Source: Pseudovirgaria hyperparasitica (taxonomy: Eukaryota). From it: a DNA stretch of 64,000 nt. This document shows, in pieces, positions 1 through 64,000 of the stretch. A program made the translations under genes and the position numbers. The stretch lies in assembly GCA_010093815.1 (NCBI GenBank), contig ML996584.1; one strand, written 5' to 3'. How positions within the stretch are numbered: position 1 is the stretch's first letter; each line of letters opens with the position of its first letter. The notes under the pieces are model-generated. The model was not told the DNA's origin and ran no database searches. It worked only from the letters and a program-made list of their open reading frames with translations.

Positions 1-757
1 TCGAGGCTACTTTATGTGTGACCCATCCATGTCCGTCACGGCGTACACGCATGGCAATACTAATGCCTAATGTCTAATGGACACGTTGGGAACGATTATT
101 ACAATGTTGATCAAGATAGAACACTAAATCGGAAGTTTTTGGAGACTTCATTGAGCGACTATGGCGGTATGGTCATTATGACATGCAACTATAATCACCT
201 GCTGCTGCTGACGAAGATCTCTTCGTCCCTCAATACTGTCCCATACGTGCTAGATTTTGTTGTTGGTGACGCGAGGGTTGGGACATAGTCGACAGTTGCC
301 TGGTCACTGCGGTCAAGTCAAGGGGTAAGACTGGTGAGTCGAATTCGGATGGAGATGCTAGTCCGGTGAGTGGCCCAGGTATCATTGTTAGAGGAACGAG
401 AATACTGGAGACTGGCGGTGACTGGAGTCTAGACAGCACAGAGAGCGATTAGGCCGCGAATGAAGATACAGAGGACAGTATACGTAAGAAGTAGGCGGTC
501 CACACGTATATGGACTGTAAATGTTGAATATTCTCTGGCTCACAGATCTTGAGGCTCGGGTCTCTGATACTTTGGGAACACATTACAGCTCACTCGTCCA
601 CAGTCAGAATCGTGAAAACGATACGCTTGCCCACCCTTTCATCAGTACCAGCGGCTAAGGAAGCAGATTTCCTTGGTCATGTGTTTGTCTGAAAACTTGA
701 CATGGATCCCTTTCAGATCTCAGGCGATATCTCTTTAGTTCCTGGTCGAGTACAATC

Positions 758-2017
758 TTAAAGCGCAACATCGTCAAATTTCTCGTTGTCTGGTGTATCC
801 GTACCGCCTTGCTGTTTAGTCCTCACGGGTATATGACCTGCTTCTGATGCCTTCTCATCATAATCATCCGTCTCTGTACCATTTGAGTCCTCATCGTCAT
901 TGTCTGGGCCCTCTTCACCATGTGAACTTGAGGGCTTGACATCCTCAACACGTGCTTTAGGTTCTTCGGTGGCGGTCTTGGGTTCAGGGGGTGCATCTGT
1001 CTCGTCCGTTTTTGGTGGAGGTGGTGGACCCTCTTCGTCATCTTCGCTCTCGACGTCATCCTCCTTTGCCGTGCCTGCTGCAGTCGTTCTGTCCGGGGTT
1101 GGCGGTGTCACTTCTGTGCGGGGGCTTGGCTGTGGTGATTTCTGCTGCTGCTGTTGTACTCCAGGGCCAACTTGTCGTAGTCGTGGATCAGCATTCAAGT
1201 AGTAGCCTCTCACACCCACTATCCGTCCTTCTCTTTCGCAGCCGATAAGCCAGTCTGGAACCACCACTGGTACATTCGTCTCCACAGCTCTTTCCCACAA
1301 TTGTCCTCGCCCTTCTGTGCACACAAAGTGTGTTGTGTCAATACGGACTTGGTCGACAATCTTGGCTCCGATCTTCTCAGCCGTCTTGTGCAGGCTTTCT
1401 TTCAGTTGTGCAGGCATCACACCAGGGGTAATAGTGATACCACTAAGTTCCGTCATCTTGTGGGTCCTGACTGTCAGGCGCTCCGAATTGAATGTCCCGG
1501 CGGATGTTCTCAGGACTAGATGGAACGTGTACTCTGTGTCCACAGCTAGTCCACTTATCTTCGTGGAGAGCGTTTCCGTCGGTCTAGGTATCGTGCCCGC
1601 CTTGCTGCCATTTCTATAGAGACTTAAGCTTCTAAGAGAGGCGGTAGCAATGTCCACTGGGTCCCATTCCAGAACTACTGATGTCTGCGTTGCATTGCGA
1701 CAGCGTAGGACGGGAGGTGAAGGTGCGCGCTGACCAAACGTACGGAAGATGGTATTCTGCAGGTTGCTGAAGGCTGAATCGGCTGCAGCCTCGGATTGAA
1801 GGTTGCGCGCAACGGTGATGTCGACTATCGATCCGGAGGATATATCTGGCGGTAGCAAGATGGAAGGAAATTCAATCTATGTAATCATTTGATCCTGTTA
1901 GAAGAGTGCTTAGAGTAATAGTACTTCACCCAGCTGTGTACTCACCAGCCGCTTGTCCTCTGTAAGCAGTACGGCAACACCAGCGTCAACTTTGCCGACG
2001 GTAAGTGACACGAGCAT
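758..2017 (-). CDS. CHS5: Chitin biosynthesis protein Chs5 (exomer subunit; FN3 + BRCT)
   Basis: Exon 1 (2017-1946) reads MLVSLTVGKVDAGVAVLLTEDKRL. A GT-AG intron (1945-1877) has a CTAAC branch site. Exon 2 continues IEFPSILLPP, then an FN3 domain (NATQTSVVLEWDP), a BRCT domain (IDTTHFVCTEG...PVVVPDWL) and an acidic tail. Confidence 0.95.
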
Positions 2018-2393
2018 CGCGGCTGATTGGGGAATTGCGAGCAAAGGTCTATTATTGCGGGCGCGGAAGTTGTTTACGGGTAACCTAACGACACAATATG
2101 AGTTATACATCAGCTACGCGCCTTGATGCCTGATGTTAGTGCCTGAATATCTAGGCGCTCGACTAGATGACAACTCCAGCATGACGTGGTAATATTGAAA
2201 ACATTTTCTAGTAAAGTTGAGATCACGAGAAGTGCAAACAGCAGTAGATTTTTAGTCCCCAACCAGTGAGGTCAACACTATATTTAGCAGGGGCAAACAA
2301 ATCTAAATCAACCTTTGACGTTAGAGCACCTACATCATCACGAACCTCAGACCACGCAACTGCTACACGAACACCGTTACTTTTACTATATCA

Positions 2394-3018
2394 ATGATGG
2401 GCCTCTTGGCTCAAACGGCACAGGCATCTGCTCTTGCGGCACTGTCTAATATTCTTGCGCAGATCATAACGGCCTACCGTACAAACGTAGGCCGCAATGC
2501 TGTACGGGAAATTTACGATGACTGACGCACCCTACACATAGTCCCATTTCCAGCTCGACTGGACACCCATCCTGCGCTTCGTCATATTCAGTATTCTCAG
2601 CACCCCACCCAACGTGCTATGGCAAGAGTTCCTTGAGTCGAAGTTTCCTAGCATGCGACCCAAGGACGATCCTGGTGCAAAGAAGAGAGAGGAAGACACA
2701 CCTACTGCAATGAAGAAGAAAGAGCTGGACCCTGGCAACACTGCGACAAAATTCTTGCTAGATCAGAGCGTAGGAGCGGCGTTGAATACCTGGGCTTTCA
2801 TCGCCTTCATCAGAGGCGTAAACGGGGCGAGCAAAGGCGAGGTGTGGACTGCTGTTGTCGAGGAATCATACCCACTATGGCTCGATGGGCTAAAGGTATG
2901 GCCCATCGTGTCTTTGATCAGCTTCACTGCCATCCCGGTTGAGAAACGAGTCATATTTGGGAGTGTTATTGGTGTAGCTTGGGGTATCTACCTCAGCTTA
3001 CTTACTGCAGACGTATAA
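2394..3018 (+). CDS. Mpv17/PMP22 family membrane protein
   Basis: Exon 2394-2486, intron 2487-2541 (GTAGGC...CTGAC...TAG), then exon to stop at 3018. Family motifs: SNILAQ, PPNVLWQEFLE, KFLLDQSV, KVWPIVSLISF, WGIYLS. Confidence 0.85.
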
Positions 3019-3408
3019 ACATAGCACATCTAGTTTGTCTCACTTAGCTAGGCATACCCGGGCGACAATACCCACACATTCATATGTCTGTGAACACTAG
3101 TCAGTGCTTACATAAATGAACATTATCTGATCATTGAAGAGTCCCCAAAAGCTTGAGCTAGTGCATCTCCGTCATGAAGCCTCACATCCAAGTACATATC
3201 ACCGTGGAGGCTCCCATCGGCTACAGTCGCTGCACGTGGACTTTCATCCCATAGAATCCGGAGCGAACAATCCCGACAGCTTGCCAAACTCGCCTTACTG
3301 GAGACAAGACTCCAAGCGATGTCGGCTATGTATCCGTGACATTTTGCTCACCCAGGTCGGCCAACGTTGGGGCTAGGAGCAAACTAGAGGGGGAGCTGCC
3401 GACGACAA

Positions 3409-3414
3409 CCGAGG
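3409..3414. promoter_or_regulatory. Possible FarA/Ctf1-type site (CCGAGG) upstream of methylcitrate dehydratase
   Basis: A single CCGAGG lies ~175 bp upstream of the ATG. It is the known core motif of fungal fatty-acid/propionate regulons, but one hexamer is weak evidence. Confidence 0.3.
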
Positions 3415-3586
3415 CGTGCAGGTAGAGCTAGGAAGCTATGTCAACTTGCTCCGTCTGTCTGCACAAAGATATCGGCTGAGACTTCTTTCAATTGAAGTTT
3501 CCTCTGCATTGTAAGTGCGCATCTTGCTCCCTGTAAGCGCTACTAATTTTCCTCCCCGATGTCCAGCTGATTGATAAACCCAAGAA

Positions 3587-5406
3587 ATGTCGACCCTCAG
3601 CCGAACCGTCCGGAGGAACATCTCCAACGTATCTCGCCAGAGACCCACAGCTTCGACCTATACACGAACAACACGTCCTGTAGCCTTGCAGCAATTTGTG
3701 TCTAAGACTACACCTGCAACCCACTCTCAACGAGCATCTTTTACTGCCATGGCCTCTCTCAAGTCCTCCGCTACCGAGTCCAGCCCCGTGCCGGCGAACA
3801 AGTTTGATCCTGAGATCGCTGATATCGCCAGCTACGTACATAACACAAAAATTGACTCGGCTCTAGCTGTGTGTAAAGGATTCAAAACAATATCAGAACA
3901 TTACTGACTGCAAGCAGTACGATACAGCAAGCTACATTCTGAGCGACACTCTGGGCTGTGGTCTGAAGGCCCTCGAATTCCCTCAATGCAAGAAACTCTT
4001 GGGTCCAGTTGTTGAGGGCACAGTCGTGCCCAACGGAACACGCGTTCCAGGTACTCCGCATCAAGTTGATCCTGTTTTGGGCGCTTTCAACATTGGTGCT
4101 ATGATCCGATGGCTCGACTTCAACGACTGCTGGCTTGCCGCTGAGTGGGGTCACCCTTCAGACAACCTGGGTGCAATTCTGTCGGTTGCAGACTGGATAT
4201 CACGGACAAATCGTGCCGGGGGCAAGCTAGGAAATGGCAAGGTCCTGAAAGTCAAGGATGTACTAGAAGCCATGATTCGCGCCCATGAGATTCAGGGGTG
4301 TTTAGCTTTGGAAAATTCGTTCAACAAGGTCGGCCTGGACCACGTTGTCTTGGTCAAAGTTGCATCAACGGCTGTTGTAGCTAAGATGATGGGGCTCACT
4401 GAAGGTCAGACTCGCGATGCAGTGTCTCAAGCTTGGGTCGATGGACAATCGATGCGAACTTACCGCCACTCCCCCAACACCATGTCCCGAAAATCGTGGG
4501 CTGCTGGTGATGCCTGCGAGAAGGCCGTCAATCTCGTATTGAAAGTGCAGAAGGGTGAGGGCGGGCTGCCGACGGTGTTGTCTACTCCCACGTGGGGCTT
4601 CTACGATGTCAACTTCGGTGGCAAACCCTTCAAGTTCCAAAGAGAGTACGGCAGTTACATTATGGAAAACGTCCTCTTCAAAGTGTCATATCCAGGTGTG
4701 TTTCTCTCATGTTTGTGTACATGCCATTGACTAACCATTTACCTCTGCAGCTGAATTTCATTCACAGACCGCCATCGAGGCCGCGCAGCGTCTTAATAAG
4801 AAGATTGCGGCCTTGGGTAAGACTGCTGCCGACATCGAAGAAGTCACAAATCGCACTCACGAAGCTTGCATTCGAATTATCGACAAGCAGTTCAAGCCTA
4901 TGGACAACTTTGCTGATCGTGATCACTGCGTTCAGGTAGATTCAAGTCCTGCAAATGTTATAGCATGTCTTGCTAACGCATCCTTGTAGTACATGGTTGC
5001 CGTCATGTTTGTTTTCAATCGCCTCGAAGCGACGGATTACAGCGATGGCGGTGAGGCCGCCACCTCCGAGCTCGTGGAGTCTTTGAGACAGCGTATCAAG
5101 TGTGTTGAGGACCCTAAGTTCACTGCAGACTATCACGACCCTGAGAAGCGATTCATCTCAAACGCTCTGACTGTCAAGCTAAAGGATGGCACCGTTCTCG
5201 AGGAGGAAGTAGTGGAGGCGCCTCTGGGGCATAAAGTCAGACGTGACGAGGCTAAGCCCCATATTCTTGCCAAGTTTGAGCGACACATCGGACCACACCT
5301 TGCAGAATCTCGGGTGAAGGAGCTGGTAGATTTGGCAAAGGACCCCAAGGCATTGGAGAGCATGGACGTGGACAAGTATGTTGACTTGTACGTGACGGAG
5401 GCATAA
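3587..5406 (+). CDS. PDH1: Mitochondrial 2-methylcitrate dehydratase (PrpD/Pdh1/McdA)
   Basis: R/S/T-rich N-terminal presequence. Motifs [63 protein letters not shown]. Three introns at ~3870-3917, ~4696-4750 and ~4936-4988. Confidence 0.95.
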
Positions 5407-6802
5407 GTGTTTTAGCCAGGTGCAAGATGTAGACTACCAATGAGTGTCACTGTGTCATCCTGACCAAGATGGAAAAAATACTGAGGACCCATCTACAGAA
5501 CTACCTAGACATAGCCATATTCTGATTGGCTGGAATTAACTGTTTCGAAAAGCAATGATCAACGGTGTACCACTGACAGTGCTGACAGCAAAATGCAGAC
5601 GTCTGCGCTATTATAACGATACTACAGTAGTCTGCAGTGTTGCATCGCTATCGTAATGGCACCCTCAGACGTGCAATGCTTTGGGGATCTAAATTTATGT
5701 ATCGGATGGGATGGCAAGGCCCCAGCTTTCCACTACTGCAAGTCGCGCGTGTCAGAAGATTATATATTGGGCCTTGGATGATACACTGGACCCTGATTAA
5801 CATGGAGAGGCTGGTAGGTACAGTAGCAGTGAGCGTAGACTTCTACTATGCAGTAACAGTCTTTTACAACTGTATAGATAAGATATATATGTATCTCATC
5901 TTCGACGCGATGATAAATACCTCTAGCTATATAGGGTCTAGATAGATGCCTAGGTAACCGCCCCGTTCTTTTTCCGATCAGCAGGCGTAGCATCATCATA
6001 TCATAGCACTAACGCCAAGGTCTGATACATTTCACATATGCAATTTGAAATTCGTAGATCAACTCATGTGTGTCAGCCACAAGTGGATTTTCTGTTAATG
6101 AGCACAATCTCTACACACACCAATACGTCATGTCGGACATTTGTCGACGGTGCAATGCGAGGTATTTTACGAGGTCTAGAAGTCGCGACGAAAATTCAGG
6201 GGGACACGGGTCAGTGAGTCCAGTGTCAGCTCGTGGGGATATGCGCGCGGCCCCTGGGTTAGAGTGGGGCTAAATGGCGGCTTCTAATTGGTGCCCGAGC
6301 AGAACACACTCCACCGCACCAGCGATCTGCGACAACCTAGCGCTACCAAGGTTCGTTTCAAACATCAGCCTCAACTCTTTCACACCACATCCTATCGTGC
6401 AAAGGATGGCCGACCCACTGCCGCGTAAGGATGGCCGGTCTTTATACCCAAAGTGACGAGCCGTCTTCTGACAATTGGAAGATGGACGCCCCGCTCGTCC
6501 TTTCAGCGTATACAATCTTTTGTTTTAGGTCGCATTCTTTTCTTGCACATTCTCCGTGATTAAAAAGACCTTCAACGACCGGCGGCTTGGAACGCTCTCG
6601 TTCTCATACATTCATTATACATTTGTTTACACTACTTTCCGTGAGATTTCGTAATTCCCTGAAATTGCTTTCGGCTGCAAACGGCATCAGTCAATATTAT
6701 TCCACGTTTGTCTATCAGCACACCAGAAGACTCACAGGCCTTGAGTATATTATACATTCCGCCCAGTACAGCGGATTCATATTTCGATTCTCTAAACTAA
6801 AC

Positions 6803-8117
6803 ATGGTTCAATATCTTAGCAAGGCCGTAGCGGCTATCGCTTTTCTTCCCTTTGCTGCGCACGCTCAGACATTCAGCGCTTGCAACCCGACCAAAAGTAC
6901 GGGATGCCCTGCTAATCCAGCTATCGAGACGAATTTTGAGTCCGACTTCAGGACTGGAGCGTCAGCTCTAAGCGGATGGACAATCACTTCTGGCTCCTTG
7001 ACCTATGCGAACGATGGAGCGGCCTTAACCATCAACAAACAAAAGGATGCCCCGACCGTCGCGACCAATGGATATTTGCTTTTTGGGCGGGTTGAAGTCA
7101 GGACCAAGGCTGCTATGGGTACGGGGATCATTAGTAGCATCGTTTTGCAGTCTGAGGACCTCGACGAGGTCGATTGGGAGTTTCGCGGAACTTTCGACAA
7201 CCAAGTCCAAACTAACTACTTTGGCAAGGGTGTAAGTTGGATTCAGCTCTGTAGAAACTGCTCTCGTTCTGACGTTTTAGAATACGACATCGTACGATAG
7301 AGGACAAACACACTCCGTATCAGCACCATTCACAAAGGCCCACACGTATATCGTGGATTGGACTTCTCAGAGGATCAACTTCTACATTGATGACGGCAAT
7401 ACCCCTATCCGCACGATCAATTATGCTGATGCCGTGGGTGGAAGAAATTACCCCCAAACACCCATGAATGTTCGAATTGGTATATGGGCTGGAGGCGATC
7501 CAGACAATGAGCCTGGCGTCATCCAGTGGGCAGGTGGTAAGACAGACTATACTCGGGCTCCCTTCACCCAGATTCTCGAATACGTCAAGATAACCAACTA
7601 TTCCCCGGGCAAGGAATATGTGTGGAAAGACCAATCCGGGTCCTACCAGAGCATCCAGGTCGTTCCCGGCACAGCAAACACTAAAGATCGCGCCGCGCCA
7701 AGGAGAGCTACATTTGCAAGCGAAGATACGGCGGCTGTCGATAACTCTATTGCTGCAAGAGGTGAATCCGATGCAATGAGAGGTCAACAGTATGCTGGCG
7801 CTGGAGAGTTCTATCCGACTGCTGTGGATTCCACCTCATGCACAACAACAACTTTGGTCGTCACCGTCACAGACAGTAGTGAGCCGACCGTGATTTACCC
7901 TAGCATGACAGCCTCGGCAATGCCATCGTCTCTCATGATGGACACTGCATCTCCCGACACGTTCCAACCCATATCGTCAATCCCGATTGCGAAACCAAGT
8001 GGACGGCCGACACCAGCCACTCCGTCTCCAGTTTCATTCACTGGCGCTGCTGCTGCACCGACGGCAATGGGCGGCGCTGTCCTAATGGCTGGTGCTATTG
8101 GTGCTTTATTGTTGTGA
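6803..8117 (+). CDS. CRH1: GH16 Crh-family chitin-glucan transglycosylase, GPI-anchored
   Basis: Signal peptide (MVQYLSKAVAAIAFLPFAAHA), CNP...CP, catalytic DLDEVDWE. Intron 7232-7280 joins NYFGKG-NTTSYDRG. Also YPQTPM...GIWAGGD, WAGG, an S/T-rich stalk and a hydrophobic C-terminal GPI signal. Confidence 0.92.
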
Positions 8118-8686
8118 AAAGCTGTACAGGAATACAATGTTGCCAAACCTTGTTAACCAGGTATAATTTATGTACCTGGAGTTTTCCACAGATGTTGAGA
8201 TGCACAAATCAAATATTCATGTACATACTTGTTCACTCGATCCAGCATCCAGACTTTTATACCGATATTTTCATTCTACGACCCTCAATTTGTGCCCTTT
8301 GCGGTCGCTCTCGCCACTCCGCTTTCGGCAGTCGGCGAAGCTCAATCATACAACAGTCTGCACTCCGCCGTTTATGTCGCCGATGTAGGAACTGACAGAA
8401 AACTGAGTGAACTCTTTGCAAATCAATGATATTAACACTTTATATGTCTTGTTAAGAGATTTAGACCGGTCTAAACACTTCAGACAGGTACATGCTCCTG
8501 AAGGTTTGTGAGCTCACGGTTACACCTAATTTGTTGAGTTGACAGGGACACCAACAGTTCACTTATCTCCATCTTGCCCGCAGTATCCCTCTCGCATCTG
8601 TCCAGATCCATCCGTGGGTACAAACTTCGATTTACCACCTCTTAAACGCGACGCCAGAGAGCGAACTGCGGTTTCTCGTTGGCACC

Positions 8687-9247
8687 ATGTCCGCCTTGAC
8701 GCCTGCGTCTTCGACACACCTGCTGTCCAGCACTGACACCAAAGAAAGTTCACCATCGCTGCTCAGGATCGTTGTTGTCGGTTCGCCGGTCATTATCACT
8801 CTGGCTCGCAGGACGTCCTTCCAATCTAGCTCCACCAGCGCCTCGAGCGTTGTCAGTGAAACAAGGCTTTCGCATCTCTACAACGATATGGGCGCCGACA
8901 GTACCCTGATCATAGCGAACATTGATTCGCAAGCTATAACACCCTCAAGCCTACCTGCTGTAGCTGCTCCGTCATCTTCGCTTCAAGGCCACTTGTTTGC
9001 CGACGTTCAGTTGACCTCAACACAACTCAACCCCGTCACGACATCCAGTTTAACCGGAACGTCTCTGCCCACGAGCACAGATAATGGAGACAAACCACTA
9101 CTTGAAGACACCCTCAGCGCATCACGCTTTACCGCGGTTTCGATTGCAGCAATATTTGCAGGCCTCGCGCTCGTTGGTGCGTTGCTCGCATACATGTACT
9201 TCCGGAGAGGCGTGAAGAAGAGGAGGGGTTCGGCAGGGATGAAGTGA
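8687..9247 (+). CDS. Hypothetical S/T-rich single-pass membrane protein (Mid2/Wsc-like topology)
   Basis: 186-aa ORF with an S/T-rich region, a hydrophobic helix (AVSIAAIFAGLALVGALLAYMYF) and a basic stop-transfer (RRGVKKRR). No clear signal peptide; start uncertain. Confidence 0.5.
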   Translation: MSALTPASSTHLLSSTDTKESSPSLLRIVVVGSPVIITLARRTSFQSSSTSASSVVSETRLSHLYNDMGADSTLIIANIDSQAITPSSLPAVAAPSSSLQGHLFADVQLTSTQLNPVTTSSLTGTSLPTSTDNGDKPLLEDTLSASRFTAVSIAAIFAGLALVGALLAYMYFRRGVKKRRGSAGMK

Positions 9248-9764
9248 GACAGCACATGGTATATGACGATGGTATTTCTTCGTTGGAGGATACTGTGCAC
9301 TCACGGCACGCAAGCCCTGGGGCTTCTTTGATTTGTCACTGAGGGAACTTGTAGTCGTTAGCACTGGGATACCAGGCATGTACGAGGGTCTTTACGAGCA
9401 TGAACATGTCAAGAGGGTTATGCGTAGTACAGATGACGAATGCGATATCAGAAAGGCATTCGTCAGTTGTCACTCATACTGGTTGAAAAATTACTTCAAG
9501 CCACACATAAAGGCAATACGGAAGGTGCCTCTGCATTCACTACCATGAAGATGAGTAATAAGCGTTTGCATGAATGCTCGATCTTCGTCAGAGTGGAAGT
9601 ATAGTCGTTTCTTATCATGATACTAGACCTTTTACGGAAAAGTGTATCCATAACGCGTTGTAAAATTACCTCTCTTGATGCTCTCCCATTCCTGACTTCT
9701 TCACAATTCATCAAAGTCATGTTGTGCCGAATCCCAGCTACTATAGCATTCACGTGAAGGCAAT

Positions 9765-11162
9765 CTAATACAGTCGCATACTCCCAGGAGTTGACCGAAA
9801 GGCTTCCTCGAGGATTGTCAGGCCTTCATCAAGCTGCGACTTGCTGATTACAATTGGCGGTGCAATTCTGAAAACGCCTCCGAAGCTTGCATGGCTGCTC
9901 AAATTCGCCCAGAGTCCTAGTTCATACGCCTTATCAGCAATCGATTTTGCAAGCTCGAGATCAGGCTTCTTTGTCTTTCGATCCCCGACAATCTCTACAC
10001 CCGCCATCAAGCCTCGTCCACGCACGTCTCCGATGCAGCCGTATCGGGTGCTGAGTTTGCGCAGCCCGGCATGAAGCTCCTCTCCAAGCGACTTTGAGTG
10101 CTGTACAAGATTATCACGAAGGACAAGCTCAAGTACCTTGTCGCCTACAGCTGCAGGAAGAGGATCGTTGACATGAGTGGTGTAGAAGCAATAGTCGCGC
10201 TCGACGCAGACGCGTTCAATCTCAGCGCTCGTAATCACTGCGCTCAGGGGCAGACCATTCCCAAGCGTCTTGCTCAATGTCAAAATGTCAGGCACGACGT
10301 CTTCGTACTCGATTGCCATGATGTTGCCGCACCTACCGACACCAGTCTGCGCTTCGTCGACTATCAGGAGCATGCCTTGTTCATCGCAATGTTTTCTGAG
10401 AGCCTTCAGATATCCTTTCGGGAGAACATGCATGCCAGCTGATGACTGGATGCATTCAACGATACATGCAGCCAATGATCCGCAAGACGCTCGATCGATC
10501 AGGCTCCAGCCATAGTTGAGCTCGGTCTCCCAGTCATATGAGCCATCTGTGTTTCGAAATATCGACCTATATGCGTTCGGCGCGGGTAACATGTGCATAC
10601 CAGGCATCAGAGGTCCTTGGCCTTTCCGCCCGTAGTGATACTGTGTTCCCAAAGCTTGTGCAGTCACGCCATGCCAACTAGCACCCAGGCCAACAATTTC
10701 GAACTTGCCGGTGTATACTTTCGCCATCTTGATCGCTGCCTCGTTGCTTTCTCCGCCGGTACTGAGGAAGAATGCTTTGTCCAACCCCGCTGGCAGTATT
10801 GAAGCGAGACGTTCCGCCAAGCTGATTACTGGAGGCGAGACCATCCCGGAAAACAGATGGTCTAAGCCCCGTGCATGGTCATGAATGACTTGGACTATTT
10901 CTGGATTTCCATGGCCGAGGAGACAGGACATCTGTCCAGAGGTCCAGTCAAGAATTCTGTGGCCTTGTGCTGTATAAACGTACATTCCATGACTTCCTGT
11001 GATTACATCTTTCTCAAATTTGGTCCCATAGTTGAGCAGGTACTTCTTCGCCTTGGACTCGAGATCGTCTTGATCGGCATTCTGGTACAGCTGTGGCTCC
11101 TGAGTCTTTCTCACAGAGATTGTTTCGGATGGCCTGATCTCTTCGGAAATAGGTGGCATCAT
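9765..11162 (-). CDS. dgdA: 2,2-dialkylglycine decarboxylase (pyruvate), PLP class-III aminotransferase fold
   Basis: Intronless 465-aa ORF. DGD-type signatures: ILDWTSGQMS..LGH, LSTGGESNEAA, SWHG, SSAG, DEAQTG, PLP lysine TLSKTLG, FYTTHVNDP, WANL, FRIAPP. Confidence 0.88.
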   Translation of the reverse strand: MMPPISEEIRPSETISVRKTQEPQLYQNADQDDLESKAKKYLLNYGTKFEKDVITGSHGMYVYTAQGHRILDWTSGQMSCLLGHGNPEIVQVIHDHARGLDHLFSGMVSPPVISLAERLASILPAGLDKAFFLSTGGESNEAAIKMAKVYTGKFEIVGLGASWHGVTAQALGTQYHYGRKGQGPLMPGMHMLPAPNAYRSIFRNTDGSYDWETELNYGWSLIDRASCGSLAACIVECIQSSAGMHVLPKGYLKALRKHCDEQGMLLIVDEAQTGVGRCGNIMAIEYEDVVPDILTLSKTLGNGLPLSAVITSAEIERVCVERDYCFYTTHVNDPLPAAVGDKVLELVLRDNLVQHSKSLGEELHAGLRKLSTRYGCIGDVRGRGLMAGVEIVGDRKTKKPDLELAKSIADKAYELGLWANLSSHASFGGVFRIAPPIVISKSQLDEGLTILEEAFRSTPGSMRLY

Positions 11163-11319
11163 GAGATAATTGAGAATGGAATGTGTGAGAGGTTGGCCGA
11201 GTGTTTCTGGATTTCACGCATCCAGGAGGTCAATATTGGAGGTCATATTTACGAGAAACACCATCGAAGGTTGCAGTTCTCGTGCCACACACCATTCTGG
11301 TGCCCGGGCTACCTTGTCT

Positions 11320-11518
11320 CCGCGGCAAACTTCCTGCGCGGCCATCTCTGATGAATGAGGACAGGGGATGCAGGTTCAAACCAGCGAGTCATACATTACT
11401 GACAGTCTCCACATTTCCTATAGCTCGTATCTTTGCTTGTCCGCGGAAATCTCACTTTACCGCGGTGCTCCTCGACAATAACAATGGTAAATAACTTTCC
11501 AGTATTACACTCCCGCGG
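11320..11518. promoter_or_regulatory. Four CCGCGG elements in the dgdA/TF divergent promoter (candidate Zn2Cys6 sites)
   Basis: CCGCGG at 11320, 11441, 11460 and 11513 within a 423-bp intergenic region. Confidence 0.55.
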
Positions 11519-11585
11519 CTTTCAAAGACATCTTCAACCGCGCAGAAGTCAAAGTCCTTGAAGTCTGCTTGCAGTCGTAACGATC

Positions 11586-13649
11586 ATGCCTCGCGAGGCC
11601 ACACCTCGACCTTATCGATCGCACCTACGTCCAGCTTGCCTCCCCTGTCGCCGACGAAAGTCGCGATGCAAGACCGATAGTGTTTTGGGACAATGCCTTA
11701 TGTGTCAAGCTCATGGAACTGTGTGTGTATTTCCAGAGGAGTCTGATCATCGTGCTGCAAGAAACAGTGCGCAACGCTCGTCTGCAAAGCCTCAGACAGA
11801 AGATTACGACGGTGCATATGGCGGCATATCTGCTAATTTAATTCCGAGATATCGTGACTCCGATCGACACATGGGACGCGCGACGGCTGATACGTCATCA
11901 GTATCGGTACCTAGTCCTGTACAACAACGGCCGGCGCATACACATGGCAGTCAGCCAGCAGTGCCCACTCTCCTGGACAGTCTTGCTGTTGACGGAGAAC
12001 ATAACCCACACATCGTCGGGCCGGTAGTAGTGAATGATAATGACATGTTACAAGAATACCTTTCTACGAGACGGAATGATGGCGCAGGTCCGTCTAGAAT
12101 GATAACAATGGGTAGGACCTTCCAGTATGGAGCTGTGAGACGGCCGGTGATGTTCTCAAATGTCCAGAAGCAGCCTGTGGGACTCACAAGCAACCGTGAT
12201 CCAGCGTTCCTGAAGACTATGGTTATCGAGAAACTTTTAGAGCCATTTGGCCACGAGTTGATTCGAGTGTAGGTCAATCAACTACTCCTCTGCTCCTGCT
12301 ATGCTGATTCGTGAACAGTTATCTACACAAAGCCAACTGCTGTTTGCCTTTATTAGATGAACAGTCACTTTATAGTGCAGACAAGGACATTATCTCGCCG
12401 ACGCTGCTGGCTAGTATTTATGCGAATGCTCTGATCTATTGGCGCCACGACACCCACCTTGCCTCGCATAGATGTCCAGATGTGCGCTTCATATGGAATC
12501 TTGCGAACGAAGCTTTATATATAGAGCTTCAACGGTCGCCCGGAATGTCAACGATCATTTCGATCTTGCTAAACATCAGTGGTAGACCTACGACAGCCGT
12601 GATGGGTAACGCAGTACTTATAGGATCTGCAATCGCACTGTCGTACTCCCTAGGTCTCAACCGCGATCCTGGAGCATGGGAGATTTCGGCGACGGAGAAG
12701 AACGTGAGACGACAAATCTGGTGGGCTATTGTGATTTTCGACTGCTGGTAAGCCTGCAGAGCCTGACGCCAACGCGTTCTGACAGATTCTCGATAGGAGC
12801 AGTATGTCTTATGGTACTCCTCCACAGGTACAACGTCATCAACATGACGTCTGTGTCCCTGATATGAATGACATGCTTGCCAGTGATGCTACACCGAGAG
12901 GAGCAGCTGGTGCCCCTATCTATATAGCATTCATCGGTCTCACAAAGATCCTGAGTATTCTTCTCGATCATGTGTATCGTATCGAATCTTCCGGTAGTAC
13001 ACGCAATGAAATTGGGCCATGTGAAGTTTCCCTCAATACGAATCTATACGAGTGGGAGGAAGGACTGACAGAGAACATACGTCGCATCATCATACGTGGC
13101 GCACATCTTGACCAACCGGGCGCTGCAAACTTCAGGCTCGCGTACTTATCAGTCAAGCTTCTTCTACATCGCATAGAGCTAGGACTTGACCCGCAAGAGA
13201 CGTCGTCAGACACGCGGCCCAGTCACCAATACGCCCAGGCCCAGAGAGTCGCCGAGGAGATTGTTATGCTCGTGCAAGAGCTAGGTGTGGAGCAGCTGGG
13301 CGACTTCTGGCTATCAGTCAGCGCGTTCTCGCTCACTTCTGCCATGAGTTTCCTTGTGCGACGAACGTTGGAGTCTCGACGAGAGTATAATGCAGATCTG
13401 AACCAGATAGGTGCTTTCAAGTTGGCGAAGCAGTTTATTGCCATTCTGAGATCTCATCGTCAACAGCATGCGTGGGATGTTGGTGACTTGTGTCTGTCTC
13501 AGTATAGTGAAGTCATTGAGAGTCTGGAACAGGGGGACCTTGATTCGGGTCCATCGCTGTCGAATATTGAGGACTTTGTTCCCGATGTCAACGTCGATCA
13601 GCTGTTTCCGAGTCTATGGGACATGTTTGAGGCAGAAGGTGCGTTGTAA
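11586..13649 (+). CDS. Zn(II)2Cys6 transcription factor with fungal-specific middle homology region
   Basis: ACLPCRRRKSRCKTDSVLGQCLMCQAHGTVC zinc cluster. MHR motifs SLGLNRDP..W and RRQIWWAIVIFDCW-SSMSYGTPP. Introns at ~12269-12318 and ~12747-12796. Confidence 0.92.
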
Positions 13650-13715
13650 TTGGAGTTGTCTCAATGATTTAGGATACTTTGTTTCGTCCGGGGTCAGTAT
13701 CTTGGTACAGACGTC

Positions 13716-15125
13716 CTACTCTTCCAGATACAATCCTTCTTCTGGCGGTGGTATTCCGTACCATCCCATTTCTTCTTTGTCTTCTGGGTCTGGGTCATCC
13801 ATCTGGTAGTATCCGTCATATCGCCACCACTTACGATCCTCCCACACGTCTTCGACAGGAAGGACACCGTCCTGCCTCATCAAGTCCTTCACGTTCTCTA
13901 CGCCACGCCAGACTCGCAGAATATTCTCTCCTGCTAGCTTGCCAAGCTGCTCTTCCGTAGCCCCTCGGTCAAGTATGGCTTTGAGTAGCCCGGGATAGCA
14001 CCGCACATCTTCCAAGCCCTTGATCACACTTGCAATTCCATCAAAGTCCGAGCCGAGGCCTACATGGTCCCAACCAATCCTCTCAGCAATGTAGAAGAGG
14101 TGATCAATCACCATGTCCATCGTCGCATCTGCCCGTCGCGTGGCAACATGCTCCGGGACAAACGTCACCATCACTATTCCCCCATTTTGCGGCACTTGAT
14201 CGAGGATGTGATCCGGGAGGTTCCGTGCGCAGTCAAAGACACCTTTGGCATTGCTGTGCGAGAACATCACAGGCGCCCTCGTCAGCTTCAAGACTTGCAC
14301 TGCACAATCCTCGGATACATGCGACAGGTCGATGATCATGCCGATCCTGTTCATTTCGACAATGGCGGCCCGGCCCAGCTTCGACAATCCGCCGTGCACG
14401 GGTCCAGTCTTCGATGTCGAGCTGTCTGCGAACGCGTTGTTGCAGACATGCGTCAGCGTGCACTGCGGTCTCGTAAGCTTCTCTTCGCTTTGATGGTTAT
14501 GATGACGATTGGGAATCATGCACTGACATAGCGGACACCAAGCATGTAGAAAGCCATGATGATGCCTATGCTGTTACCGGCCATGTGGAGGCTGGTCCAT
14601 CAGCTGTGGAAGAATGCAACAGATGAGACAACTCACCCCTCAATCCCAATAGAGCACGCAATCCTACCCCCTGCATACACCTTTTTGACCTCATCTGGCC
14701 CCTTGACCAACTCGAAAGTGTCGGGATACGAATCTACCAGGCGCAGCACCAGATCTACCTGCTCAATCGCATCACGTGCCATATCGCTGTACTCCGGCGT
14801 CGAGAAGTCCTCCGCCGAACGCAAGCATGGCACACATATGGACCAGAACTGTCCTCCCACGGCGCCTATCATCAGTCACTTAGTCGACTACATCTTCTGC
14901 AGATGGATGGGAATGAGCACCTTCGCGGAGACGCGGTATATCTGTCATTCCCCTCTCGAAGCCCTTGTTCAGGTCGAATTTTGGATTGTCGTGGATCTTG
15001 CCGTGGAAGGCTGCTCGGGGCTGCTGCGGGAGGTCGTTGTGTCCGTCTATCAGGGGGGTTTTGCTGAGGACGCGCTTCACGCGCTCGTCGATGTCTAGTT
15101 GCTGGTACGGGTGGATGGATGCCAT
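13716..15125 (-). CDS. Membrane-dipeptidase family (peptidase M19) metallo-dipeptidase, apparently cytosolic
   Basis: Motifs PLIDGHNDL, TDIPRLREG-AVGGQFWS, GIEG-LH, LGVRY-CTLTH, IDLSH, FSHS, RNLPD, VGLGSDFDG. Three introns. No N-terminal signal or TM segment. Confidence 0.92.
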
Positions 15126-15284
15126 CGTTGTAGATGGTGATAGTATGGAGTTTGGTGTGTGTGTGTTCTTTTCATGGGCCGTTATGTTGCATGATATTTA
15201 ATACTCACACTACATGCTAGCTCTTGCGGAGTGCGTCCCGATATCGTCCCTGGTATCGGATCCATTTTCGGGATGTATACGGGG

Positions 15285-15435
15285 CCGCGGCCCGCTTTTG
15301 GACGGCACAGCATAGATTGATAAGAGTATCGCGAGTCCTCCACTTTCGTACTGGAGTATGGCAAGGGAGCTTCACAGATAAGCGCTATCGGATGACCACG
15401 ACTCGAGTATCCCTTGTTTCGATGGCCGCGGTAAA
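15285..15435. promoter_or_regulatory. Dipeptidase/permease divergent promoter: two CCGCGG elements plus GATAAG sites
   Basis: CCGCGG at 15285 and 15426 (CCGCGGTAAA). TGATAAG at 15318, AGATAAG at 15376, and inverted CTATC at 15385. Confidence 0.5.
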
Positions 15436-15601
15436 CTCTACACTCCTGGCCACGAGAACCCATGAGGATCTCAATGCTGTGGATAGTGATCAAACAGATA
15501 CATTAATATCATGAGAGACCAGGCGGTATATAGATTGCGTCCACTATCCACCGATCGCTCCAACGAATTGACTCCCTCCACCCACCATTTCTATCTCTAA
15601 C

Positions 15602-17304
15602 ATGGACTCCGAGAAGCAAGCCCAGTACGCCGAAGACGAAATCGAATCAAAAGCGCTGCATTTCCTCCACAAAGCAGAAGCCAGCCATGTTTCCGACGCC
15701 GTCTCTGAACGTAGCCGTCTCCAGCGGAAGATCGACATGCGACTGATGCCACTCCTCTGCCTGACATACGCCATCCAGTCCATTGACAAGACAACCCTAA
15801 GCTATGCCGCCGTGTTCGGCATACGCGAGGACACCCACCTGCAGGGCACAGAGTACTCGTGGGCCGGCGCTCTATTCTACCTGGGCTACCTGTTCTGGGA
15901 GTATCCGACGAATGTGCTGCTCCAGAAGCTGCCCGTCGGAAAATTCATGTCTGGCACTGTACGTACCGAACCACATGGAGATGCAGAAGACCATGGGGCT
16001 GATCAGGCATATAGGTCATTCTCTGGGGCATCACACTCATGCTCCATACCCCTGTGCAGAGCTTTGCCGGACTGGCGGCTGTGCGCACCTTGCTTGGAGT
16101 CTTCGAGGCGTCGGTGAACCCGGCTACGATGATCATCTTCTCCATGTACTACAAGCGCCAGGAGCAGCCCGTGCGGATGGGCATCTGGATCGGCTCGGCT
16201 GGTGTGGGGTATGTCGTCGCGGGCATCACGAGCTTCGGCATTGGCCACATCGATTCGTCCAGCCTGGAGAGCTGGCGATTGCAGTTTCTCGTCTGGGGTG
16301 CGGTTACTACGGCTTGGGGCGTCTTGCTTTGGCTTTTGCTCCCTGGATCGCCGGTCTCGGCTGGGTTTTTGAGTGAGGAGGAGAAGGTGCTGGTGATGGA
16401 TCGGATCAAGGATAATGGGACGGGGGTGGAGAATAGGAGGTTCAAGGTTGTGCAGTTTAGGGAGGCGATGCTGGACTTGAAGACATGGTTACTGTTCATC
16501 TTTGCCGTGTCCAGCAATTGCCCGAACGGAGGGTTGACAACGGTACGTATACGACTGGTACCGTATGAGACCTCCCAACTAACCACGCCACGACAGTTCC
16601 AAGGCCTCATCATCAAAGGCTTTGGCTTCACAACACTACAAACAACCCTGATCCAAATGCCCTCAGGAGGCATCCAAGCAATAGTCTGCGTAACAGCCTG
16701 GTAAGCAAGCACAGCCCCACGCATCCCAACTTCTAACCCATCCCAACTTCTAACCCATCCCAGCTACATCGTGTCAAAATACAAAAACGCACGCCTCGCA
16801 ATGATGCTAATCTGCCTAACCCCTTTCCTCGCCGGCATCACGGGCCTCGTCGCCATCGCCGACAGCAAGCGCTACGCCCGCCTCGTCTGTCTCTGGATCT
16901 CCTTCTCGTACACCGCAACATGGACACTCTCCATGTCCGTCGCCACGGCAAACACGTCCGGGCACACCAAGCGCGTGACGACGAATGCGATGCTCCTGAT
17001 CGGGTATTGTGTCGGGAATTTCGTGGGGCCGTTCTTCTTCAAGACGAGCGAGGCGCCGTCGTATGGGCTTGGGGTTGGGATGATGTTTGTCTGCATTGCG
17101 GTGCAGGTCTTGTGTATTGTGGGGATCTGGGTGTTGCTGTGGTGGAGGAACAGGATGAAGGAGAGGCCGGTGTCCGGGGAGGAGTGGAGGAGGGCGCGGG
17201 AGAATGGGTTTGCGGACTTGACGGACTTGCAGAATGGGTATTTCCGGGTGAGCATTCTCCTGCTTGGAGTGAATCCTACTGACTGGCAGCAGTATGTCTA
17301 CTGA
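15602..17304 (+). CDS. MFS anion:cation symporter, Dal5/allantoate-dipeptide permease family
   Basis: RKIDMRLMPLL, IDKTTLSYAAVFG, YSW...FYLGYL..EYP, RTLLGVFEA, YKRQEQP.R, WRLQFL, PNGGL, ANTSGHTKR, GNFVGP, C-terminal DLTDLQN..FR-YVY. Four introns. Confidence 0.92.
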
Positions 17305-17634
17305 TGGTCCTGTCGATCCTGGAGGTAATTATGTACACCGGGAACCGTGGCATGTAATAAAGCGACATGAGCCGTGCGTGAGACCACGAGGTATAGTCGC
17401 CTGCACAATGTCTGCCCGATGTTCACTCGTTGTTGTCAGGCCCTGTTTTCACCATGAGCAGCAAGCAACGTCAACAAACACCATCTCGCGACGCGTCTGG
17501 CCACACTCCATCCATGCACGAATTCTTCCACTCGAAAACACCTCGAAACCCTCTACAAACCCACCATCAACTACAACAACAAACCTACCCATCCGACCAG
17601 TCACACAATCATCCACCTGCCCGCCCAACCAACC

Positions 17635-18246
17635 ATGTCCGCCCTCAAATTCAAACTCCTCTGCGGCACCCCAACCGACGAAGAAACCTCCACCTCCACC
17701 TCCACCTACTTACCACCAAGCCCCCATACACCAGCAAACCCACCCACTACAACCGCCCCAACCCTAACGCTCACACCCACAAACCCACCCCGAAAACAAA
17801 CCAACCCACCCCAAAGCAAAAACCACACCTTCAACCTCCACTCCGCCCGCGCCCCCTGCATCGCCTACTGGACATCCACATGCCCGTCCACCACCACCTC
17901 AAACCCACAATCACAACCCACGCCCTGCCCCTACAGCCACACCCGCTACCCGCCCTACTTCAACAACAAACCGCACGAGCGCCGCGCCGCCGTCCTCCGA
18001 AACACCCAAAACACCCAAAACTCCAACCTCACCGCCACCCACACCCACAACAAAACGGAAAAACAGGGCGTGGCAGCAGTCGGACAAGGGCAAGGCGAAC
18101 AAGTGAGAATAGGGCAGCTTCTCGAAGCCCGTGAGCGGGAGATTGAGTTGCTGAGGAGGAGGTTGCGCGAGGAGGAGAGGTTGGTGCGGGATTTGACGGG
18201 GTATTTGAGGGTTACTTGGGGGTTTTTGGAGAGGTTGAGGCGGTGA
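17635..18246 (+). CDS. Hypothetical low-complexity protein with a CCCH-like motif and a C-terminal coiled coil
   Basis: 203-aa ORF, P/T-rich. Contains CIAYWTSTC-x14-CPYSH and a heptad-like LLEAREREIELLRRRLREEERLVRDL. It could be spurious because of compositional skew. Confidence 0.35.
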   Translation: MSALKFKLLCGTPTDEETSTSTSTYLPPSPHTPANPPTTTAPTLTLTPTNPPRKQTNPPQSKNHTFNLHSARAPCIAYWTSTCPSTTTSNPQSQPTPCPYSHTRYPPYFNNKPHERRAAVLRNTQNTQNSNLTATHTHNKTEKQGVAAVGQGQGEQVRIGQLLEAREREIELLRRRLREEERLVRDLTGYLRVTWGFLERLRR

Positions 18247-18595
18247 TTTGGGTTACGGGGGGGATTAGGGGGAGGGATAGGGGAAGGGGGTGAGGGGAGA
18301 GGGGAAAGGGGAGGGGATTAGGGATTAGGGAAGAGGGGGGTGAAAAGGGGGAACGAGAAGGGGGAATGACAAGGAGGAAAAGGGGGAAAGAGAGAATGCA
18401 TGTTGTGTACGTCTGTATATGTGTCTGAGTGTATGTATGGTATACGCGGACGCGAGGAATGAATACTCCTCCGACCCATCCACATCCACTCCCAGTATAT
18501 ACCCCTGGCACGTGAAAAGAACCGCTCTACTCCCATGAATCTAATAACAAGAATCCATGATATCTTGCCCTTCTAGGACCAAGAATGCTAGTATT

Positions 18596-18632
18596 AAGAA
18601 TATCAAGAATATCAAGAATATCAAGAATATCA
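18596..18632. repeat. (AAGAATATC)n minisatellite at the left edge of the gap
   Basis: Four 9-bp units run into the N block. Confidence 0.85.
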
Positions 18633-19432
18633 NNNNNNNNNNNNNNNNNNNNNNNNNNNNNNNNNNNNNNNNNNNNNNNNNNNNNNNNNNNNNNNNNNNN
18701 NNNNNNNNNNNNNNNNNNNNNNNNNNNNNNNNNNNNNNNNNNNNNNNNNNNNNNNNNNNNNNNNNNNNNNNNNNNNNNNNNNNNNNNNNNNNNNNNNNNN
18801 NNNNNNNNNNNNNNNNNNNNNNNNNNNNNNNNNNNNNNNNNNNNNNNNNNNNNNNNNNNNNNNNNNNNNNNNNNNNNNNNNNNNNNNNNNNNNNNNNNNN
18901 NNNNNNNNNNNNNNNNNNNNNNNNNNNNNNNNNNNNNNNNNNNNNNNNNNNNNNNNNNNNNNNNNNNNNNNNNNNNNNNNNNNNNNNNNNNNNNNNNNNN
19001 NNNNNNNNNNNNNNNNNNNNNNNNNNNNNNNNNNNNNNNNNNNNNNNNNNNNNNNNNNNNNNNNNNNNNNNNNNNNNNNNNNNNNNNNNNNNNNNNNNNN
19101 NNNNNNNNNNNNNNNNNNNNNNNNNNNNNNNNNNNNNNNNNNNNNNNNNNNNNNNNNNNNNNNNNNNNNNNNNNNNNNNNNNNNNNNNNNNNNNNNNNNN
19201 NNNNNNNNNNNNNNNNNNNNNNNNNNNNNNNNNNNNNNNNNNNNNNNNNNNNNNNNNNNNNNNNNNNNNNNNNNNNNNNNNNNNNNNNNNNNNNNNNNNN
19301 NNNNNNNNNNNNNNNNNNNNNNNNNNNNNNNNNNNNNNNNNNNNNNNNNNNNNNNNNNNNNNNNNNNNNNNNNNNNNNNNNNNNNNNNNNNNNNNNNNNN
19401 NNNNNNNNNNNNNNNNNNNNNNNNNNNNNNNN
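18633..19432. other. Assembly gap (800 N)
   Basis: Run of n characters. Confidence 1.
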
Positions 19433-19526
19433 ACATACATACATACATACATACATACATACATACATACATACATACATACATACATACATACATACAT
19501 ACATACATACATACATACATACATAC
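19433..19526. repeat. (ACAT)n microsatellite at the right edge of the gap
   Basis: About 23 perfect tetranucleotide units. Confidence 0.95.
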
Positions 19527-20047
19527 ACACCCATACCACCACCATCCAATTAGACTCACAAGTAAGTCCCACCTTGACGGCGCACAACCTACCCCTTGAA
19601 TCCTGAAACATCATGGACATATCACATGCACAATCTCACGTCACACACTCCTCCTCTCACTCACGACACAAGTCACCCACCGTTTTCTCACGACACACTC
19701 ACATCCCAAGAATCAAACATCATGCAAAGGCATATAATCATTAACAATTACCGCCATCCACACAGCCGCAATGCATAAACTGTATACATGAAAGAACGGA
19801 CGTGTCGGCTATACCTCAACCCATACCCATGCCTGTGCACACGCACACACACCCACACTGGGACCGGTATGCCACGCGCCGCCAACATCATCATCGTCGT
19901 CAAGGAGGAGTAAACCAGACCCGCGTCATTAAACAAAGTCATCATAACCCTCGTCCGTTCGAGAAGAGATCCCATGTACCGTTTCCCCTTCGTCATGCCA
20001 GCATGCCTATGCACCACCATTCACAGTTCTACCCGTGAAAAGGGTAC

Positions 20048-21051
20048 TTACAACATGACAACAGCACCCATGACACCAGCTGCGAGCGCACCCATGATAG
20101 GAGTGGCAAAGGCCGCAGCGCCGGTGAACTGGGATGGGGTAGGGGACGGAACCTGGGGTTGGCCGTCGGAGATCTGGGTGATGACTGGGGCAGACGGTGC
20201 CTGGGGCTGGCCGTCTGAGATCTGAGTGATGACGGGAGCTTGGGGCTGGCCATCGGAGATCTGGGTGATGACGGGAGCGGGTGGGGCTTGAGGCTGGCCG
20301 TCTGAGATCTGGGTGATGGCTGGTGCAGCGGGAGCTTGGGGCTGACCGTCTGAGATTTGAGTAATGACTGGGGCGGATGGGGCTTGAGGTTGGCCGTCGG
20401 AGATCTGGGTGATGACGGGGATGGGACCGGTAGGGGCCTGGGGTTGACCGTCACCGATCTGGGTGACGGGTGCGGGTTGAGGCTGGCCGTCGGGAATCTG
20501 AGAAACGATGGTGTTGATGACGGTCTCGCCGGGGGCAGGCGCACCGGCAGGTCGTTGAGCCTGGAGGTGGATAGGTTCGCACTGAGGCGCCCAGTCGCGG
20601 TCGTAGAGGTTGATCAGGTTGCCAGAGTCGCACTGCCAGAAGACAGTGGTGCCGCCGAGAGCAAGAGACTGGTTGCCACAGACGGAGTAACCAGCAGTGC
20701 TGAGAGCACCAGCTTGGGGAGGAGCATCAAACTGGAATCTAGGATATAAGTTAGCCACGTGACCAACAGAATATATATCCATCCGTATACATACTGGTAG
20801 TTGGACGCAATGTAGGCCTGGCGACCAGCCTGGTCCTTTAGGACACCGTCTGCGAGGGTCACGGTAAGAGTACCGGCGAGTTGACGCTTCTGGACATCTC
20901 CGGCGACTTGAACAACACCGAGGTTGAATGATCCGGCGTAGGTTGGCTGACAGCCCTCGGGGGCAGTGCCTGATGGCTCGATGATCTCGGTGACGCCCTG
21001 GGGCAGAGCAACGGCGACGGCCGCAAAGGCAGCGACGGCGAAAGACCTCAT
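20048..21051 (-). CDS. PIR/Cis3-like covalently linked cell-wall protein with 8 PIR repeats and a GPI-like tail
   Basis: Signal peptide, Kex2-like KR site. Intron 20794-20739 joins ASNYQ-FQFDAPPQAGA. Four-Cys PIR domain, 8 x Q(I)(S/P/G)DGQPQ, hydrophobic C-terminus. Confidence 0.92.
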
Positions 21052-24000
21052 GTTGATATTAGGTATTACTAAGGATTAAGTGAGGTAGCGATGGTGATCC
21101 GAAGCTGTATCTGCTTTGGACAGAGCTCGTATGCGGAAGCGAAAGACGGCGAGGACTGATGAGCGAGGGATCAGTCTTCTTCGGAGGATAAAGAGATGCC
21201 AAATCCGAAAGCTTTTTGAGGGATTATGCAGTAGAGCTGGGAAGCGTGAGGAGAAAAGAAGAAGATGAAGGCGGGAGGCAGGGCTGGTTAATGTACTACT
21301 TCAGTGAAGCGGATTGGGACAATGAGGAAAGTCCATAAGCACTTCGCATGCGCAGAGTACATACACACCATTCACCCACGTCGGCGCCTCGACCAATAGC
21401 AGAGCAGCCGACATTCCCCAATAGGTGCGAGTTCGGGAGAGGGGCAGAGGGGGGGAGGGGGAGGTTGGGAAGTGATTGGGAAGTGATTGGCGTCGAGCAG
21501 GCCGAGTCTAGTGCGATTGGCCCAAAAAAAACAAGGAGGCTATATCGGTGTCTTGTCCCGGCATGGCTGGGCTTGAGCATGGTGCTTGTGCGTCTTGATG
21601 GCTAATACGGACGACTCGTTGCTCAGTGCTGACATTGACAGGAAAGTGGAAGAATGCTTGGGGACGAGTTGTTTGTCCCATTGCTTCACAGTTTGACTGT
21701 GGTCCTTCAGCTTGATCTGCAAACAAAGAATGCCCTAAATCACCAAATAATCATACGCTCTCTCTCTCTCTCCGCCCAACATACCTCAACGTCGGAAGGT
21801 AACAGTTGGGATAAGCTCCGAGCTGGCAAAATGTGATATCATCTCGATGAGTCTAGCTGGACTGCGGGCGCTATTGAATGCTGCTCTCAACTTCCAGTTG
21901 GCTGGGAGGCGGCGTGGATCTGATCAGCGATCCGACGTGGATCGTTGCCATGCGTATTCATGAGGAAGCCAGCTAGGATTGTTTGCTGCACGGGATTGCC
22001 TCATCGCCTATTAGAGACAGGCTACGCGTACGGACTAACGAGAGGCGGCATGTTGCATATTCCGTGCTGGGCGTGGCCGTCTTTTGCTGGGACAATGGAG
22101 CGGTTGTGCTGGTGCTGGACACAGTCAACAGTCACAGCAGTCTTGTCAGGCAAGCAATGCGTCACTGCATAGGCGACATGCCGATTGAGGCAGCTCTGGA
22201 GTCGAGATATGGCTGAAGATCATAGGGCACGCACTGTGATGGACCGAGTGTCTCTCGCATTATCAACGCAGCAACGACAGCAGACAGCCATAAAAAGTGC
22301 TCATGCCCAGCCAGGTAATTAGTTCGTGCGCCGCTCTCTCCACCGGCCAGTTGACACGAACTGACGAGAAAACGGGGTAGAATGCCGGTGATTGGACAGA
22401 TTTGAGCGACGAAGGGTGGTGCGTTTCAGAGTGGAGGCTGGTGGAAGCCCCGAGCGCCAGCCATTCCCACTCTGGGCCCCCATGTCAACATCATGGCAGT
22501 ATATGGAGAGTCGTAATGGCATCCAACAATCCATTGTTGCATGGACCACGGACCACTTGGGTCGTTGACCGGCTGCGTTTATCCATGGCCACCAATTGCA
22601 GGCATGAGGACAAAAACCCCTCTTGCGTGTGAGAGAGTATACAAAGACTGCATACGGCACGCCTCTCAGCCGTGCCAGCCATCTTCTTCACTTCCATTCT
22701 CAGCAGCTTCACAGCCAGCATCCATCCATCTGTCCATCCATCATCTCTCGTATGTCCAGCCCTTCTTCTTCTTCCTCATGCGACCGTTGGGCGGAAGCGG
22801 GGACAACGATGACGCAGACAGGCAGCTGTCGGTCCGCAATCGTCTATCGACAGCCAAGTTAGCGCCTCAACCGTGCCGCGATGGGCGATTGGCAGCGACA
22901 GCAGCTCTGGGCAAAGTCTTGGTATGATGACTAGGCCACGATCCATCGACAGCCAGCGCGGATGGCCAGTTGCCGTGTGTTGTGGTACGTTGCGAGCATC
23001 GTCGGCAGATTGCGAGTGAGGTACAAACGGAGATGGATCTTGTAGAACTAGATTGAAGAAAAAGGCACAATTGGCTGAATCCAGCAGAGGTCGCCAGTCA
23101 CACAGCAATATGTCAAAGTGAAAATAGCCGCGAATGAGAGCGTGTTGTGTGTGTGTGAGTGAGTGGTGAGAATGTGGAGAAGCCAAGACGACGAAAGGGC
23201 AAAAAAGAATTGAAGGTGGAGTGACAGCGACAGTGACAGTTCGGTAGCAGCGAAGAACCTGACTAGCCACCACTTACGCGCGACCGACAGGCTGCTTTTG
23301 CGGGGGGCTTAGCCGTGTTTTTAGGGGGGTTGGGCAGCCTAGCCAGGGCACCAGACGGGGAGGGACCCAGCTATTCTTCGGCGGCCCTCCCCCCCTTCTT
23401 TTGGCGCCCCCCTTCCCCCTTCTTTCCTGGCTGCCAGACATACACAGACAGACATCGGCTACCTCTTCCGCATATTCATTGTATCCACATAACTCTGATA
23501 CTGTAGGTAAAGAGAATGATCCGGTCCCAGAACCACAATTCCTGCCGCTGTCTCGGCCGTGCTGTCACGACTGTCACGGCTGTCATGTCAGGAGCTGAAT
23601 ATCCGACGCTCCCACAACAACAACAACATCATTGCGAACTCGCAACCGCATGTTGGCATATCTAGATCGCTCTGTTGCTCGTCATTTGCTGAAAGCAACA
23701 GATGCTAAGCAGCCCCGTTGTTATGTCGTTACTGTGGAGCAGGACGCGCATCACTCAACAGACCGGAAAATGCGATCGTCCATCACTGAACATCGCCATT
23801 TCCGCCCAATTCTCGATCCACGATCCCATCTGTTGGTGATCTCTCCGCCATACTTTTTCGATGGGCCGAGACTACATCGCTATTCAACGTATTACCATCT
23901 CGTAGGAATATGTATATACGTTATTATTGAAGCTGTTTTGTATCCGATCGTCATATTCAAGCAGTCCAGCCCTTTGTTTACATACCGAACCGTCAACAAC

Positions 24001-24785
24001 ACACTTCGTTCGGCACACACCTAGACCTACCAAACATCCCAATCTGTCCGATTCTCCCAGATCGACATCTGTCCCTGGCCTGGCTAATTAGGGCAGCTAG
24101 CTAGCATAAGCTTCTCGTAGAGAAAAAAACAAACTAAAAAAACAACATACACTTACTTGTTCCTCGGCCCCAGATTCTCTAGTATCGCGCCACCCACTCT
24201 TATTCCCTCGGGTCCATCACTCACGACGACGATGATGTCACCACTTTTTCTTCCATCGAGGCTTCTTCCGTGGGCGTCTGGATTCTAGCATTTGCTTGAC
24301 GCTTGACACTTACTCATTTACGGCCTGGTAGCGCTGGCGTCGTTCATATGTCTCTCTCGGCTGTCTGTATCCATGGATAGTCATCTCGGCCGGGGCTCGC
24401 TCTGATCGAGCACCCACACAAACAAACGCTAATGGATCATGTATGTTTCAACCCTCGGACCCATCACCATCCATCCATTCAACTTCTTCAGCATTCAGCC
24501 TTGGCTACGAGCGCTCTGCTCTGCTCTGCTCGCCGAACATACACTTTGCTGGAACACTAATTATCCGGAAGTCTACTTGGCTTGGCCCACCAGCTCCCTA
24601 GCCGCCCGTACGTAGATAGCATAGTATCCAGGCACGCACGCATGCCAGTCTGCTGCAGGTACCAACGCACCCTGACAAACGCAGTTAGTGCGTTCAGCAT
24701 GGATGCGAGTCTTGGATGGATCCATGAATAGGCAAACAGCTCCGCTAGAATGATGGATCCGTTTATACCAAGCGCTTGATAAGCT

Positions 24786-24890
24786 GACTGTGCTGTGCTG
24801 TGTTGTGCTGCTGCATACATGCATACACGCATACACGCATACATGCATACACGCATGCATGCTGTGCTGTCCTGTGCTGTCCTGTGCTGT
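24786..24890. repeat. Compound (CTGTG)n/(GCATACAC)n microsatellite
   Basis: Degenerate short tandem units in the long intergenic region. Confidence 0.7.
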
Positions 24891-25438
24891 TGTCCCTTGA
24901 TTTTGGACTTTCCTTGGCTGCTAAAAGCCCTCATCACCATCAGCGAATCGCGCGGGCTGTTAGGAATGAATGACTCTAACTTGGACGTGCTCGTTCGACT
25001 TGTCTTGCAATAATTACCCCTTTCGCGCTGCAGATTGACTGATTGGATCTCTCATAATAAGTACGGCAAGTGGTAGCATGCCTCTCTTATAGCTGGCACC
25101 ACCCTGATACATATGAACCATACAGTACTTGCCAAAGCCACATCTATCTCTGCCCTATACCTAACATCCATCTATCACTCGGCATTTCACTTCTTTAGAT
25201 TCCTCATACAGTCTCAATGACCTATCAATAACTACTTGAGAGAAGCATAGTACATATATTCACGCACGCCAAGCCCATGGTATATATCTCACTACTATCA
25301 TCATCACGTGCCATCAATCACCACAGTCCCAGACGAACAAAACTGCATGCCAATATCAATAAATTATGGATGCTAGCCAGCAGTACGTACACGCTCGCTA
25401 CTCCATCCCAAAATCTATTATCATGTATCCCTCATCCC

Positions 25439-28400
25439 CTACATAAACGCCTCTCTCGCCTCCGTCCACCCCGGTCTCAGACCCTCCCCCTTAACCATCA
25501 CACCCCCTTCCACAACCCAATCCACCTGCAGTTTGACACCAACACCAACATCCCCATCTTCCATGCCCCAGACACTCAACCCCAGCACATTCTCCCCATC
25601 GTAGTCCCACACCCCCGGCGGCACCGGAAAGACGCTCTGTCCCCGCCCATCGCCCCCAATGCCAGGCACATACTTCCCGTAATTGTACCCGTTGACATAG
25701 ATCTCAGCTCTGAGCGCCGAGGACGTGAGCCTGTCGAGCACGATGCTCAGACTTGCGTCGTAGCCGGCCGGAATAGACAGCGGGAACGTGGTGCGATAGA
25801 ATCGCACGCCAGGAGATGTGACGAGTGTGGATGGAGTCGAGAGCGGCCAGGCGGTGCTGTCGAAGCCTGGGAGGGACCAGCCGAGGCGCGAAGGTGTAAG
25901 TCCGTTTTCGTTCATGATGCCACGGACTGGATCGAGGGGGGTTCCGTTCAGAGATGCTCCGCCGGCGATCTTCCACTCTGTGAATCCAGGGGATGAGGTC
26001 GTATTGTTGGAGGCAGACAGGAGGTTTGCGGCGAGGATGCCGCGAGGGTTGAGTGCTCCGTCTCGTTGGTCATGCCCTGTGTTGTCCATGATCACGAGCA
26101 ACACGTTCTCCTTCCCATCGCCGAAGACAGTAGCGCTTGCGTCTACAAAGGACAGTGTCAAATTCCCCTGTGCACTGTCTGCGTCGCCGGTCCAGCTACC
26201 TACGAAGCCTCCATTCAGCCATGCGCTCCATCCGAACGCTGTCCCGCCTTGCACTGCAAGCTCCACGCCTGTCGCGCCACCGAGGAATGTACCACGGAAG
26301 AGCATAGCGCCGTAGTGGAAGCCATACAAATCTGCGTATAGCACAGCTTCGCCGGTCTGAGGATTGAGTTGGTCTGCAACACGCCACGCTGGTGTATCGG
26401 CGACGTACTCTGGCTTGATCTCTGGTAGTGCGTCCGCCACTCTCCACACAGCACCGCTGAGGTCCGGAAGCTCAGGAGACAGCGGTGTGAACTGGATGTC
26501 AGCTATGAGTGTTCCGTAAGATGTGCGACGAGTTCGGGCTTGCACGCCGTTCCAGGTCAAAGACCTCAATTTCGCAGGTGCAAACACTTCGATCGACGTA
26601 GTATGAGGGATGTCACCAGTGAGGTCAAACGTCGTATCAGAAGTCAACGAGGCGCCACGAACGAGGTAGGGGCCGAGGACAAGAACTTTCAACACGTTAG
26701 ATGACGCAGTGTCTGGGGAGAATGTGATAAAACTTACTTGTCTCGTCCACGGGACTAGCAGGGTCAGTCGAGAAACTAGGAGCCCAGAGCCCATATGCGG
26801 CAGTACGGTCAAGTAACAAAACACGCATGTCGTCGACGAAAATGACACTCGCTCCTTCGCCTTGCGTGAATTCGACTATAAGACCATGCTTTGCCGGACG
26901 GAAAGCTACAGTTGCGTTCTGCGCCCTGGCAATATGTCCATGTCGACCACCGCGGACGTAAAATTCACCAGACTCGCCAGTCGGAACCCATAACGCGATT
27001 GTAGGAATATTATCAAAGACGGCGTATGTGAGTACCTCAGCTGTAGAGTAGATGAATGAGTGGCTTCCGAAGCGAAAGTCGGTAACGATGATCTTGCTCT
27101 GATGTCCGTTGATAACAATAGATGAGTTGCCCTGAGGAATAGTGAGGTTGCCAACGGACGTGCTGACATGCAATTTGAATGCATCTCTTGATGCCAGATA
27201 AGATGGCGAGTGTCTAGTGACATAAAATGCTCCATTCGTCTCGCTGTTCCGCAGTTCAGTGGCCATCACCAGGGAATTCGTCGTGTAGAATGTTCCATTG
27301 CCCAATCTCTCGGTCACCGTTAAATCATCAGCGACGCGGGTAAACAAAGCCAGAGTCTTTGTCTCAGAGAATTTATCCCAGATCGCACGATTCTCGGATA
27401 TAGGGGCAGAGTAATCGTAGCTAGTAGCGACTACAGGTGCAGCAAGAGCACCCCAATTTGTGCCGCCGTACATCATGTAAAGAGAAACGGCGGTGACACG
27501 CTCGCCAATAAGCTGTCGGTAGAATAGGTTGGCAAAGTCTGAGCCGATATCATTGGGACAGCCGCCTTCGGGGCCACCTGTACGAGGTAGGTTAGACTGA
27601 CAATACTGGTCTCATGTGTACCGTCTTCCTGACTACTATGGAACAGTAGGACTGTAAATCAAAACTTACCCCAGGGATTATAAGACCCTCCTTGGAATTC
27701 TGGCATGAAAGAAGGTTGCGTAGGCGAGACATCCTGGAAGTGTCCGTAGTAATTGGCGACTGAATATGCAACGTACTGTCCATTCGTTGACGTACATTCG
27801 TCGAGATTGCAAGACCAGCACGAAGGATAACTGTCGAGTCCATAGACATCCACATTGCCTCCCTCATCTGACCAGTCCTTGGACCATGACTTGGTATTCA
27901 TGTTTGGCGCATTCTGTATCGTTGGAATGATGATACCATTGTCCCTTGCTCTTTTCTCCAGATCTTCCATGTACGCAATTCCATCCTGATTCGGAACTCT
28001 GTCTACCGGGTTCCCAATCCATTGACTCTGATATTCATTCTCAATCTGATAGAGGATGGTGTTTCCACCTTCCGTAATCTGATACGGAGCTGAGAGCCGA
28101 GCCACCTCCTGCCAGAACGGCGCGTATGCATCGCCGTATCGCGGATCGCTGTTCCGTAGCTTTCCATACTCGCCCGTTGTGAGCCAGCCTGGGAAGCCGC
28201 CAGCGTTGGACTCGGCATTCACATAAGGACCAGGACGCTCAATGACATAGAGTCCGACGCGCTTGGCGATCTCAAACAGGTGAGTGAAATTTCGCCCGCC
28301 AGTCTCAAAGTCCAACGCGTCAGGACTATGGCTATGATATCCCCAGTGCGTGTAGAATGCAACTGCAGTAAATCCGCAAGCCTTGATCTTCTCGAGTATG

Positions 28401-28633
28401 TCTTCCCAGAGCTCAGGTACAGGGATTCTCCAGTAGTGCAGTTCGCCGGAGAAGACGAAAAGACGCTTTTCATTGACGATGAAGCTGTAATGATCCCATT
28501 GGACGATGTCAGTGTACTCGTTATTTTGCAGAGGCCATTGTGTTGCATTCTGGGCCAATACAGCATATGGAAGAGATACCATCCATGTCCAGATTAACAG
28601 AAAAATACCAACATGACCTCTGCCAAGTCTCAT
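25439..28633 (-). CDS. Secreted GH35 beta-galactosidase (LacB/BgaB type)
   Basis: Signal peptide. [25 protein letters not shown], catalytic YQIENEY and [25 protein letters not shown]-terminal jelly-roll domains. Introns at ~27669-27578 and ~26739-26687. Confidence 0.93.
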
Positions 28634-29154
28634 CTTGACTGTTATGTTAACGGGATGCCTTGCAAAACGCTGTTGAGCCAGGAAGACTTGGAAACGAGCT
28701 TTATACCTCATTCAGTGCACAAACGGCCATGAGGGTCAATCAGTCCCCGCAGGTATCATCAGTTCTCGGTGACAGGGAATCTGGAGACAGGCCGTTGATC
28801 ACCTACAAGGGGCTCCGCACGTCGGAAGCGACACTGAAATGCGCCGGGATCTTCGTAAGGGAGAGGTCATCGAACGGGTCTAGCTTTCTGCACCCCACCA
28901 ATTCCGAGAAGAGGTGAGTACGTAAAGCACAAAATTCGCACATAGCCATAGGCTAATGCGTCGAGAGACGACGTTGACACGAATTAATACGGAAGAAATA
29001 AGAGGTTCGGTAGACATTGGTCCGGGGTCGAGCGGGGTCGTGGAGTCAAGGTGTGAAATGATGAACTTAGACAGCAAAACTTCACCTGAAAGACCAATGA
29101 AGCAAGTTGGTGCATAGTGCTGTAAGGCATTGCTACGTCTCGGCTTGGAAGACC

Positions 29155-30741
29155 TCAGCCACAGTCCGGCTCGTCGTGTTGTGATGTAGCATCTCTTCCA
29201 CCCATTACTCCCCCATCAAGAATCCATTGCTCGTTGTCGTCATCATCATCCTGAACTCTCCTCCACAATGGTTCTCTTTCTCGTTGTCTTGATTTGCCCT
29301 TGTCTTCAATCTTAGTAACAGGACGTATCATTTTACCTAGTAGAGGGTTTCTGCTAAAGGCCCCAGATGCATGGCTGTTTGATGTGGAAGCCGGTAAGGT
29401 CTCCAGATAATCATCTTCGTCATTACTCGGTGGTGTTGTTGGTCGTTCAGCGGCAGCCATTTTTCGGACAATCTTCCCTCCTTTGAGGTCAATAGAGGCA
29501 ACCACTTTGCGTTTCTCATACTCTGGTCTGGCATTCCATTCTTGCTCTCGCAAGATCTTTTGCTGCCGCTTTAGTTGTAGAGCTCGTTCCTGGGGGGTAG
29601 CCCACATGTTTACTCCCGCATCTGGTGTCTCAAAGTCTGCTGCTTCGTCTCGAATATGTGTACGTCGAGCGTTCTGGGCCTGAAAGTTGAGTAATTTATC
29701 ACGATGTTTCTTAGCAGCAGCGAGTTTCTCACTTTCCGAATCCGATGACGCAGGCGTAGATGTTCCCGGTGTAGAAAGTGATGCGAATGGTTTTGGAGCT
29801 TTGGCGACCTCTGCACGCTTATAAGCAGCATTGTTCGCCTCCATCCGCTCCTTTCCACGCTCCTCGCGCAGTGTGCGGACCATGGAGGAAATTTCACTCG
29901 CAGAAAGGAGTGGCTTTTCACAGAATGTGCATGGTCCCAAGCCCTCCTTGACACATATAATCTTTCCGCAGTTCAGACAATTGGGGGCGGCTTCAAGAAG
30001 GGGATGTCTCGTGGCCATACAGTTACAGCGCCGGCGCGCATTGTTCTCCGCAGACGGCGCCAGCGAAGGGTTAGTCTGAATCTCCAGTGCTCTTATAACA
30101 TGATCAAGGTCATCCAGTTGTTTCGACTGTCCATGCATGGCAGTTCCGCCAGATATATTGACTTTAGCCTTCGCTTTGGGTGCTGGAGAAGACGTTCTAG
30201 ACGACTTGACATCCGAAATGAGAGGTCCAGCGGCAGAGGGAGGAAGTTTTGAAGGTGCTTTCGCTGACGGCGCAATTTGTTGCGGCCTCGAATCTTGGAT
30301 CGCATCAGGCTTGTCCTGCAGAGCCAACGTATTTGATATGGGCGGTTCCTTCTTCTGCTTTGGCCTCCCACTCATGTAGTCCTCCTCATTCTTCTTTACA
30401 TATGCTCCTGTAGTATTTCCAAAATCATCGGGCCGCCGGGGTGCTGGTAATGTGTTGAAATTGTTCGCCTTCTTCTTCCTAGGTTTCGCTTTAGGTACTT
30501 CCGACAGAGATTCTCTGGATGGCGCTTGGGAGGAGCTTCCGGATGGAGAGGCTTTCCGTCGCTGATTGAAGGACGAGATAAAGTCTAGAGCTTGTGGAGA
30601 GTCACCTAGTAAGTTCTTTAGGTGTTCTGCGGCTTGATCTTTGGACAGCGTGTCAGTGTACGCGATTATTTGCTTCAGTGACTCTTCATCTAGAGGTAAT
30701 AGCTTGGACAGCTGGGGAGCAGCCCACGAAGACAGTTCCAT
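29155..30741 (-). CDS. RQT4: zf-C2HC5 protein, TRIP4/ASC-1/Rqt4 homologue
   Basis: CNCMATRHPL...NCLNCGKIIC...GPCTFC zinc finger, A..HRDKLL.F...ARRT.I.DEAADF, and an N-terminal PWI-like region. Confidence 0.88.
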   Translation of the reverse strand: MELSSWAAPQLSKLLPLDEESLKQIIAYTDTLSKDQAAEHLKNLLGDSPQALDFISSFNQRRKASPSGSSSQAPSRESLSEVPKAKPRKKKANNFNTLPAPRRPDDFGNTTGAYVKKNEEDYMSGRPKQKKEPPISNTLALQDKPDAIQDSRPQQIAPSAKAPSKLPPSAAGPLISDVKSSRTSSPAPKAKAKVNISGGTAMHGQSKQLDDLDHVIRALEIQTNPSLAPSAENNARRRCNCMATRHPLLEAAPNCLNCGKIICVKEGLGPCTFCEKPLLSASEISSMVRTLREERGKERMEANNAAYKRAEVAKAPKPFASLSTPGTSTPASSDSESEKLAAAKKHRDKLLNFQAQNARRTHIRDEAADFETPDAGVNMWATPQERALQLKRQQKILREQEWNARPEYEKRKVVASIDLKGGKIVRKMAAAERPTTPPSNDEDDYLETLPASTSNSHASGAFSRNPLLGKMIRPVTKIEDKGKSRQREREPLWRRVQDDDDDNEQWILDGGVMGGRDATSQHDEPDCG

Positions 30742-31224
30742 CGCGATGAGAATTCAAGCACTGGTCAGGTTATGCTGCTCTGTTCAATATACAAACGCGT
30801 TTATTGCGCGCGCGACGGGTCGTGATGTAGTGGAGTATACGTTACATCCATGGATGTAAAAGCTCAAAGTCTTTGTGGGGTAAGATCGTTACCTAGCTCA
30901 CGACGCGATGTCCGAATTCGATCATGCGCAAATTCTGCGAAGATGTATTCAATCTCAGTGTGCTAAGCCAGAGGACCTATAACCCTATATGATTGTCAAA
31001 TAAAGCTCCACTGTATTCAGAGTATAAATGTTCCCCAATCGAAGTTCTAATGGGGACCGTTGGTGACGTCATTGTTCATCAAGTCTACGCGTATCATATG
31101 CAATGGACTGAGGGCCAAGCACTTATCTGAAGTTATTGAATAGCCTAGTGATTAAGAGCCTTTGATAAATTTTGTTATACTCAATCATACCGTCCTTTGC
31201 TTATCATGTTGCATAAAAGCATCG

Positions 31225-32100
31225 TCAGAGTTCCTCATCCAGCACCTCTTCCATTTCCACCTGTCTCATTTCTCTCACAAACCGTTCTTCCTCCGCCTGT
31301 AAATCTACTACCCCTACATTTGGGTCCCTTTCTGTTCCATGGGGTATCGCATTTTGTTCCGCTATCATCGCTCTATGCCCAACTCCTTCTGCTGCTACCT
31401 CCACAACCGGTTCAGGGTCTCCTTCCACGGTATCTTTAGTCGCAGTTTTCACTTTTGGCTTATTCCTGACTGATGATGGTATGAATTTGCTAACAGCTTC
31501 CTTTCTCAAATCTCGCACAACTGGGGCAGCAGAGTATGTAGTCTTCGCCTCGATCTGGGGTTTAGCAGGTAATGCATGTGGCTCCCGAATACCTGACTCA
31601 ACTTCGATCTGGTTCGCACCAGTCGCGTGTCTGTTGCGATTCGGTCTAGGGACGGGAGGGGGCGTATCTCGTGGCATGGGTATATCTCTGACATCTTCGT
31701 CCGTCTCGCTGCTCTCGCTGCCCCTACTGCCGTCTCTCCTCCTCTTTCCCAGCACAGCACCGCCTCGTCCGCCTCTTCCACGTCCCCTTTCGCCTCTATC
31801 ATCGCTATCATGCCGCCGGAAATGAGGTGCCTTGTCGCCGAGAACTTCTCTAGCCTTATTTACAGCTCTGAGATCCTTTTCGAGTTGCGACAGTGTCTCT
31901 CTATCTTTTGGCCGTAGGCTCCCTGTAGCCTCAGCTTGTCTTAAATCATCGATTTGACGCTGTAGACGTTCTGGATTTCGCCGCGCAAGCTTCTCATTAC
32001 GTTGCGTCTGCAGCTGTGCTTTGCCTTTTTTAAGAGCCTTGGCTTTGTCGGCTTTGCGCTGGGCTTGTACGGGGTTTGCGGATAGTTTGTCCTTTGCCAT
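31225..32100 (-). CDS. WW-domain-binding protein 11 (Wbp11/Saf1-like splicing factor)
   Basis: N-terminal NPVQAQRKADKAKALKKGK...RNP..LQRQI, IPMPRDTPPP, and TYSAAPVVRDLRKEA..FIP. Confidence 0.85.
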   Translation of the reverse strand: MAKDKLSANPVQAQRKADKAKALKKGKAQLQTQRNEKLARRNPERLQRQIDDLRQAEATGSLRPKDRETLSQLEKDLRAVNKAREVLGDKAPHFRRHDSDDRGERGRGRGGRGGAVLGKRRRDGSRGSESSETDEDVRDIPMPRDTPPPVPRPNRNRHATGANQIEVESGIREPHALPAKPQIEAKTTYSAAPVVRDLRKEAVSKFIPSSVRNKPKVKTATKDTVEGDPEPVVEVAAEGVGHRAMIAEQNAIPHGTERDPNVGVVDLQAEEERFVREMRQVEMEEVLDEEL

Positions 32101-32380
32101 GGTGCGCTACAAACGGACGTTGGTGTCTGGAGATGAATTGATAGACCGGGTGCATAGCAAGATACCAACGCGCACTCACTTGGCGTGCTAATTACTGCTT
32201 AGAAGTCAAACATGTTTTAGCCAGTTCTGATATTACGCGTTGTGGTATATTTCAGCATAGAGGTCCCCAGATCTAATTTAGCTGCATAAGTTTCGCTCGC
32301 GCTACTGTGGACCCCGGCGCTATGATCTGCACCCTGGCGCGTCAACTCGTTCACATCAACCAACAACACAACCAGACATC

Positions 32381-33623
32381 ATGTTGATTCCCACTTCGGT
32401 GCTCGCAAACCTCAAGAAGCAAGGAAAAAGGCCAATAAAAGAGGAGAAGCCAGTCAAAAAGCCTGATGAAGCTTTCCCCGAGTCGGGTCCCAATCAAGTC
32501 GAGGTCCTCCCGAAGGAGCTTTCTGAAGCCCAAGCTACATCGGATCTGCCCACGATTGAAGCAGATCAAGGCCCTGCGAAACGTGTTCGTACCGGAGGCT
32601 CCAATATCACCGTGGCTGAGATCACGCCAGAATATCTCCAGAGCATTGTCAGCGGATTCGAGGTGTGCCTGAGCGACTACGCATTGCAGGATCCCGCAAA
32701 CTCAACATGGCTCAGCCCTCTTGAACGTGAAATCGAAGGCAAAGGACAATGTGTGTCGCCGACTCAAGGAAACAGTGCTGCGCTGACTCCACTTCGTAGA
32801 CTTTCACCTCTCGTCGTTCGTGCAGATGTCCAAGTTCGCCATGCTCAAGCCCCCTGTCTCACAGCCGATCCTGAAGCGTGCTTTTCTCGAATACCCTTCC
32901 GCACTTTTCTCAACCCACAGACTCGAGGACAAGGGTATGATCCAGCGTGTAAACATTCAACCGAACAAGTACCACCCGCGAGATCAACGCACCGAGCGAA
33001 TTGTCTACGTTGAGCCTCACAACGCTAAAATTGCATCTAACATCCCACTCTTCACCTATCTCATAAAGTCCCACAATCCCGAGAAGGAGAAATGGTTCCC
33101 CATCCAGGCAGTGTTCAGAGACGACGACCAGCTCACTAACAAATACGCATACGTCCTCATGAACGGCAACGTCGAGATGGCATGGAGCAAGGGTACCAAA
33201 AAGTGGAAGGAGCTGTGGCCAGACAACTGGATCGTGATGCCGAAAAAAGAGCAGGAGAAGAGAACTGAGGAGTACAAGGCATTGCATCGCCAAGAGCTTG
33301 ATGAGGCCGAAGACGCCGAGCCAGGTAAGCAGGCACATTGGGGTCTCGAAGAGGCGGAAGCATTTCCAAAGCCTGAAGAGTCCGACAAACAATCTTCAGT
33401 CACCCACTCTGTGAGGGACAGCTCAAATCTGAAAGGACACGTATCGAAAACACAGTCTACCAGAATGAACTCTCTTGCAATAGCTGACAAAGGCACAGTC
33501 GAAGTGAAACCTCAAATAGAGCAGCCCAAGAAAGCCTCGCGCAAGCAGGCTGCAAAGCGGAAGATGAAAAAGAAGAAGGCTGCCAAGAAAGCGGCTGCGA
33601 AGAGCGGTGAGGAAGACACTTGA
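32381..33623 (+). CDS. Putative La-module RNA-binding protein (LARP7-like La motif + RRM), Lys-rich tail
   Basis: Intron 32751-32799 (GTGTGT...CTGAC...TAG) joins two ORFs in frame. La-like FEVCLSDYAL...YFHLSSF, RRM-like ERIVYVE and KYAYV, and a LARP7-like helix VMPKKEQEKRTEEYKAL. The gene call is solid; the family call is tentative. Confidence 0.6.
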
Positions 33624-34338
33624 ATGGAGTCGATGGACTATGTGTATAAGGAAAAGGACTAGGTCAAGTATACCCGAGAAATCCATAAGCATATTGGTTA
33701 GTATCACAATAAAAACACGCTATAAGAGTGATTCGAAGCAGAAGTACGTCGTGATGTCGGGACAAGCTCAGCGTATATGATTACTATTTCACCACTGTTC
33801 ATCTTGTGCGCAGAGGAGACTTAATAAACGGTTACAATTAGCCATGCGAGTGTTCTAAACAAGACTTCAGGTATAATTATTATGAACAGTCGATAGCTGA
33901 CTTGGTTACCTATGCTTCAAAAACACCGTAGACTTTGGTATTCCTGCGTTGATAGAAACTCCGCTGTTATACAACTTTTGAGTATTCGATCATGGTTAAA
34001 AATCACCATTGATCAGGTCGGATTGCTTGAGCGTGTAGTGTAAAGAATCATATCCATCGTGGTGCGTGTCGTCGTGGATCATGACTGGGAGGTGTACGAT
34101 TGATAGCATTAATTCATATTCCAACCACTAAATTGGCCAGTCATAATCACGTACGCTCACTTCAAATGGATGATTAGATATAATGTTGCTGAATCGTGAT
34201 TTAATTCATGCTATGTGGGTATTGTTGATCCTTCAATTCATCCATGCAGAGAAAACGCCATCATGCCAGAGATCGCAAAGCCGAGTTCAATATTCGATAT
34301 CGAAGGTCGAAAGTGAGATTTCATGCTGATGTCAACGC

Positions 34339-34703
34339 CTACTTTCCACCGCCGAGAGCGTTCTTAGCCTGGTCAAGGAGACCTTCTCCACTCTCACCAC
34401 TACCCTTGGTGGAGTCAGTGAGCTTCTGGCCGATGCCCTTCTCTCCACCTAAACAAGATGATTAGCCATGATCATGTACCTTGAGATGAGTGTGAACGTA
34501 CTGGGCTGAGCCTTGCCTGCTGCGTTGTCTGCACCTCCAGTGACGGCTTCGGTACCTTTCTCGAGCATAGACTTCTCAGAGTCAGGCTTGACCTTCTCCT
34601 TGGCCTGTGTAGTTGCGTCTTTGCGGCTAATGAGATGTTAGGCTGATGATCGGCAGGGTGTAATGGTAAACAAAGAGTGCACAACTTACAATGCGTCAGT
34701 CAT
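34339..34703 (-). CDS. HSP12: Heat shock protein 9/12 (Hsp12-like), 82 aa, three exons
   Basis: Exons 34703-34690, 34626-34502 and 34448-34339 (249 nt) splice to MTDAFRKDATTQAKEKVKPDSEKSMLEKGTEAVTGGADNAAGKAQPSGEKGIGQKLTDS...LLDQAKNALGGGK*. This matches the Hsp12 pattern D..RK...KPDS.KS...AG..QP. Confidence 0.9.
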
Positions 34704-37700
34704 GATGATTGATTTGAAGTTGGTTGGTTTGGATTGAAGTTCTGTGAGGTTGATGATTTAGAGAGTGGGATGAAGAGAAGTAGAAATTCCCAGACGGTCG
34801 AAGTCCTTTTGTATACGACCTCACCTCACACTCACACAACAGGAGCAATTCACTAGCGTGGACGTCATTCTGAGCACAGCCTGGAGTCAAGCAAGGCAGG
34901 CGCGTCGATAATTACCCCACCACCCCCACTACTAGCGCCGAACCCTGCCTGAGGTGTAGGTGTGTGTCTGTGTAACCATGGTTCTGTGGGTAGCAGCCAC
35001 GTTGACAGCAGAATGCCATGATATTGGGATGCCAATTAGCTAGCTGCTAAATCCCTATCCTGTTGTTCTGTCATCCGCCAGGAAAACCATGGAAAGATCC
35101 TAGAAAGTCTTAGGTCAAGGAGCCGAACTCCTACCAATCCATAGCTCGCATTCTCTCCTAGCCCCCCTTTACACGACCTGGTGACCGTCCTCAAAACGCA
35201 TGCTGGGATATTTGGAGAGATCGCTTGACATACGTACCTTACGCGTCATCGATATGTTTGAACGTCATCTGCTTGCCGTTGCTGACTTGCAAAAAGAGGT
35301 CCTCGTATATAAGCACTACTTCTGTTGTATGAGCATATCAAGGGATGGCAGCGTGTAATACTACTCCATGACGGTCTACGTCATAACTCAGGGAGGATGC
35401 CGGGTCGAACGGACGCAACTTAGAATGACTCCAGCGCTATTAATATTGAAAAGACACTTATTGATGTACAAGATCAAGGGTCGCTACCAGTCCTTTACTG
35501 CCTAAATGTTATATGCATCCAAGGAGATCCGACGCGGGGCATGCTAGTGGGTGTATTGTTGATTAAGGCGTATAGCGAGAGTGACCGTTGTCGAGTTGTC
35601 CGGCCTCAGTCTCGTTGCATCATCTGACATATCTACCCACCGAGATCTTGTACTGTTGCTGATGAGCTGTCGCAAGAATATTATCTCCCTCACTAAGCAC
35701 CATCCTCTTTCTGGATCCCTGGTGTTGACATCGTCAACCAATTTCCATCACACGAGCTTCCAGAAAACGTGTCCCAGGAACTCAGTATTCAGAGAGCCAA
35801 GTCTGAACATACGAGCTGCCCGAACATCCATGGCTAGCTAGCACTTCGGTCCGCCGTCACGTTTGAGTCATTTCACGCGCAATATCATCACCTGCTGCTC
35901 AATATCCTAAGTCTAGCTGACAGCGATTCTGATCGGTATGTACGCTCCATGATCCTTGAACGGCAGGGTAACAAAGTGGCTTCTGTGGATGTAGCTGCGG
36001 GACATCTTAGTGCGGGATCACACCGAGACTGCCAACCAGGATGCTTCAAAGACATTGGAAGACACAATAACAGCGAAGAACGTAGTCACACGGACAAAAT
36101 AAAACCCGAATCGAGCATCGGGAATGCTCGGCTTACTTTGTATCTTTCATCTTGGTAATAATTCGAGGAGGGTTATACCACGCTGTACGAGAAGAGAATA
36201 TCATCAGTCGAGATACCGTTGCATCTGATAACAGTATCAGTATTGTTTCGTCCTTGTATGTCGACCGGCAGCACTGTGATCCTTTACTTGATCGGGAAAT
36301 GCAACAAGAATTACAACATCGGCCCTGTTCCGAGGAGGAGCCTCTGGGGAAGCTCTCCGGAATACGACGATGTTTCTGAGCGTACGCGATAGGACCCTCG
36401 TCGATCTGAAGTGAGTGACATCGCATATGACAAGTAGAGCATTGACTGTTTAGCTCGCATGGACTACTTCGTCTAGAATCCCAAGTTTTAAATGACGCAG
36501 AACGACCACTTGCTGGATGTATCCGAACGTTAGAAGCCGGGTAAAAGGTAGGTATGCCAATGGGGAGTGAATGCGAAGCGCGAATGTGGGGTTGCTGTCT
36601 CTCCTGTTTCGAAAAGATAAGAGATCAAATCTGAATAAGTTGAACGTCACATAGTCTCAACTCGATGATAATGTCACAAGTGATGATTTGAAATGAATGT
36701 GCTGCTTTGGAATTGTGTCGCCAGAAGAAATATGGTAGTCACGTGCTCTACTGCCCCACCAGAAACCACAGCCAAGCTGATAGCTTTTTCTTCCATCCAT
36801 CAACCAACAAACCAACAACCTGGACTCCTTCGAGATTAGTGTTCGTCGCTTTAGGATCATGCACAATTAGCCTCCTCGTCTTCCTTGTACGAGATGACTG
36901 ATTCCCTGATGGGGGCCCTTTCTCCTTCTGTACATTGATGACACTGTAATGTCAGACTCACTCCACGCAAAAGAAGACCAATCCGAGCACTTCGGAGCAA
37001 GTTCCACATCCATTCACAATGTCAAGATCTCTGAACACACCAAGCGTCCTGAAGTCGTCAGTACACTATGAACACGACTCTCATCGGCGAAAATGGAGCA
37101 CCTCGGCTTCTGCCTTATGTATTACATTTCGACAACTCAACCGAAAGCGCTGTCGACATCCGGACCTTTGCTGCGATTGCTTTGGTGTCCAAAAGCTGAT
37201 ATAGCTGGGGACACATGTGCACGTGTGGTGTGGACACGCAGTTGGAGTGCTCGGCCGGTGCACACGAACTGGCACTTAGGGCATTTTGGTCGACAGGTTT
37301 CGGCTAGACCAAGATGTAGGTACCGATTGACCCTCGTGCGATCGCCTTACAAGTGGATCAATGGGGTAAGATATCCGATACAATACTAAAGCACATACCG
37401 ATGTCCCAGCAAAGACCGCTATTGAACTCGACCGATCTGTCAATGGGTATCCTACGCTATCTAAGACCACCTACTGGGGAAAAAAACTAGCAACTTCATA
37501 TATGACAGCAGACAGCTGTACGCGCAAAGCTCTATTTTCAGATACTCAGATAGCTTTACGAAGTGTTACATTTCATATACGATACATTCGTCCTGCTCAA
37601 CGATTAAACAGCGGTCATGAATTACTGCGAAGAGGATTCTGGTTCCTCAGTTCGTCGCAAACTTGATCCAATTGGACCCCGAAGGATGACCAAGCACCCA

Positions 37701-38520
37701 AATGTGGCTTTGCAACGAGGAAATTGAGCCGTACGGAATAGTTATGCCGTATTGAAGGTTCCACTAAAAGATGGGGTCGGTGTTCGTGTGGAACGCCTGA
37801 GGGTCTACCCAGAACCCACATCCATTCATAACGAAGTCAATTTTTAGCGCGGTGCGCCAGAAGACTGACATGGATGTGCTGGGCCTCCTGCCTGGCTTGA
37901 CCAAGATCAGCGATCCATGCCTAGTGCCAATTTGTTGGATATCTACTCGAGGGCAACGCAAAGCATAATCCGATTGCCACTTATATCACTTTTGCAGACT
38001 TCAGTCATTGCGTGGGTTATCACGTTTCAGGATATTTGATTCCACATATTCAATACAACCGCCTTGCGCTGCGGCTGTCGTAGCTCAACATCCAAAGTTG
38101 CGCTGTCGCCAAATCGCAAGTCCAGGATTCCCAGTGCGAACTCGTCAAAACCAAGTATCAGGGTTGCCACAGCGGACGAAATTCACACGTAGCCTTGCAT
38201 ATTGCTGATTCTGCTACGGTACTATGGTTCTGTTGTCTGCGACCAAAAAGCAGTCAATATCCGTGGTCCGTTGATCGCCAACTACACACATCAGGAACTT
38301 CCGAGCAGACGACGTTGCCCCAACCAGTGCTGGGCAGGCAGACGTTTGGGGAGCAATTGCGGCGGTCGACTCGATTCCATCATTCTGTGCTTAGCGTAAA
38401 CTATTACCGGACACGCTTACTACAACCTTCTGAAACGCCTTGGATTCTTTCCTTTGCACAGAACATCACAATTCCTTCCTGGACACATTCTCTGAAGTCT
38501 TCAGAAGGATTACCAAGTAC

Positions 38521-39941
38521 ATGGCCACGGCCGTGCAGCAGCCATTTCTTGGTTCCGCTCTCGTGCCCGGATTCCAGTCTGCACACACCAGAATGCCGAA
38601 GGAAACTCTGGGGGCTTCATCTTTCACTGGGAAACCTCACTCATACGTACGATCACCGGAACTGACTCAATCCGCATTACCAACTGCTTCAGCAACGAAG
38701 TCACAAAACTCTACTAAAAAGAAGAAGAAAAAGTTCCCTAAAGCTAAAGTACCATTGGAGGTGAGAAGGTCTTCATCGACACCCCACATGCGTGCTGCAA
38801 ATAGCGGCGAGACAGATGCGCTGTCTCCCACTGCAGATAAGAGACGCAATAAGTTGGGATACCATCGTACGTCAGTCGCATGCGGTAGGTCTCTCCATTC
38901 ATCTTACACATTATTAAGTTGAATGGCTTCTTAACGATTCTAGGGCACTGTCGTCGAAGGAAAATACGGTGCCTCCTTGCACCTGATGATCCACAGGGAC
39001 GATGTTCGAATTGTATTCGATTGAAAAAAGAGTGTAACTTCTTCCCTGTGGAGCAGGAATCAAGTCAACAGACTCAGAGCGCGAAGTCCGATGTGAGCTC
39101 GAGCCTACCTTCGGCATCCGATCCATCGTCACCTCAACATATACCGCCCAACGTTGAAGCGTCTGAAGAGTATCACCATTATAACTCTTTGTCAACTCCG
39201 TCCTCTGCTGGCTTCCGAGTTGGGCCTGATCAGCTGACTAATATGGAGCCCTCACGCAATCCCACAAGTAATTGTCACGGCCTAGTTTGTTGTATTATGA
39301 AACTGATTGCGAACAGCACCTTTTCCAAGTTTACCACATCAGACATTCCCATATCCTGACGCGAACGGCCAATGGAACCTCCAGGGTTTTCCGGGCACAT
39401 TCTTGCCAAGTAAGTCGCCCGCATGAATAGGTCGGTTGACAAGAACAATTCTTGTCAATGCCAGACTGCAAAATCTAATGTAGCTGAACAACATATAGCT
39501 GGCGGTCATACTCAACCTTCATCGAACGTGCATCTTGCATACGGTCACCAGGATCCACAGCACTGGAATTCTACACAAAGGTCGATGTCAGTTGGCGATA
39601 CTGTCCAGCAATCATTCCCACAGCAGCTTCTAAGTCAGTCGGGCTATGGCGACAGGCCACAACAATACTATCCTACTCCTCTGAATACGGATCTGGCTGC
39701 CTCAATACCCGCATCTATGTCTGGACCAATGACAGCACCAGTGACTATGGCTTCTTTTACCCAACCACAGTGGTCCTACACCGGTGGCCATATGCCGCCA
39801 TCAGTCGCTCATATGCACGATGGGTCGTATAGCGGTGGCTGGTACAACGACACAAGCAATCCACAGAAAATAGAGGAAGAAGGAGTGCCGGCAACAACCC
39901 ACTATCCTGGAAAATTTCAGATATCACCATTTCCGCGCTGA
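38521..39941 (+). CDS. Zn(II)2Cys6 transcription factor (short, no middle homology region)
   Basis: KRRNKLGYHRTSVACG, then intron ~38885-38943, then HCRRRKIRC...RCSNCIRLKKEC. S/P/Q-rich C-terminus with further introns at ~39268-39317 and ~39409-39463. Confidence 0.85.
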
Positions 39942-42900
39942 ACATACGCTGCATTCGAAGAAGATCGATCATCGTTACCCCACGGAATGTACGAACACCG
40001 TCTTGACGCACATGCTGGGATATTCTTGGGGCCTTGAGTTACAGCGTCGTAACCCCGCCTTGGATCACCATACAGCATACGGTGCAGTTCAGTTCCCAAT
40101 GGACAATGGACTCAATACAGCAATGTATTGCTACTCAATGTAAGTTTCGCCCTCGAAATACGGGCTGACATGGGATCTGATGGGTGCAAGGCTCGGCATT
40201 TTTCAAACCTTGTCTCCGGGAATTCACGTTCGAAGGAGGGACAGCGTCAATCTTGCAGCTTAGCTTGATTTGAGAGGGCGCACTATCACTCCACGCGCGA
40301 TCGACCGATTCGACGATGAGATGCCGACCAGGAGTGCATAATTTCGACATGGCAACTCGCTGATAACAATCTATCTGTATCGAAAGAACCGGCTGGATGG
40401 TCCTGTACATAAGTGTAAAGGTTACTGCTGTGTGGACGTCATCGCATTCCATTTAAGGTTTGCCAACTTCACAAGCATGACGCAACATTGGCCTAGCTGA
40501 ACTCTGGCACAACATAATGACTACGCCGACTGATGGAAGTACAGTCGAATGTCTTGGGTTCGTTGAGCATTGAATATAGTCACAATCCATGGTCAAAATG
40601 TCACTCTGTCGTGACTTGGTCAACGAGAGACATTACTTAATGCGTAAGAGACCTGATGGTCTTGATATACGCTGTCTTTCGCACTGTCGAGAGATTCTCA
40701 AGCGACAGGAACTGGGCTAGGACAACCAAAAACTCGTGTGGCTAAGATGGACTGGGTCAAGATGACTATAATCACACATGCAAAACCACACCAAGAAGTG
40801 ATGTTTCAGCCACGACGGGAAGCGGCATCTCGCGACAATGACGCGGACACATCCGTTTTGACTCGGAACACGAATTGGATGTAGGCAGCGGAGAGATAAG
40901 ATATCTATGCATGTGCTACAGCGTTCCCAAAGCATTAAAAAACCGGGACAGCACACCAATGGCAAAAGTCGCGGTTCTATCTTCAATTTGCCCAAAGAAG
41001 CACCAAATCTTACTCGTCCTTTTTACGTTTACAAACACGAGTGTCGCATCAAAAAGTAAGACTGCGCCCGCTCGCCATTCGTGTCGATCACAGAACCCGA
41101 GTCACTGGCACATACTCCACGTTCCCCTGAGCGCAAGCGCAGGCGCGGGGCTAAAAGGATAATGGGTCCACAGTCAGACCAGGTATACTGCTTACTCACG
41201 CCGCTTAGTCTTAGGTCTTGGTACACTCAAGTTATCAATCGTTCATCCTATTGCTAGCAAAAGTCTGTTCATTCTTAAGTAGCATACCATGCCTCTCTCA
41301 ACAGCAGTCAAATGTGTAGCAGCGGAGGCTGATCCTTCGACTCACGCGAAGCCGTCGTAGAACTCCGATAGGAACATCAGCCCACGGTTCTGATCTGCAA
41401 GGCACGTGGCAAAGTATTCTGTCTGAGCCTCGAAGCATAGCATACATATTAGGCACATACATACCAGTGATACCAGCATGTACCCAAGGCCGGTGTCTAA
41501 CTGTATATGCCAAGCCGGACAATACATAGGTTAATCATGTCAACGGTTGTTCAGGGGCCCAACATTCGTCCGCGAAGCCCGTCACACGCAAATCGAAGCG
41601 CAAGCGAGGAATGCCTCCGCCGCAACACCGGTCCCAGACATACTGACTGTGGCACAGTACAATCATCGCCATCATTCGAACAATCATGATGAACCAGAGT
41701 ACCACAAGCCCTTCTAGTTCTTACTATCACTATGCCCAATCAGGCAACTACTAGGAGCCACACATCTTTGTCCTTACGGCCACCGCCAGGCCACACAATA
41801 TTCCTCGTGTGTTGCCCCAAATCACTCCACGAGGATGTCACAAATGAAGCTTCAACCTTCAGAACTCAGGTCAAGAGCGATTGTTCGAGCGATGAGAGAT
41901 ATATTCAAGTGATAGTGTTTATGAACGATGTGCGCCCTGCAGACGCTCGAGCACAACAATATGGTTACATGGTCAAGCGACCAACATTAGCAATATTAAC
42001 AGCCAAGAAGCGGACTCACGATACAGTACCCACTATGAAGTTAGCCTCCCCATGAGAGTTGCATTTCGTGCAGACTACTGCAGCTAGTCCAATGCTTGTT
42101 TACGCCTACCTCGTTACATACGCTTTAGTGGCATGAGTTCGTTCTCCGTACTGTACATATGTGTCTCAGATACAGGTTCAGCCTTTGGGGTCGCGCTACG
42201 CAAAGACTACAACAAAAACCGAGACCAACCTCCTTCTGAGTGAAATGCAGAACGACTTCAAACGATCGTTCCCTCCACCAAACTACGTTTGTACCAATTG
42301 ACGCAGTACCACTGTCTACATTATAGTCTCTGTCTTCCGAAACGAATCCAATACACCGATATCCCTAATCATGCGATATCCGTGCTACCGACCATTGTTT
42401 CCGCCTTACATATTACCCCTTGTGCGTTCGCCAGGCTCGAGCAGCCGGTCAAGCAAAGATATTGACCCACATCATGTTCCCCATCGACATCTAGCGCCTC
42501 TCCCGCTGCTCCCCGCGGACGCTGAAAACGCTTGCATTGAGACTAATACGTAGCCTGTTGCCATGCTCTGTCCTTTCTAGCAACAACAGTGTTACTTTCA
42601 ACCAATCACCAAGCTCTTTATAAAACGACCCGGCATACAGAAACCTCTTAGACAGCTACACTATATCGGGCGATATGTCCGTGAAACGGCCCGAAGACTA
42701 CGCCAAAAACGACAGGGCATCGGCATCGCTTGGGTCCGATTATGTGTGATCGCAAAAGCGCACTAGTCCCCAAACCCGGCCGAGTATGAAAACCCACGAA
42801 TGCGCTGGAACGAAAGAGGGAATTCTCGCGGCGTAAAAAAAACCACGCGGTCCACGCCAGCACTACCCTCTATGCAGAGTTCCACACCATCTCCGTATGC

Positions 42901-45900
42901 CCGTCTAGGTTAAGGGTGTCGCGGCAGTGGGGCACTGCTCGCGCTCGCATTCTGATTGTAACTCTGGGCCCCACAGTTATATACATCGTGCCTCTACGAA
43001 CGTCTGTATTGCATAATACGACAATTCGTATGCCAAGTCCATCTGGGACATGCCCAGTCTGTCAAGACTCAAGAGACACCTCCGCTACGCCGCTGTGTCA
43101 ATATTGCAAAATACTACGATACCATGACCCTTCGATGGAAGTCTGATCCACGATAGTGGGAACGATGTGTCTCGAGTTCGTGACTGAACTACAACCTGTT
43201 CATGTAATTAATAGCGGCTACGAAACCAGGACCAGGGTTACGGCAATTGGGCATCTGTACATGCTGCCCTCGATCGACAACAACGAGCATAGGATCATGG
43301 ACGTGGACCTGGTTAACTCCATTAGTCCTCGCCATGCTTATGCCTGTCGGACGACGCAAAATGGCATGGAGGATTGTTTATTCATTCTGACAATTAGACA
43401 ATTGCCACTCGGGCTTCTCCGCATATGAACGATGGCCTTCTCCAACTTTTGATCCGTTTGTCCATAGTTACATGGGAAAGCTTGGCGCCCGATGCACGTC
43501 TATGCCACCAACACGCGTTTTTATATATAATTAATATTTTACGGCATCGTCGACAAATACTTATATACCTATTAAAATATCTATTATATATTAGTATTAT
43601 ATGATATTAGCTATATATTAGTATTTTTTTAACTATTTTACGCTATCTATTATACCTCCTAAGTAGCGTAAAGGTATTTAATTCGGATAGAATAACTCAA
43701 TAGAACCTCTACTACTACCTCCTAGGCTACGGCTACGTATATCTATATTAAAGGCGCTCTAGTATAGTATAGATAAGGTATTAAGGGCTACGAAGATAGT
43801 AGTAAGGCGTAAAAATATACCGCTAGCGCCCTCTAACGTACTCTTATCGAGCGATCCTCTAGCCTTACTAGGCGATATATCTAATAATACTAATAACTCT
43901 ACTTTAGTTCATAGAGATATAGTTAAGGAGGAGGAGAAGAAGGACCTATAGAATAATAACGCGGCTCTTAATAAGATAATATAGTCTATCTATATAAATT
44001 AGTAACTTAGAGTAGATAGTTTTAGAAAGATTATTAAGGCTATATCGCTAAAGATAGAAGCCCGGTATAAGTTTAAGAAGGAGTTATATAAGAAGGAGAT
44101 TTAGTAGTTAATTAATAAGGCTCTCGGTACTAATAACTAGCTATTTAAGACTTAAGGCTTTACTATAAAGCTCGGAATATCTAGTCGTGCTAGGAAATAG
44201 TTAATACTTCTAGACTAGAGTCTAGATAACTAGAATAAGCTTCTTACCTTCCTTAATAAGATCTATAGTCTAGTAAGAAAGGATCTACTAGAGGCTATAT
44301 TTCTTACCTTTAAGGATACTATTATCTATAAGTCTTATTAGCTACTAGAACGTAAGAAGGCTATAGTATCTAATCCGAAGTCTCCTACGCTATTACTACT
44401 TATTAGTATAGTTTCTACTAGTCTAGTATTATCGCCTATAGATCCGAATCTTAAGGGACGCTTAAAATAGCTATTTAAATTATAGGAGAAGCGAAGATAG
44501 CGAGGCCGTAACTAAGGAGTTATTATTAATAATATTTAGAGTAAGCTCTAGTATAGTAAGGCGATATATATAAACTACTAAGGTTAGTACTATAAGATTA
44601 TATTACCTAATAGAATACTCTACTATAAGGTGGATAAGACTATCTTAGAGCTATAGGCTAATAATATTATTAATAGTATTTAAGGCGTAACTAAGGATAA
44701 GCTATTAATAGACTTATTCTATAAGATTATCGCTCGACCGTGCCTAAGGAAGTCTTAAACTAGTAGTAGAACTAGTATCTCGTTAACCGCCGTTAACGGA
44801 AGTACTACTTCTATACTTAAGCGCCTTAAAATAAAGAGATTACGACGTAAGGAGGCTAAGTTAGATTATAAGAAGCGGAATACGAGGCTTTAAGATAAGT
44901 AGATAAGATAGATAATAATTAAGCGTAAGGAGACGGTGGCGAGACGTCGTTAAGATAATAAAGATAAGCTTACGTATACTTAACTACTTTATTAGATGGA
45001 ATTATAGTATTACGGGTTTAATTCTATAATACCTATATAGATATCTACGTTTCCTTAACCTTAACCTTAACCTCGCCCTCTATCTACTTATAGTTTAAAT
45101 TATTCGCTAACTCGTAAGACTCGTTATAAAATACCCCCTTAGACACGAGTTATAGAAACCTTTAGTAGTCTAGTATAACTAGGGCGTTACTAGGCGGATA
45201 TAGTACTATTAGCTCTTAAATAGCGTAAGAAGATAGAGACTCACGATAAGACGAGGGCTAGGATACACGAATTAAGACTATATATAGATAATAACTACTA
45301 TACTTACTACTATATTAAGGAGATAACTCGGCCTAGAACTACTTATTATAAAGCCGCGAAGATAGTAGGTATTCTACTTAGTATTCTACTAGATACACGT
45401 CTATACCTTCGTAAGTATAAGGAGTAACTTAAGGTAAGCGAGGCGGCGTCCTCGCTCTAGGCGTTTACTATAACTAGTATAACTAGTATTTAGATAGGGA
45501 TGGTATAGTATTTCTTAGAGTATATTTAGGAGTATATATTTATATATTAAGGCTATATGTATAAGAATAGGGTTATTGGATAGTAGTATAGTTAGATAGA
45601 ATAATAGGGTGTATTCTATTATAGAACGAATTACTACCAAACCCTTTTAGTAGGAATCCGAGAGTATATATATAAAGGGACGCTAATCTATCTAGTACGT
45701 AACTATTTACCGCCCTTCACGTTACCTTCTAACCCTATTAGCTAAGGTATATATAGGTCGGGTTCTAACTAAGGCTAAGTCCTAATAATTATCCCTTCCC
45801 TCTAGGAAGCTACCCTTAGCGACCTAGATTATTATCTATCTCTATATCCCTATCCTAAGTCTCGTAAGACCTTAGTTATTCTCTACGCTTTATCTTAGAT

Positions 45901-48900
45901 ACTTACTAATATTTGCTAATCTAAGATTTATATAAGCGTTTTCCTAATAAACTAGATTTTATCTATCTTAACTTCTTATATAGGTAAGATTATCTAATTA
46001 GGCCTAGCGTATCACGTAATATAATTAGATAAGCCCGGGTACTACCTATATTAAAATCTTTTCTTAGAAATATTCCTTTCTTTAAAAAACTTCTTAACTC
46101 TTTATAGAGTTTTTTAGATTATTAGATATATTACCTAATCCTTATAGATATAGATTTATATAGATTTACTATAATTTAGTACGATTTACATAATTTACTA
46201 ATTTTCGTACCATCCTTAGCTAGTAATAATATAATTCGTAATAATCCGTATAAATTAATAATAATTATAATATAGTTTCTCGAAATCTTAACGCTCTAAA
46301 GTAATTAGTATAGAAATAGGCGCCTTTAAATAATCCCTATCTTATATACGTTACCGATATATCGAAAGCTATTAATCTACTCTAACCTAGGCCGGGCTCT
46401 AATAATCTAGCTATATATTATTATAGTTATCGCTTTCTATCGTATATTACTTATAGTAGTACTAAATCTATAATATACGGTACTTATATAACTAAGAAGC
46501 GTTATTATTTATAGGTATTTAAGTAAGTTCGAAGAACTTTATATAGATTTACTTATATTAGTATAGATTACTACTAGGCCTCTAGTAACCCCTACTAATA
46601 AGGAGCGTAGTACTACCGATTATAATGCCTTAGAGAAGGCTTTCTACGAGCTATATATCTAAGGTAAGGGTTACGTCTAGAAGTATAATTCTAATAAGAT
46701 CCGTAAGGATTTATCGGAATCTACTATAGCTATTATTACCGCGATTACTAGGTAATATCGTTTTTCTTAAATTATTATAGATTCTTACTAATATATATTA
46801 ATCTCTATAATAGTACTAAAATCTCTACCACTTTGGACTTCTTTCTATATACCGGCGATATTAAAATTCCTAGAAAAGGTTCTAGTAAAAAGGCTAAGGT
46901 TCCTTCCTTACGCGTGCTAAAGAGCTATAAAATTAGGGAAGATAGCTCTAATCTAGAAGTTTCTATACTAAAGTTATATAGTTCTATACTAATTATTAAA
47001 TCTTTTCGCTAATTTATATAATTCTTAGCGTGCCCGCGCCGGTCTATCTCTCTCTATCCTAGGTTCTATCGCTCCGTAGGTTTCTATAGAGGAGTTTATA
47101 GCTATAAGGTGCGCTATATAGAATTTATAGTGTCGGAACGAAAGGCTAGAGACTTATATTATAAAGCTCTATACTATACTAAATAAGAACTAGCGGAAGG
47201 AATTAGATATAACCATCGCGGTAATTAGTACTTCTACTCCTACTCTAACTTAATCGGTTTAGATCTATACTAATTAGTACTAATATGTCTCTTTTATCTA
47301 GCGTTTTTGGTTTTTTAGTTTTAATTTTAAAGCGATCTTACTTCTTCTAGATAGATTAGTACGAGTTTATATAGATCTATATAGATCTTTATATTTTCTT
47401 TTAGCTTTCTTAATTTTATCTTTCTTTAATAATAACTTCTTTAATCTCTTTAGTAATCTATACCGATCTATACTAATCGGCACCGATTTTCGATGTCTAT
47501 TTCTCTTAGTGAATTATTTTTCTAAGTCTCTTTTTTAGTTAAATTTTTTAAAGTTCTAAGTTCGAACTTTCTAAGGAAGTTCCTTAATTCCTTAGAATAT
47601 TTTAAAGATCTATATCTCTTTTACCTTCTTCCTTTTAGGCGGCCGTTCTTAGCGCCGAACTATACTAAAAAACGTTAAATTACCGTACTTTAGTATAATT
47701 CTCTACAATTCCACGGCTTCCTTTACTAATCGCTACTTATATACTAATATCGCTACTTTGCTAATATTTATTATAGGTTCCTAAGTATCTTCGTTAGAAT
47801 TATATTCTTTCTAACGAATTTTATATAGCCACGTACTATCTTTAGCGCGTTACTAGCTAAGTATCTACTTAACTTCGTAGATATCTATACCTTCTTACGT
47901 AACTACTTTATGTAGTATCTATTCGGAATAATCCGGTAATAATAAGATATAAAATGGCTCGAGAAGCGTAATATAGAATATATTATATATCTTTAACGTA
48001 GGAGGGAGTTATAACTCGTACACCTAGTTATTAATTACACAAGTAATCTTATATAGACCTATTATTATATAGTTAAGCTTCTTCTTTAGCCTAATACTAC
48101 GAATATTCTTACTATTTAGTAAAACTTTATCCCTAATATTAAAGATTATAGGTTTTCTACCCTTATTATAGTGCGATTTACTATAATTCGTAGTATCTTA
48201 TAGTAACTTTATAACACTTCTTTACGTTTAGAATAGTTCTATAGTAATTTCTATTACTTTAACGTTAGGTTATTCTACTTTAAACTAAGTCCCTAAGAAC
48301 TACGTATTATGGTTCCGACCGAAGTTTACTTTAAACGGACTTACGTAGGTTAATATATATCGGCTGTTATTATACGCGAATTCCGCGATATAGACTAACC
48401 TTACCTAGTTATTCTACTTAAAGTTATAATATACGCGTAAATACGCCTCGACTATCTAATTCTACTACTCTATCTACCTATCTATTTATAGGTAGAACGT
48501 AGTACTAAGTTTCCGCTTAATTCCTAGCGTATAGTAGAAATCCTTCTAAAATTTAGATGTTATCTACGGACCTCTATCCGAAACTATACCGTTTAGTATA
48601 CTATAGAGCCGGACTACGTCACGGAGTAGTATATCTATAAGATCTAGTACTTAGATCGTCTTCCTTATAGAGATATAGTATAATATCTTTATAAATCTAT
48701 CTAGAACTACGAGTAAACTATTATAAATATACCTAGAATACTTACTTAGGGGTAGATCTATAATAAAATCTATTAATAATTCCTTCTATGCCTCCTTTAG
48801 TATAGGTAATAGCCTTAATTCACTATATGGTAAGTATCTATATACTTTTATATACTAGTAAACGTTATACGTTTTTACGTAGTCTTTTATATATTTATAA

Positions 48901-49281
48901 AGACCTAACTAGTCGTACATCCTTCGGATTAAATTAACCGTTCTTATAATACTAAAGTACCCTACTAACGTGTAATCATGCTATTCCCTTAAAATATTAA
49001 TTTATAAGCCGCCTTCCGGCACGTAGAGTCGGCCTTAGAAGTAGATCGCGTCCAATTATCATTCCTACCTTAATAACTACAGCGGATCTATAGCGCTTCC
49101 TTTTATACTTATAACTTTCTTTACTAATATATCGGAATTCTAGGTAGATTTAATTAAGTCTTTAAGGTTTTTCTTAGTTTCTTAGACGTTTATTTAGATT
49201 ACTTAATACCCGCTCTAATTCCCGCGGAGAATCGCCGAAAGTGTCCTAGCTTCTAGCATTCTATTAGATAACTAGTCTTAT

Positions 49282-49483
49282 TATTATAGACTTTGGCTTT
49301 GCCTTGTCTCTAGCATTACATAACGGAGCCGGGACGGATAGAGACTAGTATAGGGGTATCACGTGACCTCGCTTAAGACTATACTTAAAGCTATAACCAT
49401 ACGGCTTATCCCTATTCTCTCTAAGTTAAATTATAATATATCTTAGTTACCATTATAGTAACACCTTGGTTATATCTATTATA
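49282..49483 (+). repeat. 5' LTR of inner Gypsy element
   Basis: 202-bp direct repeat of 56831-57032 with 9 mismatches, all transitions. Termini TA...TA (RIPed TG...CA). Confidence 0.95.
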
Positions 49484-52400
49484 TTAATTTAACTTTAATT
49501 ATCTCTTCCTATACGTGGCCTTATAGCATAAGATAGTCTTAACCCGTAAGACTCTAATCCAATGTAGTAACTCTCTAACTCCTTCCTTAGCTTTTAGGAC
49601 GAGATACGGTCTATCCACGAGTCTATTATGGCCGTCTAAGCGGTAAGCGAGTCTCGGATATCTAATATCGAATATAGCGTCTATACGGCTCTATAACGTA
49701 TCGACGCCCGCCTCCTTACGGTCGAGTTATATAGCCGTACTCCCGCCACCTTAACTTATAGCGACTCGTCCCTACCCTAGCCCGACTCCTCCCCGGTAGC
49801 GCCCTAACGCCTATATAGGCCTGAACCAGCCTTTCCTACGCGCGCTCCCGCCTTACTACTTCCTACGCCGTATATTATACTCGACCGGGCTCCTAAGAGG
49901 AAGCCCCTCTCCCTTAGCGACCCGTATAACGGGTCTAAGGCCCTCTTCTATATATAGTCCGTTATAATATGGTATAAGATTACCCGGGACGCTAACTTTA
50001 TTAGCATCTATAGAGACTAAATAGCCCTTATTTAGGCTAATCTAGCGCCTAAGGTATAGAGGGGGGTTAGCGCTATGTATTCCACTAGGGGGCTAAACGG
50101 CGACTAGGACCCGCACGCGTTCTTAGACTACCTTAAATTCTAGTTCGGAGACACACATACTAAAGAGCGGGCCCTCTAGCGGTTAAATATAATTATATAA
50201 AAGGTAAAGAAGCCGTTCACGGAGTACTTCGTGCGGTTCTATACCGCCCTCTAGAAGGCTAGGGGAATATACTAGGCCGACGACTAGAAGCTTATACGGC
50301 TCCGGGACGGCCTTAACTAGGAGACCCGGGCGGTAGCCCTAAACCGGGGCCTCCCGGACTAGTACGAGGCCGCCGTAGGCCGCCTTTAGAATATTAGCAT
50401 GGATATAGAGTTATTCCGGCTCCGTACTAGGTAAAGCGCCGCACCTTAAAATAGGCCTAGTAAGGATAAGGACGGCGACACGACGATATCGGCGGTCGCT
50501 ATTAAGGCCGTTAAGATAAAGAGTAAGGAGCGAGCCGCGTCCCTAATAGTAAAGGGTAGAGATAGGGTTAAGAAGAAAGAGACTCCTTCGTGGATCCCGA
50601 AGGACTTATTCTAGAAGCGCCGTACGGCGGGCGTATATACCCGGTACGGCTAGGCTAGCTACTAACACCGGGGCTATCTAAACGCTATTAACATACGAGC
50701 GCTTAAGGTTACGGCCCTAGCTTAGGATAATACTAATTCCGACTCCAAGGCGGGGGAAGTATAGTCCTCTACTAAAGCCCGGGTTGGGGGACGTTACTAT
50801 ATTCGGTAAGGAACGAAGCTATAGGCGACCCGGATAACGGCTCCGACCTAGAGGATAGCGCGCCCGCTCGGGTTATAGACGGACCCCCACCCGTTATATT
50901 ACTATTCCTCTAGGATAGGAAGTATATAGACGCCTTAGTAGATATAGGGTGCGAGTATTTCGCGGTAGTTAGCCCGGCCCTTACGGCGGACGTGGCTAAG
51001 TCGCGTATCTTGGTTCTACGTTATCGAGTGGCTCTCGCCGCTAATAGAGCGTTAGGACCGGAGATTACGGAAGTCGTTACTATCTAGTATAATATCGCGG
51101 GGTGGCGATAACGCCTTACCGCCTATATAGTACCCGGGCTAGACCGGGACCTTATCCTTAGGAGCCCGTGGCTCTACTAGGCCGGCGCCGTTATCGATAT
51201 ACACGTGGGCGAAATCACGCTTTACCGCGCCCACGGCCTTATAGCCCGGGATATTAATACCTATAGGCGCCTAATAAGCATCCGGGTCCTTACCGAGAAG
51301 GGCCGTATTCCTAGGGGTCTAGAGACGGCTTACTACCGTGGGCGAGTAGTCGCTACTAGTATCCGCGACGTTACCCGCCTCCTATAACTTATACTCCCCT
51401 AGTTACCTCCGGTATCTAACTAGAACGCGACCGAGCTTACGGAGGATAGGCGCCCGCTCCCGTTAACGCTATACGCCTACCGCGATCTCTTTAATAAGGA
51501 AAAGGCGTCGGCGCTACCTCCCCATAGAGGGAATACCGACCACTATATCTATATTAAGTCTATACCGGTAGAAACCCCTATGAACCTCCCCTAGGGACCA
51601 CTCTACGCTATATCTCGGGAATAACTCGTGGAGCTCCGTCGCTAGCTTACGGATCTTATAGATAAGGGATGGATACGGGCTAGCTTCTTAGCGGCTAGGG
51701 CGCTAGTACTCCTTATCCCTAAGCCGGGAGAGAAGTAGCGGCTATATATCGACTATAGGGCCCTTAATAGTATTACCGAATAGGACCGATACCCGCTACT
51801 ACTTATACGCGAGACCCTATACACTATTAGTAATACGTCGTGGTTTAGTAAGGTGGACATCCGGGCGGCATTTTATAAACTACGGGTCGCTACCGGGGAC
51901 GAATATAAGACGGCCTTCTGCACCCGGTTCGGCCTCTTTAAATGGATAGTTCTCCCTTTCGGTCTCTCCGGCGCCCCTACCTCCTTCTAGCGCTATATTA
52001 ACGGGGTACTAAGCGGGGTCCTCGGGGTTACCTATATAGCGTATCTTGATAATATCCTTATATACACCCCGGGCACGTTAGAAGACCACTAGGCCGCTAT
52101 AAAAACTATCCTATCTCTCCTTATAAAGGCGGACCTTTACTACGACCTTACTAAATACCGTTTCGCTACTAAGGAGGTCCGGTACCTAGGTTATATTATT
52201 ACCGCTAGGGAGTTAATCCGCCCTAACCTAGAGAAGATCGCCGCTATCCGGGACTAGGAGCCCCCGACTACGGTCCAGGGCGTCTAGCGGTTTATTAGGT
52301 TCGTAAACTTCTACCGTAACTTCCTCCCTAACTTCTCTACTATAGTAGCCCTACTCCACGCCCTTACTAAGGCCGGGACGGCCTTCTACTAGGGCCCGGC

Positions 52401-54739
52401 CGAGGACCGCGCGTTTAATACGCTAAAGAACGCTTTTATTACCGGGCTAATCCTCTAGTCCTAGAACGAGATACGCGATATAATAGTCGAGGCGGATTAC
52501 TCCGGACACGCGGCGGGTGGATACCTATCCTAAAAGGTTTAGGGTATTTAGCACCCGGTAGCCTACTATTCCGCGGCCCTTACGGCCGCTTAGCGGAACT
52601 ATACGATCTACGATAAGGAGCTCCTTATAGTAGTTTAGTATCTCTAGGCGTAGGAACCTAAGCTCTAAAGCATCTACTACCCCTTCACGGTCTATATAGA
52701 CTATAAAAACCTCGAGCACTTTACTAAGTCTTACCTTCTTATCCTACGGTAGTAACGATAGTCCGACTAGCTTATACTATTTAACTATAATCTTATATAC
52801 CGGCCGGGATCCTAGGCGGCCTACCCGGATACCCTAAGCCGCCGTAACTAGAACTTATCTAAAAAGTCCCTTCTAAGGGGACGGCTCATGACCCCACGGG
52901 CCATTAGAATAGTACTAGTAAGTACCCGCTCTAGGGAGTCCTATCTCCCCTAGGGACGAAGTATCTTTACTAACCCCCACCTCTAGGAGCTCTAGAACTA
53001 GGCCATTCGGTTAGTCCTAGTATACCGGGCCCGCCACGGGGCTATAGTAGGTAGGGCACGCCTCTTTCTACCGGAGGCGCTTACTACTAAATAGGTCATA
53101 GACTACGCCATATTAGTATACGGAATACTAATATGGCGGAGGGTCATTTAGGTGCCCGAGTGGGAACCCCTTACTATAACTATTATCTAGAAGTCCTATA
53201 CCTCCCCCCTCGCGGGCTATCCCGGTAAGAATAAGACTTATATAGCTATTCGGCGGGAGTACTACTAGAAGCGGATATAGGCCGATATCTAGTAGTTTAT
53301 ACGAAACTATAACTACTATAGGGCCCATGTAAACCGACGTAAGGCCCCTAGCCTTCTCTAGCCTCTTCCGACACCGGACCGGTTCTAGTCCTAAATTTCT
53401 ATAGATTTTATAACTAACCTCCCCTAATCGGACCCGTCCCGGCCCTAATATCTTCTTATTATTACGGACCGGCTCTTAAAGTTTATTTAGCTAGAGGCGA
53501 TAACCTCTATAGTAGTCGAAGACTATACTACGCGGTTCTATAACACGTGATAGCGTTTCCGGGGGTTCCCCTAGTCGATAATCACGGACCGGAGCTTAGA
53601 CTAGCTTAGGTAGTTCTAGATAACCCTCTACTCTATAATAGGTGTGCGCTAGGACCTCTCTACGGCCTACTACCTATAGATAGATAGCGGTACTAAGCGT
53701 ACGAACTAGGAGATGTAGGCCGTACTACGCGTCATAGTGACTTTTAAGTAAACCAACTAGCCGGAATATCTCCTAGTATATTAGCTCGCCCTTAATAACC
53801 GCACCTTATTAGTAACCGGTATAGCGCTAAACTTACTCCTAAACGGATACCACGTTAAACTATTACCACGGTAGCTACTCCCTAACGCCTCTACGACCTC
53901 AGCGAAAGGTCGGGCTATGAATTTCCTTAAACACCTTTAGGACGGCACTACCTTAGCTTAAGTAGCTATTACCTAGGCTAAGTAGCGCTCCTAAGACTCG
54001 GTAAACCGGTCACGACGCCCGGCCGAGCGTTTCGAGGTCGGCGATATAGTATAGTTCTCTCTCTAGAACGTAAAGACTAACCGCCTAAGCCGGAAGCTCG
54101 ACTAGCTATAGATAAAATACCGGGTTATAGCCTAACCTACCCCCTTAATAGTAACCCTCGACCTCCCTAGAGACCTTTATAAAACGGTCTATATAAGTCT
54201 TATCGAGCGCGCCGTAGAGGACCCTCTACCTAGCTAAGAGTAGCTCGATACCCGCCCGGGCCTAGTACTCGAGCTTAACGAAGTAGACGAGGACGTCACG
54301 GAGTATAAGGTTAAGGACATCCTACGTACGAAAAATGCACGGGGGTGGAATAAGCGATAGGTGCTCGTAAAGTAGAAAGGGTAGTTATAACTAATATAGG
54401 TCCTACTCGAGGACGTAGAAGATACTAAGGTACTAGACCGGTTCGAGTCTAGATATAGCGACGCTCGATTATATAACGGCCTACGACTCTAACGCATCCC
54501 TAAGTAGTAATATTACTCTACTATTATAGGCCTATAGTAGCCCCGATAACCTAATATAAGAGTAGAGATTTTAGAAAAGAAAGAAATAAACGCCAAACGC
54601 TAGTACCTAGTATAACCTAATAATAAACCGACACCCGCCTTAAGACATGAAAAGGTTATTTACCTAGCCCTACCCTAGGTTTACACGGCGCTGGGGCCGG
54701 TGCCGTCCTTATCCGTAAATCCTAATATAAGGTTAGTTA

Positions 54740-56250
54740 TCTAGTCCTCCCCTAGGCCGTCTCCTAATAACGGCGGCGGCTATTAATCTAGGTGGGTGGC
54801 GAGGGCGAGTCGTACTCGTCCGTAGGAGGGTTATAGCGGGGGCGGGCCGGCGACCGATAGCGGCGCGACGCTTAATAATCCTTACGGGAATAGTACCGAT
54901 GGCCACCCGAGTAACGGCGACGGTCGTGCGACCGGTCCCGATAGTTATATAACCGGTCACGACGGCGGGGAGACCGATTACGGCGGGTAGGGGACCGGCT
55001 ACGACGCTCGTAGGACCGGGAGCGGTCACGGTAGCGAGGAGGGGTCCGGGGCTAACGATAAGGCGGTGAGGACTTATAAGGAGGGGCGGCGATAGGGAGC
55101 CGGGGGGGCCTAATAGGGCGATAGCGAGAGCTCCGAGTCGGCGACTCCCTATAGCCTACGGGCCGGGGTCGGCGTAAGCGGCTACTACCTAATAAGGGCT
55201 CCTTATCCTCTATAACTACCTAAGTAATAAGACGGCGAGATGGTGGCTCCGCTAGGCGGGCCAACCCGGACGCGACTTACTATATAGTGCCCTACGTCAC
55301 GCGTTAGAATAGGTATTTAGGCTTATAAAGCTTATATACCTATAAGGTGCCGACACTAGTGCATAGCTCATCTATCTAGGCCTCGTTATAGGATACGTAC
55401 TAATTCATCTAGTAAATCACGCTGCTAATCTAGCTACGGTTACTACTACCGCGATACGGCGGCTTAAACGATGTTATAGCGCCACGATAAGGTATTACGG
55501 GAGCCTAACTAATGATACTAGCGTTACGTCGCGTGACGTAGGTAATCTCTAAGTTAGACTTATAGTCCTTATATAGGTGGTAGAACTTAGAGTTTATATG
55601 CGGCCACTTACCGGACGAAGGCTTTATCGGGTCTAGGCCGCGACTACCATAATCCGTTATATAGCTAAAGTTATTATTAACCGACTCGTGCATAAACTTT
55701 TTAAGACGACTCTACGCCTTACGCAAGGCCGGGTATATAGCGAGCTCCTTAGTATTCTATAAGTAGGTCCCCTTCGACGTATAGTACTTTATATAGTTAG
55801 TACCGCGGCTAGGCTTATAGCTACGCTCTAAGATTAGTAGGCGCCGCCACGGCGTAGAGACGGCACATACCTAAGCACCCTAGTTTTCTCTAGGGCCTTT
55901 ATATATATGCGACATGCGAAGTACACGGACTTAGTATACTCGTCTTCTAACGAGTTACCCTCTATAATATATAGCCCTATACGGCAAATAGGCTTAGCCT
56001 ATCGGGGTGCGGTAGGAGGAATAGTCTATCTAGTTAGTATAAGGAACGGTATAGGGATAGGACCCACTCACGGTACGATCGGCTGGTTCCTAGCGCCTAG
56101 GCGCGCGACGATCGTTAGGGTCTTAACCTCTAGCACCTATAGCTACCGCCGAGACGGCGCCGGTTTCTATAATAGGACTATTTAGGCCTAGAGCGCTTAT
56201 AATAATGGTATAGAAGCTGCGAGGTAGTATACGAGTTTACTAATATCATA
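54740..56250 (-). pseudogene. RIP-damaged antisense cargo gene in the inner retrotransposon (Zn2Cys6-like motif + RS-rich tail)
   Basis: Two canonical introns (56071-56026 GTGAGT..CTAAC..TAG; 55870-55821 GTATGT..CTAAT..TAG). The spliced frame runs through ORF 55693-55505 into an RSRS/RDR-rich segment. Ends are approximate. Confidence 0.7.
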
Positions 56251-56830
56251 GTAGCTACTACGTAGTATTAAGATAGTAGGCGTAAGGGTAGTTAAGGAAG
56301 AAGAAAGTCGCTAGGCGTGGGACCTATATACTCGCGTTAGGGAAAATCGTGTGGGCCGGGGTAGAGCCGGTCCTAAAATGGACGATAATAATAATAAACG
56401 CGGGTCGTGCGCAAGCTACCCCACTACTACTATATAACCCCTAGCCCGGTAAGTAGCCGGTCCTAAAACGGATAATAATAAAATAGGACGCGCGGTTCGT
56501 GCGTAGGCTACCCTACCTTCATATAACCCGACGTAGCACGCCGTAATACGAGGAGTCTACCTCCGCCACGTAACCGCCACGATATAACTATAGGATTCTA
56601 CCATCTTACAATTACATGACCTACGACGCCATGATATAAGGAACCAACCTCCGCCACGTAACTACTAGGACGCTACTATAAAAAGCTACTACCTTACTAG
56701 AAGGAATATATAGCCCTACGGTTATTATATAGTACGATATAAAGACCGTAAACCTAAGACCTAACCGAGCCGGTTATTATTATATAAAACACTAAGCCGG
56801 TCCCTAGGACAATCCTAGAGAATAAGGGTA

Positions 56831-57032
56831 TATTATAGACTTCGGCTTTACCTTATCTCTAGTATTATATAACGGAGCCGGGACGGATAGAGACTAGTAT
56901 AGGGGTATCACGTGACCTCGCTTAAGACTATACTTAAAGCTATAACCATACGGCTTATCCCTATTCTCTCTAAGTTAAATTATAATATATCTTGGTTACC
57001 ATTGTAGTAACACCTTGGTTATATCCATTACA
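56831..57032 (+). repeat. 3' LTR of inner Gypsy element
   Basis: Direct repeat of 49282-49483. Ends in ...ATTACA followed by the TSD CTTAT. Confidence 0.95.
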
Positions 57033-58484
57033 CTTATAGTATCTAAAGTATAGTATAGTCTAACTTGCACTAACTATCTACGTTATTCTATAACGATTTC
57101 TTATAATCTTTACGCCGCGATAGAGGATTAGCTTTATTCTCTCTTCTAGCTTTATATAAGATTTTAAAGTTAAATATTAATATCCACTTAGCCTAACGTA
57201 CTTATCGGTAATTAAGGACCTTAGTTAATATAAAGTAACATAGATTCGCGTAATCTAATAATAATTCGATCTAATGTACGGAGCCTTCTAAATAATATCG
57301 CTATTACTTAAAACTCTTAATAATTATAAGTAGTTCCTAGTCATGCGTATTATAACGCGTCTCTATATCCGCCATTTTATAGGAAAAGAAAGCGACCGGG
57401 TACTATTATACCTTATCTTTCGCATCTTTATACGGTTAACTAATAATTCTAGTAATTATAAATTCTAACGCGTTAGTTTTAACCCGAATATACTTCTCGG
57501 GATTAAAATACCTAAGAATTAGCGTAGTTATAAAGTAATTCTTTAACGATTAGAACGCATCTTACGCTTCCAGCGTTAACTATATCTCGACCGACTTAGC
57601 TTTATGCTATGCTCGCCTATCTATAGGGATTTTACCGCCATTCTCTATAAGTTTATTAAGCGGCGCCGTAATTCATAAGAAGTCTATAATAAATTTATAA
57701 TAATAGTTCACGAAACCTATGAATATTCTAATTTAACGTATAGTAGTAGGTTCTAGCCATTCTATAATGGTCTTTATACGCTCCGGCTCTATTTTTAGGC
57801 CGCTATATATTATAATAAAGCCGAGAAACCCAACTTCTTATTAGTAAAACTCGCATTTAGATAATTTTACGTAGAGTTTATACTACCTTAGATAATTTAG
57901 TACCGATTTCACGTGTTCTTTATAATTCTATATACTATCAAAGTAAATTAGTATATTATTAAGATAAACTACGTAAATCACGTTAAGTAATTCTATGAGT
58001 ATAGTATTAATATATCCTTAAAACGCTCCTAGCGTATTTATTAGCCCGAATAGTATAATAGTATACTTAAAATAACTATATCTAGTCCGAAATGCGGTTT
58101 TCTACTTATCTCCGTGACGAATTTAAAGCCGGTAATATATATCTTGTAAATCTAGCTTCGTAAAGTACTTTACCTTTATTAATTAGTCTAAAGATTTACG
58201 AACTAGCGGTAATAGATAATAATTCTTCTTAGTTACTATATTTAGTACCCGATAGTTAATATATAGATATAAACTTCTATCTTTCTTCTTTACGAAGAGA
58301 ATAGATACGCTAGCTAATAACATACTATAATATATCTAGCCTCTTTCGAGGTATTCTTTAATATATTTATAAAGAACTTTAAGTTCTAGTCTTAAAAGTA
58401 GATAGAGTAGGCTATAAGAGACGTCTACTCCCTCTTCGAGCTCGATCTTTAGCTTATATACATTAGGAAAGATACGGCGCTCCC

Positions 58485-59030
58485 AATACTTCTAGGTCTC
58501 CCGGTACTTCTAAAGTTATCCTAAATGGGTCCCGGTACTTCTAGAGTTATCCCAATCCTCCTAGAGTCGTCCCGGTACTTCTAGAGTTATTCTAATTCTC
58601 CTAGAGTTGTCCTAGTCCTCCCGGAGTCGTCCTAGTTCTCCTAGAGCCGTCCCGGTTCTTTTAGAATTATTCTATCGAACGTTAAGAAAACGTTTAATCC
58701 CGTTATATGCCGGCATATATAGTAACGTCCTACTAAATGCCGGTATAGTATAGTAATACTACTTTATATTACGACTATACTTCGAGTATCTAGGAATATT
58801 CTATAATATACCGGCGGCGTATAGTATGTTAGAACATGATCCCGTTATATACCGGCATATATAGTAACGTTCTACTATATGCCGGCATATAATAGTAATA
58901 CTACTTTATACTACGACTATACTTTAAGTATCTAGGAATATCCTATAATATACCGGCGCATGTCGGAATATTCTATTATATGCCGGTATATATAGTAACG
59001 TTCTACTATATAACGGTATAGAATAAATAT
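58485..59030. repeat. Internal tandem repeats in outer element (~21-bp and ~140-bp units)
   Basis: CCCGGTACTTCTAGAGTTATC-like units at 58485-58670, and a longer unit starting CCCGTTATAT at 58699 and 58841. Confidence 0.8.
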
Positions 59031-62029
59031 CTTATTTCTCTTCACGTATAGATATATATAGATATATAATTACGAGTAAACAGCGGTTCGTATTTATACT
59101 ACTATACTATCTAGTCTCTTAGAAGCTAATTAACTAACTACCTTACTTACTTCTATACTACTATATCTCTATAGAATTAAAGCGTACGCCTATTACTAGC
59201 ATGTTAGGTATAGCTATCTCTACCGTAGCTATATCTCCTTTTCCTAGGTCTAAGGCTTATATTCTCGTGCTTTCGATTACCTTATCTAACGCGGTAAGTC
59301 TAGCCTCGACCTCTAAATAGTCTAAAATTAAAGTATACGCATATACTATAGGCCGATATTATCCATGGCGATAATATCTTATGCTTGCCTACGGCTACGT
59401 CTCCTTACGTAAGTATTAGTCTACTAATACTATAAAACTAGCGACTATTAGGTCTTATCCTTCATAGACCTACGAAGCTAATACTAGTAGAATACACGGA
59501 GAATCCGACTTAGTCGACCTAAATAATCTATATACCTTATTTAATTCGGACATACTTAGGCCGGCTAGTAAATATACTAATATTTTCGCTTATGTATATG
59601 GACGTAGTACCTATATATATTAGTAAATTACGTTACTAGTAGGTAGTGTAAACACTTACTAAGTATAGGAATATTAAGCTTACCGGTACGGCACATGTAA
59701 GTACGATTTTCTCTAGGCGGTCGACGGATGTTCGTCGCGCGCGTCTAGTACTTTCATTATAAACATTATTATTAATAAAGTTATGAATCTAGTTTACCTT
59801 CGAAGCGTGTTTATTAGCTAGTAATACTATCTTCTTTCGTATAGCCTTATCTAGCTATAGGAGCGCTTCGCGTACGGGATTAGCGATTATCTTACTCGGT
59901 ATACTATTATTACTATCCCTCCGACGCGTAAGCGTGATATTAATTTACTCGTCTTCTATCTTTTTATTAGTAAGGTATATAAGTGGTATACACGTAGTAG
60001 CTAGCCTAGCCTAATAGTAGTATGCGTTAAGCCTAGACCCGGTACCCCCTTTCGATTTACTCTAGGCGGTAGATTATACCTACGAGTCCCGCGGCGTTCT
60101 ATTAGGCTATAGATTATTAAACTATCTACCTCTATTCTCGTATAACTATATAATTATCTTCTCTAGTTCTATAGCCGGGACGGATATAAACTCTACTACT
60201 AGCTTTAATATCGTGGATAGATATGCCTCTCTATTAAACCATTTAGTTAGTAGTCCCCGTTATAGGACGAATAGTAAATACTAATCGGCTACCATACGTA
60301 GTATGCGCTTACCTTCTATAGTTTCTAATGCCCTACGGACTATTACGGCCATCGTGTCCGCCGGCTTACCTTTTATTAAACTAAGGAGTTTATTTAACCA
60401 CGTTATAATAATCTTCCTTATAGTTTTATTCTATAGGCTCTTAAATACCCTTTTAGTAGTATTATCATCGATGTAGTCGGGTAACTTATCTAGAGTACCT
60501 GCCTCGATAGCCGCTAGAATATCTACTAGACTATTCGAGAGGGGCGTTATACTAACCTATATACTAAATATAAGGGTATTATATATTATATATTTATACT
60601 ATTTTATATCGGGGTTCTTTGCGGAATAGAACTCGTCTACTATTAATATACCGAGGAATACTACTTCGCGAGTTTAAGTGTTTTTAGTACTAAATTATTT
60701 CGCTCTCTTTACTCTTATAACTACGCGTCCCTTAAAAGATTTAAGATATTAGGGTTCTATACTCTAGACGGTACTATAGATTATATAGTTCTTCGTGTAT
60801 CACGACGGAAATTCGGTAGTAGCGGTCCTATTAATAGGAATCGACTATACCCTAATAATACACTCCTTATCGGTCTCGAATTTAGTAGTATTATTAATAT
60901 CGACGCTGTATTCCCATTCGGGGTGTAGACATCTCTTAGCTAAGTATTATCGGTCTACATGTAAGAATTATCGGATACTAGGGGCGTTAGTAAGGGTTTT
61001 CGAGTACGCTAGCCGTACTATTATCTTTATTAGGTTCCGTTTATTAATTTAATCGGTGAATATACTATCCGTATCGTTATACATCTATTTAAAGCGCTAC
61101 GGCTAATACGCTATTAGAAGGGACCTTAGGTAGTATAGTATAAATGGTCCTTAAAGGCGGGGTATATAGATAAAATTATTGGTCTAGCTACACGGATATT
61201 TAATCGGATATAGAGATTATATCGGGCACTTCCTATCCATGCCTGAGTCTTAAGTCGGTTATAGATAATTTCCTAGATTAAGTTCTATATTATCGCGTAG
61301 AAAGTCCTAATAAAACACGAGGCGGATAAACGTTATAAGCACGATTATCTTCCCTAGCCCTAGGCTATCTACTAAGATCTAGTACTTCTACGGACCCGCC
61401 CGCTACTTAAATATAGTAACTACCGCGAGTAACTAGCCGGTCTATGGCCTATATAACCCACTTATACTAAAGGCTGGATATAGAGTGGGTGTGTGGCCGA
61501 ACTCCTTTATTAGGTCGTCTAGTATAAGCCTAAATATACTTATAGTAAGTAACCGTATCTCTTCCGTATAATAAGAGATAGCTTAGACTACTTTATCGGA
61601 GTTATTAACGGCGAATATTCTATAGGTACATTAGTATGGTAGTATATATTCCTACTTACTTCTTAGTATAACTTACGCTTCCTATAGTTTCGTACTAACA
61701 TCGTTATCTACTAGAATTAAGTCCTCTGTATCTAGCTTTACTTTATCTCCGTTAGAGTCGTCGTCTATAGAAAGAATTTTAAAGTTAAGGCCGTTCGCTA
61801 ATATACTATCCGATATATATCTACTATATAAATTATCTACTAACCCGAATAGTTCCTGGTTTTTACGTGTCTACCGGTCGATATCTAGTAGTATAATATA
61901 TTCTAGTTTTAGGCGTTTCGGAGAATCGACTAGGTTTACTATATTATCCGAGAGTGTCCTCTTTATTTCTAGTAGCCGTAGGTAAGTCTCGCTAGTATCT
62001 AGAGGCATAACGGTATTCGTGGGGGAATT

Positions 62030-62860
62030 GTCTATATTAGTAATTATAGGCGCACCTATCTTTAATACTACTCTAATATTAGTATCTAGAACCATATATA
62101 TATATATATGTCTAAGTATACTAGCTACGTCGTCTTCTATTTTAGTATCTTCTATATTCTCTTTCTCCGTATGTTCCGACGGTAACTATAACTATATCTC
62201 TATAGNNNNNNNNNNTCTAAGTATACTAGCTACGTCGTCTTCTATTTTAGTATCTTCTATATTCTCTTTCTCCGTATGTTCCGACGGTAACTATAACTAT
62301 ATCTCTATAGCTAGTGTGTTTGCGCGTAGATAAGCTTCGCTAGGCACGACGATATTTATAGATAGATTATCTATATCGGTAGTTATAGCCGTACCTATCT
62401 TCGATACTACTCTAATATTAGTATCTAGGACCATGTATATATATATATATNNNNNNNNNNTTATAGATAGATTATCTATATCGGTAGTTATAGCCGTACC
62501 TATCTTCGATACTACTCTAATATTAGTATCTAGGACCATGTATATATATATATATCTAAGTATACTAGCTGCGTCGTCTTCCATTTTAGTATCTTCCACG
62601 TTCTCTTTCTCCGTATATTCTAATAGTAACTATAACTATATCTCTATAGCTAGTATGTTTACACGTGGATAAGCTTCGCTAGGCACGACGATATTTATAG
62701 ATAGATTATCTATGTCGGTGGTTATAACCGCGCCTATATTCGATACTACTCTAATGTTAGTATCTAGAACCGTGTATATATATATGTGTCTAAGTATACT
62801 AGCTACGTCGTCTTCCATTTCAGTATCTTCTATATTATCTTTCTCCTTATATTCTAGCGG
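62030..62860. repeat. ~234-bp tandem repeat (78 codons) in the upstream/gag region of the outer element
   Basis: Units anchored at ~62032, ~62372/62477 and ~62711. The minus strand repeats EDDVASILRHIYIY.VLDTNIRVV. Two N10 gaps lie inside. Confidence 0.8.
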
Positions 62861-64000
62861 TAACTATGTCTACGTACCTATACCTATAGTATCTATATCT
62901 AGTTTAGCCTCTATTATATCTATGGTCGTAACCGTCGGTACTAACTTACTATTTATAGCCGCGATATGCTAATTGAATTCTCTAGTAACGGTTTCCTTAA
63001 CTATCCTATAGAGTATAGTAGTATCTATACTACTAGTTTTAAGCTCTATTACTACTTCTTTACTTACTATCTTAATAATAGTAGCCCTATATATATTATA
63101 ACTTATTTTAGATATTAGGTATGGGCCTCGGAGGTACTAGATGTAAGGTAGGAGGGCGCTAACGCTTAAGGCCTCCGCACGTTATATATACGTATTACGG
63201 TTAGCTATTCTATAGCTAGTAGTTAAACTAGGATAGTCGTAACTCTCGTTATGTCTATCTATTTCTATATACGACTTAGGCCATAGGTAGTAAGACGGCG
63301 TTAATAGCGATAAGATATAAAAACTAGATTTAGGCGGTAGAAGTTAAGTCGCCACGTTTAGTAATTATAATATAATTTCGATAAGTGCGGAGGAAGTAAA
63401 GTATATAAGTAAATGTTTAATTATTAGAGTGGATCTTATACGATTACAGTCGTAGTAATAATATAGCTAGTAGGACCGGGCGTATCCCGACATGAACTAG
63501 ATAGACGCCGGCTTATACTAGTATTGTAATATCTTAACTAAATATATATACTATAGTTATATAGCTAGTAGAATCGGGCATATACTAATATATAGTAGGT
63601 AGAAGCCGTCTTACGTCGGATCGTATCGCCTTAGCTAAGTACGCACGCTACTCTTACTACCTCTAGCATCCTTTTCATTATTCTATTAGTCTTTAAAAGC
63701 GATATCTATATCCTCTATATCTAAGGTACTTTTAAGGCTTTCGAAGTTACTATCTTTAGAGCTTATAGATTGGTCTCGCGACTTCCCGGGTACTAATAGT
63801 AGTATATATAGTATTACTAGAGGAAGGGTTAAGTCGTTTAGGTGATGCTATCTACTACCTATAATACTATCTCTATGGGTATCTCTACCGTTATAGGCGG
63901 TGGCTTTCTATTACTATTATTATACTAATTATAGCGAGTATAGTATTAGGGACAGAGGGGCGGATTTATTCGAGTGTAACCTATATATAGCCGTCTATAC

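Follow-up and report, generated by a model that had tools for sequence, protein, structure and literature searches.

Aib-breakdown and dipeptide-uptake genes side by side in Pseudovirgaria hyperparasitica, a possible means of using pieces of Aib-rich peptide antibiotics as food

We found that a four-gene unit at positions 9765-17304 of a 64-kb stretch of Pseudovirgaria hyperparasitica DNA (the whole stretch analysed, hereafter the window) consists of two separately conserved two-gene modules lying side by side. One joins a 2,2-dialkylglycine decarboxylase (pyruvate) (DGD) to a Zn2Cys6 transcription factor, and the other joins an M19 (renal-type) dipeptidase to an ACS/Dal5-type MFS permease. 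Among fungi, the two modules occur together repeatedly, though not as a rule. Placing 2-aminoisobutyrate (Aib) breakdown beside dipeptide uptake in this way may allow pieces of Aib-rich peptide antibiotics to be used as food.

Among the major antibiotics and biocontrol agents of fungi are the peptaibols and other peptides rich in Aib, and to our knowledge little has been learned about how other microbes dispose of them. The catabolism of free Aib by DGD and its regulator is already established; our literature searches turned up neither an enzyme nor a transporter for peptide fragments that contain Aib. If the M19-MFS module feeds DGD, a fungal M19/Dal5-type gene pair that is widespread but orphan would gain a physiological substrate, and a candidate trait of resistance or nutrition would emerge for the competition between mycoparasites and fungi. 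There would also be an enzyme that cleaves alpha,alpha-dialkyl peptide bonds despite their steric hindrance, which is of use in peptide chemistry. Were the modules uncoupled, the locus would be no more than a known catabolic pair that happens to adjoin a conserved peptide-uptake pair.

Results

All four genes are intact and form two divergent pairs with the coordinates and orientations given in the initial annotation, and their exon models are letter-identical to P. hyperparasitica database proteins (P0001, P0386, P0121 and P0241 for DGD, the factor, the dipeptidase and the permease, respectively). The DGD gene is a single exon on the minus strand (9765..11162; 465 aa; stop codon 9765-9767), separated by a divergent promoter (11163..11585) from the factor gene on the plus strand (11586..13649; 654 aa; exons 11586-12268, 12319-12747 and 12797-13649). 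In the other pair, a promoter at 15126..15601 lies between the M19 gene on the minus strand (13716..15125; 414 aa; exons 14921-15125, 14637-14865, 14528-14591 and 13716-14462) and the permease gene on the plus strand (15602..17304; 494 aa; exons 15602-15958, 16015-16542, 16597-16700, 16764-17247 and 17293-17304). The pairs meet at convergent ends: the stop codon of the factor finishes at 13649 and that of M19 lies at 13716-13718, leaving the 66-bp spacer (13650..13715) that had been noted initially.

Among transcript-like contigs, one of 1723 nt spans 9496-11218, covering DGD without joints. Both introns of the factor were removed at GT..AG in contigs of two runs, and contigs also showed removal of all four permease introns at GT..AG. 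The contigs of one sample cover all four genes, with M19 covered only in a form that retains its three introns; contigs of this kind can miss rarer spliced forms.

The assignment of DGD was strong. The protein matched the Aminotran_3 profile with 275 bits and the Burkholderia cepacia DGD structures (1d7r, 1dgd and 1dka) with 480 bits, against 205 bits for the next-best family, alpha-amino-epsilon-caprolactam racemase. By this score comparison no other class III aminotransferase is as close to it as characterised DGD; for this gene and for the other three, the identities first proposed were right. The stretch YTTHVNDP, at what we take to be the alkali-metal (K+) site near the active site (T303, H304, V305 and D307), is conserved in the window DGD, and all 120 fungal relatives keep its T, H and D unchanged. 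The active-site subsite residues, as listed by Tapia et al. 2023 (PMC10169451), are Q52, W138, M141, S215, K272 (the PLP lysine) and R406. Five of these six are identical here, and Q52, W138, S215, K272 and R406 are kept in all 120 relatives. The position of M141 holds Val in the window DGD and in 103 of the 120, in contrast to the Met given for yeast DGD in the same source (PMC10169451).

The factor contains Zn_clus and Fungal_trans domains (Pfam), and DGD with a Zn2Cys6 factor is an already known kind of pair, as in yeast DGD1/DGD2 (PMC10169451). In the subtelomeric DGD1-DGD2(-AAP) cluster of Saccharomyces and Zygosaccharomyces, that study describes Aib and isovaline as nitrogen sources, DGD1 as needed to grow on Aib and to form acetone, and DGD2 as necessary for Aib to induce DGD1 (PMC10169451). 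The last point is consistent with the dedicated regulator proposed in the initial annotation. In all characterised cases covered there, DGD is catabolic and its physiological substrates are Aib and isovaline. The yeast cluster and the window share a DGD orthologue, an adjoining Zn2Cys6 regulator gene and a transporter gene; yeast DGD is ~52% identical to B. cepacia DgdA, to be set beside the 480 bits of the window DGD. They differ in that the yeast transporter is an amino-acid permease, with no peptidase among the clustered genes (PMC10169451), whereas the window pairs the ACS/Dal5-type permease with the M19 dipeptidase.

The bacterial dgdA-dgdR system of B. cepacia shares with the window DGD its enzyme family and active-site residues and has, like the window, a dedicated, divergently placed regulator. 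That regulator is of the LysR type, adjoining dgdA in 8 of 24 surveyed metagenomic loci, whereas the window regulator is a Zn2Cys6 protein. An M19 gene, such as the window has, was found in none of these 24 loci by Pfam and in none of 80 metagenomic DGD loci by tblastn; other peptidases (S15, S8 and M20) flank dgdA in 5 of the 24. Among Dothideomycetes with a DGD gene, like the window species, is Mycosphaerella graminicola, whose DGD1 was reportedly characterised functionally by Adachi et al. in 2003 (Curr Genet 43:358).

Beyond the window, a homologous factor adjoins DGD in 6 of 10 distinct fungal metagenome loci (L004, L006, L007, L008/9, L013 and L014/15). One of these, L007, has no peptidase; there, DGD and the factor are accompanied by an amino-acid permease and by an ACS-family MFS other than that of the window. 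The closest factor homologues were mostly in species whose MFS orthologue is on another contig, such as Fusarium zealandicum, Colletotrichum zoysiae and Fusarium sp. Ph1.

The dipeptidase matched PF01244 (Peptidase_M19) with 337 bits (cut-off 26) over profile positions 3-318 of 319, and scored 296 bits against GliJ of the gliotoxin cluster (5lwz), its closest solved structure, and 259 bits against human DPEP1 (1itq), with which it shares the full-length M19 fold and the metal-ligand motifs. M19 enzymes bind their binuclear zinc through an HxD motif, a Glu that bridges the metals, a pair of His and an Asp, and the segments GHND, GIEG, DLSH, FSHS and GSDFDG align with the same motifs of GliJ. 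Mammalian DPEP1 has a signal peptide and a GPI membrane anchor. The 414-aa model begins 10 residues ahead of the GliJ alignment, ends in an acidic tail, and has no hydrophobic N- or C-terminal stretch for membrane anchoring. Judged from the sequence of the model, the enzyme appears to be a soluble, cytosolic form like GliJ, with which it also shares clustering with pathway genes. GliJ differs in its NRPS context, which the window enzyme lacks, and the latter belongs to a separate orthologous group whose members are always paired with an ACS-type MFS. M19 enzymes reportedly prefer L-Xaa-D-Xaa dipeptides, a finding of Cummings et al. from 2010. Separately, PDB variants of GliJ deviate at the Asp of HND and the Asp of SDF.

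The permease matched the MFS_1 profile with 123 bits. Its best NCBIfam match was TIGR00893 (2.A.1.14), at 196 bits over positions 1-393 of 399, which makes the family of yeast Dal5p, Seo1p and Yct1p (ACS, TC 2.A.1.14) the best-matching one at a score below the curated cut-off of 395. Source annotations label its orthologues allantoate permease or ACS family. Members of the Dal5 family carry small anionic nitrogen or sulfur compounds, and Seo1p carries the dipeptide gamma-Glu-Met (PMC7617739).

Next, the two divergent promoters were compared. CCGCGG occurs four times in the first (11320, 11441, 11460 and 11513) and twice in the second (15285 and 15426), so that these 899 bp hold 6 of the 13 copies of the 64-kb window. 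For joint enrichment in the two promoters it ranked 1 of 2108 strand-collapsed hexamers (binomial P 1.2e-8 before correction). The 10-mers CCGCGGTAAA and GATGGCCGCG are also common to both, and the CCGCGG at 15426 sits inside GATGGCCGCGGTAAA, which joins two 10-mers of the DGD promoter. The initial observation that the promoters share motifs thus held. Because CCGCGG is the most enriched hexamer in both, the data suggest common control of the two promoters. In L007, the locus of the closest factor homologue, two CCGCGG lie 150-158 bp upstream of DGD; none was found in the DGD promoters of five other fungal loci with a more distant factor homologue.

We then examined the linkage of the genes across fungi. 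M19 and MFS are neighbours by locus tag in at least six further fungi (adjacent in Neocucurbitaria cava, Neocucurbitaria sp. VM-36, Capronia coronata, Zasmidium cellare and Elasticomyces elasticus; two apart in Cirrosporium) and lie on contigs of identical length in ten further species. The pair is conserved on its own in Dothideomycetes, Eurotiomycetes, Sordariomycetes and Leotiomycetes. Of the 11 species that could be compared, 4 have the DGD and M19/MFS modules linked, namely P. hyperparasitica and three Xylariomycetidae. DGD and M19 are consecutive in Xylariaceae sp. FL0016 (KAI1336686 and KAI1336687), MFS and DGD share one contig in Xylariomycetidae sp. FL2044 (KAH9907076 and KAH9907080), and three strains of Neoarthrinium moseri have DGD, M19, one intervening gene and MFS (JN550_002930/31/33; likewise JX265 and JX266). 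In the other seven, the modules are on different contigs (Capronia coronata, Exophiala aquamarina, Stachybotrys elegans, Xylariales sp. PMI_506 and Neonectria ditissima and, less surely, Penicillium nucicola and Ilyonectria destructans). A tblastn search of 80 metagenomic DGD loci detected no M19 gene; among these loci are all 10 that are fungal and distinct, of which 7 reach 10 kb upstream and 3.3-10 kb downstream of DGD. With the modules mostly unlinked and M19 missing from these 80 loci, the function of the M19-MFS pair is therefore independent of an adjacent DGD.

The initial annotation had read the locus as one four-gene cluster and had named unlinked genes in other genomes as evidence against it. 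Linkage in three Xylariomycetidae upheld this reading in part, but the unit resolved into two separate pairs that lie apart in most of the species compared. The gene order in the linked Xylariomycetidae differs from that of the window, and the DGD tree splits Pseudovirgaria from all Sordariomycete DGDs (SH-aLRT 98); a single recent transfer of the whole cluster therefore fails to explain the linkage. As for its claim that no such cluster had been described, full-text literature searches found no description of the four-gene form, but the novelty is limited to that form because the DGD and Zn2Cys6 core for Aib catabolism has already been published (PMC10169451).

Discussion

It is quite possible, although slightly short of an even chance, that the two modules lying side by side act in series, with Xaa-Aib/Iva dipeptides being imported, hydrolysed and decarboxylated; the serial action is what we infer. 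By homology to characterised systems, DGD would decarboxylate Aib or isovaline to a ketone and CO2 and pass the amino group to pyruvate, and the divergent factor would be its pathway-specific activator, as in yeast DGD1/DGD2. In the second module, the permease is a putative importer of a small anionic peptide-like compound, which the cytosolic binuclear-zinc dipeptidase would hydrolyse. The modules would have been brought or kept together in Pseudovirgaria and at least three Xylariomycetidae, and the CCGCGG elements of both promoters are predicted to be read by the resident factor. The permease would then bring in Xaa-Aib or Xaa-Iva dipeptides, such as those released when peptaibols are broken down, for the M19 enzyme to split, and the freed dialkyl amino acid would be detoxified by DGD with recovery of its nitrogen.

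A more specific proposal, which we regard as a whole as tentative and on balance doubtful, is a dedicated fungal pathway for salvage and detoxification of Aib/isovaline dipeptides. Here the permease would import protease-resistant Xaa-Aib peptaibol fragments, the M19 enzyme would be the first known Aib-dipeptidase, and DGD would dispose of the toxic dialkyl amino acid. A single DGD2-like Zn2Cys6 factor would govern all three through CCGCGG elements. On this view, a rust hyperparasite and Xylariomycetidae that encounter peptaibol producers would have assembled or retained the cluster independently of each other.

It is also conceivable, with a probability well below one half, that the modules are uncoupled neighbours, each separately regulated, and that M19-MFS is a module of general use that handles a different small peptide, such as Cys-Gly or L-Xaa-D-Xaa dipeptides. 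The separation of the modules in most comparable species and in the metagenomic DGD loci fits this explanation, as do the conservation of the M19-MFS pair alone across four fungal classes, the placement of MFS orthologues away from the closest factor homologues, and the lack of spliced M19 RNA in the contigs of the sample that covered DGD, spliced factor and spliced MFS. On the other hand, by our estimate two given genes are expected within four genes of each other in ~0.1% of ~10,000-gene genomes, yet linkage occurs in two classes, whose internal gene orders differ and whose DGDs lack a recent common origin, and CCGCGG is the top jointly enriched hexamer of both promoters. These observations argue for coupling, under which the cargo might still differ. 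The dipeptide might supply D-alanine (L-Xaa-D-Ala) or another alpha,alpha-disubstituted amino acid, or the permease might import free Aib with the dipeptidase on a side branch. We consider this unlikely: the reported preference of M19 enzymes for L-Xaa-D-Xaa dipeptides, the different MFS and the amino-acid permease of L007, and the amino-acid permease gene of the yeast cluster (PMC10169451) agree with it, but Aib and isovaline are the characterised DGD substrates in that source, the dialkyl-pocket residues of DGD are conserved, and nothing favours any one of these alternatives.

Returning to serial import, hydrolysis and decarboxylation, this is a catabolic reading. That the genes might instead serve biosynthesis or self-protection in a secondary-metabolite pathway, as the M19 enzyme GliJ does in gliotoxin synthesis, is suggested by GliJ being the closest solved structure to the dipeptidase, but we hold it to be highly improbable. 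DGD is catabolic in every characterised case (PMC10169451), and the M19-MFS pair is widespread without secondary-metabolite genes named among its matches. Furthermore, a Pfam scan of stop-to-stop ORFs of at least 140 aa outside 9700-17400 revealed no NRPS, PKS, P450, methyltransferase or glutathione S-transferase gene, nor any other related gene, in agreement with the initial description of a window without an NRPS. The scanned flanks contain Chs5, Mpv17/PMP22, PrpD and GH16 on one side, and PIR, GH35 beta-galactosidase, zf-C2HC5 and Wbp11 on the other.

Gene models and surroundings

Exon borders of the four genes were placed by eye and then assembled into models. These comprised a single-exon class III aminotransferase gene (DGD; 9765-11162, minus strand), a Zn2Cys6 factor gene with three exons (11586-13649, plus strand), an M19 dipeptidase gene with four (13716-15125, minus strand) and an MFS permease gene with five (15602-17304, plus strand). 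We found that the four products were letter-identical to the database proteins P0001, P0386, P0121 and P0241, the last two of which are annotated as Pseudovirgaria hyperparasitica on an 821,821-base contig. The models matched the initial annotation, which had described a 66-bp gap between convergent stops and two divergent promoters.

The 9765-17304 region is eukaryotic; its genes are spliced and its GC content is about 0.5. AT-rich blocks (GC 0.29-0.38) lie farther out, at 18001-20000, 44001-50000 and 56001-64000, amid sequence of about 0.5 GC, and at 18530-19635 there are long open frames on both strands that resemble low-complexity or repeat-degraded DNA. Just downstream of the permease, the segment 17397-18246 holds overlapping open frames that have a high content of Pro, Thr, His and Gln and no Pfam match; this segment is covered by a contig without joints. 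The Pfam scan revealed unrelated flanking genes (Chs5, Mpv17/PMP22, PrpD and GH16; PIR, GH35 beta-galactosidase, zf-C2HC5 and Wbp11) and no NRPS, in agreement with the earlier reading of the window. A biosynthetic role of the cluster was rejected, because the same scan found no synthase gene in the flanks.

The predicted decarboxylase and its regulator

The aminotransferase scored 480 bits against the Burkholderia cepacia dialkylglycine decarboxylase (1d7r, 1dgd, 1dka), compared with 205 bits for the next family. In the alignment, where chain numbering equals literature numbering, Q52, W138, S215, K272, R406, N394, Y301 and the metal site T303-H304-V305-D307 were conserved; position M141 is Val in the window protein, as in 103 of its best 120 fungal relatives. 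Judged by sequence, the window protein is a dialkylglycine decarboxylase. A partial DGD labelled Aureobasidium melanogenum (P0028) had a tree distance of zero to an Exophiala dermatitidis protein (P0017), and its record may be a contaminant or wrongly labelled.

The DGD and Zn2Cys6 half of the cluster is of an already known kind, because a similar cluster occurs in Saccharomyces and because DGD1 of the Dothideomycete Mycosphaerella graminicola was reportedly studied functionally by Adachi in 2003. For Saccharomyces, passages of Tapia et al. 2023 (PMC10169451) describe DGD1 clustered with the Zn2Cys6 gene DGD2 and with an amino-acid permease that is uncharacterised; there, DGD1 is required for growth on Aib and for acetone formation, and its Aib-dependent induction requires DGD2. 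The same passages report that isovaline is used likewise and propose peptaibols as the natural source of Aib. Strong homology to characterised systems supports a putative Aib-catabolic role of the first module.

The dipeptidase and the permease

The dipeptidase matched PF01244 along its whole length (337 bits). Its alignments with GliJ (296 bits) and human DPEP1 (259 bits) run from end to end, and every metal-ligand motif is present. Since neither its N-terminus nor its C-terminus has a hydrophobic stretch, it is predicted to be a soluble form, like GliJ. M19 enzymes tolerate L-Xaa-D-Xaa dipeptides and are reported to prefer them.

Among curated models, the permease best matched TIGR00893 of the ACS family (196 bits, under the cut-off of 395). 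Its orthologues are named allantoate permeases by their source databases, and a Protein Atlas search returned generic MFS names only. Two Colletotrichum models, P0296 (895 aa, PF01244 and PF07690) and P0369 (1024 aa), join M19 and MFS in one protein; they are probably annotation merges of adjoining genes.

Conservation as two modules

Searching metagenomes with the DGD protein as query gave 80 loci. Fifteen were fungal-like (62-77% identity), collapsing to about ten distinct loci, and 65 were bacterial-like (50-56% identity). Using tblastn with the window proteins and Pfam on the flanks, we found a homologous Zn2Cys6 gene adjoining DGD in L004, L006, L007, L008/9, L013 and L014/15. The initial annotation had treated the four genes as one unit, and this was sustained only in part. 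Linkage was present in 4 of 11 comparable species, namely the window's and three Xylariomycetidae, a tally of species within the best 120 matches of each search whose denominators are small and non-random, while tblastn with the four window proteins detected no M19 gene across all 80 metagenome loci, among them seven distinct fungal ones whose flanks extend 10 kb upstream and 3.3-10 kb downstream.

Among the matches listed, M19 and MFS locus tags were adjacent in Neocucurbitaria cava (N0V83_006698/99), Capronia coronata (A1O1_00642/41), Neocucurbitaria sp. VM-36, Zasmidium cellare and Elasticomyces elasticus, and two apart in Cirrosporium. Also among these matches, the two genes lay on equal-sized contigs in ten more species, belonging to Phaeomoniella, Periconia, Niveomyces, Halenospora, Cadophora, Pseudocercospora fuligena and four Aspergillus. 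Because M19 and MFS travel together, while the metagenome DGD loci lack M19, the window cluster consists of two modules, DGD with the factor and M19 with MFS. Both the identities of the genes and their arrangement in two modules are regarded as shown.

Other arrangements were also seen. On a fungal metagenome contig, at L007:7300-16830, a Zn2Cys6 gene, DGD, a different ACS-family MFS gene (TIGR00893, 155 bits) and an amino-acid permease gene lie in this order on one strand, which is a second way to attach transporters to the DGD pair. At L040:7565-13607, a locus of the 'bacterial-like' class by its 53% identity, the neighbours of DGD are a TRI12-type efflux pump fragment and a cytochrome P450, and the locus may be eukaryotic rather than bacterial. 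In Pleurostoma richardsiae, P0403 (among the closest factor homologues) and P0245 (the MFS orthologue) are on contigs both 407,281 in size, which hints at a factor-MFS link.

Linkage of the modules in other genomes

DGD and M19 are consecutive in Xylariaceae sp. FL0016 (KAI1336686, KAI1336687), and one contig of Xylariomycetidae sp. FL2044 carries MFS (KAH9907076) and DGD (KAH9907080). All three sequenced strains of Neoarthrinium moseri have the order DGD, M19, one further gene, MFS, as against DGD, factor, M19, MFS in the window. None of the ten best of 150 listed factor homologues came from N. moseri, so its middle gene was not matched. DGD and the M19 or MFS orthologue were on separate contigs in Capronia coronata, Exophiala aquamarina, Stachybotrys elegans, Xylariales sp. 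PMI_506 and Neonectria ditissima; this probably also holds, with less certainty, for Penicillium nucicola and Ilyonectria destructans, where the clusters are multi-member. A shared contig size of 7466 between a Logan DGD (P0033) and a Fusarium beomiforme M19 (P0163) was discarded as a sign of linkage, because the two come from different sources.

In a quick DGD tree, Pseudovirgaria grouped with Xylona and Chaetothyriales, split from all Sordariomycete DGDs with an SH-aLRT of 98, and the linked N. moseri was sister (99) to the unlinked Xylariales sp. PMI_506. This tree gave no support to a horizontal transfer of the entire cluster between Pseudovirgaria and Xylariomycetidae, and the M19 tree, in which the relevant nodes lacked resolution, does not decide. 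The differing gene order and the DGD tree therefore indicate that linkage arose repeatedly or else is ancient and has been lost in many lineages. Neither history fits easily with pure chance, because by a rough estimate two given genes fall within four genes of each other with a chance of about 0.1% per genome.

A promoter element and the reading of the cluster

The window contains 13 copies of CCGCGG, equal to the whole-window expectation, and six of these copies fall within the two divergent promoters, which together span 899 bp. An unbiased scan for joint promoter enrichment placed CCGCGG first among 2108 strand-collapsed hexamers (P = 1.2e-8; about 2.6e-5 corrected). An element at 15421-15435 joins two 10-mers found in the DGD promoter. 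L007, which has the closest factor homologue among the metagenome loci (44% identity), carries CCGCGG twice, 150-158 bp upstream of its DGD, whereas loci whose factor homologues are more distant had none there. Over all the DGD loci checked, no upstream copy was found in L001, L002, L004, L006, L008, L010 or L014, and L013 has one copy just within the coding region. CCGCGG was consequently rejected as a general DGD-promoter element, the upstream copy being confined to L007 among the loci checked. The pattern fits putative control of both window promoters by the resident factor via CCGCGG.

Because linkage recurs and the promoters share an element, we incline slightly towards a functional coupling of the second module to the first. 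The main rival is that the modules are unrelated neighbours, as their separation in several genomes and the M19-free metagenome loci might suggest; set against the chance estimate and the promoter element, we regard it as somewhat less likely than not. The full pathway of the initial annotation is advanced tentatively; its cargo, an Xaa-Aib or Xaa-Iva dipeptide, is proposed on the grounds of the activities of DGD and M19 enzymes.

Full-text literature searches returned no description of the four-gene form, with synteny figure S6 of PMC10169451, which may show DGD neighbours of other yeasts, outside their scope; nor did they return 'membrane dipeptidase' together with 'allantoate permease'. The one paper listed for aminoisobutyric, dipeptidase and peptaibol together is a Trichoderma genome survey.

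Transcript-like contigs

Contigs came from two runs of unrecorded kind, from one sample of one study, which were taken as transcript assemblies only because they contain precise GT..AG intron removals. They cover all four genes. In these two runs, both factor introns and the four permease introns were removed at the modelled GT..AG borders, and the DGD contig (9496-11218) is mRNA-sized and intronless. Within 13716-15601, M19 is covered solely by pieces that are unspliced across its three introns (14463-14527, 14592-14636, 14866-14920) and that continue across the M19/MFS promoter, and one such contig also bears the spliced plus-strand genes. Such coverage resembles read-through from the plus strand or antisense RNA more than it does M19 mRNA; the contigs are unstranded and may hide rare forms, and are evidence for neither co-expression nor silence of M19.

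Bacterial dgdA loci

Finally, 24 bacterial-like dgdA loci were surveyed with Pfam, and none had an M19 gene. A LysR gene adjoins dgdA in 8 of the 24, the bacterial dgdR arrangement. In five, the neighbour is a peptidase gene, encoding an S15 X-Pro dipeptidyl peptidase (L043, L062), an S8 (L025, L073) or an M20 peptidase (L047), which is no more than a lead.

Follow-up and report, generated by a model that had tools for sequence, protein, structure and literature searches.

Probable remains of an antisense gene between pol and the 3' LTR of a RIP-degraded Ty3/gypsy chromovirus

The host element and its genes

The window, i.e., the whole 64-kb stretch of DNA that was analysed, contains a RIP-degraded Ty3/gypsy chromovirus which occupies positions 49281-57035 on the plus strand (Table 1). 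Its LTRs were found as a direct repeat at 49282-49488 and 56831-57037 with 95% identity, whereby alignment placed their ends at about 49281-49486 and 56830-57035. Over the 3' LTR the summed contig depth was found to rise approximately 5-fold, which fits additional LTR copies in the genome. No second copy of the element was found within the window, the neighbouring elements belonging to different gypsy families. The zinc knuckle of gag (50636-50677) now reads Y-x2-Y-x4-Y-x4-Y, with VYTRYG*ASY*HRGY in the window as compared to CFRCGAAGHRIRDC in the related locus L008, a match that was made by eye; three Cys residues of the knuckle are now Tyr, hence RIP turns Cys into Tyr in this element. For pol, Pfam matches to RVT_1 (2.8e-26), RT_RNaseH_2 (1.3e-15) and RT_RNaseH (2.9e-13) were identified (frame of 49282), next to an Integrase_H2C2 match (3.6e-4, 21 bits) that lies under the model cut-off. 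Identity to the intact pol proteins P0001-P0003 amounts to 52-53%, and in-frame stops make up 7.3% of pol. The pol end is chromodomain-like, aligning to relatives that carry PF00385, and gave no Pfam match in the window. The element was thus found to possess LTRs, a gag knuckle, the order RT-RNase H-integrase and, by alignment, a C-terminal chromodomain, the features by which a Ty3/gypsy chromovirus is recognised. The first stop after the chromodomain is located at 54490-54492 and leaves about 2.3 kb up to the 3' LTR, where the polypurine-tract-like sequence AGAGAATAAGGG may have served as primer site.

Table 1. Features of the chromovirus and of its pol-to-3' LTR region (positions in the 64-kb window)
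Feature	Coordinates	Strand	Basis
5' LTR, ~206 bp	49281-49486	+	repeat search, ends by alignment
gag, RIP-mutated	49802-50700	+	BLASTP vs L008 gag, E 1e-08; frame picked by codon models
pol (RT, RNase H, integrase, chromodomain-like end), RIP-mutated	50902-54492	+	Pfam, alignment to relatives
pol-to-3' LTR region, 2.3 kb	54493-56829		family-wide copy coverage
Arg/Pro/Ser/Tyr-rich low-complexity segment	54875-55219	-	3-periodicity; TAA 54874-54872; one in-frame TAG
Candidate intron, 120 nt, proposed post hoc	55220-55339	-	TAG/GTATAT ... CTTAG/G
Best-supported relic coding segment, 160 codons (frame 0 of the initial annotation)	55340-55820	-	GC3, codon LLR, stops
Intron-like stretch, 50 nt (intron 2 of the initial annotation)	55821-55870	-	GTATGT...CTAAT...TAG
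Open 42-codon stretch (frame 1 of the initial annotation), only real Cys codon (55914-55912)	55871-55998	-	LLR
Intron-like stretch, 46 nt (intron 1 of the initial annotation)	56026-56071	-	GTGAGT...ACTAAC...TAG; unsupported as coding-region intron
~90-nt unit, two copies	56365-56492		38-nt cores 56365-56402 / 56455-56492, 79% alike, 90 nt apart
Polypurine-tract-like AGAGAATAAGGG	56817-56828	+	adjoins 3' LTR in alignment
3' LTR	56830-57035	+	repeat search, ends by alignment

The pol-to-3' LTR region in the element family

Diverged copies of the element, identified as contigs from the DNA runs X1 and X2 (same species label), cover 30 of the 30 bins of 53500-57037, whereby the contigs are short and no individual copy is seen end to end; two further runs of unknown kind, X3 and X4, gave no matching contigs. 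Contig depth over the region is about that of the pol end, except for 54798-55033, hence most copies carry the region. These data support that the 2.3-kb region belongs to the element family as a whole. No homology to it was found in 79 related element loci, 78 of which were matched by a pol control piece. Among these relatives the spacers between pol and LTR measure 62 bp and up; those of L001 and L008 are 1.4 kb long and hold no ORF of at least 180 aa (longest 120 and 172 aa), and a scan of viral contigs returned two loci, both without a long spacer. Where the downstream ORFs of metagenome loci could be named, they turned out to be parts of neighbouring transposons (MULE, Plavaka, another RT) or, in the circularly assembled contigs L020 and L028, the element's own gag; the remaining ones belong to no Pfam family. 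Several more distant relatives possess sense ORFs without Pfam family directly after pol.

Coding signal on the minus strand

As a consequence of RIP, base composition was evaluated at RIP-immune sites, i.e., at sites which RIP cannot have changed. Over 55352-55861 in minus frame 0 (minus frames 0 and 1 are named here as in the initial annotation), GC3 at such sites is 0.81 (A 0.02) as compared to 0.53 at positions 1 and 2 (chi2 34.5, p 5e-6), and pol likewise has a GC3 of 0.81. Base composition was identified to be 3-periodic in 55380-55920 (chi2 up to 28.3, p 8e-5) and in 54750-55150 (chi2 55.7, p 3e-10), both in one common phase, and no 3-periodicity was found in 55920-56830. A first, pol-trained codon model gave no separation of frames in the region; the RIP-immune and the coding-versus-noncoding versions separated them. 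The RIP-immune position model was cross-validated, scoring gag with +22 when trained on pol and pol with +79 when trained on gag. In minus frame 0 the 64-codon LLR of 55340-55820 is +7.5, +4.1 and +12.3 with three training sets and always the best of six frames. For the value of +7.5 (pol/gag-trained) the shuffle P is 0.001 and the best-of-six P 0.0015, and none of 24 non-coding windows of 480 nt reached the score of the segment, which is positive, yet lower than that of gag or pol at equal length. In the non-coding stretch 56251-56830 none of the GC3 or codon-score signals was found.

The in-frame stops were considered next to composition. Minus frame 0 holds 7 stops in the 170 codons of 55352-55861, all of them TAG, while pol has 68 TAG, 17 TAA and 1 TGA; TAG accounts for 82% of the stops in pol-frame windows as compared to 50% over all frames. 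Read without splicing, the frame 55915-54875 contains 16 stops in 347 codons (14 TAG), and with intron 2 of the initial annotation removed 14 in-frame stops are counted in 358 codons, the distribution over 1,356 windows having a median of 30 and a 5th percentile of 17 stops per 350 codons. The relic is hence no open reading frame, as, depending on the model, 9-16 stops interrupt it, which is expected after RIP, given that pol itself has 7.3% stops. It has to be considered that stop counts do not separate coding from mirror frames, since pol has 98 and its mirror frame 80. Altogether it is supported that the minus strand of 55340-55820 looks like former coding sequence, a conclusion drawn from one RIP-mutated copy.

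Intron-like stretches and the frame switch

By codon scores, the leading minus phase is phase 0 over 56220-55861 and phase 1 over 55890-55290. The initial annotation had suggested two minus-strand introns (Table 1), and both stretches were found with exactly the sequences described; likewise, re-translation reproduced the peptide over the second junction together with the codons marked in it. The second stretch sits at the favoured change from phase 0 to phase 1, its length of 50 nt being exactly that shift, and within it no frame is clearly positive. For the 42-codon stretch upstream, phase 0 gave an LLR of +3.1 to +3.7 and led the six frames with each of three training sets. Against shuffles, P amounts to 0.0085 if only the pre-named frame is considered and to a non-significant 0.136 if the best of six is taken; among non-coding windows of 129 nt, 28% attain 3.1. 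Strict intron patterns occur twice in the 2.29 kb of minus strand as compared to a mean of 0.10 in dinucleotide shuffles (P 0.006); measured against other RIPped DNA, where the same patterns were found 6 times in 31,422 strand-bases, some of them inside pol, about 0.44 would be expected (P ~0.07).

The segment further upstream, claimed as coding exon 1, does not behave like one, since it scores -11.4 in the frame that splicing would require. Intron 1 clashes with the favoured frames unless it resides in a 5' UTR; an intron of the 5' UTR and a fortuitous match are both conceivable. For the antisense ORF no start codon can be named and no promoter is identifiable. An unspliced ORF from the ATG at 55915-55913 was considered and is disfavoured, as its initial 15 codons already include two TAG, and frame 0 is negative upstream of ~55870.

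The arginine/serine-rich segment

The initial annotation had let the minus frame continue into an RS-rich tail, and this continuity was confirmed, the frame running through the ORF at 55505-55711 into the Arg/Ser-rich ORF at 54872-55051. The low-complexity segment 54875-55219 comprises 33 R, 17 P, 15 S and 12 Y in 115 codons; within it, 22 Arg and 8 Ser are counted in the 59-aa ORF 55051-54875, where RS/SR dipeptides occur 9 times and RD/DR dipeptides 7 times. Its periodicity is fitted equally well by the plus-strand pol frame, and codon models favour no frame here (P 0.23); in the aligned plus frame the segment would encode a protein nearly without D, E, K, N, Q, H and Y. Between this segment and the best-supported coding segment, periodicity is lost (55110-55379, chi2 0.7), a value to which pol windows, never below 5.1, do not drop. 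When the 120-nt candidate intron is removed, the frame is preserved and 318 codons with 9 stops remain, each stop being TAG, with both TAA of the stretch located inside the candidate intron; codon scores over it are ambiguous. It is plausible that the Arg/Ser-rich tail is part of the same ORF.

SR proteins are characterised by an RRM plus an RS domain. The 59-aa ORF resembles the RS domain of SR and SR-like proteins in its Arg/Ser composition, with a strand assignment that fits either way, and no RRM was identified by Pfam.

The proposed Zn2Cys6 cluster

Canonical Zn2Cys6 clusters possess the spacing C-x2-C-x6-C-x5-12-C-x2-C-x6-8-C. The initial annotation had reasoned that such a cluster, masked by RIP, spans the second splice junction, with five Tyr residues standing for former Cys. 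The codons in question are TGT at 55914-55912 and TAT or TAC at 55905, 55819, 55795, 55786/55783 and 55765, i.e., one Cys codon is present, the other five positions being TAT/TAC. That these are TAT or TAC is true and uninformative, since every Tyr codon is one of the two. Reading all five as Cys yields x2, x11, x7, x2 and x6, with 11 rather than 6 residues between the second and the third Cys. In RIPped DNA read in six frames, the relaxed six-position [C/Y] pattern has 5 matches in 35,986 codons, not beyond chance, and the pattern with canonical spacing has none. Neither Zn_clus (PF00172) nor another Pfam family was found in the minus frames of the element (E <= 0.01) or in pieces of the region (E <= 10), and Tyr-for-Cys changes would themselves lower a true Zn_clus score; the fungal transcription-factor middle domain was likewise not found by Pfam in the minus frames of the element.

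The fate of residues in pol allowed the Tyr codons to be put into perspective. Intact relatives have 1.3% C, 2.8% H and 2.1% Y, while the window pol has 0.1%, 1.2% and 6.4%, respectively; hence a given Tyr is a former Cys only in about 1 of 5 cases. His becomes Tyr too. The antisense relic as a whole contains 10% Tyr, so that 7 C/Y in 37 residues are a weak excess. Among the 40 of 466 variable places listed in the comparison of copies, none falls into the five Tyr codons, and position 55913 is A in most other copies, where the lone Cys codon therefore reads TAT. On the evidence at hand, the assignment of the antisense gene as a Zn2Cys6 protein is not supported.

Searches for related proteins and structure prediction

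HMMER searches with the 360-aa read-through of 54740-55819 against 1.84 billion representatives returned 0 matches at E <= 0.001. By Pfam, neither TRP28 (PF04195) nor RRM matched the minus frames of the element or pieces of the region. AlphaFold, run on single sequences, gave a pLDDT of 33 for the minus-frame peptide, which is uninformative, as compared to 60 with all long helices for the mirror plus frame. The latter value may reflect a bias towards hydrophobic sequences.

Interpretation and rival explanations

With a probability of about 0.58, the region is considered to hold what is left of a protein-coding gene that lay on the opposite strand, i.e., an antisense additional ORF of the type described for Boty, Grande, RIRE2 and Retand. 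The relic would run from 55998-55871 (minus frame 1) via the 50-nt intron 55870-55821 into 55820-55340 (minus frame 0) and, after a further intron or spacer, probably into the Arg/Ser/Pro/Tyr-rich tail 55219-54875, ending with the TAA at 54874-54872. It would comprise about 320-360 codons in all, with 9-14 TAG or TAA made by RIP from Gln and Trp codons. Its own promoter within 55999-56829 would have driven transcription, and the intron would have been kept through retrotransposition owing to its antisense orientation relative to the genomic RNA of the element. The basic, disordered tail may have directed the protein into the nucleus and onto nucleic acid, and the protein would there have regulated element RNA or transcription. 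The present copy is dead.

That the region is instead a non-coding 3' part of the element (UTR, repeats, primer site), with scores coming from low complexity and chance and with intron motifs as RIP by-products, is regarded as unlikely, though by no means negligible. RIP multiplies TAG, CTAA and GTA strings, the strict intron patterns do recur in other RIPped DNA, pol included (6 in 31,422 strand-bases), the strongest periodicity stems from the low-complexity Arg/Ser segment, and a homologue was found neither among the HMMER representatives nor in the 79 related loci, of which L001 and L008 show that 1.4-kb spacers exist without an ORF of at least 180 aa. However, 55340-55820 is not low-complexity, a pol-like GC3 was found there at RIP-immune sites (p 5e-6), its LLR is surpassed in 1 of 1000 shuffles and in none of 24 non-coding windows, all its stops are TAG, and the clearly non-coding 56251-56830 is devoid of these signals. 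Considered unlikely as well is that the minus-strand relic is a passenger, meaning a reversed fragment of a host gene or mobile element that entered a progenitor copy and has no role in the life cycle. The lack of a counterpart in 79 related loci, whose spacers vary from 62 bp up, would be in line with this, as would the lack of an identifiable start codon or promoter; moreover, transduction and nested insertion are considered as possible origins of such ORFs in the review PMC7264820. Against it, the pol-end-like depth indicates that most copies carry the region, Pfam and HMMER identified no similar host or transposon protein family, and a retro-captured mRNA would be intronless, yet an intron-like stretch resides at the frame switch.

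Quite improbable appears a coding relic on the sense strand, i.e., a third ORF after pol, either in the codon-aligned plus frame or in the plus frame that shares third positions with the relic. Stops are scarcest in the aligned frame (19 in ~500 codons), which includes a 114-codon open stretch (55841-56185), its peptide reaches the AlphaFold pLDDT of 60, and Pfam-less sense ORFs do follow pol in several more distant relatives; yet its GC3 at RIP-immune sites is 0.53 and its LLR -8.6, its stops, few and mixed (14 per 350, 7 TAG), follow the pattern of the mirror frames of gag and pol, and the Arg/Ser segment would give the residue-depleted protein described above. The third-position-sharing frame scores +6.6 in the position-only RIP-immune model as compared to +4.3 for minus frame 0, and within that model it was set aside only because it contains 17 stops in 169 codons and its mirror 29 in 169; its 64-codon LLR is -8 to -14. 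Least probable is the complete model of the initial annotation, a three-exon protein of 450-480 aa with a RIP-masked Zn2Cys6 cluster at the exon 2/3 junction and a C-terminal RS domain, although the frames of exons 2 and 3 and their junction are those favoured by codon statistics, RIP turned three Cys of the gag knuckle into Tyr, and the surviving Cys codon at 55914-55912 is TAT in most other copies. This model is opposed by 11 instead of 6 residues between Cys 2 and Cys 3, by the missing Zn_clus match, by a Tyr-as-former-Cys base rate of ~0.2 with His contributing to Tyr too, by the 5 relaxed matches in 35,986 RIPped codons and the weak C/Y excess, and by the score of -11.4 for exon 1 in the required frame. 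Its size was not confirmed either. What endures of it is an antisense gene between pol and the 3' LTR, for which the frames and the frame change at intron 2 are statistically supported, whereas exon 1 and the zinc cluster are not.

Proceeding from the antisense gene as the preferred reading, a more specific version is put forward tentatively, and it is held to be possible rather than probable: the family would have had its own intron-containing antisense gene, whose product combined a ~200-residue Lys/Tyr/Ser-rich body with an Arg/Ser-rich, RS-like nuclear RNA-binding tail acting on element RNA (export, splicing, packaging). It would be the second fungal case after brtn and the first with an intron kept by orientation.

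Comparison with known systems

The Boty gene brtn was reportedly described by Zhao et al. in 2011 (Virology 417:248). According to PMC7264820, antisense ORFs between pol and the 3' LTR are known from fungal Boty (brtn) and from plant Grande, RIRE2 and Retand. Antisense accessory ORFs at this position are thus already known, and the initial annotation, which presented the gene as analogous to retroviral accessory genes and invisible to ORF finders, overstated its novelty. Boty and the element described here are both fungal Ty3/gypsy elements with a chromodomain and an opposite-strand gene between pol and the 3' LTR, as described for Boty in PMC7264820, PMC8365987 and PMC4227169. In contrast to Boty, the window copy is RIP-dead and its gene is known from statistics, not from transcripts, whereby brtn was compared by description only; no Botrytis protein occurs among the best 120 pol matches listed.

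The plant set of such ORFs (aORF-3R) includes maize Grande gene23, rice RIRE2, Silene Retand with a TRP28 domain and Phaseolus PvRetro13 (PMC7264820 and PMC11963269). Traits reported there are a long pol-to-3' LTR region, an antisense ORF in most copies and tandem repeats in that region; most of these ORFs are without similar proteins, and a nuclear or regulatory role is suspected. The minus-frame signal of 55998-55340 correspondingly falls between pol, which ends at 54492, and the 3' LTR, which begins at 56830, and the region occurs in most copies by the coverage of 30 of 30 bins at pol-end-like depth outside 54798-55033, as judged from short contigs. Unlike the window element, the elements of the plant hosts are non-chromovirus, and the window region is without TRP28 or another Pfam match. 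An intron within an aORF is not mentioned in the passages considered of PMC7264820 and PMC11963269, the word 'intron' occurring 0 times in both papers.

The mRNA of HBZ is spliced. HTLV-1 HBZ and HTLV-2 APH-2 likewise are minus-strand genes near the 3' LTR that encode nuclear regulatory proteins (PMC11963269); the likeness is an analogy of layout only, as there is no relation in sequence or domain and the element is non-infectious. Gal4-type Zn_clus proteins are resembled in so far as, with Tyr taken for Cys, the C/Y spacings x2, x7, x2 and x6 of a short stretch correspond to the latter half of the canonical motif, yet there is only one Cys, 11 instead of 6 residues separate C2 from C3 and a profile match is missing.

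LTR retrotransposons seldom carry accessory genes, and those known are for the most part unexplained and readily escape notice; in fungi, RIP destroys such genes, and masking hides them from annotation. If the antisense gene holds true, it would represent a second, unrelated fungal case and would suggest a repeated origin of antisense accessory genes among chromoviruses, above all if intron and RS-like tail are confirmed, and its product would be a candidate regulator of retroelement RNA that is testable in a relative with intact copies. Codon-position statistics at RIP-immune sites and the in-frame TAG:TAA ratio recover the frames of gag and pol even under saturated RIP, hence the same measures are usable for other hidden genes in RIPped DNA.

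Repeats within the region

Within 55340-55820 the only tandem repeat is one of 19 bp at 55521-55539. Closer to the 3' LTR, a ~90-nt unit is present in two copies (Table 1), and 87 nt between 56399 and 56487 are missing from some copies of the family.

Element layout

Ordinary fungal DNA of about 50% GC makes up positions 1-42000 of the window, an apparent drop of GC at 18001-20000 in its gene-rich part being due to an 800-base N run (18633-19432), and RIP indices are extreme across 44000-64000 (TA/AT 1.5-2.5; (CA+TG)/(AC+GT) 0.05-0.31). The chromovirus is a single plus-strand LTR element inside this tract, neighbouring elements being treated separately. In the frame of 49282, with stops read as X, Pfam identified RVT_1 (2.8e-26) along with two RNase H models (1.3e-15, 2.9e-13), Integrase_H2C2 staying below threshold (21 bits, cut-off 25.5), and found nothing in the other five frames of the element. 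The pol is 52-53% identical to three intact Ty3/gypsy polyproteins (P0001-P0003), many of the matches carry a chromodomain, and its C-terminus aligns with the chromodomain consensus of the relatives. As the first stop past the chromodomain-like end lies at 54490-54492 and the start of the 3' LTR was refined by alignment, the 2.3 kb between chromodomain and 3' LTR noted in the initial annotation is real and spans 54493-56829.

Features of the element and of loci around related pols
Feature	Coordinates	Strand	Remarks
LTR pair	49282-49488 and 56831-57037 (repeat search); ~49281-49486 and 56830-57035 (alignment)	+	95% alike
Polypurine-like AGAGAATAAGGG	56817-56828	+	from LTR alignment
Intron-like stretch 1	56071-56026	-
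Intron-like stretch 2	55870-55821	-
Candidate third intron, RIP-blurred	55339-55220	-	TAG/GTATAT ... CTTAG/G, 120 nt; in non-periodic gap
Sense ORF directly after pol	L039:12987-14051		no Pfam family
Sense ORF directly after pol	L050:13633-14457		no Pfam family
Sense ORF directly after pol	L066:7107-7832		no Pfam family
Sense ORF directly after pol	L070:7746-8423		no Pfam family
Sense ORF directly after pol	L061:13000-13626		no Pfam family
Sense ORF directly after pol	L060:5379-7559		no Pfam family

Probable coding signal on the minus strand

This region was reasoned to hold the relic of an antisense gene of the element itself (probability about 0.6). The sequence observation behind the initial proposal of a spliced minus-strand gene was accurate, and the antisense gene is probably right as a relic on the grounds of coding statistics, whereas its Zn2Cys6 cluster, exon 1, intron 1 and size were not supported. 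Comparison of the window's pol (51424-54540) with intact relatives revealed near-total loss of Gln (3.7-5.4% in the relatives, 0.1% in the window) and Trp (2.3-2.6% and 0.6%) next to 7.6% stops, of which the relatives have none; therefore essentially every in-frame pol stop was taken as a former Gln or Trp codon. As Gln is mostly encoded by CAG and Trp gives TAG, TAG accounts for 82% of stops in pol-frame windows versus 50% over all frames, the TAG:TAA count of the pol stops being 68:17. Over 50500-54540 the true pol frame has 98 stops versus 80 in the codon-aligned antisense frame, hence ORF length names the wrong strand in saturated RIP. The gag and pol mirror frames (codon-aligned on the opposite strand) are among those with the lowest stop counts, TAA and TAG being mixed, and the plus mirror frame of the region is alike; it is the TAG:TAA ratio that indicates the right strand. 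Within 55352-55861, minus frame 0 (phase 1) has stops at 7 of 170 codons, TAG every time, and the unspliced minus frame of 55915-54875 has 16 in 347 codons, TAG accounting for 14, the baseline over 1,356 windows being a median of 30 per 350 codons with a 5th percentile of 17.

Base composition modulo 3 identified two strongly periodic blocks of the same phase, 54750-55150 (chi2 up to 55.7, p 3e-10) and 55380-55920 (chi2 up to 28.3, p 8e-5), for which 38 same-size pol windows serve as reference (chi2 5.1-32.1); periodicity is lacking in 55110-55379 (chi2 0.7) and in 55920-56830. RIP-immune sites were defined by a left neighbour other than T and a right neighbour other than A, with CpA-to-TpA excluded on both strands. 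At these sites, GC at codon positions 1, 2 and 3 is 0.71, 0.50 and 0.81 in gag and pol, and a model trained on either gene recovers the reading frame in the second one (+22 for gag with pol training, +79 for pol with gag training). In minus frame 0 of 55352-55861 the values are 0.53, 0.53 and 0.81, with A at 0.02 in position 3 (chi2 34.5, p 5e-6). The 64-codon log-likelihood ratio (LLR), which compares coding with the remaining five gag and pol frames, amounts to +7.5, +4.1 and +12.3 for 55340-55820 with three training sets, the highest of six frames each time; this was matched by 1 in 1000 dinucleotide shuffles (0.0015 for the best of six) and by none of the element's 24 non-coding windows of 480 nt.

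A sense reading was weighed for two plus frames, each of which was judged unlikely. The codon-aligned one has few stops, but its GC3 is 0.53 and its LLR at immune sites -8.6, while the one sharing the third-position phase reaches +6.6 in a position-only score, with stops at 17 of 169 codons (29 of 169 in its mirror frame) and a 64-codon LLR of -8 to -14. Only minus frame 0 passes all tests. That the coding relic on this strand is a passenger fragment was considered rather improbable; summed depth across the region in other copies of the element resembles that of the pol end, a dip at 54798-55033 excepted.

Putative introns, the Arg/Ser-rich tail and the proposed zinc cluster

Both intron-like stretches exist as initially written, and the junction peptide and codons given for them are correct. 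Strict intron patterns occur twice in the 2.29 kb of minus strand, where dinucleotide-preserving shuffles yield a mean of 0.10 (P 0.006), and six times in 31,422 strand-bases of other RIPped DNA, some within pol, which brings the expectation to about 0.44 and P near 0.07; evidence for introns beyond chance is thus mixed. The favoured minus-strand frame is phase 0 (frame 1) over ~56220-55861 and phase 1 over 55890-~55290, and the 50-nt GTATGT...CTAAT...TAG of intron 2 sits precisely between the two and shifts phase 0 to phase 1. In phase 0 the open stretch 55871-55998 reaches +3.1 to +3.7 with all three training sets (shuffle P 0.0085 in the pre-named frame, 0.136 for the best of six; a score of 3.1 is attained by 28% of the non-coding windows of 129 nt). 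This frame change backs intron 2 modestly and independently of the route by which it was proposed, and the odds of its being genuine are about even. Exon 1, upstream of intron 1, scores -11.4 in the frame demanded by the first splice, which speaks against its coding and renders intron 1 at best a 5'-UTR intron; a protein of 450-480 aa is without support. A third intron is possible, being post hoc and ambiguous in its codon scores; without it, 318 codons hold nine stops, all TAG.

The minus frame does extend into an Arg/Ser-rich ORF, as proposed, and this segment shows the strongest periodicity of the element. The 115 minus codons of 55219-54875 comprise R 33, P 17, S 15 and Y 12, and the 59-aa ORF holds nine RS/SR and seven RD/DR dipeptides. 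Codon models favour no frame for the tail, the plus pol frame giving an equally compatible Gly/Asp/Ser/Thr-rich reading. As the tail shares its phase with 55340-55820, its frame is open and the plus pol frame is stop-rich in 55220-55820 (23 stops in 199 codons), a link to the minus-strand gene was argued for, with roughly one chance in two of being right.

The zinc cluster had been derived by reading five Tyr codons as former Cys. In pol, Cys falls from ~1.3% in the relatives to 0.1%, His from ~2.8% to 1.2%, and Tyr rises from ~2.1% to 6.4%, a shift from which about one fifth of Tyr would derive from Cys, one quarter from His, and one third would always have been Tyr. Gag (homology to the related locus L008, E 1e-08) provides an internal control helpful when reading RIPped proteins: at 50636-50677, aligned by eye, Y-x2-Y-x4-Y-x4-Y stands against C-x2-C-x4-H-x4-C in L008, and RIP is accordingly read as having turned three Cys and one His into Tyr in the window's own element. 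The premise of RIP-masked Cys is sound in this respect, but it is worth only about 0.2 per site, His being an equally good source of Tyr. As a signal, the six-position C/Y pattern is nothing unusual: a relaxed form turns up five times in 35,986 RIPped codons (six frames), the canonical spacing not once. At 55913 the majority of other copies carry the base that changes the single Cys codon TGT to TAT, and the five Tyr codons are unrepresented among the 40 of 466 variable places listed from the copy comparison. A Zn2Cys6 reading was considered very unlikely.

Family copies, relatives and known antisense ORFs

Two DNA runs of one sample with the same species label (X1, X2) hold many diverged copies of the element, with 2,347 and 1,416 contig pieces that cover all 30 bins of 53500-57037. 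Nearly all variable places are transitions (X1: C>T 163, G>A 150, A>G 59, T>C 56, other 12). Over 54766-54952, three contig joints omit 185, 170 and 77 bases within the Arg/Ser-rich segment and summed depth is three- to five-fold below the flanks, which suggests that the segment is length-variable or lost in many copies. A duplication of about 90 nt at 56365-56492 likewise varies among copies.

Searched by HMMER against 1.84 billion representatives, the 360-residue read-through of 54740-55819 had no match at E <= 0.001, and Pfam at E <= 10 gave a single chance-level match for the region. Against 79 loci around related pols on metagenome contigs there was no blastn match, tblastx matches were compositional only (E 0.012-0.097), and six-frame tblastn with composition correction found nothing, an equal-length pol piece matching 78 of the 79. 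An LTR pair was located in 23 of 57 loci examined, with pol-to-LTR spacers ranging between 62 and 4,070 bp. Of the three longest, two were discarded as artefacts (gag of the element itself, on contigs assembled as circles). In L001 and L008 the spacer measures ~1.4 kb, and the longest open frames are 120 and 172 aa. Several more distant metagenomic relatives carry sense ORFs of 209-727 aa between pol and 3' LTR (table), which may represent as yet uncharacterised accessory ORFs on the sense strand of fungal chromoviruses.

Antisense accessory ORFs are already known as a kind. The fungal gypsy element Boty was reported to possess one, brtn, between pol and 3' LTR (Zhao 2011, as cited in passages of PMC7264820, PMC8365987 and PMC4227169), and antisense ORFs in the same position are present in maize Grande, rice RIRE2, Silene Retand and Phaseolus PvRetro13; according to passages of PMC7264820 and PMC11963269, most have no similarity to database entries, a nuclear location applies to some, and the same region often contains tandem repeats. 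The window's element has the same layout, including the duplication. An intron within such an ORF is undescribed in those passages of the last two papers, where the word 'intron' is missing, and a limited search of open-access text, which leaves absence unproven, returned no further fungal case. The probable gene is dead in the present copy, and is testable solely where intact relatives exist.

Neighbouring sequence

Abutting the 3' LTR in opposite orientation is another RIPped Ty3/gypsy element, distinct from the first and with a much higher AT content (57040-59400, minus; RVT_1 2.8e-18 plus RNase H models; ~36% identical to the window element's pol by tblastx). Inside it, 58488-58678 and 58697-59025 hold seven copies of ~20-nt tandem units and ~142-nt repeats with ATATGCCGGCATAT-like palindromic cores. 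Plus phase 0 of 59451-61250, without a Pfam family, has 10-14 stops per 350 codons, a density among the lowest of the RIPped tract, and may be the mirror frame of this neighbour's gag. A repeat array at 62017-62911 (units 217-231 nt, spacings 105 and 234 nt) with two 10-N gaps (62206-62215, 62451-62460) is probably an assembly-troubled tandem repeat.
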